From a virus, in the IMG/VR virus record IMGVR_UViG_3300046777_001606, positions 43,802-107,801 of that record: a stretch of DNA of 64,000 nucleotides. One strand, given 5' to 3'. This document shows, in pieces, positions 1-64,000 of this stretch (positions are counted from its first letter, which is position 1; each line of letters begins with the position of its first letter). A program made the position numbers and the translations under genes. The notes below the pieces were generated by a model. The model made no database searches. It was given only the letters and a program-made list of their open reading frames with translations, and was not told where the DNA came from.

Positions 1-2
1 AA

Positions 3-1556
3 ATGGCTGCAATTATAACTGATCAACTTAGAATATTTAATGCATCGAACTTTGTTTCTGTTGCAAATTCTACCGACACTTCATTATATGCCTTTGTTGG
101 TTTACCAAACCCAATTGATTATAAATCTGATTGGGACTTTAGTCCGCCAGTTCCAAAAGATTCCTTCGAGCAAGAAGATGATTATTGGGACACTATAATT
201 GCATTGAAAAGAATTACTAGCGGTGATATTCGTCAGGTTATTAGAAAAATAACTTGGACCTCTGGAGATACTTATGATATGTATCGCCATGATGTTAGTA
301 GGACTAATACTTCTAAACCTTCTGGAAGTACAAGCTTGTATGGGGCAAATTATTATGTTCTTACTGAAGATTATAGGGTTTATATTTGTATACAAAATGG
401 AACTGATCCAGAAAATCCAGAAGGCAGACCATCTCTTGACGAGCCGACTTTTACGGACTTAGAACCAAAATCGGCAGGTACAAGTAATGATGGATATATT
501 TGGAAATATCTTTTTACTGTAAAACCTGCCGATATTATTAAATACGACTCTGTTGAATTTATTCCTGTTCCATTAAACTGGGAAACAAACACTGAAAATG
601 CAGAAGTAAGAGATAACGCTGCAACTAGTGGTCAAATCAAAATCGCAACTATTACAAATAGAGGTGTTGCCCTCGGAGCTCCAAACCAAACATATACCAA
701 TGTTCCAATTAAAGGAGATGGTACTGGAGCAGAATGCACTATCGTTGTAAATAATGATTCAAAAGTAGATTCAATTACCATTTCCAATGGTGGTTCTGGA
801 TATACTCATGGTAGAATTGATTTAGTTGCTGGAGGAGTTCCAACAGGATCTACAACTCCAACTTTTGATGTTATTATTCCACCAAGAGGTGGTCATGGAG
901 CTAACATTTATAGGGAACTTGGTGCTTATTATGTTTCGTTATATGCAAGAATTGAAAATGATAATCAAAATCCAGATTTTATAACAGGAAACCAGGTTGC
1001 TAGAATTGGTATCATTGAAAACCCATTAGCGTATTCTTCAGAAAGTGTGCTTTCTATTGAAAAGGCGAGTAATGTTTATGCTCTGAAATTGATCGGGGCA
1101 GGATATAGTTCCGCAATATTTCTTCCAGATGCAAGAATTACTCAAACAATTGGTGTTGGATCTACTGCTGTTGGAAGAGTTGTTTCTTATGACGAAAACA
1201 CTGGAGTATTGAAATACTGGCAAGATAAAAGTCTTGTTGGATTTAATTCTGATGGATCACAAAAACAATCGCCTCCATACGGATTAAATATAAATCGTTT
1301 TACTGCAGAGCCAGATGTTGGGGGATCCGTAAATGTTCTTGGTGGAAATATAACTTTGGGTATTGATACTTCTTATACTGGTATATCTACAGTAATAAAT
1401 AATAGAACATACTACCTTGGTCAGTCATTTACAAGAGGAGTTTCTAATCCAGAAGTTAAAAAATACTCTGGAAATATAATTTACGTGGATAATAGACCTG
1501 CCATTACTAGGTCTGCAAATCAAAAAGAAGATATTAAAGTTATTTTGCAGTTCTAA
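3..1556 (+). CDS. gp8: Baseplate wedge subunit (T4 gp8-like)
   Basis: Motifs RKITWTSGDTYDMYRHD, YRVYICIQNG, DGYIWKYLF and C-terminal NQKEDIKVILQF; lies upstream of the VrlC-like gene as in cyanomyoviruses. Confidence 0.9.
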   Translation: MAAIITDQLRIFNASNFVSVANSTDTSLYAFVGLPNPIDYKSDWDFSPPVPKDSFEQEDDYWDTIIALKRITSGDIRQVIRKITWTSGDTYDMYRHDVSRTNTSKPSGSTSLYGANYYVLTEDYRVYICIQNGTDPENPEGRPSLDEPTFTDLEPKSAGTSNDGYIWKYLFTVKPADIIKYDSVEFIPVPLNWETNTENAEVRDNAATSGQIKIATITNRGVALGAPNQTYTNVPIKGDGTGAECTIVVNNDSKVDSITISNGGSGYTHGRIDLVAGGVPTGSTTPTFDVIIPPRGGHGANIYRELGAYYVSLYARIENDNQNPDFITGNQVARIGIIENPLAYSSESVLSIEKASNVYALKLIGAGYSSAIFLPDARITQTIGVGSTAVGRVVSYDENTGVLKYWQDKSLVGFNSDGSQKQSPPYGLNINRFTAEPDVGGSVNVLGGNITLGIDTSYTGISTVINNRTYYLGQSFTRGVSNPEVKKYSGNIIYVDNRPAITRSANQKEDIKVILQF

Positions 1557-1562
1557 AGAATC

Positions 1563-4500
1563 ATGCCCCAAAAAACAAACCTCAATGTTTCTCCATATTT
1601 TGATGATTTTGATCCGAGAGATAATTACTATAAAGTCCTTTTTAAGCCAGGATATCCTGTTCAGGCTAGAGAATTAACAACGTTACAATCAATTCTTCTC
1701 AACCAATCAGAATCCTTTGGTAAGCATATATTTAAGGAAGGATCTGTAGTAATTCCTGGACAAGTAAGATACGACAATCCAATATACGCAGTTGAAATTG
1801 AATCAGAATTTAATGGAATTCCTATTTCATTATATTTTGATGAGATGCTCAACAAAACTGTTATTGGGGCAGATAGTGGAGTTAAAGCAACTATTTTTTA
1901 TTTACTAAAGAATACCGAATCTGAAAGAGGAAATTATACAATTTATGTAAAATATATTTCTGCAGGTGGGACAGACTTTACTAATAAAAAGTTCTTTGAT
2001 AATGAAAATTTAATCTTAGATACTGATTTAACTTATAGTGGGATTACAATTCCAAGTGGACAAGAATTTGTAAAAACAATCCAAACAAATGCTACCTCCG
2101 AAGGATCTTCTGCAACTGTAGCAGATGGTGTATATTTTATCAGAGGTATTTTCGCAAACGTCAATACTCAAACTATTCTTTTAGATCAGTACGGAACTTC
2201 ACCTTCATATAGAGTTGGATTTACTGTTGTTGAGTCCATAGTTACTTCAGATGATGATCCAGATTTATATGATAATGCACAAGGATTTTCAAATTTCTCT
2301 GCTCCTGGAGCAGATAGATTTAAATTAGACTTAATTTTCTCTAAAAAAGAAATCACAGATACTGATACAGATTCTTTTGTTGAAATATTAAGAGTAACAA
2401 ACGGAGTACCTGAGTATTTAAATTTAAACCCACAATATAATATTCTCAGAGAAGAAATTGCAAGAAGAGTTTATGATCAATCTGGTGATTTCTTTGTAAA
2501 ACCATTTACTCTTTATTTAAGAGACAGTTTAAATAATAGAACAACAACAGATGGTCTTTATTATGATGATCAGATTACGATCAATGGTAATAAACCATCT
2601 GACAATTTAATGATTTATGAAATTGGTCCAGGAAAAGCATACGTTAATGGATTTGATATTGAAACCAGATCAAAAAGATTTTTAGACGTAGAAAAACCAA
2701 GAACAACAAATACAATACAAGCAAATAATGTAACATATAATGCAGGGTTACTTTTCCCTGTAAATAATGGATATGGAGCTCCTCCCATAGGATTGGGAAC
2801 AGATGTAACATTAAGTTTGATGAATTCTAGAAAGAATTCTGATCCATCTGTTGCGGCAGGAACTACTATCGGATTAGCTCGTATATATGATTTTGTTCCC
2901 GAATCAAATTATGAAAATGCATCTAGTAGATTATCATTGAGATTATTTGATGTTCAAACTTACACTGTGATTGGTCTAACAACATCTATAACTCAATCAA
3001 CTCCAGCTGTTATAAAAGGTTCCAGAAGTAAAGCAACTGGATATTTGAGATCCAGCGTTACTGGTTCAAGTTCTTTAACTCTATATGACGTATCTGGATC
3101 ATTTATAGAAAATGAAGCGATTTCTATAAATGGCATTTCAAATGGAAGATTAATTAAAACAGTAACTGATTATGATATCTCAGATGTAAGATCTGTATAC
3201 GGAAAAGTTGGAACAACTACTTTTACTGCAGATACTATCTTAGAAAATAAGCAACTAATAGCTCCTGCAGGATCGACATTTCAAATTACCGCAAGATTTA
3301 GTGGTATAAGCACGGTATCCTGTGGATTAAACACCACTTTTATTAATAGTGTAAAAGTAAATGATATTATCACATATTCAAGTCCAAATCCAACTTCAGT
3401 ACCAATTTATAATAGAGTAGCAAGTATTGGTGCTGGCGGTACATTTTTTACAATTGCTGGTCTCACCACCGTATCTGGTATTTGTGATGGAACTTTACCA
3501 GCATCTTCGGTTACAGTTTCAAATATTACAAAACTTTATGGTTCTGTTTATAATCAATCAGATGCCTCTTTATTAACTTTACTCCCACAATCAGTAATTT
3601 CTAATATTTCTTTAGAAAATAATATTTTACGCCAAAGAATTGACTTCAAAACGGTAACTATTACTGCATCTTCACTAACTATTCAAATTACTGAACCAGA
3701 TTTATATTTCGAGTCATTTGATGAAGATAGATTTGTTATTAGTTATAGTGATGGAACTATTGAACCATTAAGAAGAGATAAGTATAGTTTAGATGTCACA
3801 GGAAAAATACTAACCTTCAATGGGTTATCTAAAACAACAGGAACAGCAAACGTAATTGCAACGGTTAAGAATTTAAAACCTAACTCCAAAAATAAAAAGT
3901 TCAATAAAGTTTCAACATTAGTCATTGATAGATCAAGATTAACATCGTCCGGTATTGGATCAACAACATTAAACGATGGATTAACCTATAGTCAAGTCTA
4001 TGGTACTAGAGTACAAGATGAAGATATTTGTCTTAACGTTCCCGATGTTGTAAGAGTTTTAGCTGTATATGAATCGGATTCCACATCAGATCCATCAATT
4101 CCAAAATTAGAATTATCTTCATTTACAGGTCAAACAAACTCTACAGCAGATTTTAACTTAGGTGAAGAACTTTTAGGAAAAACTAGTGGATCTGTTGCTT
4201 TAGTTGTTAATAAAGTTAATGCAACTAATATAGAAGTTGTGTATTTAAATGCATTTGAATTTGTTGAGGGTGAAGAAATAGTTTCGAAAGAAACTGCTGT
4301 AACTGCAAAAATAACAACGAAATATACAGTAAGTAAAAATATAACACAAAATTATAATTTCGATAACGGGCAAAGAGCTACATTATATGATTATGGTAGA
4401 ATTATTAGAAAAACTAATGTTGCTGCACCAACTAAAAAGATAGAAATAATATTCCAATACTATAGTATTGATAGCAATGATACTGGCGAATTTATAACTG

Positions 4501-7500
4501 TAAACAGTTATCCAGAAAGTTCATATAATATGGATATTCCATATTATGAAAACAATAGAGTAACTGATTATATTGATATAAGACCAAGAGTAGATGTTTA
4601 TAATCCATCAACAGCAACATTGTCTCCATTTGAATTTTCAACAAGAAGATTTGACGGAGCAGGAACATATTCAAAATATATTCTTGCACCTGATGAGAAT
4701 TTAAGTCTCAGTTATTCTTATTACCTGGGAAGAATTGATAGGTTGCTTTTGAATCCAGATGGAACATTTGAAGTTGCACAGGGAATTCCTGCAGATGATC
4801 CAATTCCACCACTATTAAAGGCAAATACATTAGATATTGCGAAGATTAATATTCCACCATACTTGTTTAATATTAAAAACGCACAAGTAGACATGTCTGT
4901 ACATAAGAGATACAGAATGTCTGATATTTCAATTCTTGAAGATAGAATTAGAAGAGTAGAAGAATATACGACGCTTTCTATGTTAGAAAGCAAAACAGAG
5001 AATTTAAAAATTAAAGATGCAGCTACGGGATTAGATAGATTTAAGTCAGGATTTTTTGTTGATAATTTTAGCACTCACGATTATCTCGATTTGAAAAATA
5101 TCTTATTTAGATCTTCTATTGATAAGAGTACAAATACTTTAAGACCAACAAATTATACATCTTCTTTAGATTTACAACTTGGATCAGAAGCTATTCTTGG
5201 AGTAACGACTTCATTTTCGTCAACAGCTGATCATGGATTTGTTTCAGACTTGGGTTCAATTGGAGTCAAAAAAACAGGAGATCTTGTAACTCTAGCATAT
5301 ACTGAAAAATTATATTTCCAACAAATATATGCAACAAGAACCGAAAATGTTACGCCTTTCTTAGTCAAATATTGGACCGGAGCCATTACATTAAATCCAC
5401 CAATGGATAACTGGGTAGATGAAGCTGCAGTTAGATCGACTAGTTTTAGAGAAGTAACAGAAATTACTCCACTTCCAGACATTAATATAACAAATGTAAA
5501 CAACATCACAGAAAATAGAGATGTATTTATCGATAATACTAATTTAACAGTTAATCCATCAGCGTCTTTTGATTGGATTGGAAATGCTAACACCTTAATT
5601 CAACAAAGGGTAGGAAGCGGTAGAGTCTCAATTAATACGAGTGCAAGCAATATTCGCTTAGAAATTAGAGGGCGTATTAATGGAGCAGAAGCAGAATTTG
5701 TACGTAGAGTTCTTCCACCAGATGCCGCTAGAGATTTTATTAATAGATCTAGTAGCAATGGTATTGCATTTATCAATTTTAATCCAAGAAGAGGTCAATT
5801 TACAAATATTAGAGAAACAACAAATGTATCTACATCTGTAAATACAACCTCAAATACTGTTACTACGGTTATTCCACCGGTTGTAACAACAAATGATGTC
5901 ATTACGGAATCAGTATCGCATTATACTCAAATAATAAGATTTTTAAGAAGTAGAAATATTGAATTTGATGTTAAAGGATTAAAACAAAGAACGATTTTTT
6001 ATCCATTCTTTGATTCAATAGACATATCAAGATATATCACACCAAAACTTCTAGAGATAAGAATGGTATCTGGTAAATTTGTTGCTGGAGAAACAGTAGA
6101 AAGTGATCCATTATTCACAAGAAGAAAAGCCAGATTTAGATTGTGTAGTCCAAATCATGAATATGGTCCATCGACAAATCCAACAAGTACTTTTGCATTA
6201 AATCCTTATGATCAACAGGTTTTCCCATCAAATTATACTGAGTCTTCAACTGTACTTAATGTAGATACCCACTCATTACAACTTCCATCAGAAACCGAAT
6301 TCTATGGATGTGTTGATGTTAATATGCCTTTGATAGGACAATCATCTGGAGCAAGAGCTGTTGTAACAAGAGTAAGACTACTTTCATCAAATAATGGAAG
6401 ATTAGTCGGATCATTCTTTGTTCCTGATCCAAATTCTCCAGGTAATCCACAATTTATTAATGGGACAAATACATTTACATTAATTGACACTCCGACACTA
6501 AATCCTGCTGCTACTGCAGCTGGAACAGAAGTTGTTTCCTCTGAAAGTAGTGCTGAAGAAGACTTTACTTCTAGTGGACAACTTAATATAACTGAAACTA
6601 ATGTATTAACTACAAGAAATATTAGAATTACTCCAGCTAGAAATGTTAACACAACAACGATAACAAACACTACAACAAACACTACAACAAGAACTAGAGC
6701 TGGAACACAAATATCTCCAGTATGGGAGGTTTGGGACCCGCTCGCACAATCATTCTATGTTCCCGATGAAAGTGGAATATTCTTAACTTCTGTAGAGGTT
6801 TTCTTTGAAACTAAGGATAATAATGGAATCCCCGTAACATTACAAATTAGACCAATGGTTAATGGTCTTCCAAGTGATATGGTTGTTCCATTTTCTGAAG
6901 TAACCCTGACTCCAGATCAAATAAGACTTTCTGGAAATGGAACTGTAGCTACTAAATTTACTTTCCCAAGTCCGGTATACTTATCGGGACCTCAACAACA
7001 GGAGATAAGACAAGCTCCTATTGGTAGTCAACAATCTTCCCAATTCTGTGTAGTTTTATTATCTCTTAGTGCAGAATATAGAGTCTTTATTGCTAGACTT
7101 ACAGAAAATGATATTATTAGTGGTGTTAAGATAACTAAACAACCAACTCTTGGAAGTCTGTTTAAATCGCAAAATGGATCTACGTGGTCTCCAAGTCAAC
7201 TAGAAGATTTGAAATATAATTTATACAGAGCAGAATTTGTAAATGAAGGTCTCCTCAGATTCTATAATCCAAAATTATCTGCTAAAAATAAAAAAGTTAC
7301 TGTTTTACCAGCAAATGGTGTTGTTCCATTATCCAAAAAAATTATTGTTGGATTAGGATCCACTGGATATAGTGCAACAAATATAGTTCCAGGAGTAACT
7401 TTGATTCAGGGATCTGCAACGGGAACTTTAACTGCTATTGGCGGAAGTATTACCGCAGGAACAGGAGTAACAGTTACAAATCCAGGGACTGGATATACAA

Positions 7501-9206
7501 ATGGAACTTTTACAGGTGTTACTTTAACTACAGAAACTGGTTTTGGAAAAGATGCAACAGCAGATATTGTTGTATCTTCGAATCAAATTTCTAGTGTTAC
7601 TATCATTAATGGTGGTTCTGGATATGCAATTGGAGATTCATTACTTGTTCCAGATATAGGACAAAATGTTGGTTTTGGTGGAAGAGTTGTTGTTACAGCA
7701 ATTACATCCAACAATTCATTTGTAATATCAGACGTTCAAGGCAAATTTACTTCTGGAGTATCAACTACACTCAGCTACATTACTTCAACTGGAGTTACAA
7801 CATCGATTGGCGCTGGAGTTACTATTAGTAGTATAGTAGAAGATCAATATAATGATGGTCTTCATATGAAGGTTTATCAACCAAATCATGCAATGCATTC
7901 TACTCAAAATTATGTAACTATTAGTAAAGTTAGACCATCAAGTGATGCAACAAGAACAACATTAACATCTACATTAAGTGCTTCAGAGCTTACAACAATT
8001 AATGTTGCATCTTCTTCAGGATTTGGTACTTTTGAAGGCAAACCAATTAGTGGATCAAATATTGGTTATGCAATAATTGGTGAAGAAATTATATCATACG
8101 TTACAGTTTCTACTGGAGTAATTTCTATTCTTGCGCGAGGAATTGACGGAACCAAGTCAATTTCATATCCTTCAGGAACTCCAGTAAGAAAATATGAATT
8201 TAATGGCGTATCACTAAGAAGAATTAATAAAAATCATACTTTAGCATTAGTAGATAATCTTACAAAACATCCAATTGATGTTAATAGTTATTTTATTAAG
8301 ATTGATATGACTTCTTCTGGTGCAGATAGATCAAATGATTTATATTTCAAATCTACAGAATCTATGGGTAATCCGGGTATTAATTTATCCCAAAATCTTC
8401 AGTTCGAAGCACTGACTCCAAATATTAAGCATATTGTTGCTCCAGGAACGAATATAACCGCACGAGTTAGAACATTTTCTGGAACAAGTGTTAGTGGAGA
8501 TGAAGTTTCGTTTGTAGATCAAGGATTTGAAAATATTTCTCTAACGAATGCAAATTACTTTAAAACTCCAAGAATCGTTTGTTCTGCAATAAATGAGTCT
8601 ACATTTATCAATGAAGCTCCTGGAAATAGATCTTTAACTTTAGAAACACTATTAACATCAAATGATTCTAGAGTATCTCCAGTTATTGATCTTATGGGAG
8701 CTTCGGTAATTCTAACCACTAACATTTTAAATGCTCCTGTCTCAGATTGGGCTAATGACGAGCGAGTTAGAGATCCTCTGTCTGATCCACATGCTGCTAT
8801 TTACATTTCCAAAACAGTAAAACTGTCGATTCCAGCAAATTCCCTAAAAGTCATGTTGGCGGCAAAGCGAAGATCGCATAATGATGTAAGAGTTTATTAT
8901 CAGCTCGTTAGAGATGATAGTGCAGATACCGCATCTAATTGGGAACCATTCCCTGGATATTCAAACTTTAGGGTTGATGGAATTGGAATCAAGAGAGTTA
9001 TTGATGCATCCAAAAATGATGGATCTGCAGATGTGAGGGTTTCTATTGATGATAATTCAGCAACTCAAGATTTTGAATATACTGTCGATGATCTTCCACC
9101 ATTCACAGGATTTGCAATTAAAATTATTTTATCAGGTACTAATCAAGCTGAACCCCCTATTATTTCCGATTTAAGAGCAATCGCAACGGTAAAACCAAAT
9201 TCGTAA
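1563..9206 (+). CDS. Large VrlC-like (DUF4815-type) baseplate/structural protein
   Basis: 2547 aa; N-terminal NLNVSPYFDDFD..YYKVLFKPGYPVQARELTTLQSIL, APGADRFK, GLDRFKSGFFVDNF, DPLAQSF and C-terminal DLRAIA motifs. Confidence 0.85.
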   Translation: MPQKTNLNVSPYFDDFDPRDNYYKVLFKPGYPVQARELTTLQSILLNQSESFGKHIFKEGSVVIPGQVRYDNPIYAVEIESEFNGIPISLYFDEMLNKTVIGADSGVKATIFYLLKNTESERGNYTIYVKYISAGGTDFTNKKFFDNENLILDTDLTYSGITIPSGQEFVKTIQTNATSEGSSATVADGVYFIRGIFANVNTQTILLDQYGTSPSYRVGFTVVESIVTSDDDPDLYDNAQGFSNFSAPGADRFKLDLIFSKKEITDTDTDSFVEILRVTNGVPEYLNLNPQYNILREEIARRVYDQSGDFFVKPFTLYLRDSLNNRTTTDGLYYDDQITINGNKPSDNLMIYEIGPGKAYVNGFDIETRSKRFLDVEKPRTTNTIQANNVTYNAGLLFPVNNGYGAPPIGLGTDVTLSLMNSRKNSDPSVAAGTTIGLARIYDFVPESNYENASSRLSLRLFDVQTYTVIGLTTSITQSTPAVIKGSRSKATGYLRSSVTGSSSLTLYDVSGSFIENEAISINGISNGRLIKTVTDYDISDVRSVYGKVGTTTFTADTILENKQLIAPAGSTFQITARFSGISTVSCGLNTTFINSVKVNDIITYSSPNPTSVPIYNRVASIGAGGTFFTIAGLTTVSGICDGTLPASSVTVSNITKLYGSVYNQSDASLLTLLPQSVISNISLENNILRQRIDFKTVTITASSLTIQITEPDLYFESFDEDRFVISYSDGTIEPLRRDKYSLDVTGKILTFNGLSKTTGTANVIATVKNLKPNSKNKKFNKVSTLVIDRSRLTSSGIGSTTLNDGLTYSQVYGTRVQDEDICLNVPDVVRVLAVYESDSTSDPSIPKLELSSFTGQTNSTADFNLGEELLGKTSGSVALVVNKVNATNIEVVYLNAFEFVEGEEIVSKETAVTAKITTKYTVSKNITQNYNFDNGQRATLYDYGRIIRKTNVAAPTKKIEIIFQYYSIDSNDTGEFITVNSYPESSYNMDIPYYENNRVTDYIDIRPRVDVYNPSTATLSPFEFSTRRFDGAGTYSKYILAPDENLSLSYSYYLGRIDRLLLNPDGTFEVAQGIPADDPIPPLLKANTLDIAKINIPPYLFNIKNAQVDMSVHKRYRMSDISILEDRIRRVEEYTTLSMLESKTENLKIKDAATGLDRFKSGFFVDNFSTHDYLDLKNILFRSSIDKSTNTLRPTNYTSSLDLQLGSEAILGVTTSFSSTADHGFVSDLGSIGVKKTGDLVTLAYTEKLYFQQIYATRTENVTPFLVKYWTGAITLNPPMDNWVDEAAVRSTSFREVTEITPLPDINITNVNNITENRDVFIDNTNLTVNPSASFDWIGNANTLIQQRVGSGRVSINTSASNIRLEIRGRINGAEAEFVRRVLPPDAARDFINRSSSNGIAFINFNPRRGQFTNIRETTNVSTSVNTTSNTVTTVIPPVVTTNDVITESVSHYTQIIRFLRSRNIEFDVKGLKQRTIFYPFFDSIDISRYITPKLLEIRMVSGKFVAGETVESDPLFTRRKARFRLCSPNHEYGPSTNPTSTFALNPYDQQVFPSNYTESSTVLNVDTHSLQLPSETEFYGCVDVNMPLIGQSSGARAVVTRVRLLSSNNGRLVGSFFVPDPNSPGNPQFINGTNTFTLIDTPTLNPAATAAGTEVVSSESSAEEDFTSSGQLNITETNVLTTRNIRITPARNVNTTTITNTTTNTTTRTRAGTQISPVWEVWDPLAQSFYVPDESGIFLTSVEVFFETKDNNGIPVTLQIRPMVNGLPSDMVVPFSEVTLTPDQIRLSGNGTVATKFTFPSPVYLSGPQQQEIRQAPIGSQQSSQFCVVLLSLSAEYRVFIARLTENDIISGVKITKQPTLGSLFKSQNGSTWSPSQLEDLKYNLYRAEFVNEGLLRFYNPKLSAKNKKVTVLPANGVVPLSKKIIVGLGSTGYSATNIVPGVTLIQGSATGTLTAIGGSITAGTGVTVTNPGTGYTNGTFTGVTLTTETGFGKDATADIVVSSNQISSVTIINGGSGYAIGDSLLVPDIGQNVGFGGRVVVTAITSNNSFVISDVQGKFTSGVSTTLSYITSTGVTTSIGAGVTISSIVEDQYNDGLHMKVYQPNHAMHSTQNYVTISKVRPSSDATRTTLTSTLSASELTTINVASSSGFGTFEGKPISGSNIGYAIIGEEIISYVTVSTGVISILARGIDGTKSISYPSGTPVRKYEFNGVSLRRINKNHTLALVDNLTKHPIDVNSYFIKIDMTSSGADRSNDLYFKSTESMGNPGINLSQNLQFEALTPNIKHIVAPGTNITARVRTFSGTSVSGDEVSFVDQGFENISLTNANYFKTPRIVCSAINESTFINEAPGNRSLTLETLLTSNDSRVSPVIDLMGASVILTTNILNAPVSDWANDERVRDPLSDPHAAIYISKTVKLSIPANSLKVMLAAKRRSHNDVRVYYQLVRDDSADTASNWEPFPGYSNFRVDGIGIKRVIDASKNDGSADVRVSIDDNSATQDFEYTVDDLPPFTGFAIKIILSGTNQAEPPIISDLRAIATVKPNS

Positions 9207-9207
9207 C

Positions 9208-9429
9208 ATGGACAATTATATAAAAGTAAAAGATAGAGAAAAACTAGCAAGAGATAGAGAATCAAATGCAATAGTTAATCTTGATTATGATGATTACGCT
9301 GCTTATGTTGAAAACTACAATAGAGTTCTTTCTGAGAAACAACGAATACAAAATTTAGAATCAAATGTTGCTAATATGCAAAATGATCTAAATGAAATAA
9401 AAGATCTTTTGAGGAGATTAACAAAATGA
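9208..9429 (+). CDS. Small conserved coiled-coil hypothetical protein
   Basis: 73 aa; LARDRESNAIVN motif plus C-terminal heptad helix; between VrlC-like and gp13. Confidence 0.7.
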   Translation: MDNYIKVKDREKLARDRESNAIVNLDYDDYAAYVENYNRVLSEKQRIQNLESNVANMQNDLNEIKDLLRRLTK

Positions 9430-9590
9430 ACCCAGATGATATAACTTTGGATAATATGACTAAATTATTTGAATATGAAAAAATTTCTAGAGAGATAGAT
9501 AGTATAGATGATATTGAAAAATTAAAAATAGTGACCAAATCATATGTTAAATTATTTTTTAAGCATCAAGAAGTAGTTGCTAACCTGTAG
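9426..9590 (+). CDS. NblA-like small helical protein (putative phycobilisome degradation adaptor)
   Basis: Not in ORF track; 54 aa MNPDDITLDNMTKLFEYEKISREIDSIDDIEKLKIVTKSYVKLFFKHQEVVANL; ATGA overlap with upstream stop; size and helix-loop-helix pattern resemble NblA. The ORF is well supported, the function less so. Confidence 0.55.
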   Translation: MNPDDITLDNMTKLFEYEKISREIDSIDDIEKLKIVTKSYVKLFFKHQEVVANL

Positions 9591-9595
9591 AGAAA

Positions 9596-10450
9596 ATGGC
9601 TCAACCATCCACAAGACAAGAATTAATTGATTATTGCAAAAGAAAACTGGGTTATCCAGTTTTAGAAATCAACGTTGCAGATGAGCAAATTGATGATTTA
9701 GTGGATGATGCTATACAATTTTTTCAGGAAAGGCATTTTGATGGCGTTTATCAAACATATTTTAAATATAAAATAACTCAAAATGATATTGATAGGGGGA
9801 GATCACCAGGTCCAAAAGGAGCAGAATCTCAAGTAGGAATAGCAACTACATCAGCAACTGCAAATATTGTTGGCACTGCGACAACATTTACTTACTATGA
9901 ATCTAGTAATTATTTGCAAGTTCCTCCGAATGTTATTGGTGTAAATAAAATATTCCATTTTGATGGAACAAATTCCATTACACATAACATGTTTAGCGTT
10001 AAATATCAATTATTTTTAAATGATATTTATTATTGGGGAACGACTGAGTTATTAAGTTATGCGATGGTTAAAACATATCTTGAGGATATTGATTGGCTTC
10101 TAACCACCCAAAAACAAATACGTTTTAATAAAAGACAGGATAGATTGTACTTAGATATTGACTGGGGTAGTGTATCTAAGGATAATTATTTTGTAATTGA
10201 TTGCTATTCAACATTGGATCCAAACGATTATTCTAGAGTTTGGAATGATTCATTTTTAAAACCATATCTAACAGCATTGATTAAGCGCCAATGGGGGCAA
10301 AACTTGATTAAATTCCAGGGAGTAAAACTACCTGGTGGCGTAGAATTAAATGGAAGACAACTTTATGATGATGGGCAAAGAGAATTGGATATGATTTTAG
10401 AAAAGATGTCTTCGACATACGAATTACCACCATTAGATATGATCGGATAA
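9596..10450 (+). CDS. gp13: Neck protein gp13
   Basis: RQELIDYCKRKLGYPVLEINV, IKRQWGQNLIKFQGVKLPGGVELNG, ELPPLDMIG. Confidence 0.93.
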   Translation: MAQPSTRQELIDYCKRKLGYPVLEINVADEQIDDLVDDAIQFFQERHFDGVYQTYFKYKITQNDIDRGRSPGPKGAESQVGIATTSATANIVGTATTFTYYESSNYLQVPPNVIGVNKIFHFDGTNSITHNMFSVKYQLFLNDIYYWGTTELLSYAMVKTYLEDIDWLLTTQKQIRFNKRQDRLYLDIDWGSVSKDNYFVIDCYSTLDPNDYSRVWNDSFLKPYLTALIKRQWGQNLIKFQGVKLPGGVELNGRQLYDDGQRELDMILEKMSSTYELPPLDMIG

Positions 10451-10454
10451 TAAA

Positions 10455-11864
10455 ATGCTTAATCCATTTTTTCTTCAAGGATCTCAATCGGAACAAGGTT
10501 TAATTCAGGACCTTGTAAATGAGCAATTGAGAATGTATGGAGTTGAAGTTTATTATATACCAAGAAAAATAGCAACAATATCTAAGGTAATTAGAGAGGT
10601 TATACGATCAAAATTTGATAGTGCATATCCAATCGAAGCTTATGTAGAAAATTATGATGGGTATGATGGATCAACAACAATATTATCAAAGTTTGGTATT
10701 CAGGCAACAAATGAATTAACATTGATTATATCAAGAGAAAGATTTGAGTATTACATTACACCATTAATTGAAGGTTTTGCTGATGTTTTGATATCAACAA
10801 GACCAAAAGAGGGAGATCTAATTTATTTTCCTTTGGGAGATAGAGTATTTGAAATTAAATTTGTTGAGCACGAAAAACCATTCTATCAATTACAAAAAAA
10901 CTATGTTTATGAGTTGAGGTGCGAGCTATTTCAATATGAAGATGAAGATATTTCTACTGGTATTTCTGAAATTGATGATACAACTAGTGCAATAGGATCT
11001 GAAGGGTATACTGAAATATTAAATTTAATTGGTGTAGGTATTGCATCCACTGCTACAGCGACATCACATATTGTAAGTGGTGGTGTTAGATTAATTCAAA
11101 TAACTAATCGTGGTGAAGGTTATTCTTCAACGCCAATTGTAGCAATTTCTTCCGCCCCAACTGGAGGACTAACAGCATCAGGAATTGCTACAATGATTGG
11201 TGGTATTATTGCATGTGATGGGTCAAAAGATGGGTTAAAAGTTCAAGGAGTTCAAATTACAAACGCTGGTTATGGATATACTGTTGCACCTGGAGTAGCT
11301 TTTATAGGTGGTGGTGGGTCTGGCGTTGCTGCAACAACATATATTGGTAATGGTGTTGTTGGCGTGATTACCGTTACTAATGGCGGTGGTGGGTACTTTA
11401 CTGCACCTACAGTAACATTTAGTGCTCCAACTGGAATTGGATCAACTGTTACAGCTCAAGGTGTAGCAGTTATTAGTGTTGATGGTGTAGTCACATCCAT
11501 TAAACTTACAAATGCTGGTGTTGGATATACACAAACACCAACAATAACAATTTCTGCACCAAATGCAAGTGGAGTTGGATTAGGAACTTACTTGGTTGGG
11601 GAGACTGTAACAGGAAGTGCAAGCAGTGTAACTGCTAGAGTTAAGTCTTGGGATCTAACAACAAATGAGCTCAGGGTTTCCAATTTAACAGGCAAATTTG
11701 TTGCAGGAGAAAATATTGTTGGAAGCGAATCTGGCGCATCTTATAAGTTAAGATTGCTTAACCAAAATGCGGATATTAATCCCTATGCACAAAACTTTGA
11801 AATAGAAACTGAAGGTGATGCTATATTTGATTTTACCGAGTCAAATCCTTTTGGAGACCCTTGA
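10455..11864 (+). CDS. gp14: Neck protein gp14 with Gly-rich beta insertion
   Basis: EQLRMYGVEVYYIPR, RPKEGDLIYFP, FEIKFVEHEKPFYQL and C-terminal DFTESNPFG. Confidence 0.92.
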   Translation: MLNPFFLQGSQSEQGLIQDLVNEQLRMYGVEVYYIPRKIATISKVIREVIRSKFDSAYPIEAYVENYDGYDGSTTILSKFGIQATNELTLIISRERFEYYITPLIEGFADVLISTRPKEGDLIYFPLGDRVFEIKFVEHEKPFYQLQKNYVYELRCELFQYEDEDISTGISEIDDTTSAIGSEGYTEILNLIGVGIASTATATSHIVSGGVRLIQITNRGEGYSSTPIVAISSAPTGGLTASGIATMIGGIIACDGSKDGLKVQGVQITNAGYGYTVAPGVAFIGGGGSGVAATTYIGNGVVGVITVTNGGGGYFTAPTVTFSAPTGIGSTVTAQGVAVISVDGVVTSIKLTNAGVGYTQTPTITISAPNASGVGLGTYLVGETVTGSASSVTARVKSWDLTTNELRVSNLTGKFVAGENIVGSESGASYKLRLLNQNADINPYAQNFEIETEGDAIFDFTESNPFGDP

Positions 11865-11875
11865 TTCTATTTTTT

Positions 11876-11883
11876 GTTAAATA
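11876..11883 (+). promoter_or_regulatory. Putative late (gp55-dependent) promoter
   Basis: GTTAAATA in the intergenic gap upstream of gp15; variant of T4 TATAAATA. Confidence 0.5.
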
Positions 11884-11907
11884 GATATACAATACAATTT
11901 TATTAAT

Positions 11908-12912
11908 ATGTTTGAATATTTTTATCACGAAATTTTAAGAAAAACAATCATTTCTTTTGGTAATCTGTTTAATAATATTACTATTAAGCACAAAGATGAG
12001 GATGATGATGTTTTCAGTACGCTAAAAGTTCCTCTAGCGTATGGTCCTACGCAGAAATTTTTAGCTCGCTTAGAGCAGTCTCGTGATTTAAATAAACCAG
12101 TTCAAATTACATTGCCCAGAATGTCTTTTGAATTTGTTGGATTAACATATGATGGGTCCAGGAAAGTTACAACAACTCAATCTTTTATTGCACCAACAAC
12201 AACAGATAAAACAGACATAAGAAGAACATACATGCCTGTTCCATACAATATGGAATTTGAACTTAGCATCATGGCAAAATTAAATGATGATATGCTTCAA
12301 ATAGTTGAGCAAATTTTACCGTACTTTCAACCAACTTACAATTTAACGGTTGATCTAGTATCAACAATTGGAGAAAAAAGAGATATTCCTGTGGTATTTG
12401 AAGGAATAACAATGCAAGATGATTATGAGGGGGACTTTAGTACTAGAAGAGTACTAATGTATACTTTACGATTTGTTGCTAAAACATATTTGTTTGGACC
12501 AATTTCTGGATCTTCTATTTCTTCGGATATTATCAAAAAAGTTTCTATTGGATATGTTTCGGGAGATCTTACAAAGACACCAACAAGAGAACTCACTTAT
12601 ACAGTAGAGCCAAGAGCAACAAAAAGTTACACGGGAAATACTGTTACTACTCTTTCTAACGATATTAGCGAAACTACCACTACAATTACAGTAGCCAGTT
12701 CTTCAGGAATTTCTGCAAACTCATATATTGTTATTGATGAAGAAGAAATGCAGGTCATTTCAGTAACTGGAAATAATTTAAAAGTATCCAGGGGTGCTGA
12801 TAATACATCAATATCATCTCATGTATCGGGATCTGGAGTAAAACTCATAACTACTGCAGATAACGATTTAATTGAAGCTGGAGATGATTTTGGATTTAGC
12901 GGATCACTATGA
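11908..12912 (+). CDS. gp15: Tail sheath stabiliser / tail terminator gp15
   Basis: FYHEILRKTIISFGNLFNNI, KVPLAYGPTQKFLARL, LPRMSFE, QIVEQILPYFQP. Confidence 0.93.
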   Translation: MFEYFYHEILRKTIISFGNLFNNITIKHKDEDDDVFSTLKVPLAYGPTQKFLARLEQSRDLNKPVQITLPRMSFEFVGLTYDGSRKVTTTQSFIAPTTTDKTDIRRTYMPVPYNMEFELSIMAKLNDDMLQIVEQILPYFQPTYNLTVDLVSTIGEKRDIPVVFEGITMQDDYEGDFSTRRVLMYTLRFVAKTYLFGPISGSSISSDIIKKVSIGYVSGDLTKTPTRELTYTVEPRATKSYTGNTVTTLSNDISETTTTITVASSSGISANSYIVIDEEEMQVISVTGNNLKVSRGADNTSISSHVSGSGVKLITTADNDLIEAGDDFGFSGSL

Positions 12913-13361
12913 AAATGACTAAAAAATATAAAAATTTAGATGATTCTTTCAACGTAGAAACTGAGATTGTATTGGAAGAAAAAAATGGGATTGATTTGAT
13001 TCAAAACCAAACACAAAATAATATAAATTTAAATACAAACTCAGATGATATTAAAAAAGATTATGAATATACCAGAGGAAATTTATATTCAATTATAGAA
13101 AAAGGTCAAGAAGCAATTAATGGGGTCTTAGAGTTAGCACAAGAAAGTGAAATGCCTAGAGCATATGAAGTGGTAGGTCAATTAATTAAAAATGTTGCAG
13201 ATGCTACAGACAAATTAATGGATCTACAAAAAAAATTAAAAGATATCGAAGAAACAAAAACGCAAAAAGGACCAACAAATGTTACAAATGCATTGTTTGT
13301 TGGATCAACTGCTGAGTTATCAAAATTATTGAAAGATGGATTAAACTCTCAAGATAAATAA
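12909..13361 (+). CDS. gp16: Terminase small subunit
   Basis: DYEYTRGNLY, PRAYEVVGQLIK, NALFVGSTAEL; synteny. Confidence 0.92.
   Translation: MKMTKKYKNLDDSFNVETEIVLEEKNGIDLIQNQTQNNINLNTNSDDIKKDYEYTRGNLYSIIEKGQEAINGVLELAQESEMPRAYEVVGQLIKNVADATDKLMDLQKKLKDIEETKTQKGPTNVTNALFVGSTAELSKLLKDGLNSQDK
13353..13360 (+). promoter_or_regulatory. Putative late promoter
   Basis: GATAAATA just upstream of the 13374 start. Confidence 0.6.
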
Positions 13362-13373
13362 TTAAAAAAACCG

Positions 13374-13709
13374 ATGGCAGTTCCAACAGTAAATATAACA
13401 ATAGAAAAAGGTGCAGATTATGCATCAACTTTTACAATTTCGAATTCGGATGGAACACCATTTGATTTGACAAATCAAAGCGCAGTTGCAAAACTAAAGA
13501 AATTTCCATCCACAACAACATCATATTCTTTTACCCCAAATTTAATCATAGCAACTGGTAAAGTAACTATTTCTATGGGAAATACGGTAACAAATTCCAT
13601 TGAACCTGGTAGATATTATTACGATATAATTTTAACAAATAATATAACATCCAAAAAAGCAAGAGTTATTCAAGGCATGGCTATTGTTACACCATCAATT
13701 TCTACATAA
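13374..13709 (+). CDS. Small beta-sandwich virion/adaptor protein (BppU-N-like)
   Basis: NITIEKGADY..F, GRYYYDI, RVIQG..VTP pattern typical of phage Ig-like adaptors. Confidence 0.6.
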   Translation: MAVPTVNITIEKGADYASTFTISNSDGTPFDLTNQSAVAKLKKFPSTTTSYSFTPNLIIATGKVTISMGNTVTNSIEPGRYYYDIILTNNITSKKARVIQGMAIVTPSIST

Positions 13710-13734
13710 ATAATTAATATGGTTTTTAGTCTTT

Positions 13735-14064
13735 ATGGCGGAATATAACGTAAGACTTGATGACCAAGGAGCATTGTTCACCCCAGAACAATATTCAATA
13801 TCTGTAGCACGAGGAGCTGTGGCAGAAAATCTTTCAAATCTCAATGATGTTTTAGTTTCTGATCTTGGAAATAAAGATCAGTATGTTTTAGTTTATGATG
13901 CTTCTTTACAAAAATATAAATTAGTAAATCCTGATGTTATTTTAAATTCCGCAGCTTCTACAGAAACGAATCAACCAGGATTAGTTGGTTACGCAACGGC
14001 ATTTATTAATAGACTTGATACAGATCTTGATGATAAAATTGATATTGATGCTGGAACTTTTTAA
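13735..14064 (+). CDS. Small fibre-associated protein ending DAGTF
   Basis: LSNLNDV...VLVYDAS fibre-type motif; preceded by CATAAATA (13705-13712). Confidence 0.6.
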   Translation: MAEYNVRLDDQGALFTPEQYSISVARGAVAENLSNLNDVLVSDLGNKDQYVLVYDASLQKYKLVNPDVILNSAASTETNQPGLVGYATAFINRLDTDLDDKIDIDAGTF

Positions 14065-14100
14065 AACTAAATATTAATAACGGAATATAGAGAAAGGAAA

Positions 14101-15591
14101 ATGCCTTCACCAGTTATTCAGTTTAAAAGAGGATTATTTGCAAACTTACCTGGATTGCAAGCTGGTGAACCTGGATTTACAACAGATAAATATGATCTTT
14201 ATATTGGATTAACATCAGAGACTTCCACAAATAAATTTTTTGGATCCCATAGATATTGGAGCAAAGAAACAACTTCTACAGGTAGTGGTGTAAATCTTGT
14301 AGAAGGAAGCGTCAATGGTACAAGTTTTATTACACTTGCATCTCCAGCATCTCTTGTAGGAATTGTTACATATTATTTTCCAGGAACACAGGGAACTACA
14401 AGCACAGTTCTCACAAATGACGGAAATGGTAATTTAAGTTGGTCTAGTGGATCTTTAAATCCAGTATTTACTGGAATTTCAACATTTATGGGACTTGTTG
14501 ATGCTAATGGTGGTGCTACGATTGATAATATTCAAATTGGAATTGTAAATGATAACACAATTGATACATCTACAGGAAATCTAACAATTGATTCTGCAGG
14601 TGGAACAATTACTGTAAATGATCAATTAGTTGTAACTGGAATATCTACATTCAATGGTAATGTTGATGTTGATCAATCTCTAAATGTTGATGGAAATGTA
14701 AATGTAACTGGAATTTCTACATTTACCGGAATTACTACCGTTACTGGACCAACATTATTTACTACTCAATTTAGTTCTTCTGGAGTTTCATCATTTAAGA
14801 ATAGTACAGATAATACTTTAGGAAATGCAGATACTGGTGCAGTTCAAATTGATGGTGGAGTTGGCATCAATAAAAACGTAACCATTGGGCAAAATCTTTA
14901 TGTTGGTGGATATTCTGAGTTTGTTGGTGTTGTAACATTTAAAGGTGGAACCATTAGTCTTGGCGATGAAGATACTGATAGTATAACGATCGGTGCAGAA
15001 TTTGCTTCAGATTTAATTCCAAATGCTGATGCCGGTTACAATTTAGGTAACTTTAATAAGAGATGGAAAAACGCCATTTTTTCTGGAATTGTAACAAGTA
15101 ACACTTTTGTTGGTGAAGTTAATTCGCCAACATTCGATACCAATCAATCTGGTGTTGTTGTTACAGGTATTGTTACCGCAACTACTGGAAATATTACTGG
15201 AAATTTAACAGTTGGTGGTAATCTTTTTGTTAATGGATCAACAACTCAAGTCAATACACAAACATTAACTGTTGAAGATGCTTTGATTGAAGTTGGTCTT
15301 GTAAATGGATCAGCACCATCAACAGATCTTGATCTGGATCTCGGTTTACTTTTAAACTATTTTGACGGATCTGCTAAAAAAGCGGCTGTTTATTGGGATG
15401 ATAGCGCATCAAGAATTGTTCTTGCTTCACAAGTTTCTGAGTCTTCTGGAGTATTGGCTGCCTCTGGATATGCAGGATTGGAAATTGGATCACTCTATGT
15501 CAACGATTGTGCAGGTCAAACTCAGGTTATTTCTTGCACGGGATCAACAAGAAATCTAATTAATATAACAATAGATGCTGGTTCTTTCTGA
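14101..15591 (+). CDS. Tail-fibre-like trimeric beta protein
   Basis: N-terminal IQFKRG...L.AGEPGF (Mtd-N/hyaluronidase-like), repeated GISTF motifs, C-terminal IDAGSF; ACTAAATA at 14066-14073. Confidence 0.7.
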   Translation: MPSPVIQFKRGLFANLPGLQAGEPGFTTDKYDLYIGLTSETSTNKFFGSHRYWSKETTSTGSGVNLVEGSVNGTSFITLASPASLVGIVTYYFPGTQGTTSTVLTNDGNGNLSWSSGSLNPVFTGISTFMGLVDANGGATIDNIQIGIVNDNTIDTSTGNLTIDSAGGTITVNDQLVVTGISTFNGNVDVDQSLNVDGNVNVTGISTFTGITTVTGPTLFTTQFSSSGVSSFKNSTDNTLGNADTGAVQIDGGVGINKNVTIGQNLYVGGYSEFVGVVTFKGGTISLGDEDTDSITIGAEFASDLIPNADAGYNLGNFNKRWKNAIFSGIVTSNTFVGEVNSPTFDTNQSGVVVTGIVTATTGNITGNLTVGGNLFVNGSTTQVNTQTLTVEDALIEVGLVNGSAPSTDLDLDLGLLLNYFDGSAKKAAVYWDDSASRIVLASQVSESSGVLAASGYAGLEIGSLYVNDCAGQTQVISCTGSTRNLINITIDAGSF

Positions 15592-15758
15592 TGGCAACTG
15601 AAACTGATTTAAAATATTTGTTAAATTCATATCAAAAAAAATCTATTGACTTATTAACTCAACTTGTTGTAGTCGAAACAAAATTAGAACAGTCTCTTGT
15701 AAAAATTCAAGAATTAGAGCAAAAAATAAAAAAATATGAAGAAGATTCTTCATATTGA
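15591..15758 (+). CDS. Small coiled-coil protein, possibly a fibre chaperone
   Basis: Not in ORF track; 55 aa MATETDLKYLLNSYQKKSIDLLTQLVVVETKLEQSLVKIQELEQKIKKYEEDSSY; TGATG coupling to upstream gene. Confidence 0.6.
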   Translation: MATETDLKYLLNSYQKKSIDLLTQLVVVETKLEQSLVKIQELEQKIKKYEEDSSY

Positions 15759-15788
15759 AATTAACTAAATATTTTTAATGCTAATGAG

Positions 15789-15808
15789 AGTTCAATATAT
15801 ATTGAACT
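15789..15808. repeat. Perfect 20-bp palindrome in the leader of the 15844 gene
   Basis: AGTTCAATATATATTGAACT is its own reverse complement; lies downstream of ACTAAATA (15764-15771). Confidence 0.85.
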
Positions 15809-15843
15809 TTTAAGGTATATACCAAAAATTTTAATTCGATTCA

Positions 15844-18800
15844 ATGGCAGATCCAAACATTAAGATTAAACGATCATCCGTTCCGGGGAAAAGGCCAACG
15901 CTTGATCAAATATCTTTGGGTGAGTTAGGATTAAATACATATGATGGACAATTATTTACGCAGGTTGATACCTCTGGTGTTGGAATTGCAACTACAATTG
16001 CATCACTTACTCCTTGGAAAGAGAATTATGGTGGCGCATCAATTTTTTATGCAAATTCCGTTGGTGTAGGGACCACAAATCCATTAGGAACTTTTCAAGT
16101 TGGAACTGGCATCACAATGTATGGTGCCACAGGAATTATTAGTGCAACAAGATTTGATGGTGGATTGAATCCTTTAGGAAAATCATATTATGTTGCCACA
16201 AATGGAAGTGATAATAATACGGGAAATAATATTAATGAGCCATATTCAACACTTAAACATGCTTTGAGTGTTGCAACTTCTGGAGATACAATTTTTGTTC
16301 AGTCAGGTACATTTACAGAAGTTTTTCCCCTAACAGTTCCTGTGGGAGTAACTGTTAGAGGCGTTAGTCTTCGTGGAACTTTTATTCAACCAACGTCTGG
16401 CACACAACAAAATGATGGTTTCTTATTGAATGGTGAAACTACAGTTGAAGATCTAACGATTGGTAATATTTACGAACCTGGATATGCGTTTAAATTTGCA
16501 AATAATGCAAAAACTACAACTCGTTCTCCATACGTTCAGAGAGTTACTGTATTAAACAGAGGATCAGTAACTTCTGCAACAGATCCATATGGATTTGATA
16601 CTGCACACTCTCCACCGACCTCATATAAAGCAGGACGTGGTGTTCTGATTGATGGTAGTGTTCAAGACCCAACAACTCTTGAACCCGCAATGTTGTTTAA
16701 TGAGTGTACTTTCATCACTCCAAATAATACTGCGTTGGAGATGACTAATGGCGCAAGAACAGAGTGGGTCAATTGTTTTGCGTATCTTGCAGATAAAGGA
16801 GTCTATGCATATGACGGAAATGTTGGTCTTGCAAGTGCTGGATATGTAAGAATTAAAACTTCTGGATTTTCTGGAACAACTCCTGCAGCAAATGATGAAC
16901 TCTATTATCTTGAAGCAAATTCTCAATCGGGTACTTATGCTCAGGTTGGAACTGCTCTCACGATCACAAGAGTTGGTCATGGATTGACTGTTGGTGATAG
17001 AATTTTTGCAGATTTTACATCTGGAACAGCAACGGATGGATTTTATCGTGTTACTGGATATGTAGGAGTCAATACATTTTCAGTTACAATGGTTGGGTCA
17101 GCCACTACTAGTGGAAATGTATCTTATAAAGAAGCCTTAGGATTTGGTACAGTTAGAAGTTATACATCGGCAACTGGTTTATCTTCGATTACCGCAAAAG
17201 GTGAAGGTTTGTTTGAAATACCTTCATCAAGACTTGGTAAGACTGTCACTGGTTATGGTAATGCTTCATTATCATCCTCTCAAGAGAAGTTTGGAACTGC
17301 TTCGTTAGTTTTAGATGGAACTGGTGATTATATTAGATGTGAAGGTGGAACTGATTTTGCATTTGCTGGAAACTTTACAGCAGAAACCTGGATTTATCCA
17401 ACAAGTGTTGCTGGAAATAGATATCTTTTTTCACTTGGATCAGAAGCAGCAGGTAGATATAATCTTTTTCTAGTAAGTGGTGTTCTAACTGGTAATTTTT
17501 ATGGCGCTTCTTCCACGACTTTTGGTGGATCTATTTCCACTAATACTTGGACACATATTGCATTAGTTCGTTCTGGTTCAACCATTACTGTATATGTAGA
17601 TGGAACTGCACTTGGAACAACCGAAACAAACTCTTCTGCAATTGGTAACACCGGACAATTAACAATTGGTGCTGATACCAGTGGTGTTAACACCTTTGTT
17701 GGATATATTGATGAATTAAGAATTTCAAATACCGCAAGATATACTGGTAACTTTAGTACAGCAACATCTCAATTCAATTCTGATGGAAGTGATAAATTAC
17801 TTCTTCACTTTGATGGCGTAACAGGAAGCACATCATTTACTGATAGTTCAATTCCAACTCAGGATATACGTTGGGTTCGTTCTGGAGTAGGAATTGCAAC
17901 TGCAACCAAGATTACACTTGCCGATTATCAGCAGTTTGGTGCTGAAATGAGATCGATTGGATCTGCTGTAGTCTTCGGTAATACTGGCATCAGTGCAAGT
18001 GGACCTGGCGTTGGACTAAGAATGTTTGCCTTTAACTTTGGGCATATTGGATCTGGTAAAGATTTTAGTCAGGATGTATCTCTTGTTAATCAGGCAGCAG
18101 AAGTTGTTAAGACTAACAATGCTAATGTTTATTTTGTATCGATTGATCAATCTGGCGATTTTAGAGTTGGTGATGCTTTCTACGTTAACCAAGAAGCAGG
18201 AACTGTAAACTTTGGTGGACAGAATTTTACACTGAATAGTCTATCGGATCTTAATATTACTGATGGTGTAAACACAAATACAATTACACCAACAACGGCA
18301 ACGATTGGTAATATTCAAATTTCTGGAAATGAGATTACCTCAACTTCAGGTAACATTAATATTAATCCATCTGGAACCTCAGAAACTAATGTTGATGGTA
18401 ATTTAAATGTTAGTGGTATTTTAACTGCCTCTGTATTACAGACTGGTGCCTTGCAATTAGGAGATACTTCCATTGCTCTTGATGATACTGGTTCTAATGG
18501 GACCATCAGACTTAATACTGATAATGTAGAAGCATTAAGAGTTACAAATAATCAAAGAGTTGGTATTGCTAGCATTGCACCAACGTCAAGATTAGATGTT
18601 GGTGGCGATGTTAAAATTAGTGGTGTTATTACAGCTACAACATTTAGTGGTCAGGTTAATTCTGGTGTAGCTACTATTACAACACTTAATACTACAACCG
18701 GAAATATTGTTACTGGTGTCGTAACAACCTTAACAAGCACTAATGCTAGTTTAACCAATATTAACTCTACTGGAATCAGTACTCTTGGAATTACCAGTAC

Positions 18801-19464
18801 CACTAATCTAACAACACAACAATTAGTCGTTTCTGGAGTTTCTACTTTTGTTAGTAATGTTAATTTAAGTGGTGAATTGAGAGGTCCTGCAGAATTCATC
18901 ATTGATCCAGCAGCAGTCGGTGATAATACTGGTGCGGTTAGAATCAAAGGTGATCTTTATGTTGACGGTACAACCACACAAATTAATTCGGCATCTTTAG
19001 AAATTGCAGATTTTATAGTTGGAATAGCTTCTACTGCAACAACTGATTTACTTGCTGATGGGGCTGGTATCAGAATTGGACCTGACAATACATTACTTTA
19101 TGATCATTCTAATACTGCATTAAAGTCTAGTGAAAACTTTAATCTTGTTTCTGACAAAACTTATAAGATCAATGGAATTGATGTCCTCAGTTCAACTTCT
19201 CTTGGAACGGGAGTCACCAATTCATCACTGACTTCTGTCGGCACTTTACTAACATTAAATGTAACTGGTGACTTGGCAGTTGATACCAATGTTCTTAAAG
19301 TTGACACTACTAACAATAGAATTGGGGTAAATAAAACTTCTCCCACCTATCCTTTGGATGTTGTGGGCGATATAAATAGTTCAACCGCAGTTAAGGTTAA
19401 TGGAGTTAGTGTTGTTCAATCTGCAGTCGATGAAGCACTAGCATTAGCAATTGCATTAGGATAA
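15844..19464 (+). CDS. Tail fibre protein with beta-helix and LamG/ConA-like domains
   Basis: N-terminal IKIKRS...GELGLN; YYVATNGSDNN...GDTIFVQSGTF beta-helix start; LamG motifs FTAETWIYP, WTHIALVR, GYIDELRIS; C-terminal ALALAIALG. Confidence 0.78.
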   Translation: MADPNIKIKRSSVPGKRPTLDQISLGELGLNTYDGQLFTQVDTSGVGIATTIASLTPWKENYGGASIFYANSVGVGTTNPLGTFQVGTGITMYGATGIISATRFDGGLNPLGKSYYVATNGSDNNTGNNINEPYSTLKHALSVATSGDTIFVQSGTFTEVFPLTVPVGVTVRGVSLRGTFIQPTSGTQQNDGFLLNGETTVEDLTIGNIYEPGYAFKFANNAKTTTRSPYVQRVTVLNRGSVTSATDPYGFDTAHSPPTSYKAGRGVLIDGSVQDPTTLEPAMLFNECTFITPNNTALEMTNGARTEWVNCFAYLADKGVYAYDGNVGLASAGYVRIKTSGFSGTTPAANDELYYLEANSQSGTYAQVGTALTITRVGHGLTVGDRIFADFTSGTATDGFYRVTGYVGVNTFSVTMVGSATTSGNVSYKEALGFGTVRSYTSATGLSSITAKGEGLFEIPSSRLGKTVTGYGNASLSSSQEKFGTASLVLDGTGDYIRCEGGTDFAFAGNFTAETWIYPTSVAGNRYLFSLGSEAAGRYNLFLVSGVLTGNFYGASSTTFGGSISTNTWTHIALVRSGSTITVYVDGTALGTTETNSSAIGNTGQLTIGADTSGVNTFVGYIDELRISNTARYTGNFSTATSQFNSDGSDKLLLHFDGVTGSTSFTDSSIPTQDIRWVRSGVGIATATKITLADYQQFGAEMRSIGSAVVFGNTGISASGPGVGLRMFAFNFGHIGSGKDFSQDVSLVNQAAEVVKTNNANVYFVSIDQSGDFRVGDAFYVNQEAGTVNFGGQNFTLNSLSDLNITDGVNTNTITPTTATIGNIQISGNEITSTSGNININPSGTSETNVDGNLNVSGILTASVLQTGALQLGDTSIALDDTGSNGTIRLNTDNVEALRVTNNQRVGIASIAPTSRLDVGGDVKISGVITATTFSGQVNSGVATITTLNTTTGNIVTGVVTTLTSTNASLTNINSTGISTLGITSTTNLTTQQLVVSGVSTFVSNVNLSGELRGPAEFIIDPAAVGDNTGAVRIKGDLYVDGTTTQINSASLEIADFIVGIASTATTDLLADGAGIRIGPDNTLLYDHSNTALKSSENFNLVSDKTYKINGIDVLSSTSLGTGVTNSSLTSVGTLLTLNVTGDLAVDTNVLKVDTTNNRIGVNKTSPTYPLDVVGDINSSTAVKVNGVSVVQSAVDEALALAIALG

Positions 19465-19468
19465 AGAA

Positions 19469-19798
19469 ATGGCAAATACTTTTAAAAGTTATACTAAAGC
19501 AAGTATTGGAACAGTTACTCAAGATGTGTATACTGTTCCTGCTGCAACCACTTCTGTAGTAATTGGTTTTTGTCTGACAAATAGAACTGCGAGTACTGTA
19601 ACTGCAGATGTCTATATTAATAAATCTGCGGCAGTCGATGATGTTTATATTGTAAAGGGAATTGAAATACCGACTGGTACGCTATATGATTTTAATGCAG
19701 GAAATAAAATAATTTTAGAAACTGGAGATAAAATACAAATTACTTCAAATACATCCACTTCTGTTGATGCGATAGTAAGTGTACTTGAGCAAACATAA
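19469..19798 (+). CDS. Small beta-sandwich virion adaptor protein
   Basis: 109 aa; MANTFK..., VYTVPAAT, KIILETGDKI motifs. Confidence 0.65.
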   Translation: MANTFKSYTKASIGTVTQDVYTVPAATTSVVIGFCLTNRTASTVTADVYINKSAAVDDVYIVKGIEIPTGTLYDFNAGNKIILETGDKIQITSNTSTSVDAIVSVLEQT

Positions 19799-19817
19799 GT
19801 AAGGAGTAAGTAATAAA

Positions 19818-22800
19818 ATGGGATATTTAGGAAAACAGGTAACAAGATTAACTGGTCCACTTTATGACTCAACTAATAAAGTAGGAACTGCAACTTCTGT
19901 TCTTGTTGGATCGTCTAGTGGAAGTGTCGAATGGCAAGCAATATCTCAAGCTTCTTTACAAGGAATTCAGGGTACACAAGGTTTACAAGGAGTTCAAGGT
20001 TTACAAGGCACTCAAGGTACTCAAGGACTTCAAGGTGTACAAGGACTTAATGGTATTCAAGGTGTTCAAGGAACTTTAGGTCCTCAAGGACTTCAAGGTG
20101 TACAAGGACTTAATGGTATTCAAGGTGTTCAAGGACTTCAAGGTGTACAAGGACTTAATGGTATTCAAGGTGTTCAAGGAACTTTAGGTCCTCAAGGTTT
20201 ACAAGGCACTCAGGGTACTCAAGGACTTCAAGGTGTACAAGGACTTAATGGTATTCAAGGTGTACAAGGACTTAATGGTATTCAAGGTGTACAAGGAACT
20301 TTAGGTCCTCAAGGAAGTAGTAATGGTGGAGTTGGAATTGCGACTGCTGGTGGAACAGTAGGTTTTGCTGCAACAATTCTCGATTTCAGAGGATCTGGAA
20401 TTTCTACAGTGACTGTCGCTGGTGGAGTTGCAACTATCAATGTTATATCTGGTGGTGCAGGTGGTGGTAGTGGATCTCAAGGTGCTCAAGGCACTACAGG
20501 ATCGCAAGGAACTCAAGGAACTTTCGGTACTCAAGGAACCACAGGATCTCAAGGTTCTGTTGGATCTCAAGGAACTTTCGGCACTCAAGGAACCACAGGA
20601 TCTCAAGGAACTTTTGGTTCTCAAGGAACTTTCGGTACTCAAGGAACCACAGGATCTCAAGGTTCTGTTGGATCTCAAGGAACTTTTGGTTCTCAAGGAA
20701 CTTTTGGTTCTCAAGGAACTTTCGGTACTCAAGGAACTTTCGGTACTCAAGGAACCACTGGATCTGGTTCTCAAGGTTCTCAAGGAACTACAGGAACTGG
20801 TACTCAAGGTTCTCAAGGAACTACAGGAACTAGTATTCAAGGATCTTCTGGTGATAGTTTCTGGATTGCAACATCAGCAGGAATCCACACACTTTCTGCT
20901 ATTGGTATAGGAACCACAAATCCAACTGACGCAATTACAATTGGTGACCTTGGAGATAATCCAACTGGTAAGAGTGGTAGAATTTTATTCCATGGAGTAG
21001 ATGGTAATAACTCCAATATATCCATTGGTTATAGAAGTAATTATCGATTAGTTGATGATCCTAATTCAAATTCCCCTACTGGAATTAATAACATTGCAAT
21101 AGGTGCTAATGCTGGAAACTTTAATGAAACAAGCGACTTAAATGTTTCTATAGGTAATAGGGCTCACTACAGTTTAACTAGTAAGTATGGTACAGCTGTA
21201 GGTTCACATGCCGGAGAACTTCAGCTTTCTGGATCAAATAATCTACATCTGGGTAGTTTTACTGGTATCTCTCAATATGGAGATTATAGGGTTATTATTG
21301 GAAGTGGTTATGGTGATACATTCCAGTCTGGATATAGAGGATATAAATTTGATGCACCAGATGCAGATCATCCAATTAACAATAATCAAGGAAAGAGCTA
21401 CCAACTTGCTATTGGTATAAGGACTTCTACTGCTCCTTCTAAGTATTGGTTAGTCGGTGATGAGAACTTTAATGTCGGTATAGGAACCACAAATCCAAAC
21501 ACATACAAATTATACGTAGGTGGTGACATCAATTTTACGGGTTCTTTATATCAAAATGGTACTCTTTTCTCCGGCGGCGGTGGTGGTGAGTCTTATTGGG
21601 CATCAACATCAGTAGGAATTAATACACTTTCTAATGTTGGTATAGGGACCACAAATCCAACATCAAAACTTCAAGTTGGTGGTAATGCTTATATTAGTGG
21701 AGTCACAACTTCTGCAGGTGGATTTCGCGTTCCGAATAATATTAATTTTGGACTTGGAAATGCCGGTGAGTTTACTTTCACAAGATATGGAGATCCATAT
21801 TCTAGTTCTGCGAATATAACTGCTGTTGGACTTACATTAAACATTCAGTCTCCTGGTACGAAAATTTTAGATAATGGTGGTAGTACTGTAGCTGATTTTA
21901 ATGTTAGTTCAGGTTCAGCTCGTTTGTATTCCGGAGGTGTAGTCAAACTTCAAACTAATAGTAATGGCGTAACAGTCACAGGAACTACTGTTACTAATCA
22001 ACTTTCTGTTTCTGGTGTTGCTACTGCTACAGGTGGATTTCGCATTCCGAATAGTGGAATTCCACTTAATATAAATGGTGTAGAAATTTTTGAGAATTTT
22101 TCAAACTTCTTTGTTAGACCATCTGGTAATGGTGGAGTTTATTTAAAATCGGGTAATGGTGCCATTGATCTAGCAAAATTTGAATATGGTGGTGCATCAA
22201 TTCTTTATTATAACAACTCTAGTAAATTTGAAACTACTGGTGCTGGTGCTACGGTTACTGGAACACTGTTTACAAATCAACTGAATGTTTCTGGTATTTC
22301 TACTTTTTCTGGTGGTGCTAATGTTGTTGGAACAGTCACAGCAACAGCATTTGTTGGTGATGGATCTGGATTAACTAATTTGACCAGTGGAGCTCAAGGA
22401 TCTGCTGGATCTCAAGGATCTACTGGATCTCAAGGATCTACTGGATCTCAAGGAACTTTTGGTACTCAAGGATCTACTGGATCTCAAGGAACTTTTGGTA
22501 CTCAAGGATCTACTGGAACTGGTACTCAAGGTGCTGCTGGAAGTGCTCAAGGAACTGCAGGTGCTCAAGGTGCTCAAGGAACTTTTGGTACTCAAGGATC
22601 TTCAGGAACTGGTTCTCAAGGTGCTCAAGGAACTTTTGGTACTCAAGGAACTTTTGGTACTCAAGGAACTGCAGGAACTGGTACTCAAGGTGCTGCTGGA
22701 AGTGCTCAAGGATCTACTGGATCTCAAGGAACTGCAGGAACTGGATCTCAAGGATCTTCAGGAACTGGTTCTCAGGGATCAACTGGATCTCAAGGAACTT

Positions 22801-22967
22801 TTGGTGCTCAAGGAACTTTTGGTACTCAAGGATCTACAGGAACTGGTTCTCAAGGTGCTGCTGGAAGTGCTCAAGGAACTGCAGGTGCTCAAGGTGCTGC
22901 TGGCGGTGGCGGCGGCGGAGGAGTAAGTAACTCTCTAGCAATCGCTTATGCTATAGGTTTAAGTTAA
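19818..22967 (+). CDS. Collagen-like (Gly-X-Gln) fibre protein with YadA-head-like repeats
   Basis: Three Gly-X-Y blocks; NIAIG/NVSIG/TAVG repeats; GIGTTNP motifs; C-terminal [10 protein letters not shown]. Confidence 0.8.
19959..20315 (+). repeat. Collagen-like repeat block 1 (G-[LVIT]-Q)
   Basis: 9-nt periodic repeats such as caaggacttcaaggtgtacaaggacttaatggtatt, with longer units duplicated. Confidence 0.9.
20472..20843 (+). repeat. Collagen-like repeat block 2 ([12 protein letters not shown])
   Basis: Repeated ctcaaggaacttt(c/t)ggt units. Confidence 0.9.
22389..22904 (+). repeat. Collagen-like repeat block 3 (GSQ/GST/GTQ/GAQ)
   Basis: Repeated ctcaaggatctactgga and ctcaaggaacttttggta units. 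Confidence 0.9.
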
Positions 22968-22970
22968 ATG

Positions 22971-22978
22971 AATAAATA
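22971..22978 (+). promoter_or_regulatory. Putative late promoter, with SD TAAGGAG downstream
   Basis: AATAAATA upstream of the 23001 start. Confidence 0.65.
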
Positions 22979-23000
22979 TACCATAAGGAGATAAAAAAAT

Positions 23001-26000
23001 ATGGCAAAGAAAGCACTAAGATCTTACACATTTACTCCAGGAATAGCAAATAATACTGTTATTGTAGTTGATGGATATTGGCCAGTAGAATCATTTCTTT
23101 TAATTACCAACACAACAATTGGGGCAATAATTTATAATTTTGCAGATCCTACTTTAGGTATAGTTAGTCACCAATACAATTCTACAACAAATAAAACACA
23201 AATAAATTTAGAAGCAGATACTTCATCGCAAGGATCTAGCCACAAACTTCAGATATTTGTCGATGATTGGCGTGGATCTGATATGCTTCCATCAGAATCA
23301 TATCAAGATCCAGTATCTAAACTAAGAGTATCAACCCCACAGGCAATCATCGATACAGACTTTGAATATTCTGTACAACCATCCAAATGGGAATCATTGT
23401 CATTAGTACGAAATAGACCATCAACTTACGCCACTGGATCTGGTGCTTCAGCATTCGATGTTATTTCTATGTCAGGAAATGGTTCATTTCCAAGATCATT
23501 TGTTTTTGTTACGACAACTACAGCACACAACTTAATTGCTGGAGATGTTGTTGTAGTTCAAGATGCATTGGAATCTAATGCTGATGGAACATATACAGTT
23601 CAATTCATATTCAGTAGCACCCAATTTGCATACCAAGCAAGGGGCTTTGTAAGTAGTGCTAGTGTATTTGATAGTGGTTTTACCACGGTTTATGCAGGTG
23701 GGGCATATAGAGGAGCAAATATTCAACTATTAAATTCAACTACAGCTGTACAGTATAGTGGTACTACTATAACAGTTTTTACTAGCCAACCACATAATTT
23801 AGTACCAGGAACATCTATTATATTGGGAAATATTGCTACGAATGGATCGAATGCACCAAATGGAACATGGGTTGTTGATAATGTTCCAAGTATAGATAGA
23901 TTTAGTTTTCAGGTTTCACAAGGTCCGTCTGGAGTTCTAAGTTCTGGAGTCAACTTCCAATCAGCTATTTTATATGCAATTTCTGATGGATATGTACAAC
24001 ATCGCGCAACTGATGGTGGCGTTTTGATTACACCCGGATCTATTGCTAATGGAGCTCAGCAAATTCGTCAAACAAGAAGATATTTTAGATATCAATCCGG
24101 TAAGGGAATTCAATTCTCAACTGGTGCAAAATTTACTCCAACTTTTGATGTTTCTACAATTAGTGCTTCCGGAACAACAATTACTGTAACGACTTTACAA
24201 GATCACAATTTACAAGTTGGTTCTGTTGTTAAAATTGAAGGTGTTGTATCTTCTGCTGGTGATGTGGATAGTGCTCGTTATAATTTGTCACTAACTTTTG
24301 TTACTGCTGTTACAGGACCTAAAACCTTTACTTACAGTGCGCTTTCAGCTCCAACAGATACCCTTCCGGGCGGAACAAATGTTTTTGCAACAGCTGTACT
24401 CTGGTCTGGTGCTTCTGTTCGTGTTGGGTTATATGATGATCAAAATGGATTTTTCTTTGAATATGATGGTAATCAACTTTATGCTTGTAGAAGACAATCA
24501 ATTAAAGAATTATTTGGAAGAATAGCAGTCAGTCCCCTAAGTTGTTATGTTTCTGGGACCAGTACAAGATTTAGAGAACAATTAGTTGTTGGTGATCATA
24601 TAATTATTAAGGGACAATCATATCAAATCAGTTCAATCATTGATGATACACAGTTAATGATAAGTCCAGCATATAGGGGAGAACTATTTGCATCAAACGT
24701 AAAATATTTAAAAACAGTTACTACTAGAATTCCACAATCTCAGTGGAATCTGGATAAAATGAATGGAACTGGACCATCTGGATATAATATTGATATATCA
24801 AAAATGCAGATGGCATATATTGATTATACTTGGTATGGTGCTGGATTTATTCGTTTTGGATTTCGTGCAATAAGTGGTGATATAATTTATTGTCATAAAA
24901 TATCTAATAACAATATCAACACTGCTGCTTATCAGCGTTCTGGTAATTTGCCGGCAAGATTTGAAGCGATAAACAGCGTTGCAGAACCAACTCGTGTGGT
25001 TGCTGGAGGAGTTGCTACTAGAGGATCTACTTTATTTTCTTCAGATACAACAATGTATGTTGAAAATGTTGATAATTGGCCAACTAGTAATGGATATATT
25101 TTAGTAGGTGATGCTACAAATCTAGAATTAATTGCATATTCGTTTATTGGTGCTTACAATTCAACCGTTCGTGGATATCCATTAAATGGTTTAACTAGAA
25201 GATTCGGATTTAATATTGCGGGTACTACAACTTTTGGTGGTTGGTCAACGGCTGCATACTTTATTCGCGCAACTCAAACAACAGTCAATTTTTCTCCAGA
25301 CACTACACTTGGAGGTAGTGGAACTTCTCAAGTTCATGCCAGACTTTTTTACTGCAATTGTGCGCCAGTGGTCAGTCATTGGGGAGTTTCCGTAATTATG
25401 GATGGTCGTTATGATGATGACAAAGCTTTGATCTTCACTGCTGGTATGAATAGATATCTTTCAGTTTCTGCCGGTACTCAAAGACCTCTTATTGCGATTC
25501 GTATTGCACCTTCAGTCGATTCTGGAATTGGAAGAAATTGGTCTATTCGTGAACTTGTTAATCGAATGCAATTAACATTAGAATCTGTTGAAGTTTTTTC
25601 TCAGGGGCAGTTTCTTATTGAAGGTATTCTAAATCCATTTTTTACATCTGGAGGTTTTGCAAACTTTCCGTCAAGTTGGACAGCAACTCCTGTTGGATCT
25701 GGATCTTTGGCTCAAGTTTATTATTTTGATTTAACTGGTAGTTATTCATCTTCAGCTGCTACTGGAACTGGTTCAATTTTTGGTGGGGATAGAATTTTTG
25801 GATTTTTCTCAGAAAACTCTGGTGGCACCAACTTTAGTACATCAAGAATTGACTTGAAAAATGTAAGAGATCTTGGAAATTCTATTATAAGTGGACCTGG
25901 TGGAGTTGGTGGTATTAATATTGGATTTCCAGCTGGACCAGATGTGCTTGTAATTACTGCTAGATTACTTGAACCTAGTGGAACTAAAAATATTGCAGCA

Positions 26001-26030
26001 AGAATTTCTTGGACTGAAGCGCAAGCATAA
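23001..26030 (+). CDS. Large virion structural/fibre-tip protein with repeated T..HNL..G beta modules
   Basis: N-terminal YTF...LLITN...IIYNF; three TxxHNLxxG repeats; core paralogous to ORF 31209. Confidence 0.7.
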   Translation: MAKKALRSYTFTPGIANNTVIVVDGYWPVESFLLITNTTIGAIIYNFADPTLGIVSHQYNSTTNKTQINLEADTSSQGSSHKLQIFVDDWRGSDMLPSESYQDPVSKLRVSTPQAIIDTDFEYSVQPSKWESLSLVRNRPSTYATGSGASAFDVISMSGNGSFPRSFVFVTTTTAHNLIAGDVVVVQDALESNADGTYTVQFIFSSTQFAYQARGFVSSASVFDSGFTTVYAGGAYRGANIQLLNSTTAVQYSGTTITVFTSQPHNLVPGTSIILGNIATNGSNAPNGTWVVDNVPSIDRFSFQVSQGPSGVLSSGVNFQSAILYAISDGYVQHRATDGGVLITPGSIANGAQQIRQTRRYFRYQSGKGIQFSTGAKFTPTFDVSTISASGTTITVTTLQDHNLQVGSVVKIEGVVSSAGDVDSARYNLSLTFVTAVTGPKTFTYSALSAPTDTLPGGTNVFATAVLWSGASVRVGLYDDQNGFFFEYDGNQLYACRRQSIKELFGRIAVSPLSCYVSGTSTRFREQLVVGDHIIIKGQSYQISSIIDDTQLMISPAYRGELFASNVKYLKTVTTRIPQSQWNLDKMNGTGPSGYNIDISKMQMAYIDYTWYGAGFIRFGFRAISGDIIYCHKISNNNINTAAYQRSGNLPARFEAINSVAEPTRVVAGGVATRGSTLFSSDTTMYVENVDNWPTSNGYILVGDATNLELIAYSFIGAYNSTVRGYPLNGLTRRFGFNIAGTTTFGGWSTAAYFIRATQTTVNFSPDTTLGGSGTSQVHARLFYCNCAPVVSHWGVSVIMDGRYDDDKALIFTAGMNRYLSVSAGTQRPLIAIRIAPSVDSGIGRNWSIRELVNRMQLTLESVEVFSQGQFLIEGILNPFFTSGGFANFPSSWTATPVGSGSLAQVYYFDLTGSYSSSAATGTGSIFGGDRIFGFFSENSGGTNFSTSRIDLKNVRDLGNSIISGPGGVGGINIGFPAGPDVLVITARLLEPSGTKNIAARISWTEAQA

Positions 26031-26062
26031 GATTTTATTTAAAAAATTAATTTTGAAATGTT

Positions 26063-27031
26063 ATGAATAATTTTGTAAAAAAATGTTTGGATCATGGTGG
26101 TCAAATTAAACCATTAATAATTCCATCAGAATTAACAAATGGTACGGGATTATTTAATCCATCAGTTTTTGTTGATGGTGAAAAAATATTAGTTAATGTA
26201 CGTCACTGTCAATATACACTTTACCATGCGGAATTAAAAAAATATGAGCACCAATGGGGACCTTTAGTTTATTTGAATCCAGAAAATGATATTAGTTTAA
26301 CAACAACAAATTATGTTTGTGAGATTGATGAATACTTAAATATTACATCATATAAAAAAGTTAATACTTCAGTATTGGATAAAAAGCCACTTTGGGAATT
26401 TGTTGGATTGGAAGATGCAAGATTGATCAAATGGGACAATAAATTTTATCTTACTGGAGTAAGACGAGATCTTGATACCATAGGAACTGGAAGAATGGAA
26501 TTGAGTGAAATTGAAATCTTGAAAAATGATGTCAATGAAGTTTCAAGATTTCGTATTCCGGCACCGAAAAAAAATGATTCGTACTGTGAAAAAAATTGGA
26601 TGCCAATTATAGATCAACCATATCATTATGTAAAATGGACAAATGGAACTGAAGTTGTAAAAGTTGATCCAAATAGCAAAACATGCGAAACTGTTGTTCT
26701 AAAGAATTTTATTCCTCACAATAAAGACCTCAGAGGAGGTTCTCAAGTTATTCCATACAAAGATGGATATTTAGCTTTGAATCATGAAACAGATTTATAT
26801 AAATCTGAGGCAGGTCGAAAAGATGCTACCTATAGGCATAGATTTACATATTGGAACAAAAATTGGGATATTCAAAAATTTTCAGATGTATTTTCATTTT
26901 TAAATGCAAAAATTGAATTTGCTTGTGGGTTATCAAAATATAAAAATGATTATATAATAACTTTTGGATTTCAGGATAATGCTGCATATATTCTTAGAGT
27001 TCCAGGATCATTTATGGAAAGTTTTGTATGA
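26063..27031 (+). CDS. Five-bladed beta-propeller glycoside hydrolase/transferase (GH130/Bmt-like)
   Basis: FNPS, GLEDARL, EKNWMP, LRGGSQ, IEFACGL and ITFGFQD motifs. Confidence 0.7.
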   Translation: MNNFVKKCLDHGGQIKPLIIPSELTNGTGLFNPSVFVDGEKILVNVRHCQYTLYHAELKKYEHQWGPLVYLNPENDISLTTTNYVCEIDEYLNITSYKKVNTSVLDKKPLWEFVGLEDARLIKWDNKFYLTGVRRDLDTIGTGRMELSEIEILKNDVNEVSRFRIPAPKKNDSYCEKNWMPIIDQPYHYVKWTNGTEVVKVDPNSKTCETVVLKNFIPHNKDLRGGSQVIPYKDGYLALNHETDLYKSEAGRKDATYRHRFTYWNKNWDIQKFSDVFSFLNAKIEFACGLSKYKNDYIITFGFQDNAAYILRVPGSFMESFV

Positions 27032-28998
27032 ATAAATTAAAATCTTTACCGTCAGTTTATTATGTCACTTTAGAAGACAGTAAAGAAAGACAAGATATTT
27101 TAAAAGAACAATTTTTTCATTATGGAATAACTCCCAATGCAATTACTTCAAAAAGATATAACGAATCAAATGATATTATTACTGGAAAATATGTTTACCA
27201 ATTAACAGATCAAACAAAAGGAAATGCAACATCACACTTAAAAGCTTTATTACATTGGTATGAAAATACTGATGAAGAATATGGATTTTTTTGTGAGGAT
27301 GATTTGAGTTTGGAGACAGTAAAATATTGGAACTTTACTTGGGAAGAATTCATTTTGAGTTTGCCAAGTGATTGGCAAGCAGTTCAACTCACAGTTATTA
27401 GAGATAAATTTGATTGTGTTAGATTTAGAGAAAGATTATGGGATGATTGGGCAGTAACTGCATACATTTTAAAAAGAGATTATGTTCGTTCAGTTATCAA
27501 TAATTATTGTAGAGAAAATTCTTATCATTTAGAATTAAAAAATTGTGATGTTATGCCAATATGCGAGAATTTGCTTTTAAGTAATATATCAAAAGTTTAT
27601 AGTATACCCCTCTTTATAGAAAATACAAATATAAGTTCCACAAATTTGCAAGATATAGAATTGAAAAATGGACAAAAACCTAATCATTATTATTCTGCGG
27701 ATTATGTTTTAAATTGGTGGGAAAAAAATGGAAAAATTTACAGTTTAAATATGATTATGGACAATAAGTATCCAGAACTTATCGATTATTGTTTAGATAG
27801 TGAAGATGCAGAAAAAAACTTTAATCTTGCATTGTGGTATGAAAATCAAGGACAAACAGCTTCTGCCATATCTTTTTTTATAAGATCTGCAGAAAGAACC
27901 GACGATATATTAATGTCATATGAGTGTTTAATAAGAGCATCACTTTGTTTTGATAGACAAGGAAATAGAAATAGTACTGTTCGAGGTTTACTTCAACATG
28001 CAATTTCTATTTGTCCGGAAAGACCAGAAGCATATTACTTATTGAGTAGATTTGATGAAAGACATCAAATGTATGCTGATTGCTATACGATGTGTAATAT
28101 CGCTCTTTCAACATGCAATTTCAATTGCAGTCCTTTGCTAACAGATGTTGAATATCCAGGAAAATACGGTTTAATCTTTGAAAAGGCTGTGTCCTCGTAT
28201 TGGTGGGGTAAAGGTGAAGAAAGTAGGCAACTATTTCAGATACTAAAAAATGAGTATAAAGAAGAACTTGATGATATTCATTATAATTCTGTACAAACAA
28301 ATTTAATGAATCTTGGATGTTGGATTTCAAAAAGTATTAAATATGAAAGATCAAGGTATGACCAATTTAAATTTAAATTTAATGGTCTAGAAAAAATTGA
28401 AAAGAGTAATGGACAAGCTCTTCAAGATATGTTCATTTTAAGTATTTTAAATGGAAAAGAAAATGGATTGTATCTTGAGATAGGAGCTCAAGAACCCTTT
28501 TTCCAAAATAATACTGCAATTTTAGAAACAGATTTTGGTTGGAAAGGAATTTCTATTGAAATTAAAGAAGATCTTTGTAACATGTTTTCTCAACAAAGAA
28601 AAAACAAAATTTTGTGTGCAGATGCAACAACTGTAGATTATTCAAAGTTACTAAAAGAATTTAATAGTGGTACAGTATTTGATTTTCTACAACTAGATTG
28701 CGAACCATCAAAAACAACATTTGAAGTCCTTTTAAATATTCCATTTGATGAATACAAATTTGCAATTATTGCCTATGAACATGATCATTATGTGGACATG
28801 ACAGGAACTTATAGAAATAAATCTAGAAATTATTTGAAGGCAATGGGGTATGAATTAGTTGTTGCAAATGTATCTCAAAACGAAAATACACCTTTTGAAG
28901 ATTGGTGGGTTCATCCAGACTTGATAGATAAAGAAACTATTGAAAAATTTAAGTCAATTCAAGAAGTGACTGATGTAAGAAAATATTTCTATTCATAA
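27028..28998 (+). CDS. Fusion protein: GT25 glycosyltransferase + TPR + FkbM-type SAM methyltransferase
   Basis: GT25: YYVTLE..ER, SHLKAL, CEDD, LPSDW, AYIL. TPR: AISICPERPEAYYLL. FkbM: YLEIGA, NNT..LE..GWKGISIE, DFLQLDCE, EHD, EDWWVHP. ATGA-coupled to upstream gene. Confidence 0.8.
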   Translation: MNKLKSLPSVYYVTLEDSKERQDILKEQFFHYGITPNAITSKRYNESNDIITGKYVYQLTDQTKGNATSHLKALLHWYENTDEEYGFFCEDDLSLETVKYWNFTWEEFILSLPSDWQAVQLTVIRDKFDCVRFRERLWDDWAVTAYILKRDYVRSVINNYCRENSYHLELKNCDVMPICENLLLSNISKVYSIPLFIENTNISSTNLQDIELKNGQKPNHYYSADYVLNWWEKNGKIYSLNMIMDNKYPELIDYCLDSEDAEKNFNLALWYENQGQTASAISFFIRSAERTDDILMSYECLIRASLCFDRQGNRNSTVRGLLQHAISICPERPEAYYLLSRFDERHQMYADCYTMCNIALSTCNFNCSPLLTDVEYPGKYGLIFEKAVSSYWWGKGEESRQLFQILKNEYKEELDDIHYNSVQTNLMNLGCWISKSIKYERSRYDQFKFKFNGLEKIEKSNGQALQDMFILSILNGKENGLYLEIGAQEPFFQNNTAILETDFGWKGISIEIKEDLCNMFSQQRKNKILCADATTVDYSKLLKEFNSGTVFDFLQLDCEPSKTTFEVLLNIPFDEYKFAIIAYEHDHYVDMTGTYRNKSRNYLKAMGYELVVANVSQNENTPFEDWWVHPDLIDKETIEKFKSIQEVTDVRKYFYS

Positions 28999-29001
28999 AT
29001 A
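28994..29001 (+). promoter_or_regulatory. Putative late promoter
   Basis: CATAAATA overlapping the stop of ORF 27028. Confidence 0.6.
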
Positions 29002-29020
29002 TAAAAAAGTGCGCTTTATA

Positions 29021-30889
29021 ATGCATAAGATTAAATCCCATAAAACAGTTGAACAGATTGCAAAGAAGCATCGTCTTGATGTTTCTTTCATTCAAAAGCA
29101 ACTCGATATGGGAGAACCAATTGAACATGAGCACACTCAAGATCATGATTTAGCTAAGGACATTGCTCTGCAGCATTTAGATGAAATTCCCGATTACTAC
29201 ACTCGTTTGAAAAAAATGGAAGCGGATGCTAAAAAGCATCATAAGCAATTTAAAGATGTAAAAGAAGAAACAACTTCAGGAGATGATGGTCTTCATGATT
29301 GGTTTAATAAATCAAAATCATCTGATGGGAAAAAAGGTTGGGTTCAATTGGGTGGCAAATATGCAGGAAAACCATGCGCTCGCCAACCAGGTCAAACTTC
29401 TACTCCCAAATGCGGAAGTTCTAAAATGAAAAAAGCACTTTCGAAAGATGAAGAAGAAGCAGCAAGACGTAGAAAAAATCGCTTAGATCCAAATCAACCA
29501 GAAAAATCTGGTGGCGCTAAACCAACAAATGTAAGAACTGAAGAGATGGACCTACAAGAAGTAAAGGATAAACCAGGAAAGGGTAGCGGCAAAAAAGATG
29601 CATGTTACCAAAAGGTAAAATCAAGATATGATGTTTGGCCAAGTGCATATGCATCTGGCGCATTAGTTAAGTGCCGTAAAGTTGGTGCGGCAAATTGGGG
29701 AACTAAATCAGAAGCAGTTGAAAATGAAGAGCAAAGATATTGCCCACTATGCGATAAAAGAGAAACAAGATCAGAGTGTTCTTACGGAGAAAAAACTTGG
29801 GATAAAGTTTCGATTAAAGATCATGAATACTCAATGGCTAGGTCCGAATTAAAAAATATTATTGATGCAGCTAAAAGGCTTGAAAAGAAGGTAGGAAAAG
29901 GAGAAGGATCATTGGAAGCTTGGGTACAATCGAAAATTACCAAAGCAGCAGATTATATTGATACTGCAGCAGATTATGTTGCAAGTGGAGAAATGCAGGA
30001 AGCAAAAACACTTGGGTTTGAAATTAGAAAGTCTTCTGGAGCTGGAGCACTTACTCCAGATGCAGCAAAACAATTGGGTCCAAAAGCAGTTGAACTCCAA
30101 AAGAAAAAAGCTGCCGCAGTTGATTTGCCAAAAGTAAGAAAAGAACATACTGGTATTGTTGCAGATATCTTAAAAGAGATTGAAGAAGAAGGACCTTGCT
30201 GGAGAGGTTATAAACAAGTAGGAATGAAGAAAAAGGGTAAAAAGATTGTTCCGAATTGCGTTCCTATGAGAGAAGAAAATAAAAATATCTGTTCATATTG
30301 TGGATGCGATCCATGCGAATGCGAAAAAATTAATGAATCTGTTCGTTTACCTGCTATGAATGGAAATATTATTGAAATAATTCTTTCTTGGAGAGGAAAA
30401 ACTTATATTTCAAAAATGTTTTTCCCCCAAACAAAAGTTCCGAATAGAAGAGAAATTACTGACGAGATCGTAAAAGTTTATCCAGATGCTAAAGTTCTGG
30501 CATTTAAAGTTTCAGATTTGCAGCCAGGTCAACCATTGATTCAAGCAGGATTGCAAGGAGGAAGTGCTGCTACTCCCGGTCCATCTAAAAAATATGTAAA
30601 ACCCTATGGAGAACAACTAGAATTCAATGAAGACTGGCAAAAAGTTAATCGCCAAGATAAAACTGATGGATTAAGTCCTGCTGCAGTAAAAGCATATCGT
30701 CAAGAAAATCCAGGATCTAAGTTACAAACTGCAGTAACAGAAAAGAAACCAACTGGAAAAAGAGCAAAACGTCGTGCCTCATTTTGTCGCCGTATGAAAG
30801 GCATGAAATCCAAATTAACTTCAGCAGAAACTGCTAGAGATCCCGATTCAAGAATCAACAAAGCACTTCGTCGTTGGAACTGTAACTAA
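29021..30889 (+). CDS. Multi-module basic protein, possibly an internal head protein
   Basis: ATG 29021 preferred over GTG 29009; modules EHEHT..AKDIALQHLDEIPDYY (DUF5661-like), WPSAYASGALVKCRK, WVQSKITKA, CWRGY..GMKKKG...VPNCV, RRASFCRRM...RRWNC. Confidence 0.7.
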   Translation: MHKIKSHKTVEQIAKKHRLDVSFIQKQLDMGEPIEHEHTQDHDLAKDIALQHLDEIPDYYTRLKKMEADAKKHHKQFKDVKEETTSGDDGLHDWFNKSKSSDGKKGWVQLGGKYAGKPCARQPGQTSTPKCGSSKMKKALSKDEEEAARRRKNRLDPNQPEKSGGAKPTNVRTEEMDLQEVKDKPGKGSGKKDACYQKVKSRYDVWPSAYASGALVKCRKVGAANWGTKSEAVENEEQRYCPLCDKRETRSECSYGEKTWDKVSIKDHEYSMARSELKNIIDAAKRLEKKVGKGEGSLEAWVQSKITKAADYIDTAADYVASGEMQEAKTLGFEIRKSSGAGALTPDAAKQLGPKAVELQKKKAAAVDLPKVRKEHTGIVADILKEIEEEGPCWRGYKQVGMKKKGKKIVPNCVPMREENKNICSYCGCDPCECEKINESVRLPAMNGNIIEIILSWRGKTYISKMFFPQTKVPNRREITDEIVKVYPDAKVLAFKVSDLQPGQPLIQAGLQGGSAATPGPSKKYVKPYGEQLEFNEDWQKVNRQDKTDGLSPAAVKAYRQENPGSKLQTAVTEKKPTGKRAKRRASFCRRMKGMKSKLTSAETARDPDSRINKALRRWNCN

Positions 30890-30890
30890 A

Positions 30891-31205
30891 ATGAAATCCT
30901 TTCAACAATTCATGTCCGAGTCAGTTAATATTTCTGGCGACTTTAATGGAAATCTTTATATAAATTCTCCTCAAGAACCACAGCAAGTTGGCGAAGAATA
31001 TGTTGCTGATGTAATGTGGAATGGGAGTCTTTATAGACTAGAATTAGTAACAAAGTCTGGAATTCCTACAAAAAAAGATTTGGGAGAACAATTGCAATCA
31101 GATTATCCTGGTGCAGTAGTACACCAGATTTATCCAGTTACAGAAAAAAATTTTAATATCAAAAACGCACAAAGATATCACCCATCAAAATTAGATTGGA
31201 TTTAA
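30891..31205 (+). CDS. Hypothetical protein with capsid-targeting-like N-terminus
   Basis: Starts MKSFQQFMSE, similar to the T4 internal-protein signal MKTYQEFIAE. Confidence 0.65.
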   Translation: MKSFQQFMSESVNISGDFNGNLYINSPQEPQQVGEEYVADVMWNGSLYRLELVTKSGIPTKKDLGEQLQSDYPGAVVHQIYPVTEKNFNIKNAQRYHPSKLDWI

Positions 31206-31208
31206 TAT

Positions 31209-32483
31209 ATGGCTATTTGGAATAAGAATACACAAGACTTTCTAGATCAAGAAAGATCTTTATTTGAGGTTTATAATATTGCAGATCACTGGGGAAACCA
31301 GACAGATTGGAGACCTCAATTTTCTAATAACAACAGATTAAAAGTTGCTCCGTTCCAAACAGTTTTCTTTAATACCTTTCAGTATGGTAAAGAAACTGAT
31401 GTTTGGGATGAGAGAATCGTTGGAGTTGGAACTGCAACTCATAATGTTTCTGCTAGTAATGTAATCATGCAAGTTGGTTCTACTATGGGTAGTAAAGTCA
31501 TCAGGCAAACCAAGAATGTGATGAGATACATTCCTGGTAGACCAGCAACTCTTGCATTCGCAATTCGTCTTGATACTCCACAGGTAGGTATTCGTAGAAG
31601 ATTTGGATTGTTTGATGATTATAATGGCGCATACTTTGAGGATAATGGTGGAACATATTCATATGTAATTCGCACTACTACATCTGGTATCACTACAGAA
31701 ATAGCAGTAGGTAGAGATAATTGGAATGGTGAAAAGTTTGATGGTAATGGTTGGACTGGTATAACCGCAGACCCAACAAAACAACAGATGATTTCTATTG
31801 CTTATGAGTGGTATGGTGCAGGAACTGTAGATTTTGCTTGGTTAATGGCAGGCGAAACTGTTAAGAGTCATACCTTTTATAACTCAAACATTAATGATAA
31901 GGTTTGGTGTTCTACTCCATTCCTTCCTATTCGTCTTGAAATTGAGAACATAGTTGGTGTTGCAGGAACTCATTATCTTTATCAGGGTTCCAATTCTCTT
32001 ATTCAGGAAGGAGAACCAGAAAAACTTGGAACTCTTTTGAGTATTGCAAATCCCATCACGGGAACAACGATGTCATTGGCAAATACATTCTATCCAATTG
32101 TAAGTATTCGTTTGAAGAGTACTAATTTAACTGGTGTGATGCTTTTGAGATCATTGCAGGCAGCAACGAATGATAATACTAATGTTTATTGGAAACTTAT
32201 TCAGAATGCAACAAATACAGGCGGAACTTGGGTAGATCATCCAGATCCAAACTCTTTTATGCAATATAATATTACTGAAACTGCAACGACTGGTGGAACT
32301 ACTTTGTTAAATGGATTTATTGTTGGTGGTGGTGCAGCATTGATTAATATTGATGATAAAGCAGCCCTTCAGTTAGGTAGAAGTGGTATTGGAACAATTA
32401 GTGATACTTATACTCTCGCTTGTGCATCTCCTAATGTTAATAAAGCAGCACTTGCAGTATTGAACTGGATTGAACAAAGGTAA
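31209..32483 (+). CDS. Virion structural protein, paralogue of the ORF 23001 core
   Basis: RQTK..RY.PG, RFGLFDDYNGAYFE, WNGEKFDGNG, YEWYGAG and C-terminal LNWIEQR. Confidence 0.7.
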   Translation: MAIWNKNTQDFLDQERSLFEVYNIADHWGNQTDWRPQFSNNNRLKVAPFQTVFFNTFQYGKETDVWDERIVGVGTATHNVSASNVIMQVGSTMGSKVIRQTKNVMRYIPGRPATLAFAIRLDTPQVGIRRRFGLFDDYNGAYFEDNGGTYSYVIRTTTSGITTEIAVGRDNWNGEKFDGNGWTGITADPTKQQMISIAYEWYGAGTVDFAWLMAGETVKSHTFYNSNINDKVWCSTPFLPIRLEIENIVGVAGTHYLYQGSNSLIQEGEPEKLGTLLSIANPITGTTMSLANTFYPIVSIRLKSTNLTGVMLLRSLQAATNDNTNVYWKLIQNATNTGGTWVDHPDPNSFMQYNITETATTGGTTLLNGFIVGGGAALINIDDKAALQLGRSGIGTISDTYTLACASPNVNKAALAVLNWIEQR

Positions 32484-32489
32484 TTTTTT

Positions 32490-34133
32490 ATGAGTGATGT
32501 ATATCTTGGTAATCCCCTATTAAAAAAAGCAAATACACCAATTGAATTTACACAAGAGCAAATTATTGAATTTGTAAAATGTAAAGACGATCCTGTTTAT
32601 TTCGCAAACAATTACGTAAAGATTGTTACTCTTGATCATGGACTGCAGACGTTCAAACCATATCATTTCCAAGAAAAATTAATTAATAATTTTCATAAAC
32701 ATAGATTTAATATTTGTAAAATGCCTCGGCAGACTGGTAAGTCTACTACTGTGGTTTCTTTTCTATTACACTATGCCGTTTTTAATGATAATGTAAATAT
32801 TGGTATTCTTGCAAACAAGGCAGCTACCGCAAGAGAACTTTTAGATAGATTGCAAACTGCTTATGAAAATTTACCAAAATGGATGCAACAAGGTATCATA
32901 TCATGGAATAAAGGTTCTTTAGAGTTAGAAAATGGATCAAAGATTCTGGCTGCTTCTACATCTGCAAGTGCTGTCCGAGGCATGTCGTTCAATATCCTCT
33001 TCTTGGACGAATTCGCTTTCGTTCCAAACCATATCGCAGATTCCTTCTTTGCATCTGTTTATCCTACTATTACTTCTGGTAAACAAACAAAAGTAATTAT
33101 AGTTTCTACCCCACACGGTATGAATCATTTTTACCGCATGTGGCATGATGCGGAAAAGGGTAAAAATGAGTACATTTACACTGATGTTCATTGGTCTGAA
33201 GTTCCAGGTAGAGATGAAGAATGGAAAAAACAAACCATTGCAAACACATCAGATCAACAATTTAAAGTTGAATTTGAATGCGAATTTTTAGGATCCGTTG
33301 ATACTCTTATTGCTCCAAGTAAACTTAGAAACCTTGTATATGACCACCCTAAGACACGTAGCGGCGGTTTAGATGTTTATTTGGATGTTGAGGAAGAACA
33401 TGACTATATCATCACTGTAGACGTTGCTAGAGGTGTTGGGAATGACTATTCTGCATTTGTAGTCACTGATATTACACAGTTTCCCCATAAAGTAGTAGCA
33501 AAATATAGGAACAATGAAATTAAACCTATGCTGTTTCCAAGCATAATTCACGAAGTTGCAAAAAATTATAATAATGCGTATGTTCTTTGTGAAGTCAATG
33601 ATGTTGGAGATCAGGTAGCAAGTATTCTTCAGTATGACTTAGAATATCAAAATTTACTCATGTGTTCTATGAGGGGTAGAGCTGGACAAATTGTTGGACA
33701 GGGTTTTTCTGGTAAGAAAACTCAATTGGGAGTTAAGATGTCCAAAACGGTTAAAAAAGTTGGATGCCTTAATTTAAAAACTATGATTGAAGAGGATAAA
33801 CTACTCTTCAGTGATTATGAAATAATGAGTGAACTTACTACATTTATTCAAAAACACAATTCATTTGAAGCTGAAGAGGGATGTAACGATGACTTAGCAA
33901 TGTGTTTGGTAATTTATGCTTGGTTAGTTGCTCAAGATTATTTTAAAGAACTAACAGATCAAGACGTAAGAAAAAAATTATATGAGGAGCAAAAAAATCA
34001 AATTGAACAAGATATGTCTCCCTTTGGATTTATTGTAGATGGAACAGAATCTGGAAGTTTTGTGGATATTGATGGAGACAGATGGTTTACTGATGAATAT
34101 GGGGATATGTCATATATGTGGGAATATAATTAA
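32490..34133 (+). CDS. gp17: Terminase large subunit
   Basis: YLGNPLLK, Walker A PRQTGKST, Walker B LFLDEFAF, VSTPHG, DVARG and NDDLAM nuclease motifs. Confidence 0.97.
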   Translation: MSDVYLGNPLLKKANTPIEFTQEQIIEFVKCKDDPVYFANNYVKIVTLDHGLQTFKPYHFQEKLINNFHKHRFNICKMPRQTGKSTTVVSFLLHYAVFNDNVNIGILANKAATARELLDRLQTAYENLPKWMQQGIISWNKGSLELENGSKILAASTSASAVRGMSFNILFLDEFAFVPNHIADSFFASVYPTITSGKQTKVIIVSTPHGMNHFYRMWHDAEKGKNEYIYTDVHWSEVPGRDEEWKKQTIANTSDQQFKVEFECEFLGSVDTLIAPSKLRNLVYDHPKTRSGGLDVYLDVEEEHDYIITVDVARGVGNDYSAFVVTDITQFPHKVVAKYRNNEIKPMLFPSIIHEVAKNYNNAYVLCEVNDVGDQVASILQYDLEYQNLLMCSMRGRAGQIVGQGFSGKKTQLGVKMSKTVKKVGCLNLKTMIEEDKLLFSDYEIMSELTTFIQKHNSFEAEEGCNDDLAMCLVIYAWLVAQDYFKELTDQDVRKKLYEEQKNQIEQDMSPFGFIVDGTESGSFVDIDGDRWFTDEYGDMSYMWEYN

Positions 34134-34363
34134 TGGAATTAGATAAGCAATTAAAATTAGGACACTTATTACTTACCGATAGAAAATGTAGGACATGTGG
34201 TAAAACAAAAAATTTGATAGATGGTTTCTATAGAACAAGAAAAGATAAAGGACCAGTTGCTTCTTCATATTCATATGAATGTAAAGATTGCACTATAAAA
34301 CGTATAGTTATTAGTAAAATACAAAGTAATATTTTTGATAGATGGGAATATCCCGACTGGTAA
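34133..34363 (+). CDS. Small Zn-ribbon protein (CxxC...CxxC)
   Basis: RKCRTC...FYRTR...YSYECKDC and C-terminal WEYPDW. Confidence 0.7.
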   Translation: MELDKQLKLGHLLLTDRKCRTCGKTKNLIDGFYRTRKDKGPVASSYSYECKDCTIKRIVISKIQSNIFDRWEYPDW

Positions 34364-34403
34364 ATAATTCACGTCACATTTCCCCCTTGTAAAGTAACTT
34401 TTT

Positions 34404-34411
34404 AATAAATA
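34404..34411 (+). promoter_or_regulatory. Putative late promoter for gp18
   Basis: AATAAATA, followed by SD AGGAG. Confidence 0.65.
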
Positions 34412-34445
34412 TTTTTTAGATAAACTGAGACTTCAGGAGAAAAAC

Positions 34446-36674
34446 ATGGCGACTCCTCAATTATCTCCAGGTGTAATTACCAGAGAGGTTGATTTAACTG
34501 TTGGGAGAGCTGATAATGTTTTAGAAAACATTGGTGCTATTGCTGGTCCCTTTGCAATTGGACCTGTTGATGAACCCACAACAATTACAACCGAACAAGA
34601 GTTAATCAATACATTCGGAAAACCAATATCTACTGATAGTCAGTATGAATATTGGATGACAGCATCATCATATCTTTCATATGGTGGAGTTCTTAAGGTC
34701 GTAAGAACAAGTGGATCAACATTGAAGAATTCAAATGCTGGTGTTGGAGCTGCTAATACAACTTCATTAAAAATTGATAACTTTGATGATTATAGCACAA
34801 ACCACTCAGGTCCATCTGCAGATTATACATATGCGTCAAAAAACCCAGGATCTTGGGCAAATGATTTGAAAGTATGTTTTATCGATGACCTAGGAGATCA
34901 AATTCTTGGAGTTACAACTACAGATCTGGCAAATTTTGGAGCAGTAATTGGTGCTGGAGCTACTACACCAATTACTGCGAATATTCCACAATCTGATGGA
35001 ACTGTATTAACTTTTCAAGGATACTTAAAAGGTATCGTTACTGGAGTATCTACAGACACCTCTGCTGGAGCAAGTAAAGTAACTGTTAAAATTGTATCTA
35101 GAGTTTCTAGTACTGGTGCAGAAACAAAAATTTCTTATGGGAAGGATACATCTTATGCAGGATTTTTTGTCGGATGCGACTTAAAATTTGTTAATTCATC
35201 AGGTGTTGTAGGTAATGGCAATACTACTTGTGCATGTACAACGGTTGATGATTGGTATGATCAACAAACTCTCGGATTAACTAATAGCACAATCTATTGG
35301 AAATCTATTGCGCCAAAACCAGTAACTACTAATTCTGCATTAGAATCAAACTCTAGAAATGATGCCCTCCATGTTGTTTTAGTTGATGATACTGGAAGAG
35401 TTACTGGTGTAAAAGGAAATTTAGTAGAAAAGCATTTAAATCTGTCGAAGGCTGTAGATGCAGTTTCTAGCGAAAATTCTCCTACAAAAATTTGGTATAA
35501 AGATTACCTAAGTCTGTATTCAAATTACATTTATGCGGGATACAATCCATCAAATGGTTCGGATGGATATTGGGGAACACACCCAACAGCAACTGGATTT
35601 ACAACATATTCGGGAATACCTTCAGCATCATTTACAGCAATTTCTACCGCCAGTGGTCTCTGGGGACAAAAATCTCAAGGTGTAGAATTTAGCGCAATAG
35701 GCAACAAAACTTATACATTAAGGGGTGGAGTTGACTATCAATCAAATGGCGGAATGCTTGCTCAACTTTCGGATCTTGTTGCTTCATATGATTTATTCTC
35801 AAATAAAGATCGTTATTCCGTAGATTTTATTTTAGGAGGTCCAGGACTTACTGTTGAATCAGATTCTCAAGCAAAAGCTGCTAAATTAATATCAATCGCA
35901 GAATCGAGAAAAGATTGTATAGCAGTTATTTCCCCAAATTCAGCTAGTGTATTGAACATAACAAATTCAAACACTCAAACTAAAAATGTATGTGAATTTT
36001 TCTCAGGAATTAATGCATCAATAACATCATCATCTTATGCAGTGTTTGATTCTGGTTACAAATACATGTATGATAGATTTAACAATGCATTTGAATATGT
36101 TCCATGTAATGGTGATGTTGCTGGATTAATGGTTAGATCATCTCTCAATTCATACCCATGGGTTTCTCCAGCAGGGCAACAAAGAGGAGTTCTTAACAAT
36201 GCAATTAAATTAGCATACAATCCATCCAAAGATGAGAGAGACACTTTATACACCTCAAGAGTAAATCCAATTATTAACCAGCCTGGTGTTGGTATTATTT
36301 TATATGGCGATAAAACAGCAGTGTCTTATGCTACAGCATTTGATAGAATTAATGTGAGAAGATTATTTATTGTTGTTGAAAAAGCACTTGAAAGAGCAGC
36401 TCAATCGCAACTTTTTGAGCTCAACGATGAAATAACCAGATCTAATTTTGTTAATACCGTTGAACCATATCTCAGAGATATTCAAGCAAAGAGAGGACTT
36501 TATGATTTCCGTGTTATCTGCGATCAAACAAATAACACTCCTGATGTAATTGATAATAATGAATTTAGAGCTGATATCTTCTTGAAGCCAACTAAGTCAA
36601 TTAATTATGTAACTTTAACTTTTGTAGCTACTCGCACAGGAGTTAGCTTTGAAGAAGTTACTGGTAGAGTTTAA
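34446..36674 (+). CDS. gp18: Tail sheath protein
   Basis: LSPGVITREVDLT, PWVSPAG..RG, FDRINVRRLF, IFLKPTKSINYV. Confidence 0.97.
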   Translation: MATPQLSPGVITREVDLTVGRADNVLENIGAIAGPFAIGPVDEPTTITTEQELINTFGKPISTDSQYEYWMTASSYLSYGGVLKVVRTSGSTLKNSNAGVGAANTTSLKIDNFDDYSTNHSGPSADYTYASKNPGSWANDLKVCFIDDLGDQILGVTTTDLANFGAVIGAGATTPITANIPQSDGTVLTFQGYLKGIVTGVSTDTSAGASKVTVKIVSRVSSTGAETKISYGKDTSYAGFFVGCDLKFVNSSGVVGNGNTTCACTTVDDWYDQQTLGLTNSTIYWKSIAPKPVTTNSALESNSRNDALHVVLVDDTGRVTGVKGNLVEKHLNLSKAVDAVSSENSPTKIWYKDYLSLYSNYIYAGYNPSNGSDGYWGTHPTATGFTTYSGIPSASFTAISTASGLWGQKSQGVEFSAIGNKTYTLRGGVDYQSNGGMLAQLSDLVASYDLFSNKDRYSVDFILGGPGLTVESDSQAKAAKLISIAESRKDCIAVISPNSASVLNITNSNTQTKNVCEFFSGINASITSSSYAVFDSGYKYMYDRFNNAFEYVPCNGDVAGLMVRSSLNSYPWVSPAGQQRGVLNNAIKLAYNPSKDERDTLYTSRVNPIINQPGVGIILYGDKTAVSYATAFDRINVRRLFIVVEKALERAAQSQLFELNDEITRSNFVNTVEPYLRDIQAKRGLYDFRVICDQTNNTPDVIDNNEFRADIFLKPTKSINYVTLTFVATRTGVSFEEVTGRV

Positions 36675-36711
36675 TTATTATCTAAATTAATTACAGAAGG
36701 AGGAATCCAAA

Positions 36712-37347
36712 ATGTCCACCCTAAGAACAATCACAAACTTTAAATCTAGATTAGCTGGTGGTGGTGCAAGACCCAACCTATTTGAAGTGACTATTCCATC
36801 ATTTCCAAGTGCAGCATTGGGCGCACAATGGGATAATGAAACATTTCAATTTTTATGCAAAGCAGCTGCTTTACCAGCATCAAATGTAGCACCAATCGAC
36901 ATTCCATTTAGAGGTCGTATTTTAAAAGTTGCTGGAGACAGAACTTTTGATACTTGGACTGTTACCGTTATTAATGATGAAAATTTTAAATTAAGAACCG
37001 CATTTGAACTTTGGATGAACGGCATCAATAAACTTGATAATGCGACTGGAGCAACAAATCCAGCATCGTATATGACTAATGCAATTGTTCATCAACTTGG
37101 AAGAGGAGCAGGAACAAGAGAATCGACAACAAATAGTCAAGCATCTGGTGGATCATCAATTGCTCCTTTGAGAACTTATAAATTCTATGATATTTTCCCA
37201 ACCAATATCTCCCAAATTGATCTTTCATATGATACTTCTGACACCATTGAAGAGTACACTGTAGAATTCCAAGTTCAGTACTGGACTGCAGGTAGCACTT
37301 CTGATAATGGTGGAGCAACTGACGCAACTAACGTTGTAATAAGATAA
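36712..37347 (+). CDS. gp19: Tail tube protein
   Basis: GGARPNLFEV, FRGRILKVAGDRTFDTWTVTVIND, IEEYTVEFQVQYW. Confidence 0.97.
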   Translation: MSTLRTITNFKSRLAGGGARPNLFEVTIPSFPSAALGAQWDNETFQFLCKAAALPASNVAPIDIPFRGRILKVAGDRTFDTWTVTVINDENFKLRTAFELWMNGINKLDNATGATNPASYMTNAIVHQLGRGAGTRESTTNSQASGGSSIAPLRTYKFYDIFPTNISQIDLSYDTSDTIEEYTVEFQVQYWTAGSTSDNGGATDATNVVIR

Positions 37348-37377
37348 TAAATAGTAGAAAGAAACTTTTAATTAATA

Positions 37378-39075
37378 ATGGCAAAATTATTTGGATTTTC
37401 TATTGAGGACACAGATCCAGTATCTCAGACTACAGTATCACCCGTCCCCCCTAATAGTGAGGACGGGTCTGATTTTTATCTGAGTAGTGGATTTTTTGGT
37501 TCTTATGTAGATATTGAGGGTGTTTACAGAACAGAATTTGACTTAATTAAAAGATATCGTGAAATGGCTCTTCACCCAGAGTGTGATAGTGCTATTGAAG
37601 ATATCGTCAATGAAGCAATCGTTTCAGATTCTGATGATAGTCCCGTTACTATAGAGTTATCTAATTTGAATGCCAGTGATGGAATAAAGAAAAAAATTAG
37701 AGAGGAATTTAAATATTTACTTGAACTTTTAGATTTTGATAGAAAATCTCACGAGATCTATAGAAATTGGTATGTTGATGGTAGACTCTATTATCATAAG
37801 GTAATTGATCTTAAGAAACCTGAGGAGGGTATTCAGGAATTAAGATATATTGATGCGATGAAAATTCGTTATGTTAGGCAGCAAAAAAGGACAAAAAACC
37901 AGGGACAAATGAGGTTGGCTAACATGAACCAACCAAACCCAATGGAATATGAATTTCCAGAAATTGAAGAGTATTTTGTATACAATCCAAAAATGTCTTA
38001 TCCAACTTCAAACCCAGCTGCAATGGGTGGTGAAGCGGGAATCAAAATGTCTAGAGATTCGGTCACATATTGTACTTCTGGATTAGTAGATAGAAATAAA
38101 GGATCAACATTATCTTACCTACACAAAGCAATCAAATCTCTCAATCAATTAAGAATGATTGAAGATAGTCTTGTAATTTACAGACTATCAAGAGCACCAG
38201 AACGTCGTATTTTTTATATTGATGTTGGCAATCTTCCAAAGGTAAAGGCAGAGCAATACCTTCGTGATGTTATGATGAGATATAGAAACAAATTAGTTTA
38301 TGATGCAAGTACCGGAGAAGTTAGAGACGATAAAAAATTCATGAGTATGCTTGAAGATTTTTGGTTACCTCGCCGTGAAGGTGGTAGAGGAACTGAGATC
38401 ACAACACTTCCCGGTGGACAAAATCTTGGAGAAATAACTGATATTGAATATTTTAAAAAGAAATTATATCGCTCGCTTAATGTACCCCCATCAAGAATGG
38501 ATGGTGAAGGTGGATTTAATCTTGGACGTTCTTCTGAAATTTTAAGAGATGAGCTTAAGTTCACAAAATTTGTTTCTCGCCTGAGAAAAAGATTCTCAGC
38601 AATGTTCAATGATATGCTAAGAACTCAACTTTTACTCAAAAATATTATTACTCCAGAAGACTGGCAGATAATGGAAGAACATATTCAATATGATTTTCTA
38701 TATGATAATCATTTTTCAGAATTAAAAGATGCAGAACTTTTATCTGAAAGATTAAATATGGTTGCAACTGCCGAACCTTATGTCGGCAAATATTATTCAC
38801 AAGATTATGTCCGCAGAAAAATACTGAGACAAACTGATGCTGAAATTTTGGAGCAAGATGCACTCATTGAAAAAGAAATTAAAGATGGTATTATCCCAGA
38901 TCCAAATGCTCCCATAGATCCAATGACTGGACAACCATTAGATCCTAGCACTGCAAATATGGACCTTGGTCAACCAGTAATGGAACCAAATACAGATGGA
39001 GTAAAAGATGGAGGATCAACTGAGGTAAATGGATCCTCAGCTGAAATGCCCAAACCTAGAGGTGGTAAGATATAA
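37378..39075 (+). CDS. gp20: Portal protein
   Basis: YRLSRAPERRIFYIDVGNLPK, EDFWLPRREGGRGTEITTLPGG; AATAAATA at 37346-37353. Confidence 0.98.
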   Translation: MAKLFGFSIEDTDPVSQTTVSPVPPNSEDGSDFYLSSGFFGSYVDIEGVYRTEFDLIKRYREMALHPECDSAIEDIVNEAIVSDSDDSPVTIELSNLNASDGIKKKIREEFKYLLELLDFDRKSHEIYRNWYVDGRLYYHKVIDLKKPEEGIQELRYIDAMKIRYVRQQKRTKNQGQMRLANMNQPNPMEYEFPEIEEYFVYNPKMSYPTSNPAAMGGEAGIKMSRDSVTYCTSGLVDRNKGSTLSYLHKAIKSLNQLRMIEDSLVIYRLSRAPERRIFYIDVGNLPKVKAEQYLRDVMMRYRNKLVYDASTGEVRDDKKFMSMLEDFWLPRREGGRGTEITTLPGGQNLGEITDIEYFKKKLYRSLNVPPSRMDGEGGFNLGRSSEILRDELKFTKFVSRLRKRFSAMFNDMLRTQLLLKNIITPEDWQIMEEHIQYDFLYDNHFSELKDAELLSERLNMVATAEPYVGKYYSQDYVRRKILRQTDAEILEQDALIEKEIKDGIIPDPNAPIDPMTGQPLDPSTANMDLGQPVMEPNTDGVKDGGSTEVNGSSAEMPKPRGGKI

Positions 39076-39078
39076 ATA
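39071..39078 (+). promoter_or_regulatory. Late promoter (exact T4 consensus)
   Basis: TATAAATA overlapping the gp20 stop. Confidence 0.75.
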
Positions 39079-39107
39079 ATAAAGATTTAAATTAATGGTA
39101 TAGATCT

Positions 39108-39278
39108 ATGGATGAATTGTTAGATATGATTATTGCTGATGAAAAACCTTCACATATCAGCGATAAAATTAAAGATTTACTCTTTACAAAAGCGGCAGAA
39201 AAAATAGATTCATATAAACCAACCGTTGCAACATCTCTTTTTGGAGAAGTTGAGGAAGAAACATCCGAAGAAGAGTGA
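39108..39278 (+). CDS. Small acidic protein at the gp67 position (putative prohead core)
   Basis: Not in ORF track; 56 aa MDELLDMIIADEKPSHISDKIKDLLFTKAAEKIDSYKPTVATSLFGEVEEETSEEE; follows a late promoter. Confidence 0.65.
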   Translation: MDELLDMIIADEKPSHISDKIKDLLFTKAAEKIDSYKPTVATSLFGEVEEETSEEE

Positions 39279-39313
39279 TTGATAAATAATTAGTAAATGA
39301 ATTTCTAAGAATA

Positions 39314-39880
39314 ATGGCTCATAGACCAGTTGGAGCAGGGATTTCTCTATCAACCACAGCAACTGCAGCAGCAACTACTTCTTTTACTGTCCAATCGGAT
39401 GTTTTAAGAGTTGCTGCTGTTACGGCAGGTGCATTTGTAGCTATTGGAACTAATCCAACAGCCACTACTACAGATTATTATGTTCCAGCAGGAACAACAG
39501 CAACTTTAGCATTATCTAAAGGATCAAACAGGGTTGTTGGTATTACTACTGGTACAACTACTATTGTTGATTTTCCAGAAGGAACTCAATGTCCTTTTGG
39601 TGTTGGTGAATTTGTTACTTTATCTACTGGCTCTGCAACACAGTCATATCATAATATTACACATGCTGCAGTTCAATCAGTTGATACAACATCAGGTGTA
39701 AATGGATATCATCAAACTCGTTGCACTCTAAACCATAATAGTAGTGGTGTTGTTACTGCATTTAATGCGGGATTATCTCCAGATGCTGTTTTGAGAACGT
39801 CTCTAAGATTATCAGCCAGAACAGAAGGTGGATCTGGCGTTGTTTATGTTCAACAAGTTCAAATTAGCGGTCAAGCGTAA
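39314..39880 (+). CDS. Conserved hypothetical virion protein
   Basis: 188 aa, Thr/Ala-rich; between gp20 and gp21; GATAAATA at 39281-39288. Confidence 0.7.
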   Translation: MAHRPVGAGISLSTTATAAATTSFTVQSDVLRVAAVTAGAFVAIGTNPTATTTDYYVPAGTTATLALSKGSNRVVGITTGTTTIVDFPEGTQCPFGVGEFVTLSTGSATQSYHNITHAAVQSVDTTSGVNGYHQTRCTLNHNSSGVVTAFNAGLSPDAVLRTSLRLSARTEGGSGVVYVQQVQISGQA

Positions 39881-39881
39881 A

Positions 39882-40532
39882 ATGAAACTAATCACAGAAG
39901 AAATCGAATCAGTAGAATTTATTGTCGAAGAAAACGACGGTAAAAAATCTTTGTATATTGAGGGAATTTTTCTTCAAGGCGATATTAAAAATCGCAATGG
40001 TAGAATGTATCCTATGGAAACTCTCCGCCGCGAGGTTGCCAGATATACTGAGAATCACATTTCTGCAGGCAGAGCACTTGGAGAACTTGGACACCCTGAT
40101 GGTCCAACTGTAAATTTAGATAGAGTATCTCACAAAATTGTTTCCTTAAAAGAAAGTGGATCAAACTTTGTAGGCAAAGCAAAAATTTTGAATACTCCAA
40201 TGGGAAAAATTGCGTCTTCTTTAATTGAAGAAGGTGTAAAGCTTGGTGTTTCTTCTCGTGGTATTGGATCCCTTACAATAAGTCGTGAAGGAGTCAATGT
40301 TGTTGGTAACGACTTTATGCTAGCAACTGCTGCTGATATTGTAGCAGATCCTTCAGCCCCTGATGCTTTTGTTGAAGGAATTATGGAAGGTAAAGAGTGG
40401 GTTTGGGACGGTGGAATACTTAGAGAAAAGTTTGCACAAAAAACATATAAGAGAATTAATACTTTAGTTGATCAAAAAAGACTTGAAGAGCAGAAATTAA
40501 ATCTATTTAATGATTTTCTTTCAAATTTATAA
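39882..40532 (+). CDS. gp21: Prohead protease
   Basis: Start re-called to MKLITEE; NRNGRMYP, ALGELGHP, GVSSRGIGS, DIVADPSAPDAFV. Confidence 0.97.
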   Translation: MKLITEEIESVEFIVEENDGKKSLYIEGIFLQGDIKNRNGRMYPMETLRREVARYTENHISAGRALGELGHPDGPTVNLDRVSHKIVSLKESGSNFVGKAKILNTPMGKIASSLIEEGVKLGVSSRGIGSLTISREGVNVVGNDFMLATAADIVADPSAPDAFVEGIMEGKEWVWDGGILREKFAQKTYKRINTLVDQKRLEEQKLNLFNDFLSNL

Positions 40533-40580
40533 ATTGATAAATAAATATAGATTAAATTAGAGGTTAATCGGAGAGTTCAA

Positions 40581-41723
40581 ATGTCTCGTGGAGATTTACA
40601 AGAAATGGAAGTAGGCACTAAGCAATCCAAAACTGCCGTAAACGCAAATGCTAAGGCTGCAGAATCTGCACCTTCTTTAAGTGGTGCAACCCCAGGACAA
40701 ACTGGTAGTTGGGAAGATCTTGGTGGACCTGATCCTTCAAACTACAAGTCAACCGACGATTCAGCAAAGCTGAAGACTCCTGGCGCAACACTTAAGCAAG
40801 TTAAAGATATTGTGAATAAGGGTGCAAAACCTGCAATGGCTGCTGCGGGAGTTAAGGAAGAGAATGAAGAAGATGATGAACTCTTAGAGGAAACTGAAGA
40901 GAAAGAAGAAGAAATCTTAGAAGCTAAGAAAGAGGAAGAGAAAGAAGAAAAAGAAAAAGACGAAGACGAAGAAGAGGACGAAGAAGAGGAAGTGAAGGAA
41001 GAGTATAGCATCGATGAAGATGTTAACGCTCTTATTGGTAATGAAGATCTTTCAGAAGAGTTTAAAGAAAAGGCAAAGACCATTTTTGAAGCTGCTCTGA
41101 AGTCAAAGGTTAATGAAGTAAAAGAAGCTCTAGAGGCTCAATACGAGCAACAACTTCTTGAAGAAGTTGAATCAATTAAAGAAGAAATTAAGGATCGTTT
41201 AGATTCTTATCTTGAGTATGTTGCAGAAGAGTGGTTTACAGAAAACGCTCTTGCAATTGAGCACGGTCTTAAGACTGAAATGACCGAATCATTCCTCCAA
41301 GGAATGAAAGGTCTTTTTGAAGAACATTATGTATCAATCCCTGAAGATAAATATGATGTACTTGATAGCATGGTACAAAAACTTGATGAAATGGAAGAAA
41401 AACTCAACGAGCAGATTGAGAAAAACATTTCACTCAACAAGCGTCTCGCAGAGTCGGTTGCTGATGGAATTCTAGATCAAGTTTCTGAGGGTCTTGCGGC
41501 TACTCAGAAAGAAAAGCTCGCTTCACTTGCCGAAAGTGTTGAGTTTGAAAGTGAAGAAGAATATCGTGAAAAACTGGAGATGCTGAAGGAATCATATTTC
41601 CCAGCAGGTAAGTCTCCATCCGCTAAAACCGAAAGTCTTTCGGAGCAAGTAGACAGTTCACCAGAATCTATGACTGGTACAATGGCTGCCTACCTGAAGA
41701 CTCTTTCAGCATTTAGCAAATAA
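40581..41723 (+). CDS. gp22: Prohead core scaffold protein
   Basis: Acidic tract, LSEEFKEKAKTIFEAA, YLEYVAEEW; GATAAATA at 40536-40543. Confidence 0.95.
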   Translation: MSRGDLQEMEVGTKQSKTAVNANAKAAESAPSLSGATPGQTGSWEDLGGPDPSNYKSTDDSAKLKTPGATLKQVKDIVNKGAKPAMAAAGVKEENEEDDELLEETEEKEEEILEAKKEEEKEEKEKDEDEEEDEEEEVKEEYSIDEDVNALIGNEDLSEEFKEKAKTIFEAALKSKVNEVKEALEAQYEQQLLEEVESIKEEIKDRLDSYLEYVAEEWFTENALAIEHGLKTEMTESFLQGMKGLFEEHYVSIPEDKYDVLDSMVQKLDEMEEKLNEQIEKNISLNKRLAESVADGILDQVSEGLAATQKEKLASLAESVEFESEEEYREKLEMLKESYFPAGKSPSAKTESLSEQVDSSPESMTGTMAAYLKTLSAFSK

Positions 41724-41777
41724 TTGAATTTAATATAATTCAAACCCAAACAGTCACACTAAAAAAGGTAAACGCAA

Positions 41778-43208
41778 ATGTTCCATTCAGAGCATCTGCA
41801 GGAAAAGTGGGCACCTCTCCTCAACTATGAGGGTCTTGATCCAATCAAAGATTCCCATCGTAGAGCGGTAACCGCCGTCCTGTTAGAAAACCAAGAAAGA
41901 TTTTTAAGAGAGCAATCTGCTTTCGAAAGCACCGGTTCATTCCTGACCGAAGCTCCAACCAACGCAACTAACTCTGGAACCAATCCTGGTTTCTCGGGAA
42001 CAGCTGCTGCTGGTGGTCCTACTGCAGGTTTTGACCCTGTTCTGATCTCACTGATCAGACGTTCAATGCCTAACCTGATCGCCTATGATATTGCAGGCGT
42101 TCAGCCAATGAGCGGTCCTACTGGACTCATCTTCGCAATGCGTTCACGCTACACCAACCAGAGCGGAACCGAGACCTTCTACAACGAAGTTGATTCGGCA
42201 TTCTCCGGTCAAGATTTCGGATTCGACGAAACCGATGGAATGACCGCTGTTAACTCTGGTATGGGTACTACTGCCCAGTCAGGCACCAATCCATCAGTTC
42301 TCAACCCAGTCGGTACTGCTGCATCCAACGGTTATAACGTTGGTCAAGGTATGCGTACTGATGCCGCTGAAGATCTTGACGGCACTACCACCAATGCATT
42401 CAACCAGATGGCTTTCTCGATTGAGAAAGTCACCGTTACTGCAAAGTCAAGAGCTCTGAAAGCTGAGTACTCATTAGAACTCGCTCAAGACCTCAAGGCA
42501 ATCCATGGTCTGAATGCTGAGGCTGAATTAGCAAACATTCTCTCGACCGAGATTCTTGCTGAAATCAACCGCGAAGTTATCAGAACCATCTATAAGGTTG
42601 CTGAGCAAGGTGCTGTCCAAAACACCGCTACCGCTGGTGTATTCGACCTCGACGTTGACTCCAATGGTCGTTGGTCAGTTGAGAAGTTCAAGGGTCTCCT
42701 GTTCCAAATCGAGCGTGATGCTAACGCAATCGCACAAAGAACTCGTCGCGGAAAGGGCAACATCATCCTGTGCTCTGCTGACGTTGCTTCAGCACTGACC
42801 ATGGCTGGTGTTCTCGATTACACCCCTGCACTCAACGCTAACCTCACCGTTGACGACACTGGTAACACCTTCGCTGGTGTTCTGCAAGGTAAGTATCGTG
42901 TTTATATCGATCCTTATGCTGCTAACCTGACCTCTGCTAATGCAGGACCTACAGGTGGTAACCAGTACTACGTTGTTGGTTATAAGGGTTCTTCACCTTA
43001 TGACGCAGGTCTCTTCTACTGCCCATATGTTCCTCTCCAAATGGTACGTGCCGTTGGTGAGAACTCCTTCCAGCCCAAGATTGGCTTCAAGACTCGTTAT
43101 GGTCTTGTTGCTAACCCATTCGCTGAAGGAACCAACCAAGGTCTTGGTGCTCTCACAGTTAACCAAAACCGTTACTACAGAAGAGTTGCTGTTAAGAACC
43201 TCATGTGA
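41778..43208 (+). CDS. gp23: Major capsid protein
   Basis: KWAPLL, DPVLISLIRR, VQPMSGPTGLIFAMR, SRALKAEYS, FQPKIGFKTRYG. Confidence 0.99.
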   Translation: MFHSEHLQEKWAPLLNYEGLDPIKDSHRRAVTAVLLENQERFLREQSAFESTGSFLTEAPTNATNSGTNPGFSGTAAAGGPTAGFDPVLISLIRRSMPNLIAYDIAGVQPMSGPTGLIFAMRSRYTNQSGTETFYNEVDSAFSGQDFGFDETDGMTAVNSGMGTTAQSGTNPSVLNPVGTAASNGYNVGQGMRTDAAEDLDGTTTNAFNQMAFSIEKVTVTAKSRALKAEYSLELAQDLKAIHGLNAEAELANILSTEILAEINREVIRTIYKVAEQGAVQNTATAGVFDLDVDSNGRWSVEKFKGLLFQIERDANAIAQRTRRGKGNIILCSADVASALTMAGVLDYTPALNANLTVDDTGNTFAGVLQGKYRVYIDPYAANLTSANAGPTGGNQYYVVGYKGSSPYDAGLFYCPYVPLQMVRAVGENSFQPKIGFKTRYGLVANPFAEGTNQGLGALTVNQNRYYRRVAVKNLM

Positions 43209-43230
43209 GTCATTCTTTACAGAAATCTTG

Positions 43231-43257
43231 GAGGGTCCCAAAGGACCCTCTTTTTTT
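43231..43257 (+). terminator. Intrinsic terminator after gp23
   Basis: GAGGGTCC-CAAA-GGACCCTC followed by T7. Confidence 0.9.
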
Positions 43258-43275
43258 ATCTAAATAATTAGAAAA

Positions 43276-43839
43276 ATGTCTAGAAATGCATTTAGTAAGC
43301 AAATAGAGAATCGTAATTTTCTATCTCCTCTTGGTTTCAAATTTACTTTGAATAGGGCACCTAAGGTTGCATTCTTTTCAAATTCTGCAAACATACCAGG
43401 ATTAACTCTTGGAGTAACAAGACAACCAAACTATTTGAAAGACATTGAAATTCCTGGGGATAAAATTGAATTTGAAGATTTTAGTCTCAGATTTTTGGTT
43501 GATGAAAATTTAGAAAATTATACGGAGATACAAAACTGGATTCGTGGTCTTGGATATCCAGAAAGTTTACAAGAAATTTATGATTTTCAAAGTCAAGGAG
43601 ATTTGCCGGTAGATTCAAGTTCGCAACCACAACTTAATTTATTCTCAGATGGATCTTTGCAGATTCTCACAAGCAGAGAAAATCCACAGTTTAGAGTGAA
43701 TTTCAAAGATATGTTTCCATATAATCTTTCTTCACTTCAATTTGATGCAACGAGCAATGATATCGAATACTTTACTGCAGAGGTAACTTTCAAGTATACT
43801 ATTTACACTATTACTGATTTGGCTGGAAATAAAATATGA
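43276..43839 (+). CDS. gp3: Tail tube terminator / tail completion protein gp3
   Basis: NFLSPLGFKF, ANIPG, FLVDENLENY; TCTAAATA at 43259-43266. Confidence 0.9.
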   Translation: MSRNAFSKQIENRNFLSPLGFKFTLNRAPKVAFFSNSANIPGLTLGVTRQPNYLKDIEIPGDKIEFEDFSLRFLVDENLENYTEIQNWIRGLGYPESLQEIYDFQSQGDLPVDSSSQPQLNLFSDGSLQILTSRENPQFRVNFKDMFPYNLSSLQFDATSNDIEYFTAEVTFKYTIYTITDLAGNKI

Positions 43840-44273
43840 CGTTTGATCTTGATTTGATTCAATCATTATGGGAAAAAGATTCTCAGATCGATCCAGATAA
43901 TTTACATACAGAATCTTTAAATATACCAACACTACATGCAAAATATTATCAAATATACAACAATATTCTTTTGTTAAAGAAAAAAGCAGAACAGCAAAAG
44001 AGAAATATTAGACATGAACGTTATGAGTATTATACGGGGAAAGCAGATCCAGATGTTTATGTAGAAGATCCTTTTCCAAAGAAAATCAGAGATAAAGAAA
44101 CTCTTCAAAAATATCTTGATGCTGATGAAAAACTTTCTCAAGTCTGTCTCAAAATTGAGTACTATGAAACTATGCTAAATTACTTAGAGAGTATTCTTAA
44201 AGTAATCCAAAATAGGACTTATCAAATTAAGAATGCAATCGAATTTATTAAGTTTCAGGCAGGGTATGGTTGA
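43836..44273 (+). CDS. uvsY: Recombination mediator UvsY
   Basis: ESLNIPTLHAKY, YYTGKA, RTYQIKNAIEF..F.AG. Confidence 0.93.
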   Translation: MTFDLDLIQSLWEKDSQIDPDNLHTESLNIPTLHAKYYQIYNNILLLKKKAEQQKRNIRHERYEYYTGKADPDVYVEDPFPKKIRDKETLQKYLDADEKLSQVCLKIEYYETMLNYLESILKVIQNRTYQIKNAIEFIKFQAGYG

Positions 44274-45738
44274 TACAACAAATTTAGTAATAACCAAGTC
44301 TAATGAGGTTTTTCTTAAAATAAAAACAGAACCTCACATTGAATATGAACTTAGAGATCACTTTAAGTTTGAAGTTCCGAATGCAAAGTTTATGCCTCAA
44401 TATAGGGGAAGAAACTGGAATGGAGAAATTCATTTATTTGATATGAGATCAAAACAAATTTATGTTGGTCTCTTAGATAAGATTGTAAATTTTTGCGAGC
44501 AATATGGTTATTCCTATAAGTTTGAAGATAATAAATTTTATGGGCAACCTTTTGAAATTAATCAAGAAATATCTTTTGAAGGCGTAAAGGACTATATGCA
44601 GTCTATTTGCTCACACACTCCCCGTTCGTATCAAGTAGAGGGAGTATACGATGCATTAAGACATAATCGAAAGCTATTGATATCTCCCACTGCATCAGGC
44701 AAATCTCTGATGATTTATTCGTTAGTAAGATACTATGCAGATAAGAACGAAAAAATACTTTTAGTCGTTCCAACGACAAGTCTTGTAGAACAAATGTATA
44801 AGGATTTTCAGGATTATGGTTGGGATGCGGAGTCATACTGCCACAGAATTTATTCTGGAAGAGAAAAAACAAATGAACATCCCGTAACGATTACTACTTG
44901 GCAATCAGTATACAAATTAGAACGTTCTTTCTTTGAAGATTACAATGTAATTATAGGTGACGAAGCTCATTTATTCAAGAGCAAGTCACTTATAGAAATA
45001 ATGACTAAACTTCATCATGCAAAATATCGTTTTGGTTTTACTGGAACATTAGATGGAACACAAACTCACAAATGGGTTTTGGAAGGACTATTTGGACCAT
45101 CATATAAAGTCACCAGAACTGATGAGTTAATGCGACAAGGACACCTTTCTCAATTGGATATTCAATGCCTTGTTCTTAAACATGCGCCACAAAAATTTGA
45201 AACTTATGAAGATGAGATACAATATTTAATTTCGCACGAACAGAGAAATAATTTTATTAAAAATCTTACTCTAGATTTAAAAGGTAATACTCTTGTTCTT
45301 TTTTCAAGAGTAGAAGCACATGGAGCAATACTCTATGAAAAGATAAATAGTCATAAGCGAAATGATAGAAAAGTATTTTTCGTTCATGGTGGAGTTGATG
45401 CTGAAGAAAGAGAATTAGTTAGAGAGATTACCGAAAGAGAAAACAACGCAATAATTGTTGCGTCCTATGGAACCTTTTCTACTGGTATCAATATTAAAAA
45501 TCTCCATAATGTTATCTTCGCCTCACCTAGCAAATCCAGAATCAGAAATCTTCAAAGCATTGGACGAGTTCTTAGAAAGGGAAAAGACAAAATAAAAGCA
45601 ACACTTTATGATATTGCTGATGATTGTACTTATAATTCTAGAAAAAATTATACTTTAAATCATTTAATAGAAAGAATTAAAATTTATAATGAAGAAAATT
45701 TTAATTATGAAATAACTACAATTCAATTAAAAAAATGA
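44266..45738 (+). CDS. uvsW: RNA-DNA/DNA helicase UvsW
   Basis: SPTASGKS, DEAH, GFTGT, LQSIGRVLR; start re-called to ATG 44266. Confidence 0.96.
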   Translation: MVDTTNLVITKSNEVFLKIKTEPHIEYELRDHFKFEVPNAKFMPQYRGRNWNGEIHLFDMRSKQIYVGLLDKIVNFCEQYGYSYKFEDNKFYGQPFEINQEISFEGVKDYMQSICSHTPRSYQVEGVYDALRHNRKLLISPTASGKSLMIYSLVRYYADKNEKILLVVPTTSLVEQMYKDFQDYGWDAESYCHRIYSGREKTNEHPVTITTWQSVYKLERSFFEDYNVIIGDEAHLFKSKSLIEIMTKLHHAKYRFGFTGTLDGTQTHKWVLEGLFGPSYKVTRTDELMRQGHLSQLDIQCLVLKHAPQKFETYEDEIQYLISHEQRNNFIKNLTLDLKGNTLVLFSRVEAHGAILYEKINSHKRNDRKVFFVHGGVDAEERELVREITERENNAIIVASYGTFSTGINIKNLHNVIFASPSKSRIRNLQSIGRVLRKGKDKIKATLYDIADDCTYNSRKNYTLNHLIERIKIYNEENFNYEITTIQLKK

Positions 45739-46127
45739 TAGAAGAAGATTTTTATGCAACAATTAAATTGAGGACAGGAGAAGAAATCTTCTGCAAAGTT
45801 GCTGCTATGGAAGAAGATGAAAGAACTTTACTATTAATTTCAAATCCAATCATTGTTAATGAAATTAAAAGTAAATATCAAATTGTTGGATATCGAGTTG
45901 AACCTTGGTTAAAAACAACAACAGAGGATCTTCTGGTAATTGATATTAAAGATGTAGTAACAATGAGCGAATCTTCGGATATCGAAATGATCGTAATGTA
46001 TCAAAATTTTGTAAGAAGCTCTCAAAGAAATAGCAAAAGAGAACTTAAGTTGAATAAAGAAATGGGATACATATCAAATGTTAATGATGCTAAAGAGATA
46101 TTAGAGAAGTTATTTAAGAATAGCTAA
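45735..46127 (+). CDS. Conserved hypothetical protein (Sm-like fold candidate)
   Basis: IKLRTGEEIF...PWL motif; usual position between uvsW and gp55. Confidence 0.7.
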   Translation: MIEEDFYATIKLRTGEEIFCKVAAMEEDERTLLLISNPIIVNEIKSKYQIVGYRVEPWLKTTTEDLLVIDIKDVVTMSESSDIEMIVMYQNFVRSSQRNSKRELKLNKEMGYISNVNDAKEILEKLFKNS

Positions 46128-46154
46128 AGTATTATCTTTAAACCCAACAAAGGT

Positions 46155-46183
46155 AGTCTACTCATAATTTCAAAACTTGTCAA
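46155..46183 (-). promoter_or_regulatory. Antisense sigma70-type promoter
   Basis: Minus strand TTGACA (46183-46178), 17 nt spacer, TAGACT (46160-46155). Confidence 0.6.
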
Positions 46184-46206
46184 CTGTTTTGTTCATGTGG
46201 TAAAAT
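46177..46206 (+). promoter_or_regulatory. Sigma70-type promoter for gp55
   Basis: TTGTCA, 18 nt spacer, TAAAAT with extended -10 TGn. Confidence 0.55.
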
Positions 46207-46231
46207 TCATATATATTAATTAGAAAATTTA

Positions 46232-46729
46232 ATGATAACCACAGCAGTTATGACCAAAAGAAAAAGGTCAGAGCATTACGTCAATAATAAGGAATTTCTA
46301 GCAGCTCTAATTAAGTATCGTGAAGATATTGAAATTGCACAAATTCAAGGAAAACCGAAACCACGCATTACAAATTACTTGGGAGAGTGTTTTTTAAAGA
46401 TTGCTACTCATTTATCCTTTAAACCAAATTTTGTAAATTATATGTTTAAGGATGATATGATTTGTGATGGAATTGAAAACTGCGTTCAGTATATTCATAA
46501 CTTTGATCCACAAAAATCCCAAAATCCCTTTGCTTACTTTACTCAAATTATTCACTACGCTTTTCTGAGAAGAATACAAAAGGAAAAGAAACAGTTGGAG
46601 ATCAAAAATAAAATTCTTGAAAAATCTGGATACGATCAAGTGTTTGATGATAACAATACTGTTGACGGATCAAATTATAGCGATTATAATAGCATCAAGG
46701 ATGCTGTACACTCTAAACTTCGCTATTGA
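46232..46729 (+). CDS. gp55: Late transcription sigma factor
   Basis: HYVNNKEF, DMICDGIENC, NPFAYFTQIIHYAFLRRIQKEKKQ. Confidence 0.97.
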   Translation: MITTAVMTKRKRSEHYVNNKEFLAALIKYREDIEIAQIQGKPKPRITNYLGECFLKIATHLSFKPNFVNYMFKDDMICDGIENCVQYIHNFDPQKSQNPFAYFTQIIHYAFLRRIQKEKKQLEIKNKILEKSGYDQVFDDNNTVDGSNYSDYNSIKDAVHSKLRY

Positions 46730-47770
46730 ATGAAAGTTGCAATTATTACTGATCAGCACTTTGGGTGTCGTAAAAATTCAAAACTTTTTCATGAGTATTT
46801 TTTGAAATTTTACAATGATGTGTTTTTTCCAACTCTAGAAAGAGAAGGAATAACCACGGTTATCGATATGGGAGATACTTTCGATAGTCGTAAAGGAATT
46901 GATTTTTCTGCCCTCTCTTGGGCAAAGAATAATTACTATGATCGTCTCCAAGAAATGGGAGTCACAGTTCACACGATTGTTGGTAATCACACTGCTTATT
47001 ATAAAAATACCAATGCGGTCAATTCTGTAAGTTTACTTTTGAAAGAGTATAATAATATTAAAGTTTATTCTGACCCAACAGAGGTTGAGTTAGAAAAATT
47101 AAAAGTGCTGTTTATTCCTTGGATCAACCAAGAAAATCAAGAAAAGACTTTAAATTTGATTAAAAAAACTAAATCTCCAATTGTTATGGGACATTTGGAA
47201 TTAAATGGGTTTTCTGCTTACAGGGGACATGTTATGGACCATGGGATGGAAACTAATATTTTTGATAAATTTAAAAAAGTTTTTTCTGGTCACTATCATA
47301 CTCGTTCTAGTGATGGAAAGATTTTTTACCTAGGGAATCCTTATGAAATTTATTGGAACGATGTGAATGATACTCGTGGATTTCATGTTTTTGATACGGA
47401 GACTCTAGATACAAGTTCTATTAATAATCCATATAAAATTTTTTATAATGTGTATTATGAAGATACAAACTATCAAACTTTTGATTCCCGAGAGTATGAA
47501 GATAAAATTGTTAGAGTAATTGTCCGCAAAAAATCAGATATTAAAAAATTTGAAAAATTTATCGATAAATTATACGCCTCAAATGTAGCAGAATTAAAAG
47601 TTGTTGAAAATTTTGCAATTCAAGAGTCTGAAGAATTTGAAGCATTTGAATCTGAAGATACACTAACTATTTTGAAGAGATACATAGAAGAAGCAGAAGT
47701 AGATTTGGATAAATCAGTTATTCAAAAAATGCTTCAAGAAATCTATCAAGAAGCTTGTGAGTTAGTATAA
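46730..47770 (+). CDS. gp47: Recombination nuclease subunit (Mre11/SbcD-like)
   Basis: TDQHFG, GDTFD, GNH and SGHYH phosphoesterase motifs. Confidence 0.96.
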   Translation: MKVAIITDQHFGCRKNSKLFHEYFLKFYNDVFFPTLEREGITTVIDMGDTFDSRKGIDFSALSWAKNNYYDRLQEMGVTVHTIVGNHTAYYKNTNAVNSVSLLLKEYNNIKVYSDPTEVELEKLKVLFIPWINQENQEKTLNLIKKTKSPIVMGHLELNGFSAYRGHVMDHGMETNIFDKFKKVFSGHYHTRSSDGKIFYLGNPYEIYWNDVNDTRGFHVFDTETLDTSSINNPYKIFYNVYYEDTNYQTFDSREYEDKIVRVIVRKKSDIKKFEKFIDKLYASNVAELKVVENFAIQESEEFEAFESEDTLTILKRYIEEAEVDLDKSVIQKMLQEIYQEACELV

Positions 47771-47771
47771 A

Positions 47772-48041
47772 ATGTTTATTCTTACGGTTGCGGGGAAAGA
47801 AGATGATGGAGCTTATGCTGTAGTTAATTCTGAGGGAGAAAAAATTTTATATCTCTTTCAAGAAGAAGATGACGCAACTAGGTTTGCAATGATGTTAGAA
47901 GATGATGGATATCCTGAAATGCATGTTATTGAAGTAGATAATGATTTAATTCTAAAAACTTGCGAAATGTATAATTGTTGCTATACTGTAATTACTAAGG
48001 ATGATATTGTAGTGCCCCCAAAAGAGTATGACTATATTTGA
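47772..48041 (+). CDS. Hypothetical protein (DUF3110-like)
   Basis: LFQEEDDATRFAMMLE motif; between gp47 and gp46. Confidence 0.65.
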   Translation: MFILTVAGKEDDGAYAVVNSEGEKILYLFQEEDDATRFAMMLEDDGYPEMHVIEVDNDLILKTCEMYNCCYTVITKDDIVVPPKEYDYI

Positions 48042-49737
48042 ATGTGTTCGTTGGAAAAATTTTCTTTCTACCGGAAATCAATTTACTGAAGTTAATTTTC
48101 AAAAAAATAGCACAACTCTCATTATTGGGTCTAATGGTGCTGGAAAAAGTACAATATTAGATGCTCTAACTTTTGCTCTTTTTGGAAAACCATTTAGAAA
48201 AATTAATAAACCGCAACTTATTAATACTACAAATGAAAAAGATTGTGTGGTTGAAGTAGAATTTTCTATTGGAAGTACTTCGTGGAAAGTTGTAAGAGGA
48301 ATTAAGCCAAATATTTTTGAGATTTATAGAAATGGATCCTCACTAGACCAGTCTGCATCTGCAGTTGATCAGCAAAAATGGCTTGAGCAGACTGTTTTAA
48401 AAATGAATTACAAGTCATTTACGCAGATTGTAATACTTGGATCGAGCACGTTTGTGCCTTTTATGCAACTTCCTGCAGCTCACCGTCGTGAAGTTATTGA
48501 AGATCTTCTTGATATTAAAATCTTTTCGTCCATGAATCTTGTTATCAAAGAAAAGATTCGCTCAATAAAGGAAGAAATCAAAACTCTGGAGTTTAAAAAA
48601 GAATCTCTCTCAGAAAAACTCAAGATGCAGCAGAGTTTTATTGAACAATTGGAAAGTCAGGGAAATGCCAAGATAAACGCCAATAAAGAAAAGATTACTA
48701 ATTTAGATAACGAAATTGGCATTTATATGACTGATAATGCATCAATCGAGGAGGGAATTTTTAAATATACCTCAGAGCAGGAAAATGTTATTGGTGCTGG
48801 AGATAAGTTAGTAAAGCTTAACAATCTGAAGGGTAAAATCTCGCAGAAAGTATCTGCTATTACCAAAGAACATAAGTTTTTTACAGAAAATACGGTATGC
48901 CCTACTTGTACTCAAACTATTGAAGAAGAGTTTCGGTTAAATAGAATTGTAGACGCTCAAAATAAGGCAAAGGAACTCCAGAAAGGTTTTAGCGACCTAG
49001 AAGAGACTATAAAATTTGAGCAAGAGAGAGAGCGCCAATTTGTTGCCCTATCTAAGGAGATTACCAGACTCAACAATGAGATTTCTCAAAACAATACTCG
49101 GATATCCCATAACCAGAGACAAATCCGAGATCTTGAATCTGAAATTCAAACTATTACCGAGAACCTTGCAAACAGAAATACTGAACATGAGAAGTTAGAG
49201 TCTTTCAAAGAAAATTTAAAAACAACTTATTCTGAAGTATCAGAAAAGAAAAAGTTAGTAAATTACTACGATTTTACATACGGATTATTAAAGGACGGTG
49301 GAGTTAAAACTAAAATTATCAAGAAGTATCTACCGCTGATAAATCAGCAAGTAAACCGTTATCTTCAGATGATGGATTTTTATATCAATTTTACTCTTGA
49401 TGAGGAGTTTAACGAAACTGTCCAATCACCTATTCATGAAGATTTTTCTTATAGCTCTTTTAGTGAAGGTGAAAAAATGAGAATAGATTTAGCTCTTCTT
49501 TTTACTTGGAGAGAAGTTGCTAGATATAAAAATTCAATTAGCACTAATCTGCTGATCATGGATGAAGTATTTGATTCTTCGCTTGATGGGTTTGGAACTG
49601 ATGAGTTTCTTAAGATTATTCGTTATGTGATTAAGGATGCTAATATCTTTGTGATTTCTCATAAAGATGGTATGCAAGATAAATTTGAGAGTGTTATAAG
49701 ATTTGAAAAGGTTAAAGGATTTAGTCGAATGGTTTAA
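48028..49737 (+). CDS. gp46: Recombination ATPase (Rad50/SbcC-like)
   Basis: GSNGAGKST, CPTC zinc hook, FSEGEK signature, DEVFDSSLD, ISH. Confidence 0.97.
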   Translation: MTIFECVRWKNFLSTGNQFTEVNFQKNSTTLIIGSNGAGKSTILDALTFALFGKPFRKINKPQLINTTNEKDCVVEVEFSIGSTSWKVVRGIKPNIFEIYRNGSSLDQSASAVDQQKWLEQTVLKMNYKSFTQIVILGSSTFVPFMQLPAAHRREVIEDLLDIKIFSSMNLVIKEKIRSIKEEIKTLEFKKESLSEKLKMQQSFIEQLESQGNAKINANKEKITNLDNEIGIYMTDNASIEEGIFKYTSEQENVIGAGDKLVKLNNLKGKISQKVSAITKEHKFFTENTVCPTCTQTIEEEFRLNRIVDAQNKAKELQKGFSDLEETIKFEQERERQFVALSKEITRLNNEISQNNTRISHNQRQIRDLESEIQTITENLANRNTEHEKLESFKENLKTTYSEVSEKKKLVNYYDFTYGLLKDGGVKTKIIKKYLPLINQQVNRYLQMMDFYINFTLDEEFNETVQSPIHEDFSYSSFSEGEKMRIDLALLFTWREVARYKNSISTNLLIMDEVFDSSLDGFGTDEFLKIIRYVIKDANIFVISHKDGMQDKFESVIRFEKVKGFSRMV

Positions 49738-49738
49738 A

Positions 49739-50485
49739 ATGCAGAAAGTTTTAATTACTGGACATAAAGGATTTATCGGTAAACATGTATTTGCAGATTG
49801 GAAGGAGACTCATAGTGAATGGGTAACCGGATTGGATCGTCCAGATGATGTTAAAGATTTTTCTGGAGGAGATTACGATCTTGTAATTCACTTAGCTGCA
49901 TATGCAGATATTCGTGATAGTCAGGAGAACCCAGAAAAGTATTATGAAAATAATGTAGTCTCAACAAAACCATTATTTGATTGGTGTAGAAAAACTAATA
50001 CCCGTCTTCTTTATGCATCTTCAAGTACAGTAGAAGAAGACTATTGGACAAATCCATATGCAATGACTAAATGGATTAATGAGCAAATGGCTCCTCAGAA
50101 TTCTGTCGGAATGAGATTTACAACCGTATATGGTCCCGGTGGTAGAGGAAATATGATGTATGACTTGCTCAAGGACAGAAAAGCAACATATGTAACTAAT
50201 CATAAAAGAGATTGGATACATGTGAAAGATGTATGTAGAGCTATTCGTTATCTTGCGACAAGTGATGTAACTGGACCTATTCCTGTTGGTACTGGGAAAT
50301 CTATATCGGTAAAAGATCTTGCAGCAGCGTTTGGGCAGGGCAATCTGCCAGTTCAAGAACTGACCCCAGGTGAGAGACAAGACAATGCTGCTGATGTTAA
50401 AATACTAACTAGTATAGGATGGTTTCCAACCACAAACATTCTGGATACAGTCAATGAATACTCCAAATTGGCAACACCACTCTAA
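49739..50485 (+). CDS. NAD-dependent nucleotide-sugar epimerase/dehydratase (WcaG-like)
   Basis: LITGHKGFIG, HLAA, YASSS, YAMTK, RFTTVYGP, RDWIHV; start ATG 49739. Confidence 0.88.
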   Translation: MQKVLITGHKGFIGKHVFADWKETHSEWVTGLDRPDDVKDFSGGDYDLVIHLAAYADIRDSQENPEKYYENNVVSTKPLFDWCRKTNTRLLYASSSTVEEDYWTNPYAMTKWINEQMAPQNSVGMRFTTVYGPGGRGNMMYDLLKDRKATYVTNHKRDWIHVKDVCRAIRYLATSDVTGPIPVGTGKSISVKDLAAAFGQGNLPVQELTPGERQDNAADVKILTSIGWFPTTNILDTVNEYSKLATPL

Positions 50486-50627
50486 GAAGGAACAGAAGCG
50501 GAAACTGAAACCGCAAGCACTCCGACAAGCAAAAGCACGACTGAGCCACTTCAAAAAGCGGCACATGACCTCCCCCAAAAAGGGAGGTTCTTTTGTATTA
50601 TATACACATACGATTCAAATCAAATGA
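50454..50627 (+). CDS. Small basic hypothetical protein
   Basis: Not in ORF track; 57 aa starting MNTPNWQHHSKKEQKRKLKPQALRQAKARL; stop overlaps the 50624 ATG. Confidence 0.55.
   Translation: MNTPNWQHHSKKEQKRKLKPQALRQAKARLSHFKKRHMTSPKKGGSFVLYTHTIQIK
50545..50601 (+). promoter_or_regulatory. Putative early promoter: palindromic box + hairpin + -10
   Basis: GCCACTT-caaa-AAGCGGC(AC), ACCTCCC/GGGAGGT hairpin, then ttgTATTAT. Confidence 0.55.
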
Positions 50628-52771
50628 CTGTCCGCCACGAAATCAAGTCCCAACTCGCAAAGCTTCTTGCTACCGAAGACCTTGTGGTTGAGCACAAGAA
50701 GGTGGAGACTGCCTGCTTTAACGTCCATACCCGTGTGCTGACTCTGCCGATGTGGGAGAAGGCAAGCAACACCGTTTATGACCTTCTGGTGGGGCACGAG
50801 GTTGGTCACGCTCTCTATACGCCTGATGAAGATTGGATTAAGGAGCATAAGATTCCGCCACAGTTTGTAAATGTGGTTGAGGATGCTCGTATTGAGAAGT
50901 TGATGAAGCGTCGTTATGCTGGTCTCGCCAAGACCTTCTATAATGGATATAAAGATTTGTCTGATGAAGATTTCTTTCAACTGGGTGATAGCGATATTAC
51001 TACTTACAACCTTGCTGATAAAGTTAATCTCTATTACAAGATTGGGAATTTTGTAGAAATTCCTTTTGATGATTTTGATGAGATGCCTATCGTTCGTATG
51101 ATCGGTGAGTGTGAAACTTTTTCTGACGTTTTAATTGCTGCAGAATTTCTTTATAAGTTCTGCAAGAAAAAGCAGCAGGAAGAAACCAAAATTTCTCTGG
51201 ATAATCTTGAGTCTCAGCAGAGTGGTGCTGATAATCAACCTGCCTCCGATTTTAGTGACCAGCAGGAAGGTGAGAACGACCAACCTGAGTCTAATGATTC
51301 TGAAGGTGCTCCCTCTTCTGATGAAAATTCTCAGCAGCAGCAACCCACTAATCGGGGTGGTGAGAAGAATGAAGAACCTGAAGTCAAGACGATGGAGTCT
51401 CTGGAAGAGGCACTAAAAGAACTCGTCAATAATAGTGGTCCTGAAAATGTTTATCTGGAACTGCCTAAGCTTGACTTGAAAAAAGTGATTGTTCCGAATG
51501 CTCAGATTCATTCTAATTGTAAAGAATCTTGGGACTCTTTTTCAGAAAATACTGGATATAAGTATGAAGACCTCTTTGGCGAAGTTGATCGGCAGTTTGT
51601 AGAGTTCAAGCGTTCTGTACAGAAGGAAGTCAACTATCTGGTCAAAGAGTTTGAGTGTCGTAAGGCAGCAGACTCCTATGCTCGTGCTACGACTGCCCGC
51701 ACTGGTGTTCTGGACTGCTCCAAACTTCATACCTACAAATACAACGAAGACCTATTCAAGAAGGTCACTACACTCGCTAACGGTAAGAATCACGGTCTGG
51801 TGTTCGTTCTGGACTGGTCTGGTTCGATGTGTGATGTGATGCTGGATACGGTCAAGCAACTCTTCAACCTTGTTTGGTTCTGTAAAAAAGTTGCGATTCC
51901 GTTCGAGGTTTATGCTTTCACAACTGATTATCCTCTGGTTTCTTATGATGAGAATGGTAAGGCAAATCTCCGTGAACTTGCTTATGAAAAGAAAGATGGT
52001 CTGATTCAAGTTGGTGAATGGTTCTCGATGATGAATCTTTTGACCAGTCAAGTGAACGGTAAGACTTTGGAAGAACAGATGAAGAATATTTTCCGCCTTG
52101 CGTATTCTTTTGGGCGTAATTGCTATGCTCATTATTCCATTCCTCTGGGGCTTTCTCTTTCAGGAACTCCTCTGAATGAGGCACTGATTTCTCTTCACCA
52201 GATTCTGCCTAAGTTCCAGAAGGATAATAAACTTCAGAAAGTTCAGTGTGTGATTTTGACTGATGGTGAAGCGTGTGGTATTAAGTATCACCGTGAAGTG
52301 AAGCGTCAATGGGAAGATGGACCTTTTTTGGGAACCTCTCATATTGGTATTAATTCTCTTTTGCGCGATCGTAAGACAGGAAGTACCTATTCTTTGGATT
52401 GCGAATGGTATCAAATGACCGATGTTTTTCTTCGCAATCTGCGGGACAAGTTTGCTGATATCAACTTTATTGGTATTCGTGTTCTGGAAGGTCGTGATGC
52501 TGGTAATTTTATTCGTCGTTATTGTGGATACTATGGTCCAGAGTATGATAAGGTAATGGGTGCTTGGAGAAAAGAAAAAGCATTTACTCTCAAAAAGTCT
52601 GGTTATCATTCTTATTTTGGTCTTTCTGCAACTGCCCTTTCTCAAGACACAGAGTTTGAAGTTGCTGAATATGCAACCAAGACTCAAATCAAATCTGCTT
52701 TTGTGAAGAGTCTCAAGTCCAAAAAAATGAACAAAAAGATCCTTGGAGAGTTTATCGAACTCGTTGCGTGA
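50624..52771 (+). CDS. CobT-like protein (HExxH metallopeptidase-like N-domain + VWA domain)
   Basis: GHEVGHALYT, NVVEDARIE, acidic linker, MIDAS DWSGS, GTPL, LTDGE. Confidence 0.85.
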   Translation: MTVRHEIKSQLAKLLATEDLVVEHKKVETACFNVHTRVLTLPMWEKASNTVYDLLVGHEVGHALYTPDEDWIKEHKIPPQFVNVVEDARIEKLMKRRYAGLAKTFYNGYKDLSDEDFFQLGDSDITTYNLADKVNLYYKIGNFVEIPFDDFDEMPIVRMIGECETFSDVLIAAEFLYKFCKKKQQEETKISLDNLESQQSGADNQPASDFSDQQEGENDQPESNDSEGAPSSDENSQQQQPTNRGGEKNEEPEVKTMESLEEALKELVNNSGPENVYLELPKLDLKKVIVPNAQIHSNCKESWDSFSENTGYKYEDLFGEVDRQFVEFKRSVQKEVNYLVKEFECRKAADSYARATTARTGVLDCSKLHTYKYNEDLFKKVTTLANGKNHGLVFVLDWSGSMCDVMLDTVKQLFNLVWFCKKVAIPFEVYAFTTDYPLVSYDENGKANLRELAYEKKDGLIQVGEWFSMMNLLTSQVNGKTLEEQMKNIFRLAYSFGRNCYAHYSIPLGLSLSGTPLNEALISLHQILPKFQKDNKLQKVQCVILTDGEACGIKYHREVKRQWEDGPFLGTSHIGINSLLRDRKTGSTYSLDCEWYQMTDVFLRNLRDKFADINFIGIRVLEGRDAGNFIRRYCGYYGPEYDKVMGAWRKEKAFTLKKSGYHSYFGLSATALSQDTEFEVAEYATKTQIKSAFVKSLKSKKMNKKILGEFIELVA

Positions 52772-53004
52772 ATAAATATTCAAAAAATAAAAACAGAACA
52801 TTTATAATTAAGAAAATGAAATCCAAATTCCCATTTGAACATGCTATTAAATATGATACTAAACAAGTTTGGGTGACTGGTATTGGTGCTATTACTGCTA
52901 TGGGACTCTCTAAATTGGTGGAGAAGTATTATCCTGGATACAAAGCACAAATTGCATCAAAAGAATATTTTGAAAAACTGAAGAACCAACAGGTCCAGTC
53001 CTGA
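52768..53004 (+). CDS. Hypothetical protein (true start may be the downstream MKSKFPFEH)
   Basis: Fills the gap between CobT-like and CobS-like genes; AATAAATA at 52771. Confidence 0.55.
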   Translation: MNKYSKNKNRTFIIKKMKSKFPFEHAIKYDTKQVWVTGIGAITAMGLSKLVEKYYPGYKAQIASKEYFEKLKNQQVQS

Positions 53005-53049
53005 AACTGTCACAGGGGGCACTCAACCGCCCCTTTTTTCTTGTATAAT
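52994..53049 (+). promoter_or_regulatory. Putative early promoter: palindromic box + hairpin/terminator + -10
   Basis: TCCAGTC-ctga-AACTGTCAC, GGGGC/GCCCC hairpin with T-run, then ttgTATAAT. Confidence 0.65.
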
Positions 53050-53082
53050 AACTTCAGTTAAACAAAACCACCTAACTAAATC

Positions 53083-54240
53083 ATGCCTCGCAAATCTTCC
53101 GTGAACGATCAATCCCTTTTTGATAGCATCAAAGAACTTTATGGTTCCGAAATCACTTCTGGTGATCTGAAGGGTTTTTGTGCTTCTCGTGGTCTGAACT
53201 ATCAGACTGTGACTCGTCGCCTTGAAAATTTTAAGACAGGTCGTGGTCGTTGGAATCTTGAAGTGACTCAAGAACGTGTGGAAGAAATTGAGCGTTCTTT
53301 CAGTGCTCCTGCTGTGCTTCCTGCCGCTGAACAAAACCTTATCCCTGATAAAGATGATACCTTCGTCAAGTTTGGTAACTTTAACGATATTAAGAAAATT
53401 ATTCAGTCCCGTATTTTTTACCCTACGTTCATTACGGGTCTTTCGGGTAACGGTAAAACGTTCTCTGTGGAGCAAGCGTGTGCTCAACTTAAGCGTGAAC
53501 TGATTCGTGTTAACATTACTATCGAGACTGATGAAGATGATTTGATTGGTGGTTTCCGTCTTGTGAACGGTGAAACGGCTTGGCACAATGGTCCTGTGAT
53601 TGAGGCACTGGAGCGTGGTGCAATTCTTCTTCTGGATGAGATTGACCTTGCTTCCAATAAGATTCTGTGTCTCCAATCTGTTCTTGAAGGTAAGGGTGTG
53701 TTCCTGAAAAAGATTGGTCGCTTCGTGAAACCTGCTGCTGGTTTCAACGTGATTGCTACTGCTAATACCAAAGGTAAGGGTAGTGATGATGGTCGCTTCA
53801 TCGGCACCAACGTTCTGAATGAAGCTTTCCTTGAGCGTTTCCCTGTGACCTTTGAGCAAGCATATCCTGCTCCTGCTACCGAACAAAAGATCCTTGAGGG
53901 TATCGCTCTGGATCTTGGTGTGGAAGACCGTGACTTCTGTAAGCGCCTGGTGGACTGGGCAGACATTATCCGCAAGACCTTCTACGATGGTGGTATTGAG
54001 GAAATTATCAGCACCCGCCGTCTGGTCCATATCATCCGTGCTTATAGCATCTTCCAAGACAAGGCAAAGGCAATCCAAGTGTGTGTGAATCGCTTTGATG
54101 ATGAGACCAAGCAATCCTTCCTGGAACTCTACGATAAAGTCGATGCTGACTTCAAGATGCCTGTCGATGAAGTCGATGAAGAAATTCTGGCAGAACGGCA
54201 AGCTCTTCGTGATTATGTTGCCAAACTCCAAACAAACTGA
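53083..54240 (+). CDS. cobS: CobS-like MoxR AAA+ ATPase
   Basis: GLSGNGKT, LLLDEID, ATANTKG, NEAFLERF, ISTRRLV. Confidence 0.92.
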   Translation: MPRKSSVNDQSLFDSIKELYGSEITSGDLKGFCASRGLNYQTVTRRLENFKTGRGRWNLEVTQERVEEIERSFSAPAVLPAAEQNLIPDKDDTFVKFGNFNDIKKIIQSRIFYPTFITGLSGNGKTFSVEQACAQLKRELIRVNITIETDEDDLIGGFRLVNGETAWHNGPVIEALERGAILLLDEIDLASNKILCLQSVLEGKGVFLKKIGRFVKPAAGFNVIATANTKGKGSDDGRFIGTNVLNEAFLERFPVTFEQAYPAPATEQKILEGIALDLGVEDRDFCKRLVDWADIIRKTFYDGGIEEIISTRRLVHIIRAYSIFQDKAKAIQVCVNRFDDETKQSFLELYDKVDADFKMPVDEVDEEILAERQALRDYVAKLQTN

Positions 54241-54246
54241 TATAAT
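54218..54246 (+). promoter_or_regulatory. Sigma70-type promoter
   Basis: TTGCCA, 17 nt spacer, TATAAT with extended -10 TGn. Confidence 0.65.
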
Positions 54247-54248
54247 TC

Positions 54249-54276
54249 GGGAAGGTAAAAATGCGCCTTCCCTTTT
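54249..54276 (+). terminator. Hairpin/terminator after cobS
   Basis: GGGAAGG...CCTTCCC followed by TTTT. Confidence 0.55.
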
Positions 54277-54279
54277 ATT

Positions 54280-54690
54280 ATGGACGAGTACCCTTATTCA
54301 ATGAATGAATTCACAATGACTGTGAATGATGATGGAACCCTTAATTTGACTAAAACCCCCGTTATGAACGAACCTAAAAATCATCTCTGGAAATATAATG
54401 AAGATAAAATTCTCAAAGATGTTGAGGATTATGTAACCAGCACCTATCACGGCCACTACTGTGGCGATGAAGAAGATTATGCTGATATTCAAACAATTGA
54501 TCTGATGGCAGCGAAGAAACTTGCCGCTGGATTTTGTCAGGCGAATATCCTTAAGTATGGTAGTCGCTATGGTGATAAAGATGGACGCAATAAGCGAGAC
54601 TTGATGAAAGTTATTCACTATGCTATGCTTCTTCTCCATTTTGATAAGCACTATTCTCGTAAAGATAATGGTCTTACTGAATTCCGTTGA
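54280..54690 (+). CDS. DUF3310/SaV-like hypothetical protein
   Basis: TYHGHY, GFCQANILKYGSRYGDKDG, DLMKVIHY. Confidence 0.7.
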   Translation: MDEYPYSMNEFTMTVNDDGTLNLTKTPVMNEPKNHLWKYNEDKILKDVEDYVTSTYHGHYCGDEEDYADIQTIDLMAAKKLAAGFCQANILKYGSRYGDKDGRNKRDLMKVIHYAMLLLHFDKHYSRKDNGLTEFR

Positions 54691-55379
54691 TTATGAAACT
54701 TAAAGATAAAACTATGAAACTTTCTGATAAAACCATTACTCTCCTAAAGAATTTTTCTGGAATTAACCAGTCTATTCTTTTTAGGCAGGGAAATTCTCTT
54801 CGCACTATTTCAGTTATGAAAAATATTTTAGCTGAAGCAACTGTAGAAGAAGAATTTCCGAAAGATTTTGGTATTTATGATTTGAATCAATTTCTTAACG
54901 GACTTAATTTGCATCAAAATGCCGAACTAGATTTTCAAAACGATAGTCACGTTGTAATTAGGGAGGGTAAATCTCGCTCCAAGTACTTTTTTGCAGACCC
55001 AAATGTAATTATTACTCCACCAGACAAATCTATTGTCTTGCCCAGTGAGGACGTTTGTTTTATTCTAGATACTAAAGAGCTTGATAAATTGCTTAAGGCT
55101 GCTGCTGTTTATCAATTACCCGATTTGTCTGTAGTTGGTGAAGCGGGAGTTGTAAAACTCGTTGTACGTGATAAAAAGAACGATACCTCTAATGACTTTT
55201 CGGTTGTTGTTGGAGAAACTAATGAAGTGTTCACTTTTAACTTTAAAGTGGAAAATATTAAGATTATCCCTGGATCTTATGAAGTGGTAATTTCTTCCAA
55301 GCTTCTATCACGATTCAAAAATACTGGATATGATGTAACCTATTATATTGCTCTGGAACCTGATTCTACCTTTGGATGA
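54687..55379 (+). CDS. gp45: Sliding clamp
   Basis: MKLSDKT..LLKNFSGINQS, FGIYDLNQFL, YYIALEPDS. Confidence 0.96.
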   Translation: MIMKLKDKTMKLSDKTITLLKNFSGINQSILFRQGNSLRTISVMKNILAEATVEEEFPKDFGIYDLNQFLNGLNLHQNAELDFQNDSHVVIREGKSRSKYFFADPNVIITPPDKSIVLPSEDVCFILDTKELDKLLKAAAVYQLPDLSVVGEAGVVKLVVRDKKNDTSNDFSVVVGETNEVFTFNFKVENIKIIPGSYEVVISSKLLSRFKNTGYDVTYYIALEPDSTFG

Positions 55380-55888
55380 ACATCTTTGTAACTTCGCCCT
55401 GGCCTGCGGAAAGTGCTGTCTGTCTCCCCGATAAACACATCGTCAAGATGCCGTTGGAATGCTGTCAAATGCTTTCCATTGTGGCATCTGAAAAATGGGG
55501 TCATAACTACGGCACTCTCCCTAAGGCTGATGGTACTCCCTACCGAACTGAAAAGGGTGCGTTTCGTAATCATCCCTGTACCAAATGGGCAATGGATAGT
55601 ATCCACAATGCCTATTGGTTAATCAAGTGGGGAATGAACCTTGCAGATGAATATGCTCTACGTTATAATAAAATCCACTCTTGTTACAAAACTCTTGTAG
55701 ATGCTTACTACCTTTTTCCCAAAGGAAAGATTACAGAAGTAACTCCATTTGCTCGTGCAATGCCAGAAGAGTGGAAATTTGATGATAGTATTGATACCTT
55801 TACTGCTTATAAAAGGTACATTGCTTCTAAACCTTGGGTTGCTAGTAATTATTTACGTATGCCTGAACGTAAACCTGATTGGGTCTGA
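55376..55888 (+). CDS. Pyrimidine-dimer DNA glycosylase (DenV)-related protein
   Basis: MNIF...DKHIVKMPLECCQMLS, NHPCTKW, EY..RY.K.H motifs. Confidence 0.65.
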   Translation: MNIFVTSPWPAESAVCLPDKHIVKMPLECCQMLSIVASEKWGHNYGTLPKADGTPYRTEKGAFRNHPCTKWAMDSIHNAYWLIKWGMNLADEYALRYNKIHSCYKTLVDAYYLFPKGKITEVTPFARAMPEEWKFDDSIDTFTAYKRYIASKPWVASNYLRMPERKPDWV

Positions 55889-55894
55889 TTAATT

Positions 55895-56461
55895 ATGTTA
55901 AAGGTTATTGATAATTTTTTAACAAAATCATATTCAGATTATCTGTCTTCAATGGTAGATTCTCCGCATCAAGAATGGTATTTTCAAAAAAATATTGCAT
56001 CAGATATAACCGGAGATGTTAGTGATTATGGTTTTAATTTTTGGGTATGGGATAATTCTCGTGGAGGATTAACAAATACTAGATTGTCCCAAGATCTATT
56101 TCCATTATTATGTCAGATAAAAGATCTTGCGAATTGTGAAAATATCTTAAGATCTAGACTTGATATGACAACATATCTATTACAAAATAAAAGGCATCTT
56201 ATACATGTAGATCTTCCTCATCCACATATTACAGCTATCTATTATTTTATTGATTCTGATGGGGATACAATAATATACAATCAAAAATCTGATTATAAAA
56301 ATACAATAGTCACTGGAGAAGATATAAAAAAACTTACCATTAAAGAGAAAGTTTCTCCAAGAAAAAATAGATTGGTTATTTTTGATGGTGATTATTTCCA
56401 TACTGGAAATTCTCCAACACAACATTCAAATAGAATACTGCTGAATTCTAATTTTAATTGA
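55895..56461 (+). CDS. 2OG-Fe(II) oxygenase
   Basis: VIDNFL, HVD facial triad, SDGDT, NRLVIFDG..FH, R..LN.NF. Confidence 0.85.
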   Translation: MLKVIDNFLTKSYSDYLSSMVDSPHQEWYFQKNIASDITGDVSDYGFNFWVWDNSRGGLTNTRLSQDLFPLLCQIKDLANCENILRSRLDMTTYLLQNKRHLIHVDLPHPHITAIYYFIDSDGDTIIYNQKSDYKNTIVTGEDIKKLTIKEKVSPRKNRLVIFDGDYFHTGNSPTQHSNRILLNSNFN

Positions 56462-56473
56462 AATTTTTTTATT

Positions 56474-57418
56474 ATGAATAGTGATTTTATCTGGGTAGAA
56501 AAATATCGCCCAAAAACAATTGAAGATTGTATTCTTCCTGAAAGTACCAAGAAGACTTTTCAGGAGTTTCTAAATAAGGGTGAAATTCCAAATATGCTTC
56601 TTGCTGGTCCTCCTGGTATTGGTAAGACCACAGTTGCAAAAGCACTCTGCAATGAATTAGGAGTAGATTTTTATGTCATCAATGGATCCGACGAGGGTAG
56701 ATTCCTCGATACTGTCCGAAACAATGCGAAGAACTTCGCTTCGACCGTATCGCTTTCGTCAACTGCTAAACACAAAGTCGTCATCATTGACGAAGCAGAT
56801 AACACAGGAAACGATGTACAACTCCTCCTACGGGCGTTTATTGAGGAGTTTGCTGGTAACTGCAGGTTCATTCTGACATGCAATTATAAAAATAAAATTA
56901 TTGAACCACTTCATTCTCGTTGTGCGGTTATTGATTTTGGGATTAGAGGAAAAGAAAAAGCCCAGTTAGCAGTATCTTTTCTTAATCGTCTGCAAAATAT
57001 CTTGGATATAGAAGGCATTAAGTATGATCTTAAAGTCATTGCAGAATTGATTAACAAACATTTCCCAGATTGGCGCCGAGTCCTCAATGAATGTCAAAAA
57101 TATTCAGTAGGGGGATCAATCGATTCGGCTATTCTTGCATCGTTCTCTGACGTTTCTGTAAATGAACTTATTAAATCTCTCAAAGATAAAAACTTTACTG
57201 AGGTCCGAAAGTGGGTGGTCGGGAACCTGGATAACGACGCTTCTAGTTTACTTCGCAGGGTTTATGACGCCGCTTATGATTGTCTTTCACCCGCAACTAT
57301 CCCTGCTGCCGTTCTTATTATTGCTAAGTACCAATACCAATGTGCGTTCGTGGCTGATCAGGAAATAAATATGCTTGCCTGCTTGACCGAAATTATGGTG
57401 GAGTGTGAATTCAAATGA
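56474..57418 (+). CDS. gp44: Clamp loader large subunit
   Basis: WVEKYRP, GPPGIGKT, IIDEAD, PLHSRC. Confidence 0.97.
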   Translation: MNSDFIWVEKYRPKTIEDCILPESTKKTFQEFLNKGEIPNMLLAGPPGIGKTTVAKALCNELGVDFYVINGSDEGRFLDTVRNNAKNFASTVSLSSTAKHKVVIIDEADNTGNDVQLLLRAFIEEFAGNCRFILTCNYKNKIIEPLHSRCAVIDFGIRGKEKAQLAVSFLNRLQNILDIEGIKYDLKVIAELINKHFPDWRRVLNECQKYSVGGSIDSAILASFSDVSVNELIKSLKDKNFTEVRKWVVGNLDNDASSLLRRVYDAAYDCLSPATIPAAVLIIAKYQYQCAFVADQEINMLACLTEIMVECEFK

Positions 57419-57585
57419 TTAGGCATCAACTCAAATCTAAGTGGTATTATATTTTCTGGGGTGTTTGTGCTGTTGCTGTTGTCTCTGGGCAACTTTATGT
57501 TGGGACTGGATATCGTGAGATGGCACAAGCATTTAAAAATATTTCAATTTCTGTGAGGTGTATAAATGGGTCTGCTGAAAATTGA
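57415..57585 (+). CDS. Small single-pass membrane protein
   Basis: Not in ORF track; 56 aa starting MIRHQLKSKWYYIFWGVCAVAVVSGQLYVG; ATGA overlap with the gp44 stop. Confidence 0.55.
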   Translation: MIRHQLKSKWYYIFWGVCAVAVVSGQLYVGTGYREMAQAFKNISISVRCINGSAEN

Positions 57586-57775
57586 TTTTAAATCTCTTAA
57601 AGAAGTTGCTGTTAAAACAACTCCCGAAAACGTGAGGGAGGCGAACGAAAGTCTTTTTCGTGCTAAAATGACTCTTCCTGCAGCCGCAAAACATTGCGGT
57701 ATGACTCAGAAAGAAATGAAACTCACTTTTAGAGAGTATTTGAAGTATCATCCTAAAGATTATGAAGTCTCTTAA
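57566..57775 (+). CDS. Small HTH-like protein
   Basis: MTLPAAAKHCGMTQKEM pattern. Confidence 0.6.
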   Translation: MGLLKIDFKSLKEVAVKTTPENVREANESLFRAKMTLPAAAKHCGMTQKEMKLTFREYLKYHPKDYEVS

Positions 57776-58634
57776 AACCCCATTACGTTACCCTGGCGGT
57801 AAGTCCCGTGCCTGCGAAAAGATGGGATCTTATTTCCCAGATCTTCGTAACTATGATGAGTTTAGAGAACCATTTCTTGGTGGGGGGAGTGTTGCAATTT
57901 ATATCACCAAAAAGTATCCTAGCCTAGATATTTGGGTGAATGACTTGTATGAACCTCTTGTAAATTTCTGGCAACAACTTCAAATGTTTGGTCCAGATAT
58001 GAAAGACAAACTTGTTGATCTTAAATCAAGGTATAACAATCCAGAATCCGCAAGAGAATTGTTTCTAACGAGTAAGGAGAAGATCAATGACCAAAGTTTG
58101 TCCAGTCTTGATCGTTCTGTGGCTTTCTATATTGTCAATAAGTGCTCTTTCAGTGGTCTCACAGAGAGCTCATCATTTTCAGAACAAGCTTCCCAAAACA
58201 ACTTCAGTTTGCGAGGGATCGAAAAATTGCCTGCGTATTCTACGTTAATCGAACATTGGCGTATAACTAATTACTCCTATGATTATCTGATGGATGGAAA
58301 CATGGGTGCTTTTATGTATCTCGATCCTCCTTATGATATTAAGGATAATCTCTATGGGAATAAGGGATCAATGCACAAAGGATTCGATCACGATAAGTTT
58401 GCTGCTGATTGCGACGCTAACAATATGGATCAGTTGATTAGTTATAACTCTGATCAACTTGTAAAAGACCGTTTTAAGAATTGGAATGCTGCGGAGTTTG
58501 ATCTGACTTATACGATGCGTTCTGCTGGTGAATATATGCGAGAGCAAAAGAAACGTAAAGAACTACTACTTTTTAATTATGGAATTGAAGGACTGGTTAA
58601 CCTCGATCAATTTTTCGAAACAGAATCTAATTGA
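57762..58634 (+). CDS. dam: DNA adenine methyltransferase (D12 class)
   Basis: LRYPGGKS, EPFLGGGSV, NDL and YLDPPY motifs; target specificity unknown. Confidence 0.9.
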   Translation: MKSLKTPLRYPGGKSRACEKMGSYFPDLRNYDEFREPFLGGGSVAIYITKKYPSLDIWVNDLYEPLVNFWQQLQMFGPDMKDKLVDLKSRYNNPESARELFLTSKEKINDQSLSSLDRSVAFYIVNKCSFSGLTESSSFSEQASQNNFSLRGIEKLPAYSTLIEHWRITNYSYDYLMDGNMGAFMYLDPPYDIKDNLYGNKGSMHKGFDHDKFAADCDANNMDQLISYNSDQLVKDRFKNWNAAEFDLTYTMRSAGEYMREQKKRKELLLFNYGIEGLVNLDQFFETESN

Positions 58635-58959
58635 TGAAGACCCTTCGCTTGAGAAGGAATATGCTCCTTATATTATCAATCGTTGCCTTTCTGGGCACAT
58701 TGATTGTATTATGTTTGCTAATGAAATGAATCAATATCATTTCCTCCCAAAGAAGATGCAATATGACTTTTTTATAAATAGTCTGAGGAAAAAGAAGAGA
58801 TTTTCTCCCTGGCTCCGAAAAGATAAAGTCAAAGACTTAGAATGTATTAAACAATACTATGGTTATAGTAATGAAAAGGCATACCAAGCTTTGAAAATTT
58901 TATCAAAAGAACAAATTAATTTTATTAAATTGAAACTTGAAGTTGGAGGAACAAAATGA
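58579..58959 (+). CDS. gp62: Clamp loader small subunit
   Basis: MELKDWLTSIN, YIINRCLS, LRKKKRFSPW, YYGYSNEKA; start re-called. Confidence 0.93.
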   Translation: MELKDWLTSINFSKQNLIDEDPSLEKEYAPYIINRCLSGHIDCIMFANEMNQYHFLPKKMQYDFFINSLRKKKRFSPWLRKDKVKDLECIKQYYGYSNEKAYQALKILSKEQINFIKLKLEVGGTK

Positions 58960-59396
58960 CTACTGCTACGGTAGAACCTGAAGTTACTTGGTCTCAAGAC
59001 CAAATGATCGAGGTAATTCTTAATGAACCAGACGATTTTCTTAAAGTTCGTGAGACTTTAACTCGTATTGGAGTTGCATCGCGTAAGGAGAAAAAACTCT
59101 ATCAGTCCTGTCATATTTTGCATAAGCAGGGTAAGTATTATATTGTTCACTTTAAGGAACTATTTGCCCTTGACGGTAAACATGCAAATCTTACCGTAAA
59201 TGATGTTCAGCGTCGTAATAGAATTATTAGATTACTTCTTGATTGGGGACTTGTTACTATAGTGAAAGAAAGTGCTGTAACGGATATTGCACCACTTAAT
59301 CAAATCAAAGTTCTTGCTTATAAAGAAAAAAATGATTGGGTTTTAGAGCAAAAATACAATATTGGTAAAAAAGGAAAAGCAAAGGATAGTGAGTGA
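58956..59396 (+). CDS. regA: Translational repressor RegA
   Basis: DDFLKVRETLTRIG, LYQSCHILHKQGKYYIVHFKELF. Confidence 0.97.
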   Translation: MTTATVEPEVTWSQDQMIEVILNEPDDFLKVRETLTRIGVASRKEKKLYQSCHILHKQGKYYIVHFKELFALDGKHANLTVNDVQRRNRIIRLLLDWGLVTIVKESAVTDIAPLNQIKVLAYKEKNDWVLEQKYNIGKKGKAKDSE

Positions 59397-59895
59397 TTCT
59401 GTTAAAATCATTGATAATTTTTTAACAATAGAATATTTTAATTATATAAAGCAAGAAATATTTAACAATAATTTTCCTTGGTATTGTGATACGGTTTTAG
59501 AACCACCTCTTCAATTATGTGAAGATAAAGATAATACATTTTTCTGCCATCTTCTCTATATTAATAGAAGATCTAAAAGCAATTATTTTCATGTCTTTGA
59601 GCAGTTGTTTGATACTTTGGATATTAAATCTTTAATTAGAGCAAAATTAAATTTATACCCAAGAACAAATTTAATAGTTGAGCATGGATACCACCAAGAT
59701 AATGATTTTTGTGGTAGTAAGAGCGCAATTTTATATTTGAATAGTTCTGATGGTTATACTAAATTTAGAGATTTAAATAAAATTATTGAATCAAAGGAAA
59801 ATAGAATTATAATTTTTGATTCACAACTCTGGCATACATCAAGTACATGTACTGATACTAGTACAAGAGTGAATCTTAATATTAATTATTTTTAA
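59389..59895 (+). CDS. 2OG-Fe(II) oxygenase
   Basis: IIDNFL, HQD, SDGYT, ENRIIIFD...H, RVNLNINYF; probable GTG start. Confidence 0.83.
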   Translation: MSDSVKIIDNFLTIEYFNYIKQEIFNNNFPWYCDTVLEPPLQLCEDKDNTFFCHLLYINRRSKSNYFHVFEQLFDTLDIKSLIRAKLNLYPRTNLIVEHGYHQDNDFCGSKSAILYLNSSDGYTKFRDLNKIIESKENRIIIFDSQLWHTSSTCTDTSTRVNLNINYF

Positions 59896-59911
59896 GACAA
59901 TAAATATATTT

Positions 59912-59987
59912 GAGACCTTTCGTGCGGTCTCTACAAAAGTCGGAACACCCTAAAAAGAGGTTCGGTTTTTACCGTTCCTCTCTTTTT
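59912..59987 (+). ncRNA. Candidate structured RNA/attenuator upstream of hsp20
   Basis: AATAAATA (59899-59906), then GAGACC/GGTCTC hairpin, then AGAGG-tt-CGGT/ACCG-tt-CCTCT hairpin and T-run. Confidence 0.4.
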
Positions 59988-60009
59988 CGTTTTATGGTTA
60001 AATAATAAT

Positions 60010-60065
60010 GGATGCCGAAAGGGTCCACAAAACACAAACTCGCTTTAAAAGGAGCTACTAAAATG
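60010..60065 (+). promoter_or_regulatory. ROSE-like RNA thermometer in the hsp20 5' UTR
   Basis: GAAA-capped hairpin, then CTCGCTT pairing with AAGGAG (SD) with a bulged G; matches the U(U/C)GCU ROSE motif. Confidence 0.6.
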
Positions 60066-60497
60066 ACTAATCTTACACGTTATACTGCTGCGGATCTTCC
60101 TACTCTAATGGATAAGATCACACGCAATAGCATTGGACTTGATGAATATTTTGATCGTTTATTCACGATTCACGAAACAACTTCTAATTATCCACCATAC
60201 AACTTGGTTCAAGTTAGTAATGTAGAGTCAAGACTGGAACTAGCACTTGCTGGATTTAAGAAAAAAGAAGTTTTTGTTTATACTCAAGATGGTAAACTCT
60301 TTATCGAAGGTCAAAAAGAAGATAAGGAGACAGACACTAGGTATGTTCACAAAGGTCTGGCTCAACGGTCATTTACACGTTCCTGGACGCTCTCTGATGA
60401 TACGGAAGTTCGATCAGTTGATTTTGAGGATGGGCTTTTGACAGTTACTCTTGGTAGAATTGTTCCTGATCATCATAAGAGGAAAGATTATCTCTAA
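60063..60497 (+). CDS. hsp20: Small heat shock protein
   Basis: NYPPYNL, ELALAGF, HKGLAQRSF, FEDGLLTV; ATG 60063 follows SD AAGGAG. Confidence 0.96.
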   Translation: MTNLTRYTAADLPTLMDKITRNSIGLDEYFDRLFTIHETTSNYPPYNLVQVSNVESRLELALAGFKKKEVFVYTQDGKLFIEGQKEDKETDTRYVHKGLAQRSFTRSWTLSDDTEVRSVDFEDGLLTVTLGRIVPDHHKRKDYL

Positions 60498-60509
60498 ATA
60501 AAAATAAAA

Positions 60510-60677
60510 ATGAAATCTTTCCGCCAGTTTTTTAATGAAGTAAAAACGATTGCATATCCTGCAGCAAAACCACATAAAGTTTATCGTAAGGGAAAAGTGA
60601 CTAATGTTGGTTCTGGTAGGGCAGTCCCAATTAATCCTGGAAGTGGTGCTGGTGATGGGGGAGGTGACGGAGAATAA
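60510..60677 (+). CDS. Small late peptide with capsid-targeting-like N-terminus
   Basis: Not in ORF track; 55 aa MKSFRQFFNEVKTIAYPAAKPHKVYRKGKVTNVGSGRAVPINPGSGAGDGGGDGE; TCTAAATA at 60493-60500. Confidence 0.6.
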   Translation: MKSFRQFFNEVKTIAYPAAKPHKVYRKGKVTNVGSGRAVPINPGSGAGDGGGDGE

Positions 60678-60700
60678 ATACTTGCGAATATCGTCGGCGC

Positions 60701-60743
60701 GAGGAGTACCTGGCAAAATCCAGGTTGACTCCTCCATTTTTTT
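60701..60743 (+). terminator. Long hairpin terminator overlapping a sigma70 promoter
   Basis: GAGGAGT-ACCTGG-caaaat-CCAGGT-tg-ACTCCTC, then T7; TTGACT (60725-60730), 17 nt spacer, TATATT (60748-60753). Confidence 0.7.
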
Positions 60744-60774
60744 GTAGTATATTTGGTAGAGGTATGTAAAATTT

Positions 60775-61146
60775 ATGACTATAAAATTGTCTGTTCTAAA
60801 ATCTGGGGAGAGACTAATTGCTGATATAAAAGAAGCAATTGTCGATGATAAACCAGTGACTTATATTTTTGAAAATCCTTGTTTAGTTTCCATTGAAAAT
60901 AGACAATATAAAATTTCAGATTCTGACGAAGAAAATGTAGAAACTAAAATTGGAATTTCTCTTTATCCTTGGCCAACTTTTTCTAAAGATAAAGTCATAC
61001 CAGTTCCTCTTGATTGGGTTGTTACCGTAGTCGAACCCACAGATGATCTTAAGCAAATGTACGAAAGGGATGTTTTAACTCATGGAAGAAAAGAAATTGA
61101 AGATCTTAGTTCTACAGAACAAGACGATTCTTCTGACGCAAATTGA
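60775..61146 (+). CDS. Conserved hypothetical protein
   Basis: LKSGERLIADI, LYPWP, DWVVTVVEP; usual pre-gp43 gene in cyanomyoviruses. Confidence 0.75.
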   Translation: MTIKLSVLKSGERLIADIKEAIVDDKPVTYIFENPCLVSIENRQYKISDSDEENVETKIGISLYPWPTFSKDKVIPVPLDWVVTVVEPTDDLKQMYERDVLTHGRKEIEDLSSTEQDDSSDAN

Positions 61147-61360
61147 AGAGATTGGTGCTGATATTGGCGAACCAGATTGTAAACTTATAGAACCATTCTT
61201 AATTAAAGAATCTGAAATATCGGATACAACTTTAACTATGGAACCTTGGTTAGTATCTTATACAGATCAGAATACTTTCATGCTCCATTCTGATAAAATT
61301 TTAACCATTGCTGATCCTAATTCCAGACTTCTAAACCTTTATAAAGACTTGACTAAGTAA
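61082..61360 (+). CDS. Conserved hypothetical protein
   Basis: DIGEPDCKLIEPF, PWL, SDKILTIADP. Confidence 0.75.
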   Translation: MEEKKLKILVLQNKTILLTQIEEIGADIGEPDCKLIEPFLIKESEISDTTLTMEPWLVSYTDQNTFMLHSDKILTIADPNSRLLNLYKDLTK

Positions 61361-63855
61361 TGAGATTTTATACCAATGTGCAAATGATCGGGAACAAGTT
61401 TCTCGTTCGTGGTTATGAAAATGGTCAACATGTAATGTTTAAAGAAGAATATCATCCAACATTGTTTGTAAAGTCTTCTAAAAATACAAAATATAAAACC
61501 TTAGATGGGGAGTATGTAGATCCAATTAATCCTGGATATGTATCTGACTGTAGAGAATTTTATAAAAGATATGATGGGGTAGAAGGATTTAAAATTTATG
61601 GTAACGACAGATATATTTGCCAGTATATCTCGGACAAATATCCTGAGGAAGAAATTAAATTTGATATTAATAAAATTAAGTTAATTACAGTAGATATTGA
61701 GGTTTCTGCCGAACAAGGATTTCCCGATGCAAATTCATGTTCAGAAGAAATTCTGACTATTACTATTCAGGATTATTCTACTAAAAATATTGTTACTTGG
61801 GGAGTTAAGCCATTTAATAATACTCAGGCAAACGTAAAGTACATTTGTTGCGATAGTGAAAGAAATCTTCTTTTGAGTTTTCTTAATTTTTGGATAGAAA
61901 ACACTCCAGAAGTAATCACTGGATGGAATATTCAACTTTATGATATCCCATATATTTGTGGGAGACTTTATAGAGTTTTGGGTGAGAAGACAATGAAGAA
62001 ATTTTCTCCTTGGGGATTAGTTACAGAAGGGGAAATTTACATCAATGGTAGAAGGCATACAACATATGATGTTGGTGGTATTACTCAATTAGATTATCTT
62101 GATTTATATAAAAAGTTTACATATAAAGCTCAAGAATCTTATCGCCTTGATTATATTGCCGAAGTCGAACTCGGACAGAAAAAATTAGATCACTCTGAGT
62201 TTGATACGTTTAAAGATTTTTACACTAATGGGTGGCAAAAATTTGTTGAATATAACATTCGAGACGTAGAACTTGTAGACCGTTTAGAAGATAAAATGAA
62301 GCTCATCGAACTAGCCATTACCATGGCTTTTGATGCTAAGTTGAATTTTAGTGATGTGTTCTATCAAGTTAGAATGTGGGATAATATTATCTACAACTAT
62401 TTGAAAAAAAGGAACATTGTTATTCCTCCTAAGGTTAGATCTGCAAAAGATGAAAAATACGCTGGAGCATATGTAAAAGAACCAAAACCTGGTGTTTATG
62501 ATTGGGTTGTTAATTTTGACCTCAATTCTCTGTATCCACATCTCATTATGATGTACAATGTTTCTCCAGAAACCTTAATTGACGATAAACACCCAACAAT
62601 TAGTGTAGATAAAATTCTCAATCAAGAATTGACTTTTGAGATGTATAAAGATTATGCAGTGTGTGCAAATGGGGCAATGTTCCGCAAGGACGTTCGTGGA
62701 TTTCTTCCAGAACTAATGGAAAAAATGTACAATGAACGAGTCATCTTCAAGAAAAAGATGATCGAGGCAAAAAAACAATACGAAAAAACCCCAACAAAAA
62801 ATCTTGAAAAGGAAATTGCTCGATGCAATAACATTCAAATGGCAAAAAAGATTTCTTTGAATTCTGCTTATGGTGCTATTGGAAATCAATATTTTCGGTA
62901 TTATAAACTTGAAAACGCAGAAGCAATCACTCTTTCGGGTCAGGTAGCGATTCGGTGGATTGAAAATAAGATGAATGCCTATCTCAATAAAATTCTCAAA
63001 ACTGACGGAGTAGATTATGTTATTGCTTCAGATACTGACTCTATCTATCTTAATATGGGTCCTCTGGTTGAAAGTGTATACAAGGGAAGAGAGAAAACTA
63101 CTCAAAGCGTTGTTTCGTTCCTTGATAAGGTCGCTAAAGTGGAACTTGAAAAGTATATTGAAGGTTGCTACCAAGAACTGGCGGACTATGTGAATGCTTA
63201 TGACCAGAAGATGCAGATGAAGCGTGAGAACATTGCCGAGCGTGGAATCTGGACTGCTAAGAAGCGTTATATTCTCAATGTTTGGGATAGTGAAGGTGTT
63301 CGTTATGAAGAACCTAAGCTCAAGATGATGGGTATTGAGGCAGTTAAATCTTCTACACCAGCACCTTGTCGCAAAATGATTAAGGATGGGCTCAAGTTGA
63401 TGATGAATGGTACTGAAGATGATGTAATTAATTTCATAGATAAGTGTCGTGGGGAATTTAAAAATCTTCGCCCAGAGGAAGTAGCTTTTCCCAGGACTGC
63501 ATCAGACGTTCAAAAATATTCCTCTACTTCGAACATTTATGCACCCAAAACTCCTATCCAAGTTCGTGGAGCACTTCTTTTTAATCATTACATTAAACAA
63601 AATAAACTTACGAACAAATATTCTTTAATTCAAAATGGGGAGAAGGTTAAATTTATTTTTTTAAAAAAACCAAATCCAATTCATGAAAATGTAATTTCTT
63701 TTATTCAAGATTTTCCTAAAGAACTTAATCTTGACAAATATATAGATTATGACTTACAATTTGAGAAAAGTTTTGTAGAACCTCTAAAAGCAATCTTAGA
63801 TGCAATTGGATGGAAAGTTGAAAAAATGACTAATTTAGATTCTTTCTTTGTATGA
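61360..63855 (+). CDS. gp43: Family B DNA polymerase
   Basis: DIE exonuclease I, FDLNSLYPH, KISLNSAYG, SDTDS and KKRY motifs. Confidence 0.98.
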   Translation: MRFYTNVQMIGNKFLVRGYENGQHVMFKEEYHPTLFVKSSKNTKYKTLDGEYVDPINPGYVSDCREFYKRYDGVEGFKIYGNDRYICQYISDKYPEEEIKFDINKIKLITVDIEVSAEQGFPDANSCSEEILTITIQDYSTKNIVTWGVKPFNNTQANVKYICCDSERNLLLSFLNFWIENTPEVITGWNIQLYDIPYICGRLYRVLGEKTMKKFSPWGLVTEGEIYINGRRHTTYDVGGITQLDYLDLYKKFTYKAQESYRLDYIAEVELGQKKLDHSEFDTFKDFYTNGWQKFVEYNIRDVELVDRLEDKMKLIELAITMAFDAKLNFSDVFYQVRMWDNIIYNYLKKRNIVIPPKVRSAKDEKYAGAYVKEPKPGVYDWVVNFDLNSLYPHLIMMYNVSPETLIDDKHPTISVDKILNQELTFEMYKDYAVCANGAMFRKDVRGFLPELMEKMYNERVIFKKKMIEAKKQYEKTPTKNLEKEIARCNNIQMAKKISLNSAYGAIGNQYFRYYKLENAEAITLSGQVAIRWIENKMNAYLNKILKTDGVDYVIASDTDSIYLNMGPLVESVYKGREKTTQSVVSFLDKVAKVELEKYIEGCYQELADYVNAYDQKMQMKRENIAERGIWTAKKRYILNVWDSEGVRYEEPKLKMMGIEAVKSSTPAPCRKMIKDGLKLMMNGTEDDVINFIDKCRGEFKNLRPEEVAFPRTASDVQKYSSTSNIYAPKTPIQVRGALLFNHYIKQNKLTNKYSLIQNGEKVKFIFLKKPNPIHENVISFIQDFPKELNLDKYIDYDLQFEKSFVEPLKAILDAIGWKVEKMTNLDSFFV

Positions 63856-64000
63856 TTCTTAATTTATTTTCTAATCAAATATGGAAAGTCAATCTAGATA
63901 TAGAAAAAGAATTTAGAGATAATCTATTAAATCAAATAAATCTAGATTACAAAAAAAATCAGGAAATTAAAAAACCAGATTGGAACTGTAATGTTTATAC
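63852..64000 (+). CDS. Partial ORF running off the window end, possibly another 2OG-Fe(II) oxygenase-like protein
   Basis: ATGA overlap with the gp43 stop; starts MILNLFSNQIWKVNLD and is open to the window end; catalytic motifs not visible. Confidence 0.45.
   Translation, partial: MILNLFSNQIWKVNLDIEKEFRDNLLNQINLDYKKNQEIKKPDWNCNVY

Follow-up and report, generated by a model that had tools for sequence, protein, structure and literature searches.

There is, in our estimate, an even chance that the two genes at 26063-27031 and 27028-28998 form a phage-specific, late module which builds and tailors a glycan on a virion fibre. Since these enzymes travel with a Pro-free type of collagen across many phages, the phage, as judged from sequence, probably decorates its own collagen-like fibre. 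The source phage is a T4-like cyanophage and the collagen and enzyme genes are located inside its late structural operon. The following features were found in this part of the window, by which we mean the whole 64-kb stretch that was analysed:

19469..19798, + strand: small ORF, 109 aa (phrog_1276), left edge of a 9.5-kb stretch absent from close relatives
19818..22967, + strand: collagen-like virion fibre P0001, 1049 aa (Pfam Collagen, PHROG tail-fibre families)
about 19962-20321, + strand: Gly-X-Y block 1 of P0001, aa 49-168 (triplet counts)
about 20472-20759, + strand: Gly-X-Y block 2 of P0001, aa 219-314 (triplet counts)
about 22389-22838, + strand: Gly-X-Y block 3 of P0001, interrupted, aa 858-1007 (triplet counts)
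22971-22978, + strand: motif AATAAATA resembling a late promoter, 23 nt ahead of the next gene start (23001)
23001..26030, + strand: virion structural protein P0002, 1009 aa (phrog_5838, E 6e-231)
26063..27031, + strand: GH130-like five-bladed beta-propeller P0003, 322 aa (structural model, VIA-align)
27028..27762, + strand: GT25 (GT-A fold) domain of the fusion protein P0004, aa 1-245 (structural model, profile matches)
27763..28359, + strand: TPR superhelix of P0004, aa 246-444 (profile match, structural model)
28360..28998, + strand: Rossmann-type FkbM-like methyltransferase-fold domain of P0004, aa 445-656 (model topology, hhalign, ESM Atlas)
28995..29001, + strand: late-promoter-like ATAAATA, overlapping the stop codon of the fusion gene (28996-28998), end of the inferred unit

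The open reading frames begin and end exactly where the initial annotation had placed them, every one on the + strand, and the gp16-gp17 setting was confirmed by matches of gp15, gp16 and gp17 to phrog_227, phrog_445 and phrog_2. The position of the co-oriented enzyme genes in this structural island speaks for fibre tailoring, and so does the finding that the only late motifs flanking their unit lie at 22972 and 28995. In the relatives L123, L129, L143 and L144, the homologue of 15844-19464 is directly followed by that of 29009-30889. Of the 20 ATAAATA copies on the + strand, 9 lie no more than 60 nt ahead of a gene start (4.6% expected), an approximately tenfold enrichment just upstream of gene starts; between 22972 and 28995, which both carry one, the motif was not found on the + strand. 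Terminator-like sites in the 19-33 kb region numbered 10, compared to 7.0 +/- 2.6 in shuffles, and the two + strand sites within the unit are weak and intragenic. Thus, neither a late motif nor a convincing terminator was found between the motif at 22971 and the enzymes, as had been annotated, and the late co-transcription of the enzymes with the structural gene is consistent with the ATAAATA map; P0002 would be the first gene of this inferred unit containing both enzymes. The coupling of the propeller and fusion genes was seen at 27028-27031, where the stop of P0003 and the start of P0004 share ATGA. The enzyme region is indeed richer in AT than its flanks (GC 0.27-0.31 at 26-29 kb versus 0.35-0.47), but the GC3 of the enzyme genes (0.155 and 0.167) equals that of flanking genes (0.11-0.17); therefore, the AT-richness reflects amino acid composition, not foreign codon usage, and does not indicate a separate origin.

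P0001 matched Collagen in Pfam (E 1.4e-34) as well as tail-fibre families in PHROG and is the sole collagen gene of the 107.8-kb record, 3 kb upstream of the enzymes. Triplet counts bore out a fibre with three nearly Pro-free Gly-X-Y blocks, two of them rich in Thr/Ser, and revealed Gln at Y. Block 1 comprises 40 triplets with L, V, T or I at X, Q at Y in 31 of them and three Pro, block 2 has T (19) or S (12) at X, Q, F or T at Y and no Pro, and block 3 has S or T at X and Q, T or F at Y. GTQ, GSQ and GTF were the most frequent triplets; Lys was absent from the Gly-X-Y repeats according to triplet and composition counts.

The model of P0003 had a pLDDT of 85.6. With VIA-align, the best 21 entries listed were all GH130 enzymes (Z 22.9-20.1, ~270 residues aligned, rmsd 3.1-4.1); Z was 18.0 with the GT108 enzyme MPT-2 of Leishmania and ~17 with GH43. 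The annotated GH130-like propeller with GLEDARL (aa 115-121) and EKNWMP (aa 176-181) therefore holds at the fold level (Z 22.9), and P0003 is a candidate beta-mannosyl (or other glycosyl) transferase/phosphorylase. GH130 mannoside phosphorylases and GT108 share the five-bladed propeller, but P0003 differs from GH130 in that its Pfam score stayed under the family cut-off (PF04041, E 0.002; 17.5 versus 26 bits). The substrates of known GH130 and GT108 members are free oligosaccharides or mannogen and, unlike P0003, these members are neither paired with a TPR protein nor located in a virion operon. GH130 enzymes characterised so far are mostly catabolic phosphorylases or hydrolases, which counts against fibre tailoring. 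A catabolic role of P0003 as beta-mannoside phosphorylase or hydrolase, an auxiliary metabolic gene or depolymerase unrelated to the fusion protein, would agree with mannoside phosphorylases being its best structural matches and with the published annotation of the S-SCSM2R propeller as mannan-degrading "MGP" among cell-wall genes (PMC12801897). We consider this very unlikely: the propeller gene is obligately paired, and often translationally coupled, with one for a TPR/transferase protein, the GH130 sequence match is sub-threshold and the location is a late structural operon; besides, beta-1,2-specific GH130 enzymes can also act as transferases with GDP-Man, and GT108 relatives are known transferases, too (PMC12814180).

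The GT25 domain of P0004 aligned to Mimivirus R655 and human COLGALT1 with Z 16.8 and 16.1, matched R655 (E 1.9e-4) and the GT25 structure 8xlz (E 3.3e-4) by profile and belongs to phrog_2835 (E 9e-42); its E-D-D motif (aa 90-92) is kept in 29-30 of 30 homologues. The TPR region matched consensus TPR proteins by profile (E 7e-14) and superimposed on LGN and the TPR region of OGT (Z 17.1). Its resemblance to the TPR of OGT, a protein glycosyltransferase, argues for fibre tailoring; TPR modules are also found in polysaccharide export machinery, which argues against it. A sequence search of Pfam and PDB with the C-terminal domain gave no match; strands and helices alternate in its model, hhalign against the bona fide PF05050 domains of homologues yielded a probability of 31% (E 5e-4, 94 columns), and the nearest ESM Atlas clusters were "FkbM domain" proteins (score 0.98, TM 0.89). 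Each part of the proposed GT25-TPR-FkbM fusion, the last as FkbM-like methyltransferase, thus stands at the fold level. A role of the enzymes in glycosylating or methylating phage DNA to evade restriction, as might be read from the PHROG label of the GT25 family ("glucosyltransferase", moron/host-takeover class) and from speculation on DNA glycosylation (PMC12801897), is extremely improbable: no fold resembles known DNA glucosyltransferases, a TPR domain is present, the enzymes are associated with fibre genes and their expression, from the motif map, would be late and within the structural operon.

For the decoration of the fibre, we propose that the propeller and the fusion protein, translationally coupled and made late, would jointly build and tailor a glycan in the infected cell, acting on the virion fibre protein during assembly. 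The TPR region would recruit the putative protein substrate, most likely the collagen-like fibre with Pro-free G-X-Q repeats whose gene lies 3 kb upstream. The GT25 domain would add a hexose derived from a UDP-sugar, the FkbM-like domain would methylate, and the propeller, with a sugar-phosphate or GDP-sugar as donor, would probably attach a hexose in beta linkage, by analogy mannose. The sugars, the modified residue and any order of these steps are presumptive, and the glycan may affect helix stability, adhesion or adsorption, or shielding.

The closest known systems are SgtA-BclA3 of Clostridioides difficile and, grouped with it, the glycosylation of BclA in the Bacillus exosporium. SgtA transfers O-GlcNAc onto Thr (and Ser) within the Gly-X-Y repeats of BclA3, which is encoded adjacently (PMC7157674); the phage arrangement appears analogous, with a GT-A-fold transferase plus TPR adjoining a collagen-like surface-fibre gene. 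Unlike P0004, SgtA is GT2/WcaA-like, has 358 aa and has neither a methyltransferase domain nor a propeller partner, and BclA3 has Pro-rich GPT repeats in which Thr stands at Y, whereas those of the phage lack Pro, carry Thr or Ser at X and have Gln at Y. PBCV-1 A064R (+ A061L) may be regarded as another analogue: it is a single viral chain of ~640 aa with glycosyltransferase and SAM methyltransferase domains (GT-GT-methyltransferase) that builds and methyl-caps the capsid glycan on the virus's own structural protein (PMC9614988), but it contains a pair of rhamnosyltransferase domains, lacks a TPR region, and its substrate is the capsid-protein N-glycan of a eukaryotic virus. Mimivirus encodes the collagen-modifying enzymes R655, R699 and L230; R655 and COLGALT1/GLT25D1 share the GT25 fold of the N-terminal domain of P0004 (sequence identity ~13%) and are encoded together with collagen genes, as in the phage (PMC9546862). 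COLGALT1 galactosylates hydroxylysine, whereas the phage repeats are free of Lys; a hydroxylase gene was not found within the 64-kb window, and R655 itself is only putative in activity.

The propeller and the TPR protein occurred together, adjacent to each other, in 78 of 82 phage loci, and both were present in 12 of 12 MAG contigs. A search of genomes of 185,579 species gave only these 12 matches, all on MAG contigs (2-61 kb) of scattered taxa, and none in isolate bacterial genomes; the pair is phage-restricted. GT25 was found in only 23 of the 82 loci and is therefore accessory to the constant core of propeller and TPR, so that the annotated scheme of initiation by GT25, extension by the propeller and capping by FkbM was not supported. 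Depending on the locus, the TPR partners carry GT25, GT2, GT17, FkbM, Methyltransf_24, radical SAM or DUF6445 domains, a modularity typical of tailoring enzymes; that GT25 is missing from most of them counts against fibre tailoring. The same holds for the bacterial GT25 enzymes characterised so far, whose substrate is lipo-oligosaccharide (LOS), a specificity that favours a remodelling of host cell-surface glycans (LPS O-chain, exopolysaccharide) leading to a superinfection block or altered recognition. Glycosyltransferases in host-recognition clusters of cyanophages and pelagiphages are usually so interpreted (PMC7029224, PMC12801897), and where other cyanophages have GT25 as a stand-alone gene, it is found outside structural operons, in clusters of several glycosyltransferases and methyltransferases beside hli and petF. 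We give this explanation a small but appreciable chance, since the enzyme genes belong to a late structural unit and have no separate promoter, the TPR fusion is soluble with no membrane segment in its model, no isolate bacterial genome contains the family and a specific association with G-X-Q collagens would not be predicted.

This association was indeed observed. The pair co-occurs with collagen genes, specifically with Pro-free G-X-Q collagens, in the test that the initial annotation had called for. Ignoring kinship, 3 of 3 pair-positive but 2 of 15 pair-negative records had collagen (p 0.012), as did, with the same proviso, 2 of 2 islands with the pair versus 0 of 35 without it among close relatives; in 36 close-relative islands, L127 alone has the pair and L127 alone has collagen. 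Collagen was found ≤5 kb upstream in 12 of 36 pair lineages and ≤5 kb downstream in 2 of 39 (kinship ignored), and the pair in 6 of 122 G-X-Q loci versus 0 of 120 G-P-X loci (p 0.015, kinship again ignored); within the short flanks at hand, the pair thus accompanies only ~5% of G-X-Q loci, which counts against fibre tailoring. Four of 10 pair-bearing contigs checked whole, fragments 10-40% complete, had no collagen, and since ~2/3 of pair lineages have none ≤5 kb upstream, a neighbouring collagen gene is not obligatory; both findings also count against. In DSL-LC02, the three collagen genes are all grouped beside the pair, and S-SCSM2R has one in 244 kb, 6 kb from the pair.

The module could also modify another virion protein, be it P0002, non-collagen parts of the fibre or several fibre proteins, the collagen link merely reflecting shared residence in the fibre region. 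P0002 is the immediate upstream gene on the same inferred transcript; its homologues are located ahead of the propeller gene in 9 of 82 loci, lie between collagen gene and propeller in L006, L007, L021 and L038 and, divided into two ORFs, also in L068. In many loci, the place of collagen upstream is taken by large non-collagen fibre-like ORFs rich in Ser/Thr or by Gly-rich ORFs. Freeman et al. 2023, as cited in PMC12801897, are said to have described mycobacteriophage glycosyltransferases that decorate the phages' own virion proteins, a possible parallel to our proposal as well; their targets are capsid and tail-tube proteins, the enzymes are of other families and no collagen fibre is known to be involved. 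We nevertheless hold a different virion target to be unlikely, as P0002 homologues occurred without the enzymes in 16 of 16 loci and neighbourhood alone hardly explains the preference for G-X-Q over G-P-X collagens. In L090-L097, collagen is followed by a P0002-like gene and the enzymes are absent, which counts against tailoring of the fibre.

Of the annotated glycosylation of the fibre, the folds, the late unit and the co-occurrence with collagen stood, whereas the division of labour and Thr/Ser as acceptor were not supported, nor was a separate origin of the enzyme genes. The Thr content of pair-associated repeats ranged from 0 to 0.64, and those of L059-L061 and L078 are almost devoid of Ser/Thr with Gln at Y constant. 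Pair-associated collagens had Pro ≤ 0.06 (exception L030, 0.29) and Gln 0.12-0.49, those of phages lacking it Pro 0.13-0.54 and Gln ≤ 0.18.

The window is the final 64 kb of a 107.8-kb linear IMG/VR record that is ~53% complete. PHROG matches to a baseplate wedge protein, gp13, gp14, gp15, gp16 and gp17 were found in it, all on the plus strand, and gene by gene the nearest cultured relatives were Synechococcus phages; the source of the window is a T4-like cyanophage. The genes encoding the collagen-like fibre and the enzymes are situated in the gp16-gp17 island, with these features in and around it:

12909-13361, plus strand: gp16 (PHROG match)
22971-22978, plus strand: late-promoter-like motif AATAAATA (from the sequence)
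32490-34133, plus strand: gp17 (PHROG match)

The ORF at 19818-22967 encodes a 1049-aa protein with a Pfam Collagen match (E 1.4e-34) and many matches to tail-fibre PHROGs. Block 1 of its repeats (aa 49-168) comprises 40 triplets, 31 of them with Gln at Y, and a total of three Pro. In block 2 (aa 219-314) and the interrupted block 3 (aa 858-1007) X is Thr or Ser, Y is Gln, Phe or Thr, and Pro is absent. Lys is absent from all repeats of the fibre. For the central domain of the fibre a single partial relative was found, in an island with neither collagen nor the enzymes. Downstream follow a 1009-aa virion protein (phrog_5838), a 322-aa protein with the motifs GLEDARL and EKNWMP (the propeller) and a 656-aa fusion protein whose ATG overlaps the TGA of the propeller gene. 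Gene layout and repeats are thus as described in the initial annotation. The 1009-aa protein (23001-26030) shares the domain at aa 469-659 with a 424-aa virion protein (31209-32483, phrog_1645) encoded upstream of gp17, and the two are partial paralogues.

The core ATAAATA was found 20 times on the plus strand of the window and nine of these were located no more than 60 nt upstream of a gene start, compared with 4.6% expected, a distribution consistent with the core of T4-type late promoters. For TATAAATA, the perfect T4 consensus, no enrichment was seen on this strand (3 observed, 7.5 expected). Positions near gene starts include 13354, 13706, 22972, 28995, 34405, 37347, 39282 and 40537. No ATAAATA was found between 22972 and 28995, and terminator-like sites in the fibre-enzyme region were not above shuffle level, in agreement with the earlier view that neither promoter nor terminator separates the motif at 22971 from the enzymes. 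Given this spacing and the lack of a terminator excess, the gene of the 1009-aa protein and both enzyme genes look like one late transcription unit, as judged from sequence. The motif in the region 28995-29021 lies only 14 nt ahead of the GTG (29009) with which the listed ORF begins. The downstream gene probably starts at a later codon. The enzyme genes are indeed more AT-rich than their surroundings (GC 0.29 compared with 0.36-0.41), but their GC3 values of 0.155 and 0.167 equal those of the neighbours (0.11-0.17). Therefore, the AT-richness is due to amino acid composition, and a recent foreign origin of the enzyme genes was rejected.

The predicted structure of the fusion protein (pLDDT 90.7) has a GT-A domain at aa 1-210 that aligned with Mimivirus R655 (Z 16.8, 189 residues) and with the human collagen galactosyltransferase COLGALT1 (Z 16.1, 194 residues). 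A profile of this domain matched R655 and the GT25 structure 8xlz (E 3.3e-4 for 8xlz). PF01755 was not detected on the protein itself (E <= 0.1) but is present on homologues that are 51-64% identical, and the fusion protein matched phrog_2835 with an E-value of 9e-42. Identity of the GT25 domain to annotated stand-alone cyanophage GT25 proteins was ~30%. E90, D91 and D92, a putative counterpart of the essential E-D-D of COLGALT1, are kept in 29-30 of the 30 homologues that have a GT25 domain. The GT-A domain is followed by a TPR superhelix at about aa 246-434 (Z 17.1 to the TPR region of OGT and to LGN); its profile matched consensus TPR structures with E-values of 7e-14 to 4e-8, and single-sequence Pfam TPR matches were sub-threshold. 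The C-terminal region (aa 445-656) has a Rossmann-type topology in the model. PF05050 gave no Pfam match on the fusion protein, the profile of the C-terminal domain matched no PDB chain below an E-value of 1, and a fold search with the whole 656-aa model was swamped by TPR matches and did not place this domain. An hhalign comparison with true PF05050 domains aligned the G-rich motif I, the E-P strand and the D-x-E-G region (D-C-E-P in the fusion protein), with a probability of only 31% (E 5e-4). The nearest clusters in the ESM Atlas were viral "FkbM domain" clusters (0.98; TM 0.89), of whose members only 11-24% carry PF05050. In three phage loci (L008, L073 and L057) one protein holds both this domain, by its BLAST label, and a Pfam-confirmed PF05050. 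Of the GT25-TPR-FkbM fusion proposed initially the first two parts hold, and the third is called FkbM-like here, a putative member of the FkbM family at most.

The propeller was modelled with a pLDDT of 85.6. With VIA-align, the best 21 entries listed were all GH130 enzymes, with mannoside phosphorylases at the head (Z 22.9-20.1, rmsd 3.1-4.1 over 261-280 aligned residues); GH43 enzymes scored about 17, and Foldseek matched GH130 with an E-value of 1e-9. A closer relation to GT108 than to GH130 was not seen, since the Leishmania GT108 enzymes MPT-2 (Z 17.5-18.0) and MPT-1 (Z 17.4) scored below every GH130 row. The Pfam match to PF04041 was sub-threshold (E 0.0021, 17.5 bits against a cut-off of 26) and spans aa 87-139 only, which includes the GLEDARL region; a few homologues carry a precomputed PF04041 match. 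A profile built from 39 homologues found no PDB chain at E <= 1, and a single-sequence search gave a chance-level match only. Residues E117, D118, R120, R134, R135, D136, K177, N178, R224, H241 and H259 are invariant across the 39 homologues. On the strength of its model the propeller is described as a distant GH130-like protein whose membership of GH130 is not demonstrable by sequence. Its fold would also suit a catabolic role, which we consider improbable; GDP-Man transferase activity is possible for beta-1,2-specific GH130 and GT108 enzymes (PMC12814180), which makes a synthetic role of the propeller plausible by analogy.

In viral metagenomes relatives of the propeller are plentiful, on at least 597 IMG/VR stretches and in 5502 protein clusters. 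Among prokaryote genomes of 185,579 species only 12 matches were obtained, all on MAG contigs of 2-61 kb from scattered taxa, and the TPR partner was present on 12/12; a terminase gene adjoins one. The phyla given for these contigs (L448-L459) are unrelated, Saccharibacteria and Woesearchaeota among them, and the contigs retain phage synteny. Therefore, their sequence probably stems from phages and was binned into the MAGs, candidate cellular homologues were rejected, and the propeller family is practically confined to phages. Of 82 phage loci with a propeller, 78 have a TPR protein, 52 an FkbM-like domain and 23 GT25. The TPR protein is modular by lineage, with GT25, GT2, GT17, FkbM, Methyltransf_24, radical SAM/SPASM or DUF6445 appended. 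Propeller and TPR protein are thus the constant core (below: the pair) and GT25 is accessory, so that GT25 was rejected as an obligatory enzyme for initiating the glycan. TPR partners with an extra DUF6445 or radical SAM/SPASM domain were seen in other phages (L008:3818-6286, L038:10974-13577, L057:10968-13802 and L073:4145-6985), and the DUF6445 consensus has an H-x-D ... H pattern resembling 2OG-Fe(II) oxygenases. For animal collagen, hydroxylases are known that bind their protein substrate through TPR-like domains; by analogy, the extra domains may provide an additional collagen-style tailoring step. DNA modification by the module is, in our judgement, very improbable. A search of anti-phage defence libraries returned no match.

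Next to the pair, collagen was found more often upstream than downstream. After collapsing the 82 loci at 85% identity to 54 lineages, a collagen ORF was present upstream of the pair within 5 kb in 12/36 and within 8 kb in 15/31 lineages, compared with 2/39 and 1/22 downstream (p 0.002). A set of close relatives was anchored on the conserved virion gene 31209-32483 and comprised 36 islands with at least 5 kb upstream and 82-96% identity in the anchor; the pair was found in one of them only (L127), and so was collagen, immediately upstream of the propeller. By island, collagen was present in 2/2 with the pair and in 0/35 without it. In some relatives gp16 is followed directly by the homologue of 29009-30889 and in others the homologue of 15844-19464 is, the stretch 19469-28998 being missing (L123, L129, L143, L144, L099 and L104). 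By these sequence junctions, 19469-28998 is a 9.5-kb indel cassette that carries fibre and enzymes together, and the gp16-gp17 island around it is highly plastic. Neither collagen nor propeller was present on five long contigs (83-175 kb) of such relatives. The 107.8-kb record has one collagen gene, 3 kb upstream of the pair, the cultured phage DSL-LC02 has three, all clustered alongside the pair, and the 244 kb of S-SCSM2R, also cultured, hold a single one at a distance of 6 kb from the pair. The collagen-bearing protein of S-SCSM2R (978 aa) seems to be one of the two large "FhaB" exoproteins listed in its published proteome. Ten complete Kyanoviridae genomes without the pair had collagen in ACG-2014f and P-SSM2 only; by record, collagen was present in 3/3 with and 2/15 without the pair (p 0.012). 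Of ten pair-bearing contigs checked that had no collagen in the fetched locus, six have it elsewhere on the fragment. In the reverse direction, a blind DNA-pattern scan that saw flanks of 1-14 kb per G-X-Q locus (Pro-poor repeats with Gln at Y) found the pair in 6/122 of these loci and in 0/120 Pro-containing G-P-X loci (p 0.015), the G-P-X pattern being palindromic at GGNCC and therefore a less clean collagen sample. All these figures (records, islands, position and reverse test), uncorrected for phylogeny, point in the same direction: the pair goes with collagen, a positive outcome of the co-occurrence check proposed at the outset. A TPR-bearing transferase is encoded beside a collagen-like gene in the window, DSL-LC02, L003, L012, L028, L054, L127 and other loci.

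The collagens also differed in composition. Repeats in pair-bearing records had a Pro fraction of no more than 0.06 (with the exception of locus L030, 0.29), Gln at 0.12-0.49 of X+Y positions (with almost all above 0.2) and Thr from 0 to 0.64, compared with Pro 0.13-0.54 and Gln <= 0.18 in pair-less phages (ACG-2014f, P-SSM2 and the lineage L090-L097). The constant trait of pair-associated collagens is Gln at Y. Some have almost no Ser or Thr in the repeats and, therefore, O-glycosylation of Thr is not the whole story. In two thirds of the pair lineages a collagen gene is missing within 5 kb; their upstream genes often encode a different large protein, fibre-like or rich in Gly, or are small and non-structural, and a collagen gene followed by a homologue of the 1009-aa gene was also found without the enzymes. 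These lineages can be read such that the module targets a virion protein other than the collagen fibre, which we hold to be rather unlikely. A looser Gly-periodicity criterion left the counts unchanged, and the additional Gly-rich upstream ORFs were not collagen. Tandem ORFs of ~300 aa with 30% Gly and GG/GGxGG runs, also not collagen, lie directly upstream of the propeller in several pair-bearing loci (L055:7620-9544, L082:1871-4690, L080:6086-6940 and L015:8815-9918) and may form a further class of fibre or decoration proteins.

Annotations of marine and freshwater myoviruses routinely treat the glycosyltransferases of their host-recognition regions as metabolic genes or as modifiers of host LPS. 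Remodelling of host-surface glycans is also the published interpretation of such genes (PMC7029224, PMC12801897); we regard it as unlikely. That the module modifies the virion fibre, with the collagen fibre as substrate, is in our estimate an evenly balanced proposition. The 1009-aa protein, the propeller and the fusion protein would be made late in infection from one transcript, with the ATGA coupling suggesting matched amounts of the two enzymes. Beyond this joint late synthesis, we infer that the TPR region would bind unfolded or folded fibre repeats, by analogy with OGT and SgtA, that the GT25 domain and the propeller would add beta-linked hexoses and that the C-terminal FkbM-like domain would methylate. 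The overall interpretation of the initial annotation is thus partly supported, by co-occurrence and folds; GT25 as obligatory initiator and a foreign origin of the enzyme genes were rejected, and Thr as acceptor does not account for all the collagens.

In animal collagen, prolyl and lysyl hydroxylation and glycosylation of Hyl modify the triple-helix repeats. A wider reading, which we offer tentatively and with considerable doubt, is that T4-like phages of aquatic habitats possess machinery dedicated to the maturation of Pro-free, Gln-rich G-X-Q collagen, in place of these animal-type steps. It would consist of the phage-restricted GH130-like transferase and a TPR scaffold with interchangeable tailoring domains (GT25, GT2, GT17, FkbM-like methyltransferase, 2OG-oxygenase-like DUF6445 and radical SAM), and the modified site would be Thr/Ser at X or possibly the invariant Gln at Y.

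The closest functional analogue of the module would be SgtA of C. difficile, a GT-A and TPR enzyme encoded beside bclA3 that transfers O-GlcNAc onto Thr of collagen repeats (PMC7157674); the window, too, has a TPR-bearing transferase encoded beside a collagen-like structural gene. In PBCV-1, the virus-encoded GT-GT-methyltransferase chain A064R builds the glycan of the virus's own capsid protein (PMC9614988), and Mimivirus encodes collagens along with L230, R699 and the GT25-like R655 (PMC9546862). Unlike these three, the window has a phage-restricted GH130-like partner and a modular TPR scaffold, its repeats are Pro- and Lys-free G-X-Q repeats and the virus is a T4-like bacteriophage. No paper connecting the cyanophage genes with collagen fibres was found in a literature search. 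The module would be a case of a virus decorating its own structural proteins with enzymes that it encodes, a kind of system already known, and this interpretation is partly supported. If the module decorates the phage's own fibres, abundant cyanophages would have to be modelled differently with respect to host range, adsorption, and grazing or antibody recognition, and T4-like phages would join mycobacteriophages and giant viruses as cases of virion glycosylation. The module would also offer a natural answer to the stabilisation of proline-free collagen helices, and its compact enzyme set could be used to engineer bacterial collagens that carry glycans. Since two cultured phages, S-SCSM2R and DSL-LC02, carry the pair, the question is directly testable.

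The stand-alone GT25 genes of S-SRM01, S-SCSM1, ACG-2014f, SynMITS9220M01 and S-T4 (L179-L183), ~30% identical to the domain in the window, occur in a setting unlike that of the fused form: they terminate clusters of glycosyltransferases, methyltransferases, a sulfotransferase or fucosyltransferases and these clusters adjoin hli and ferredoxin genes.
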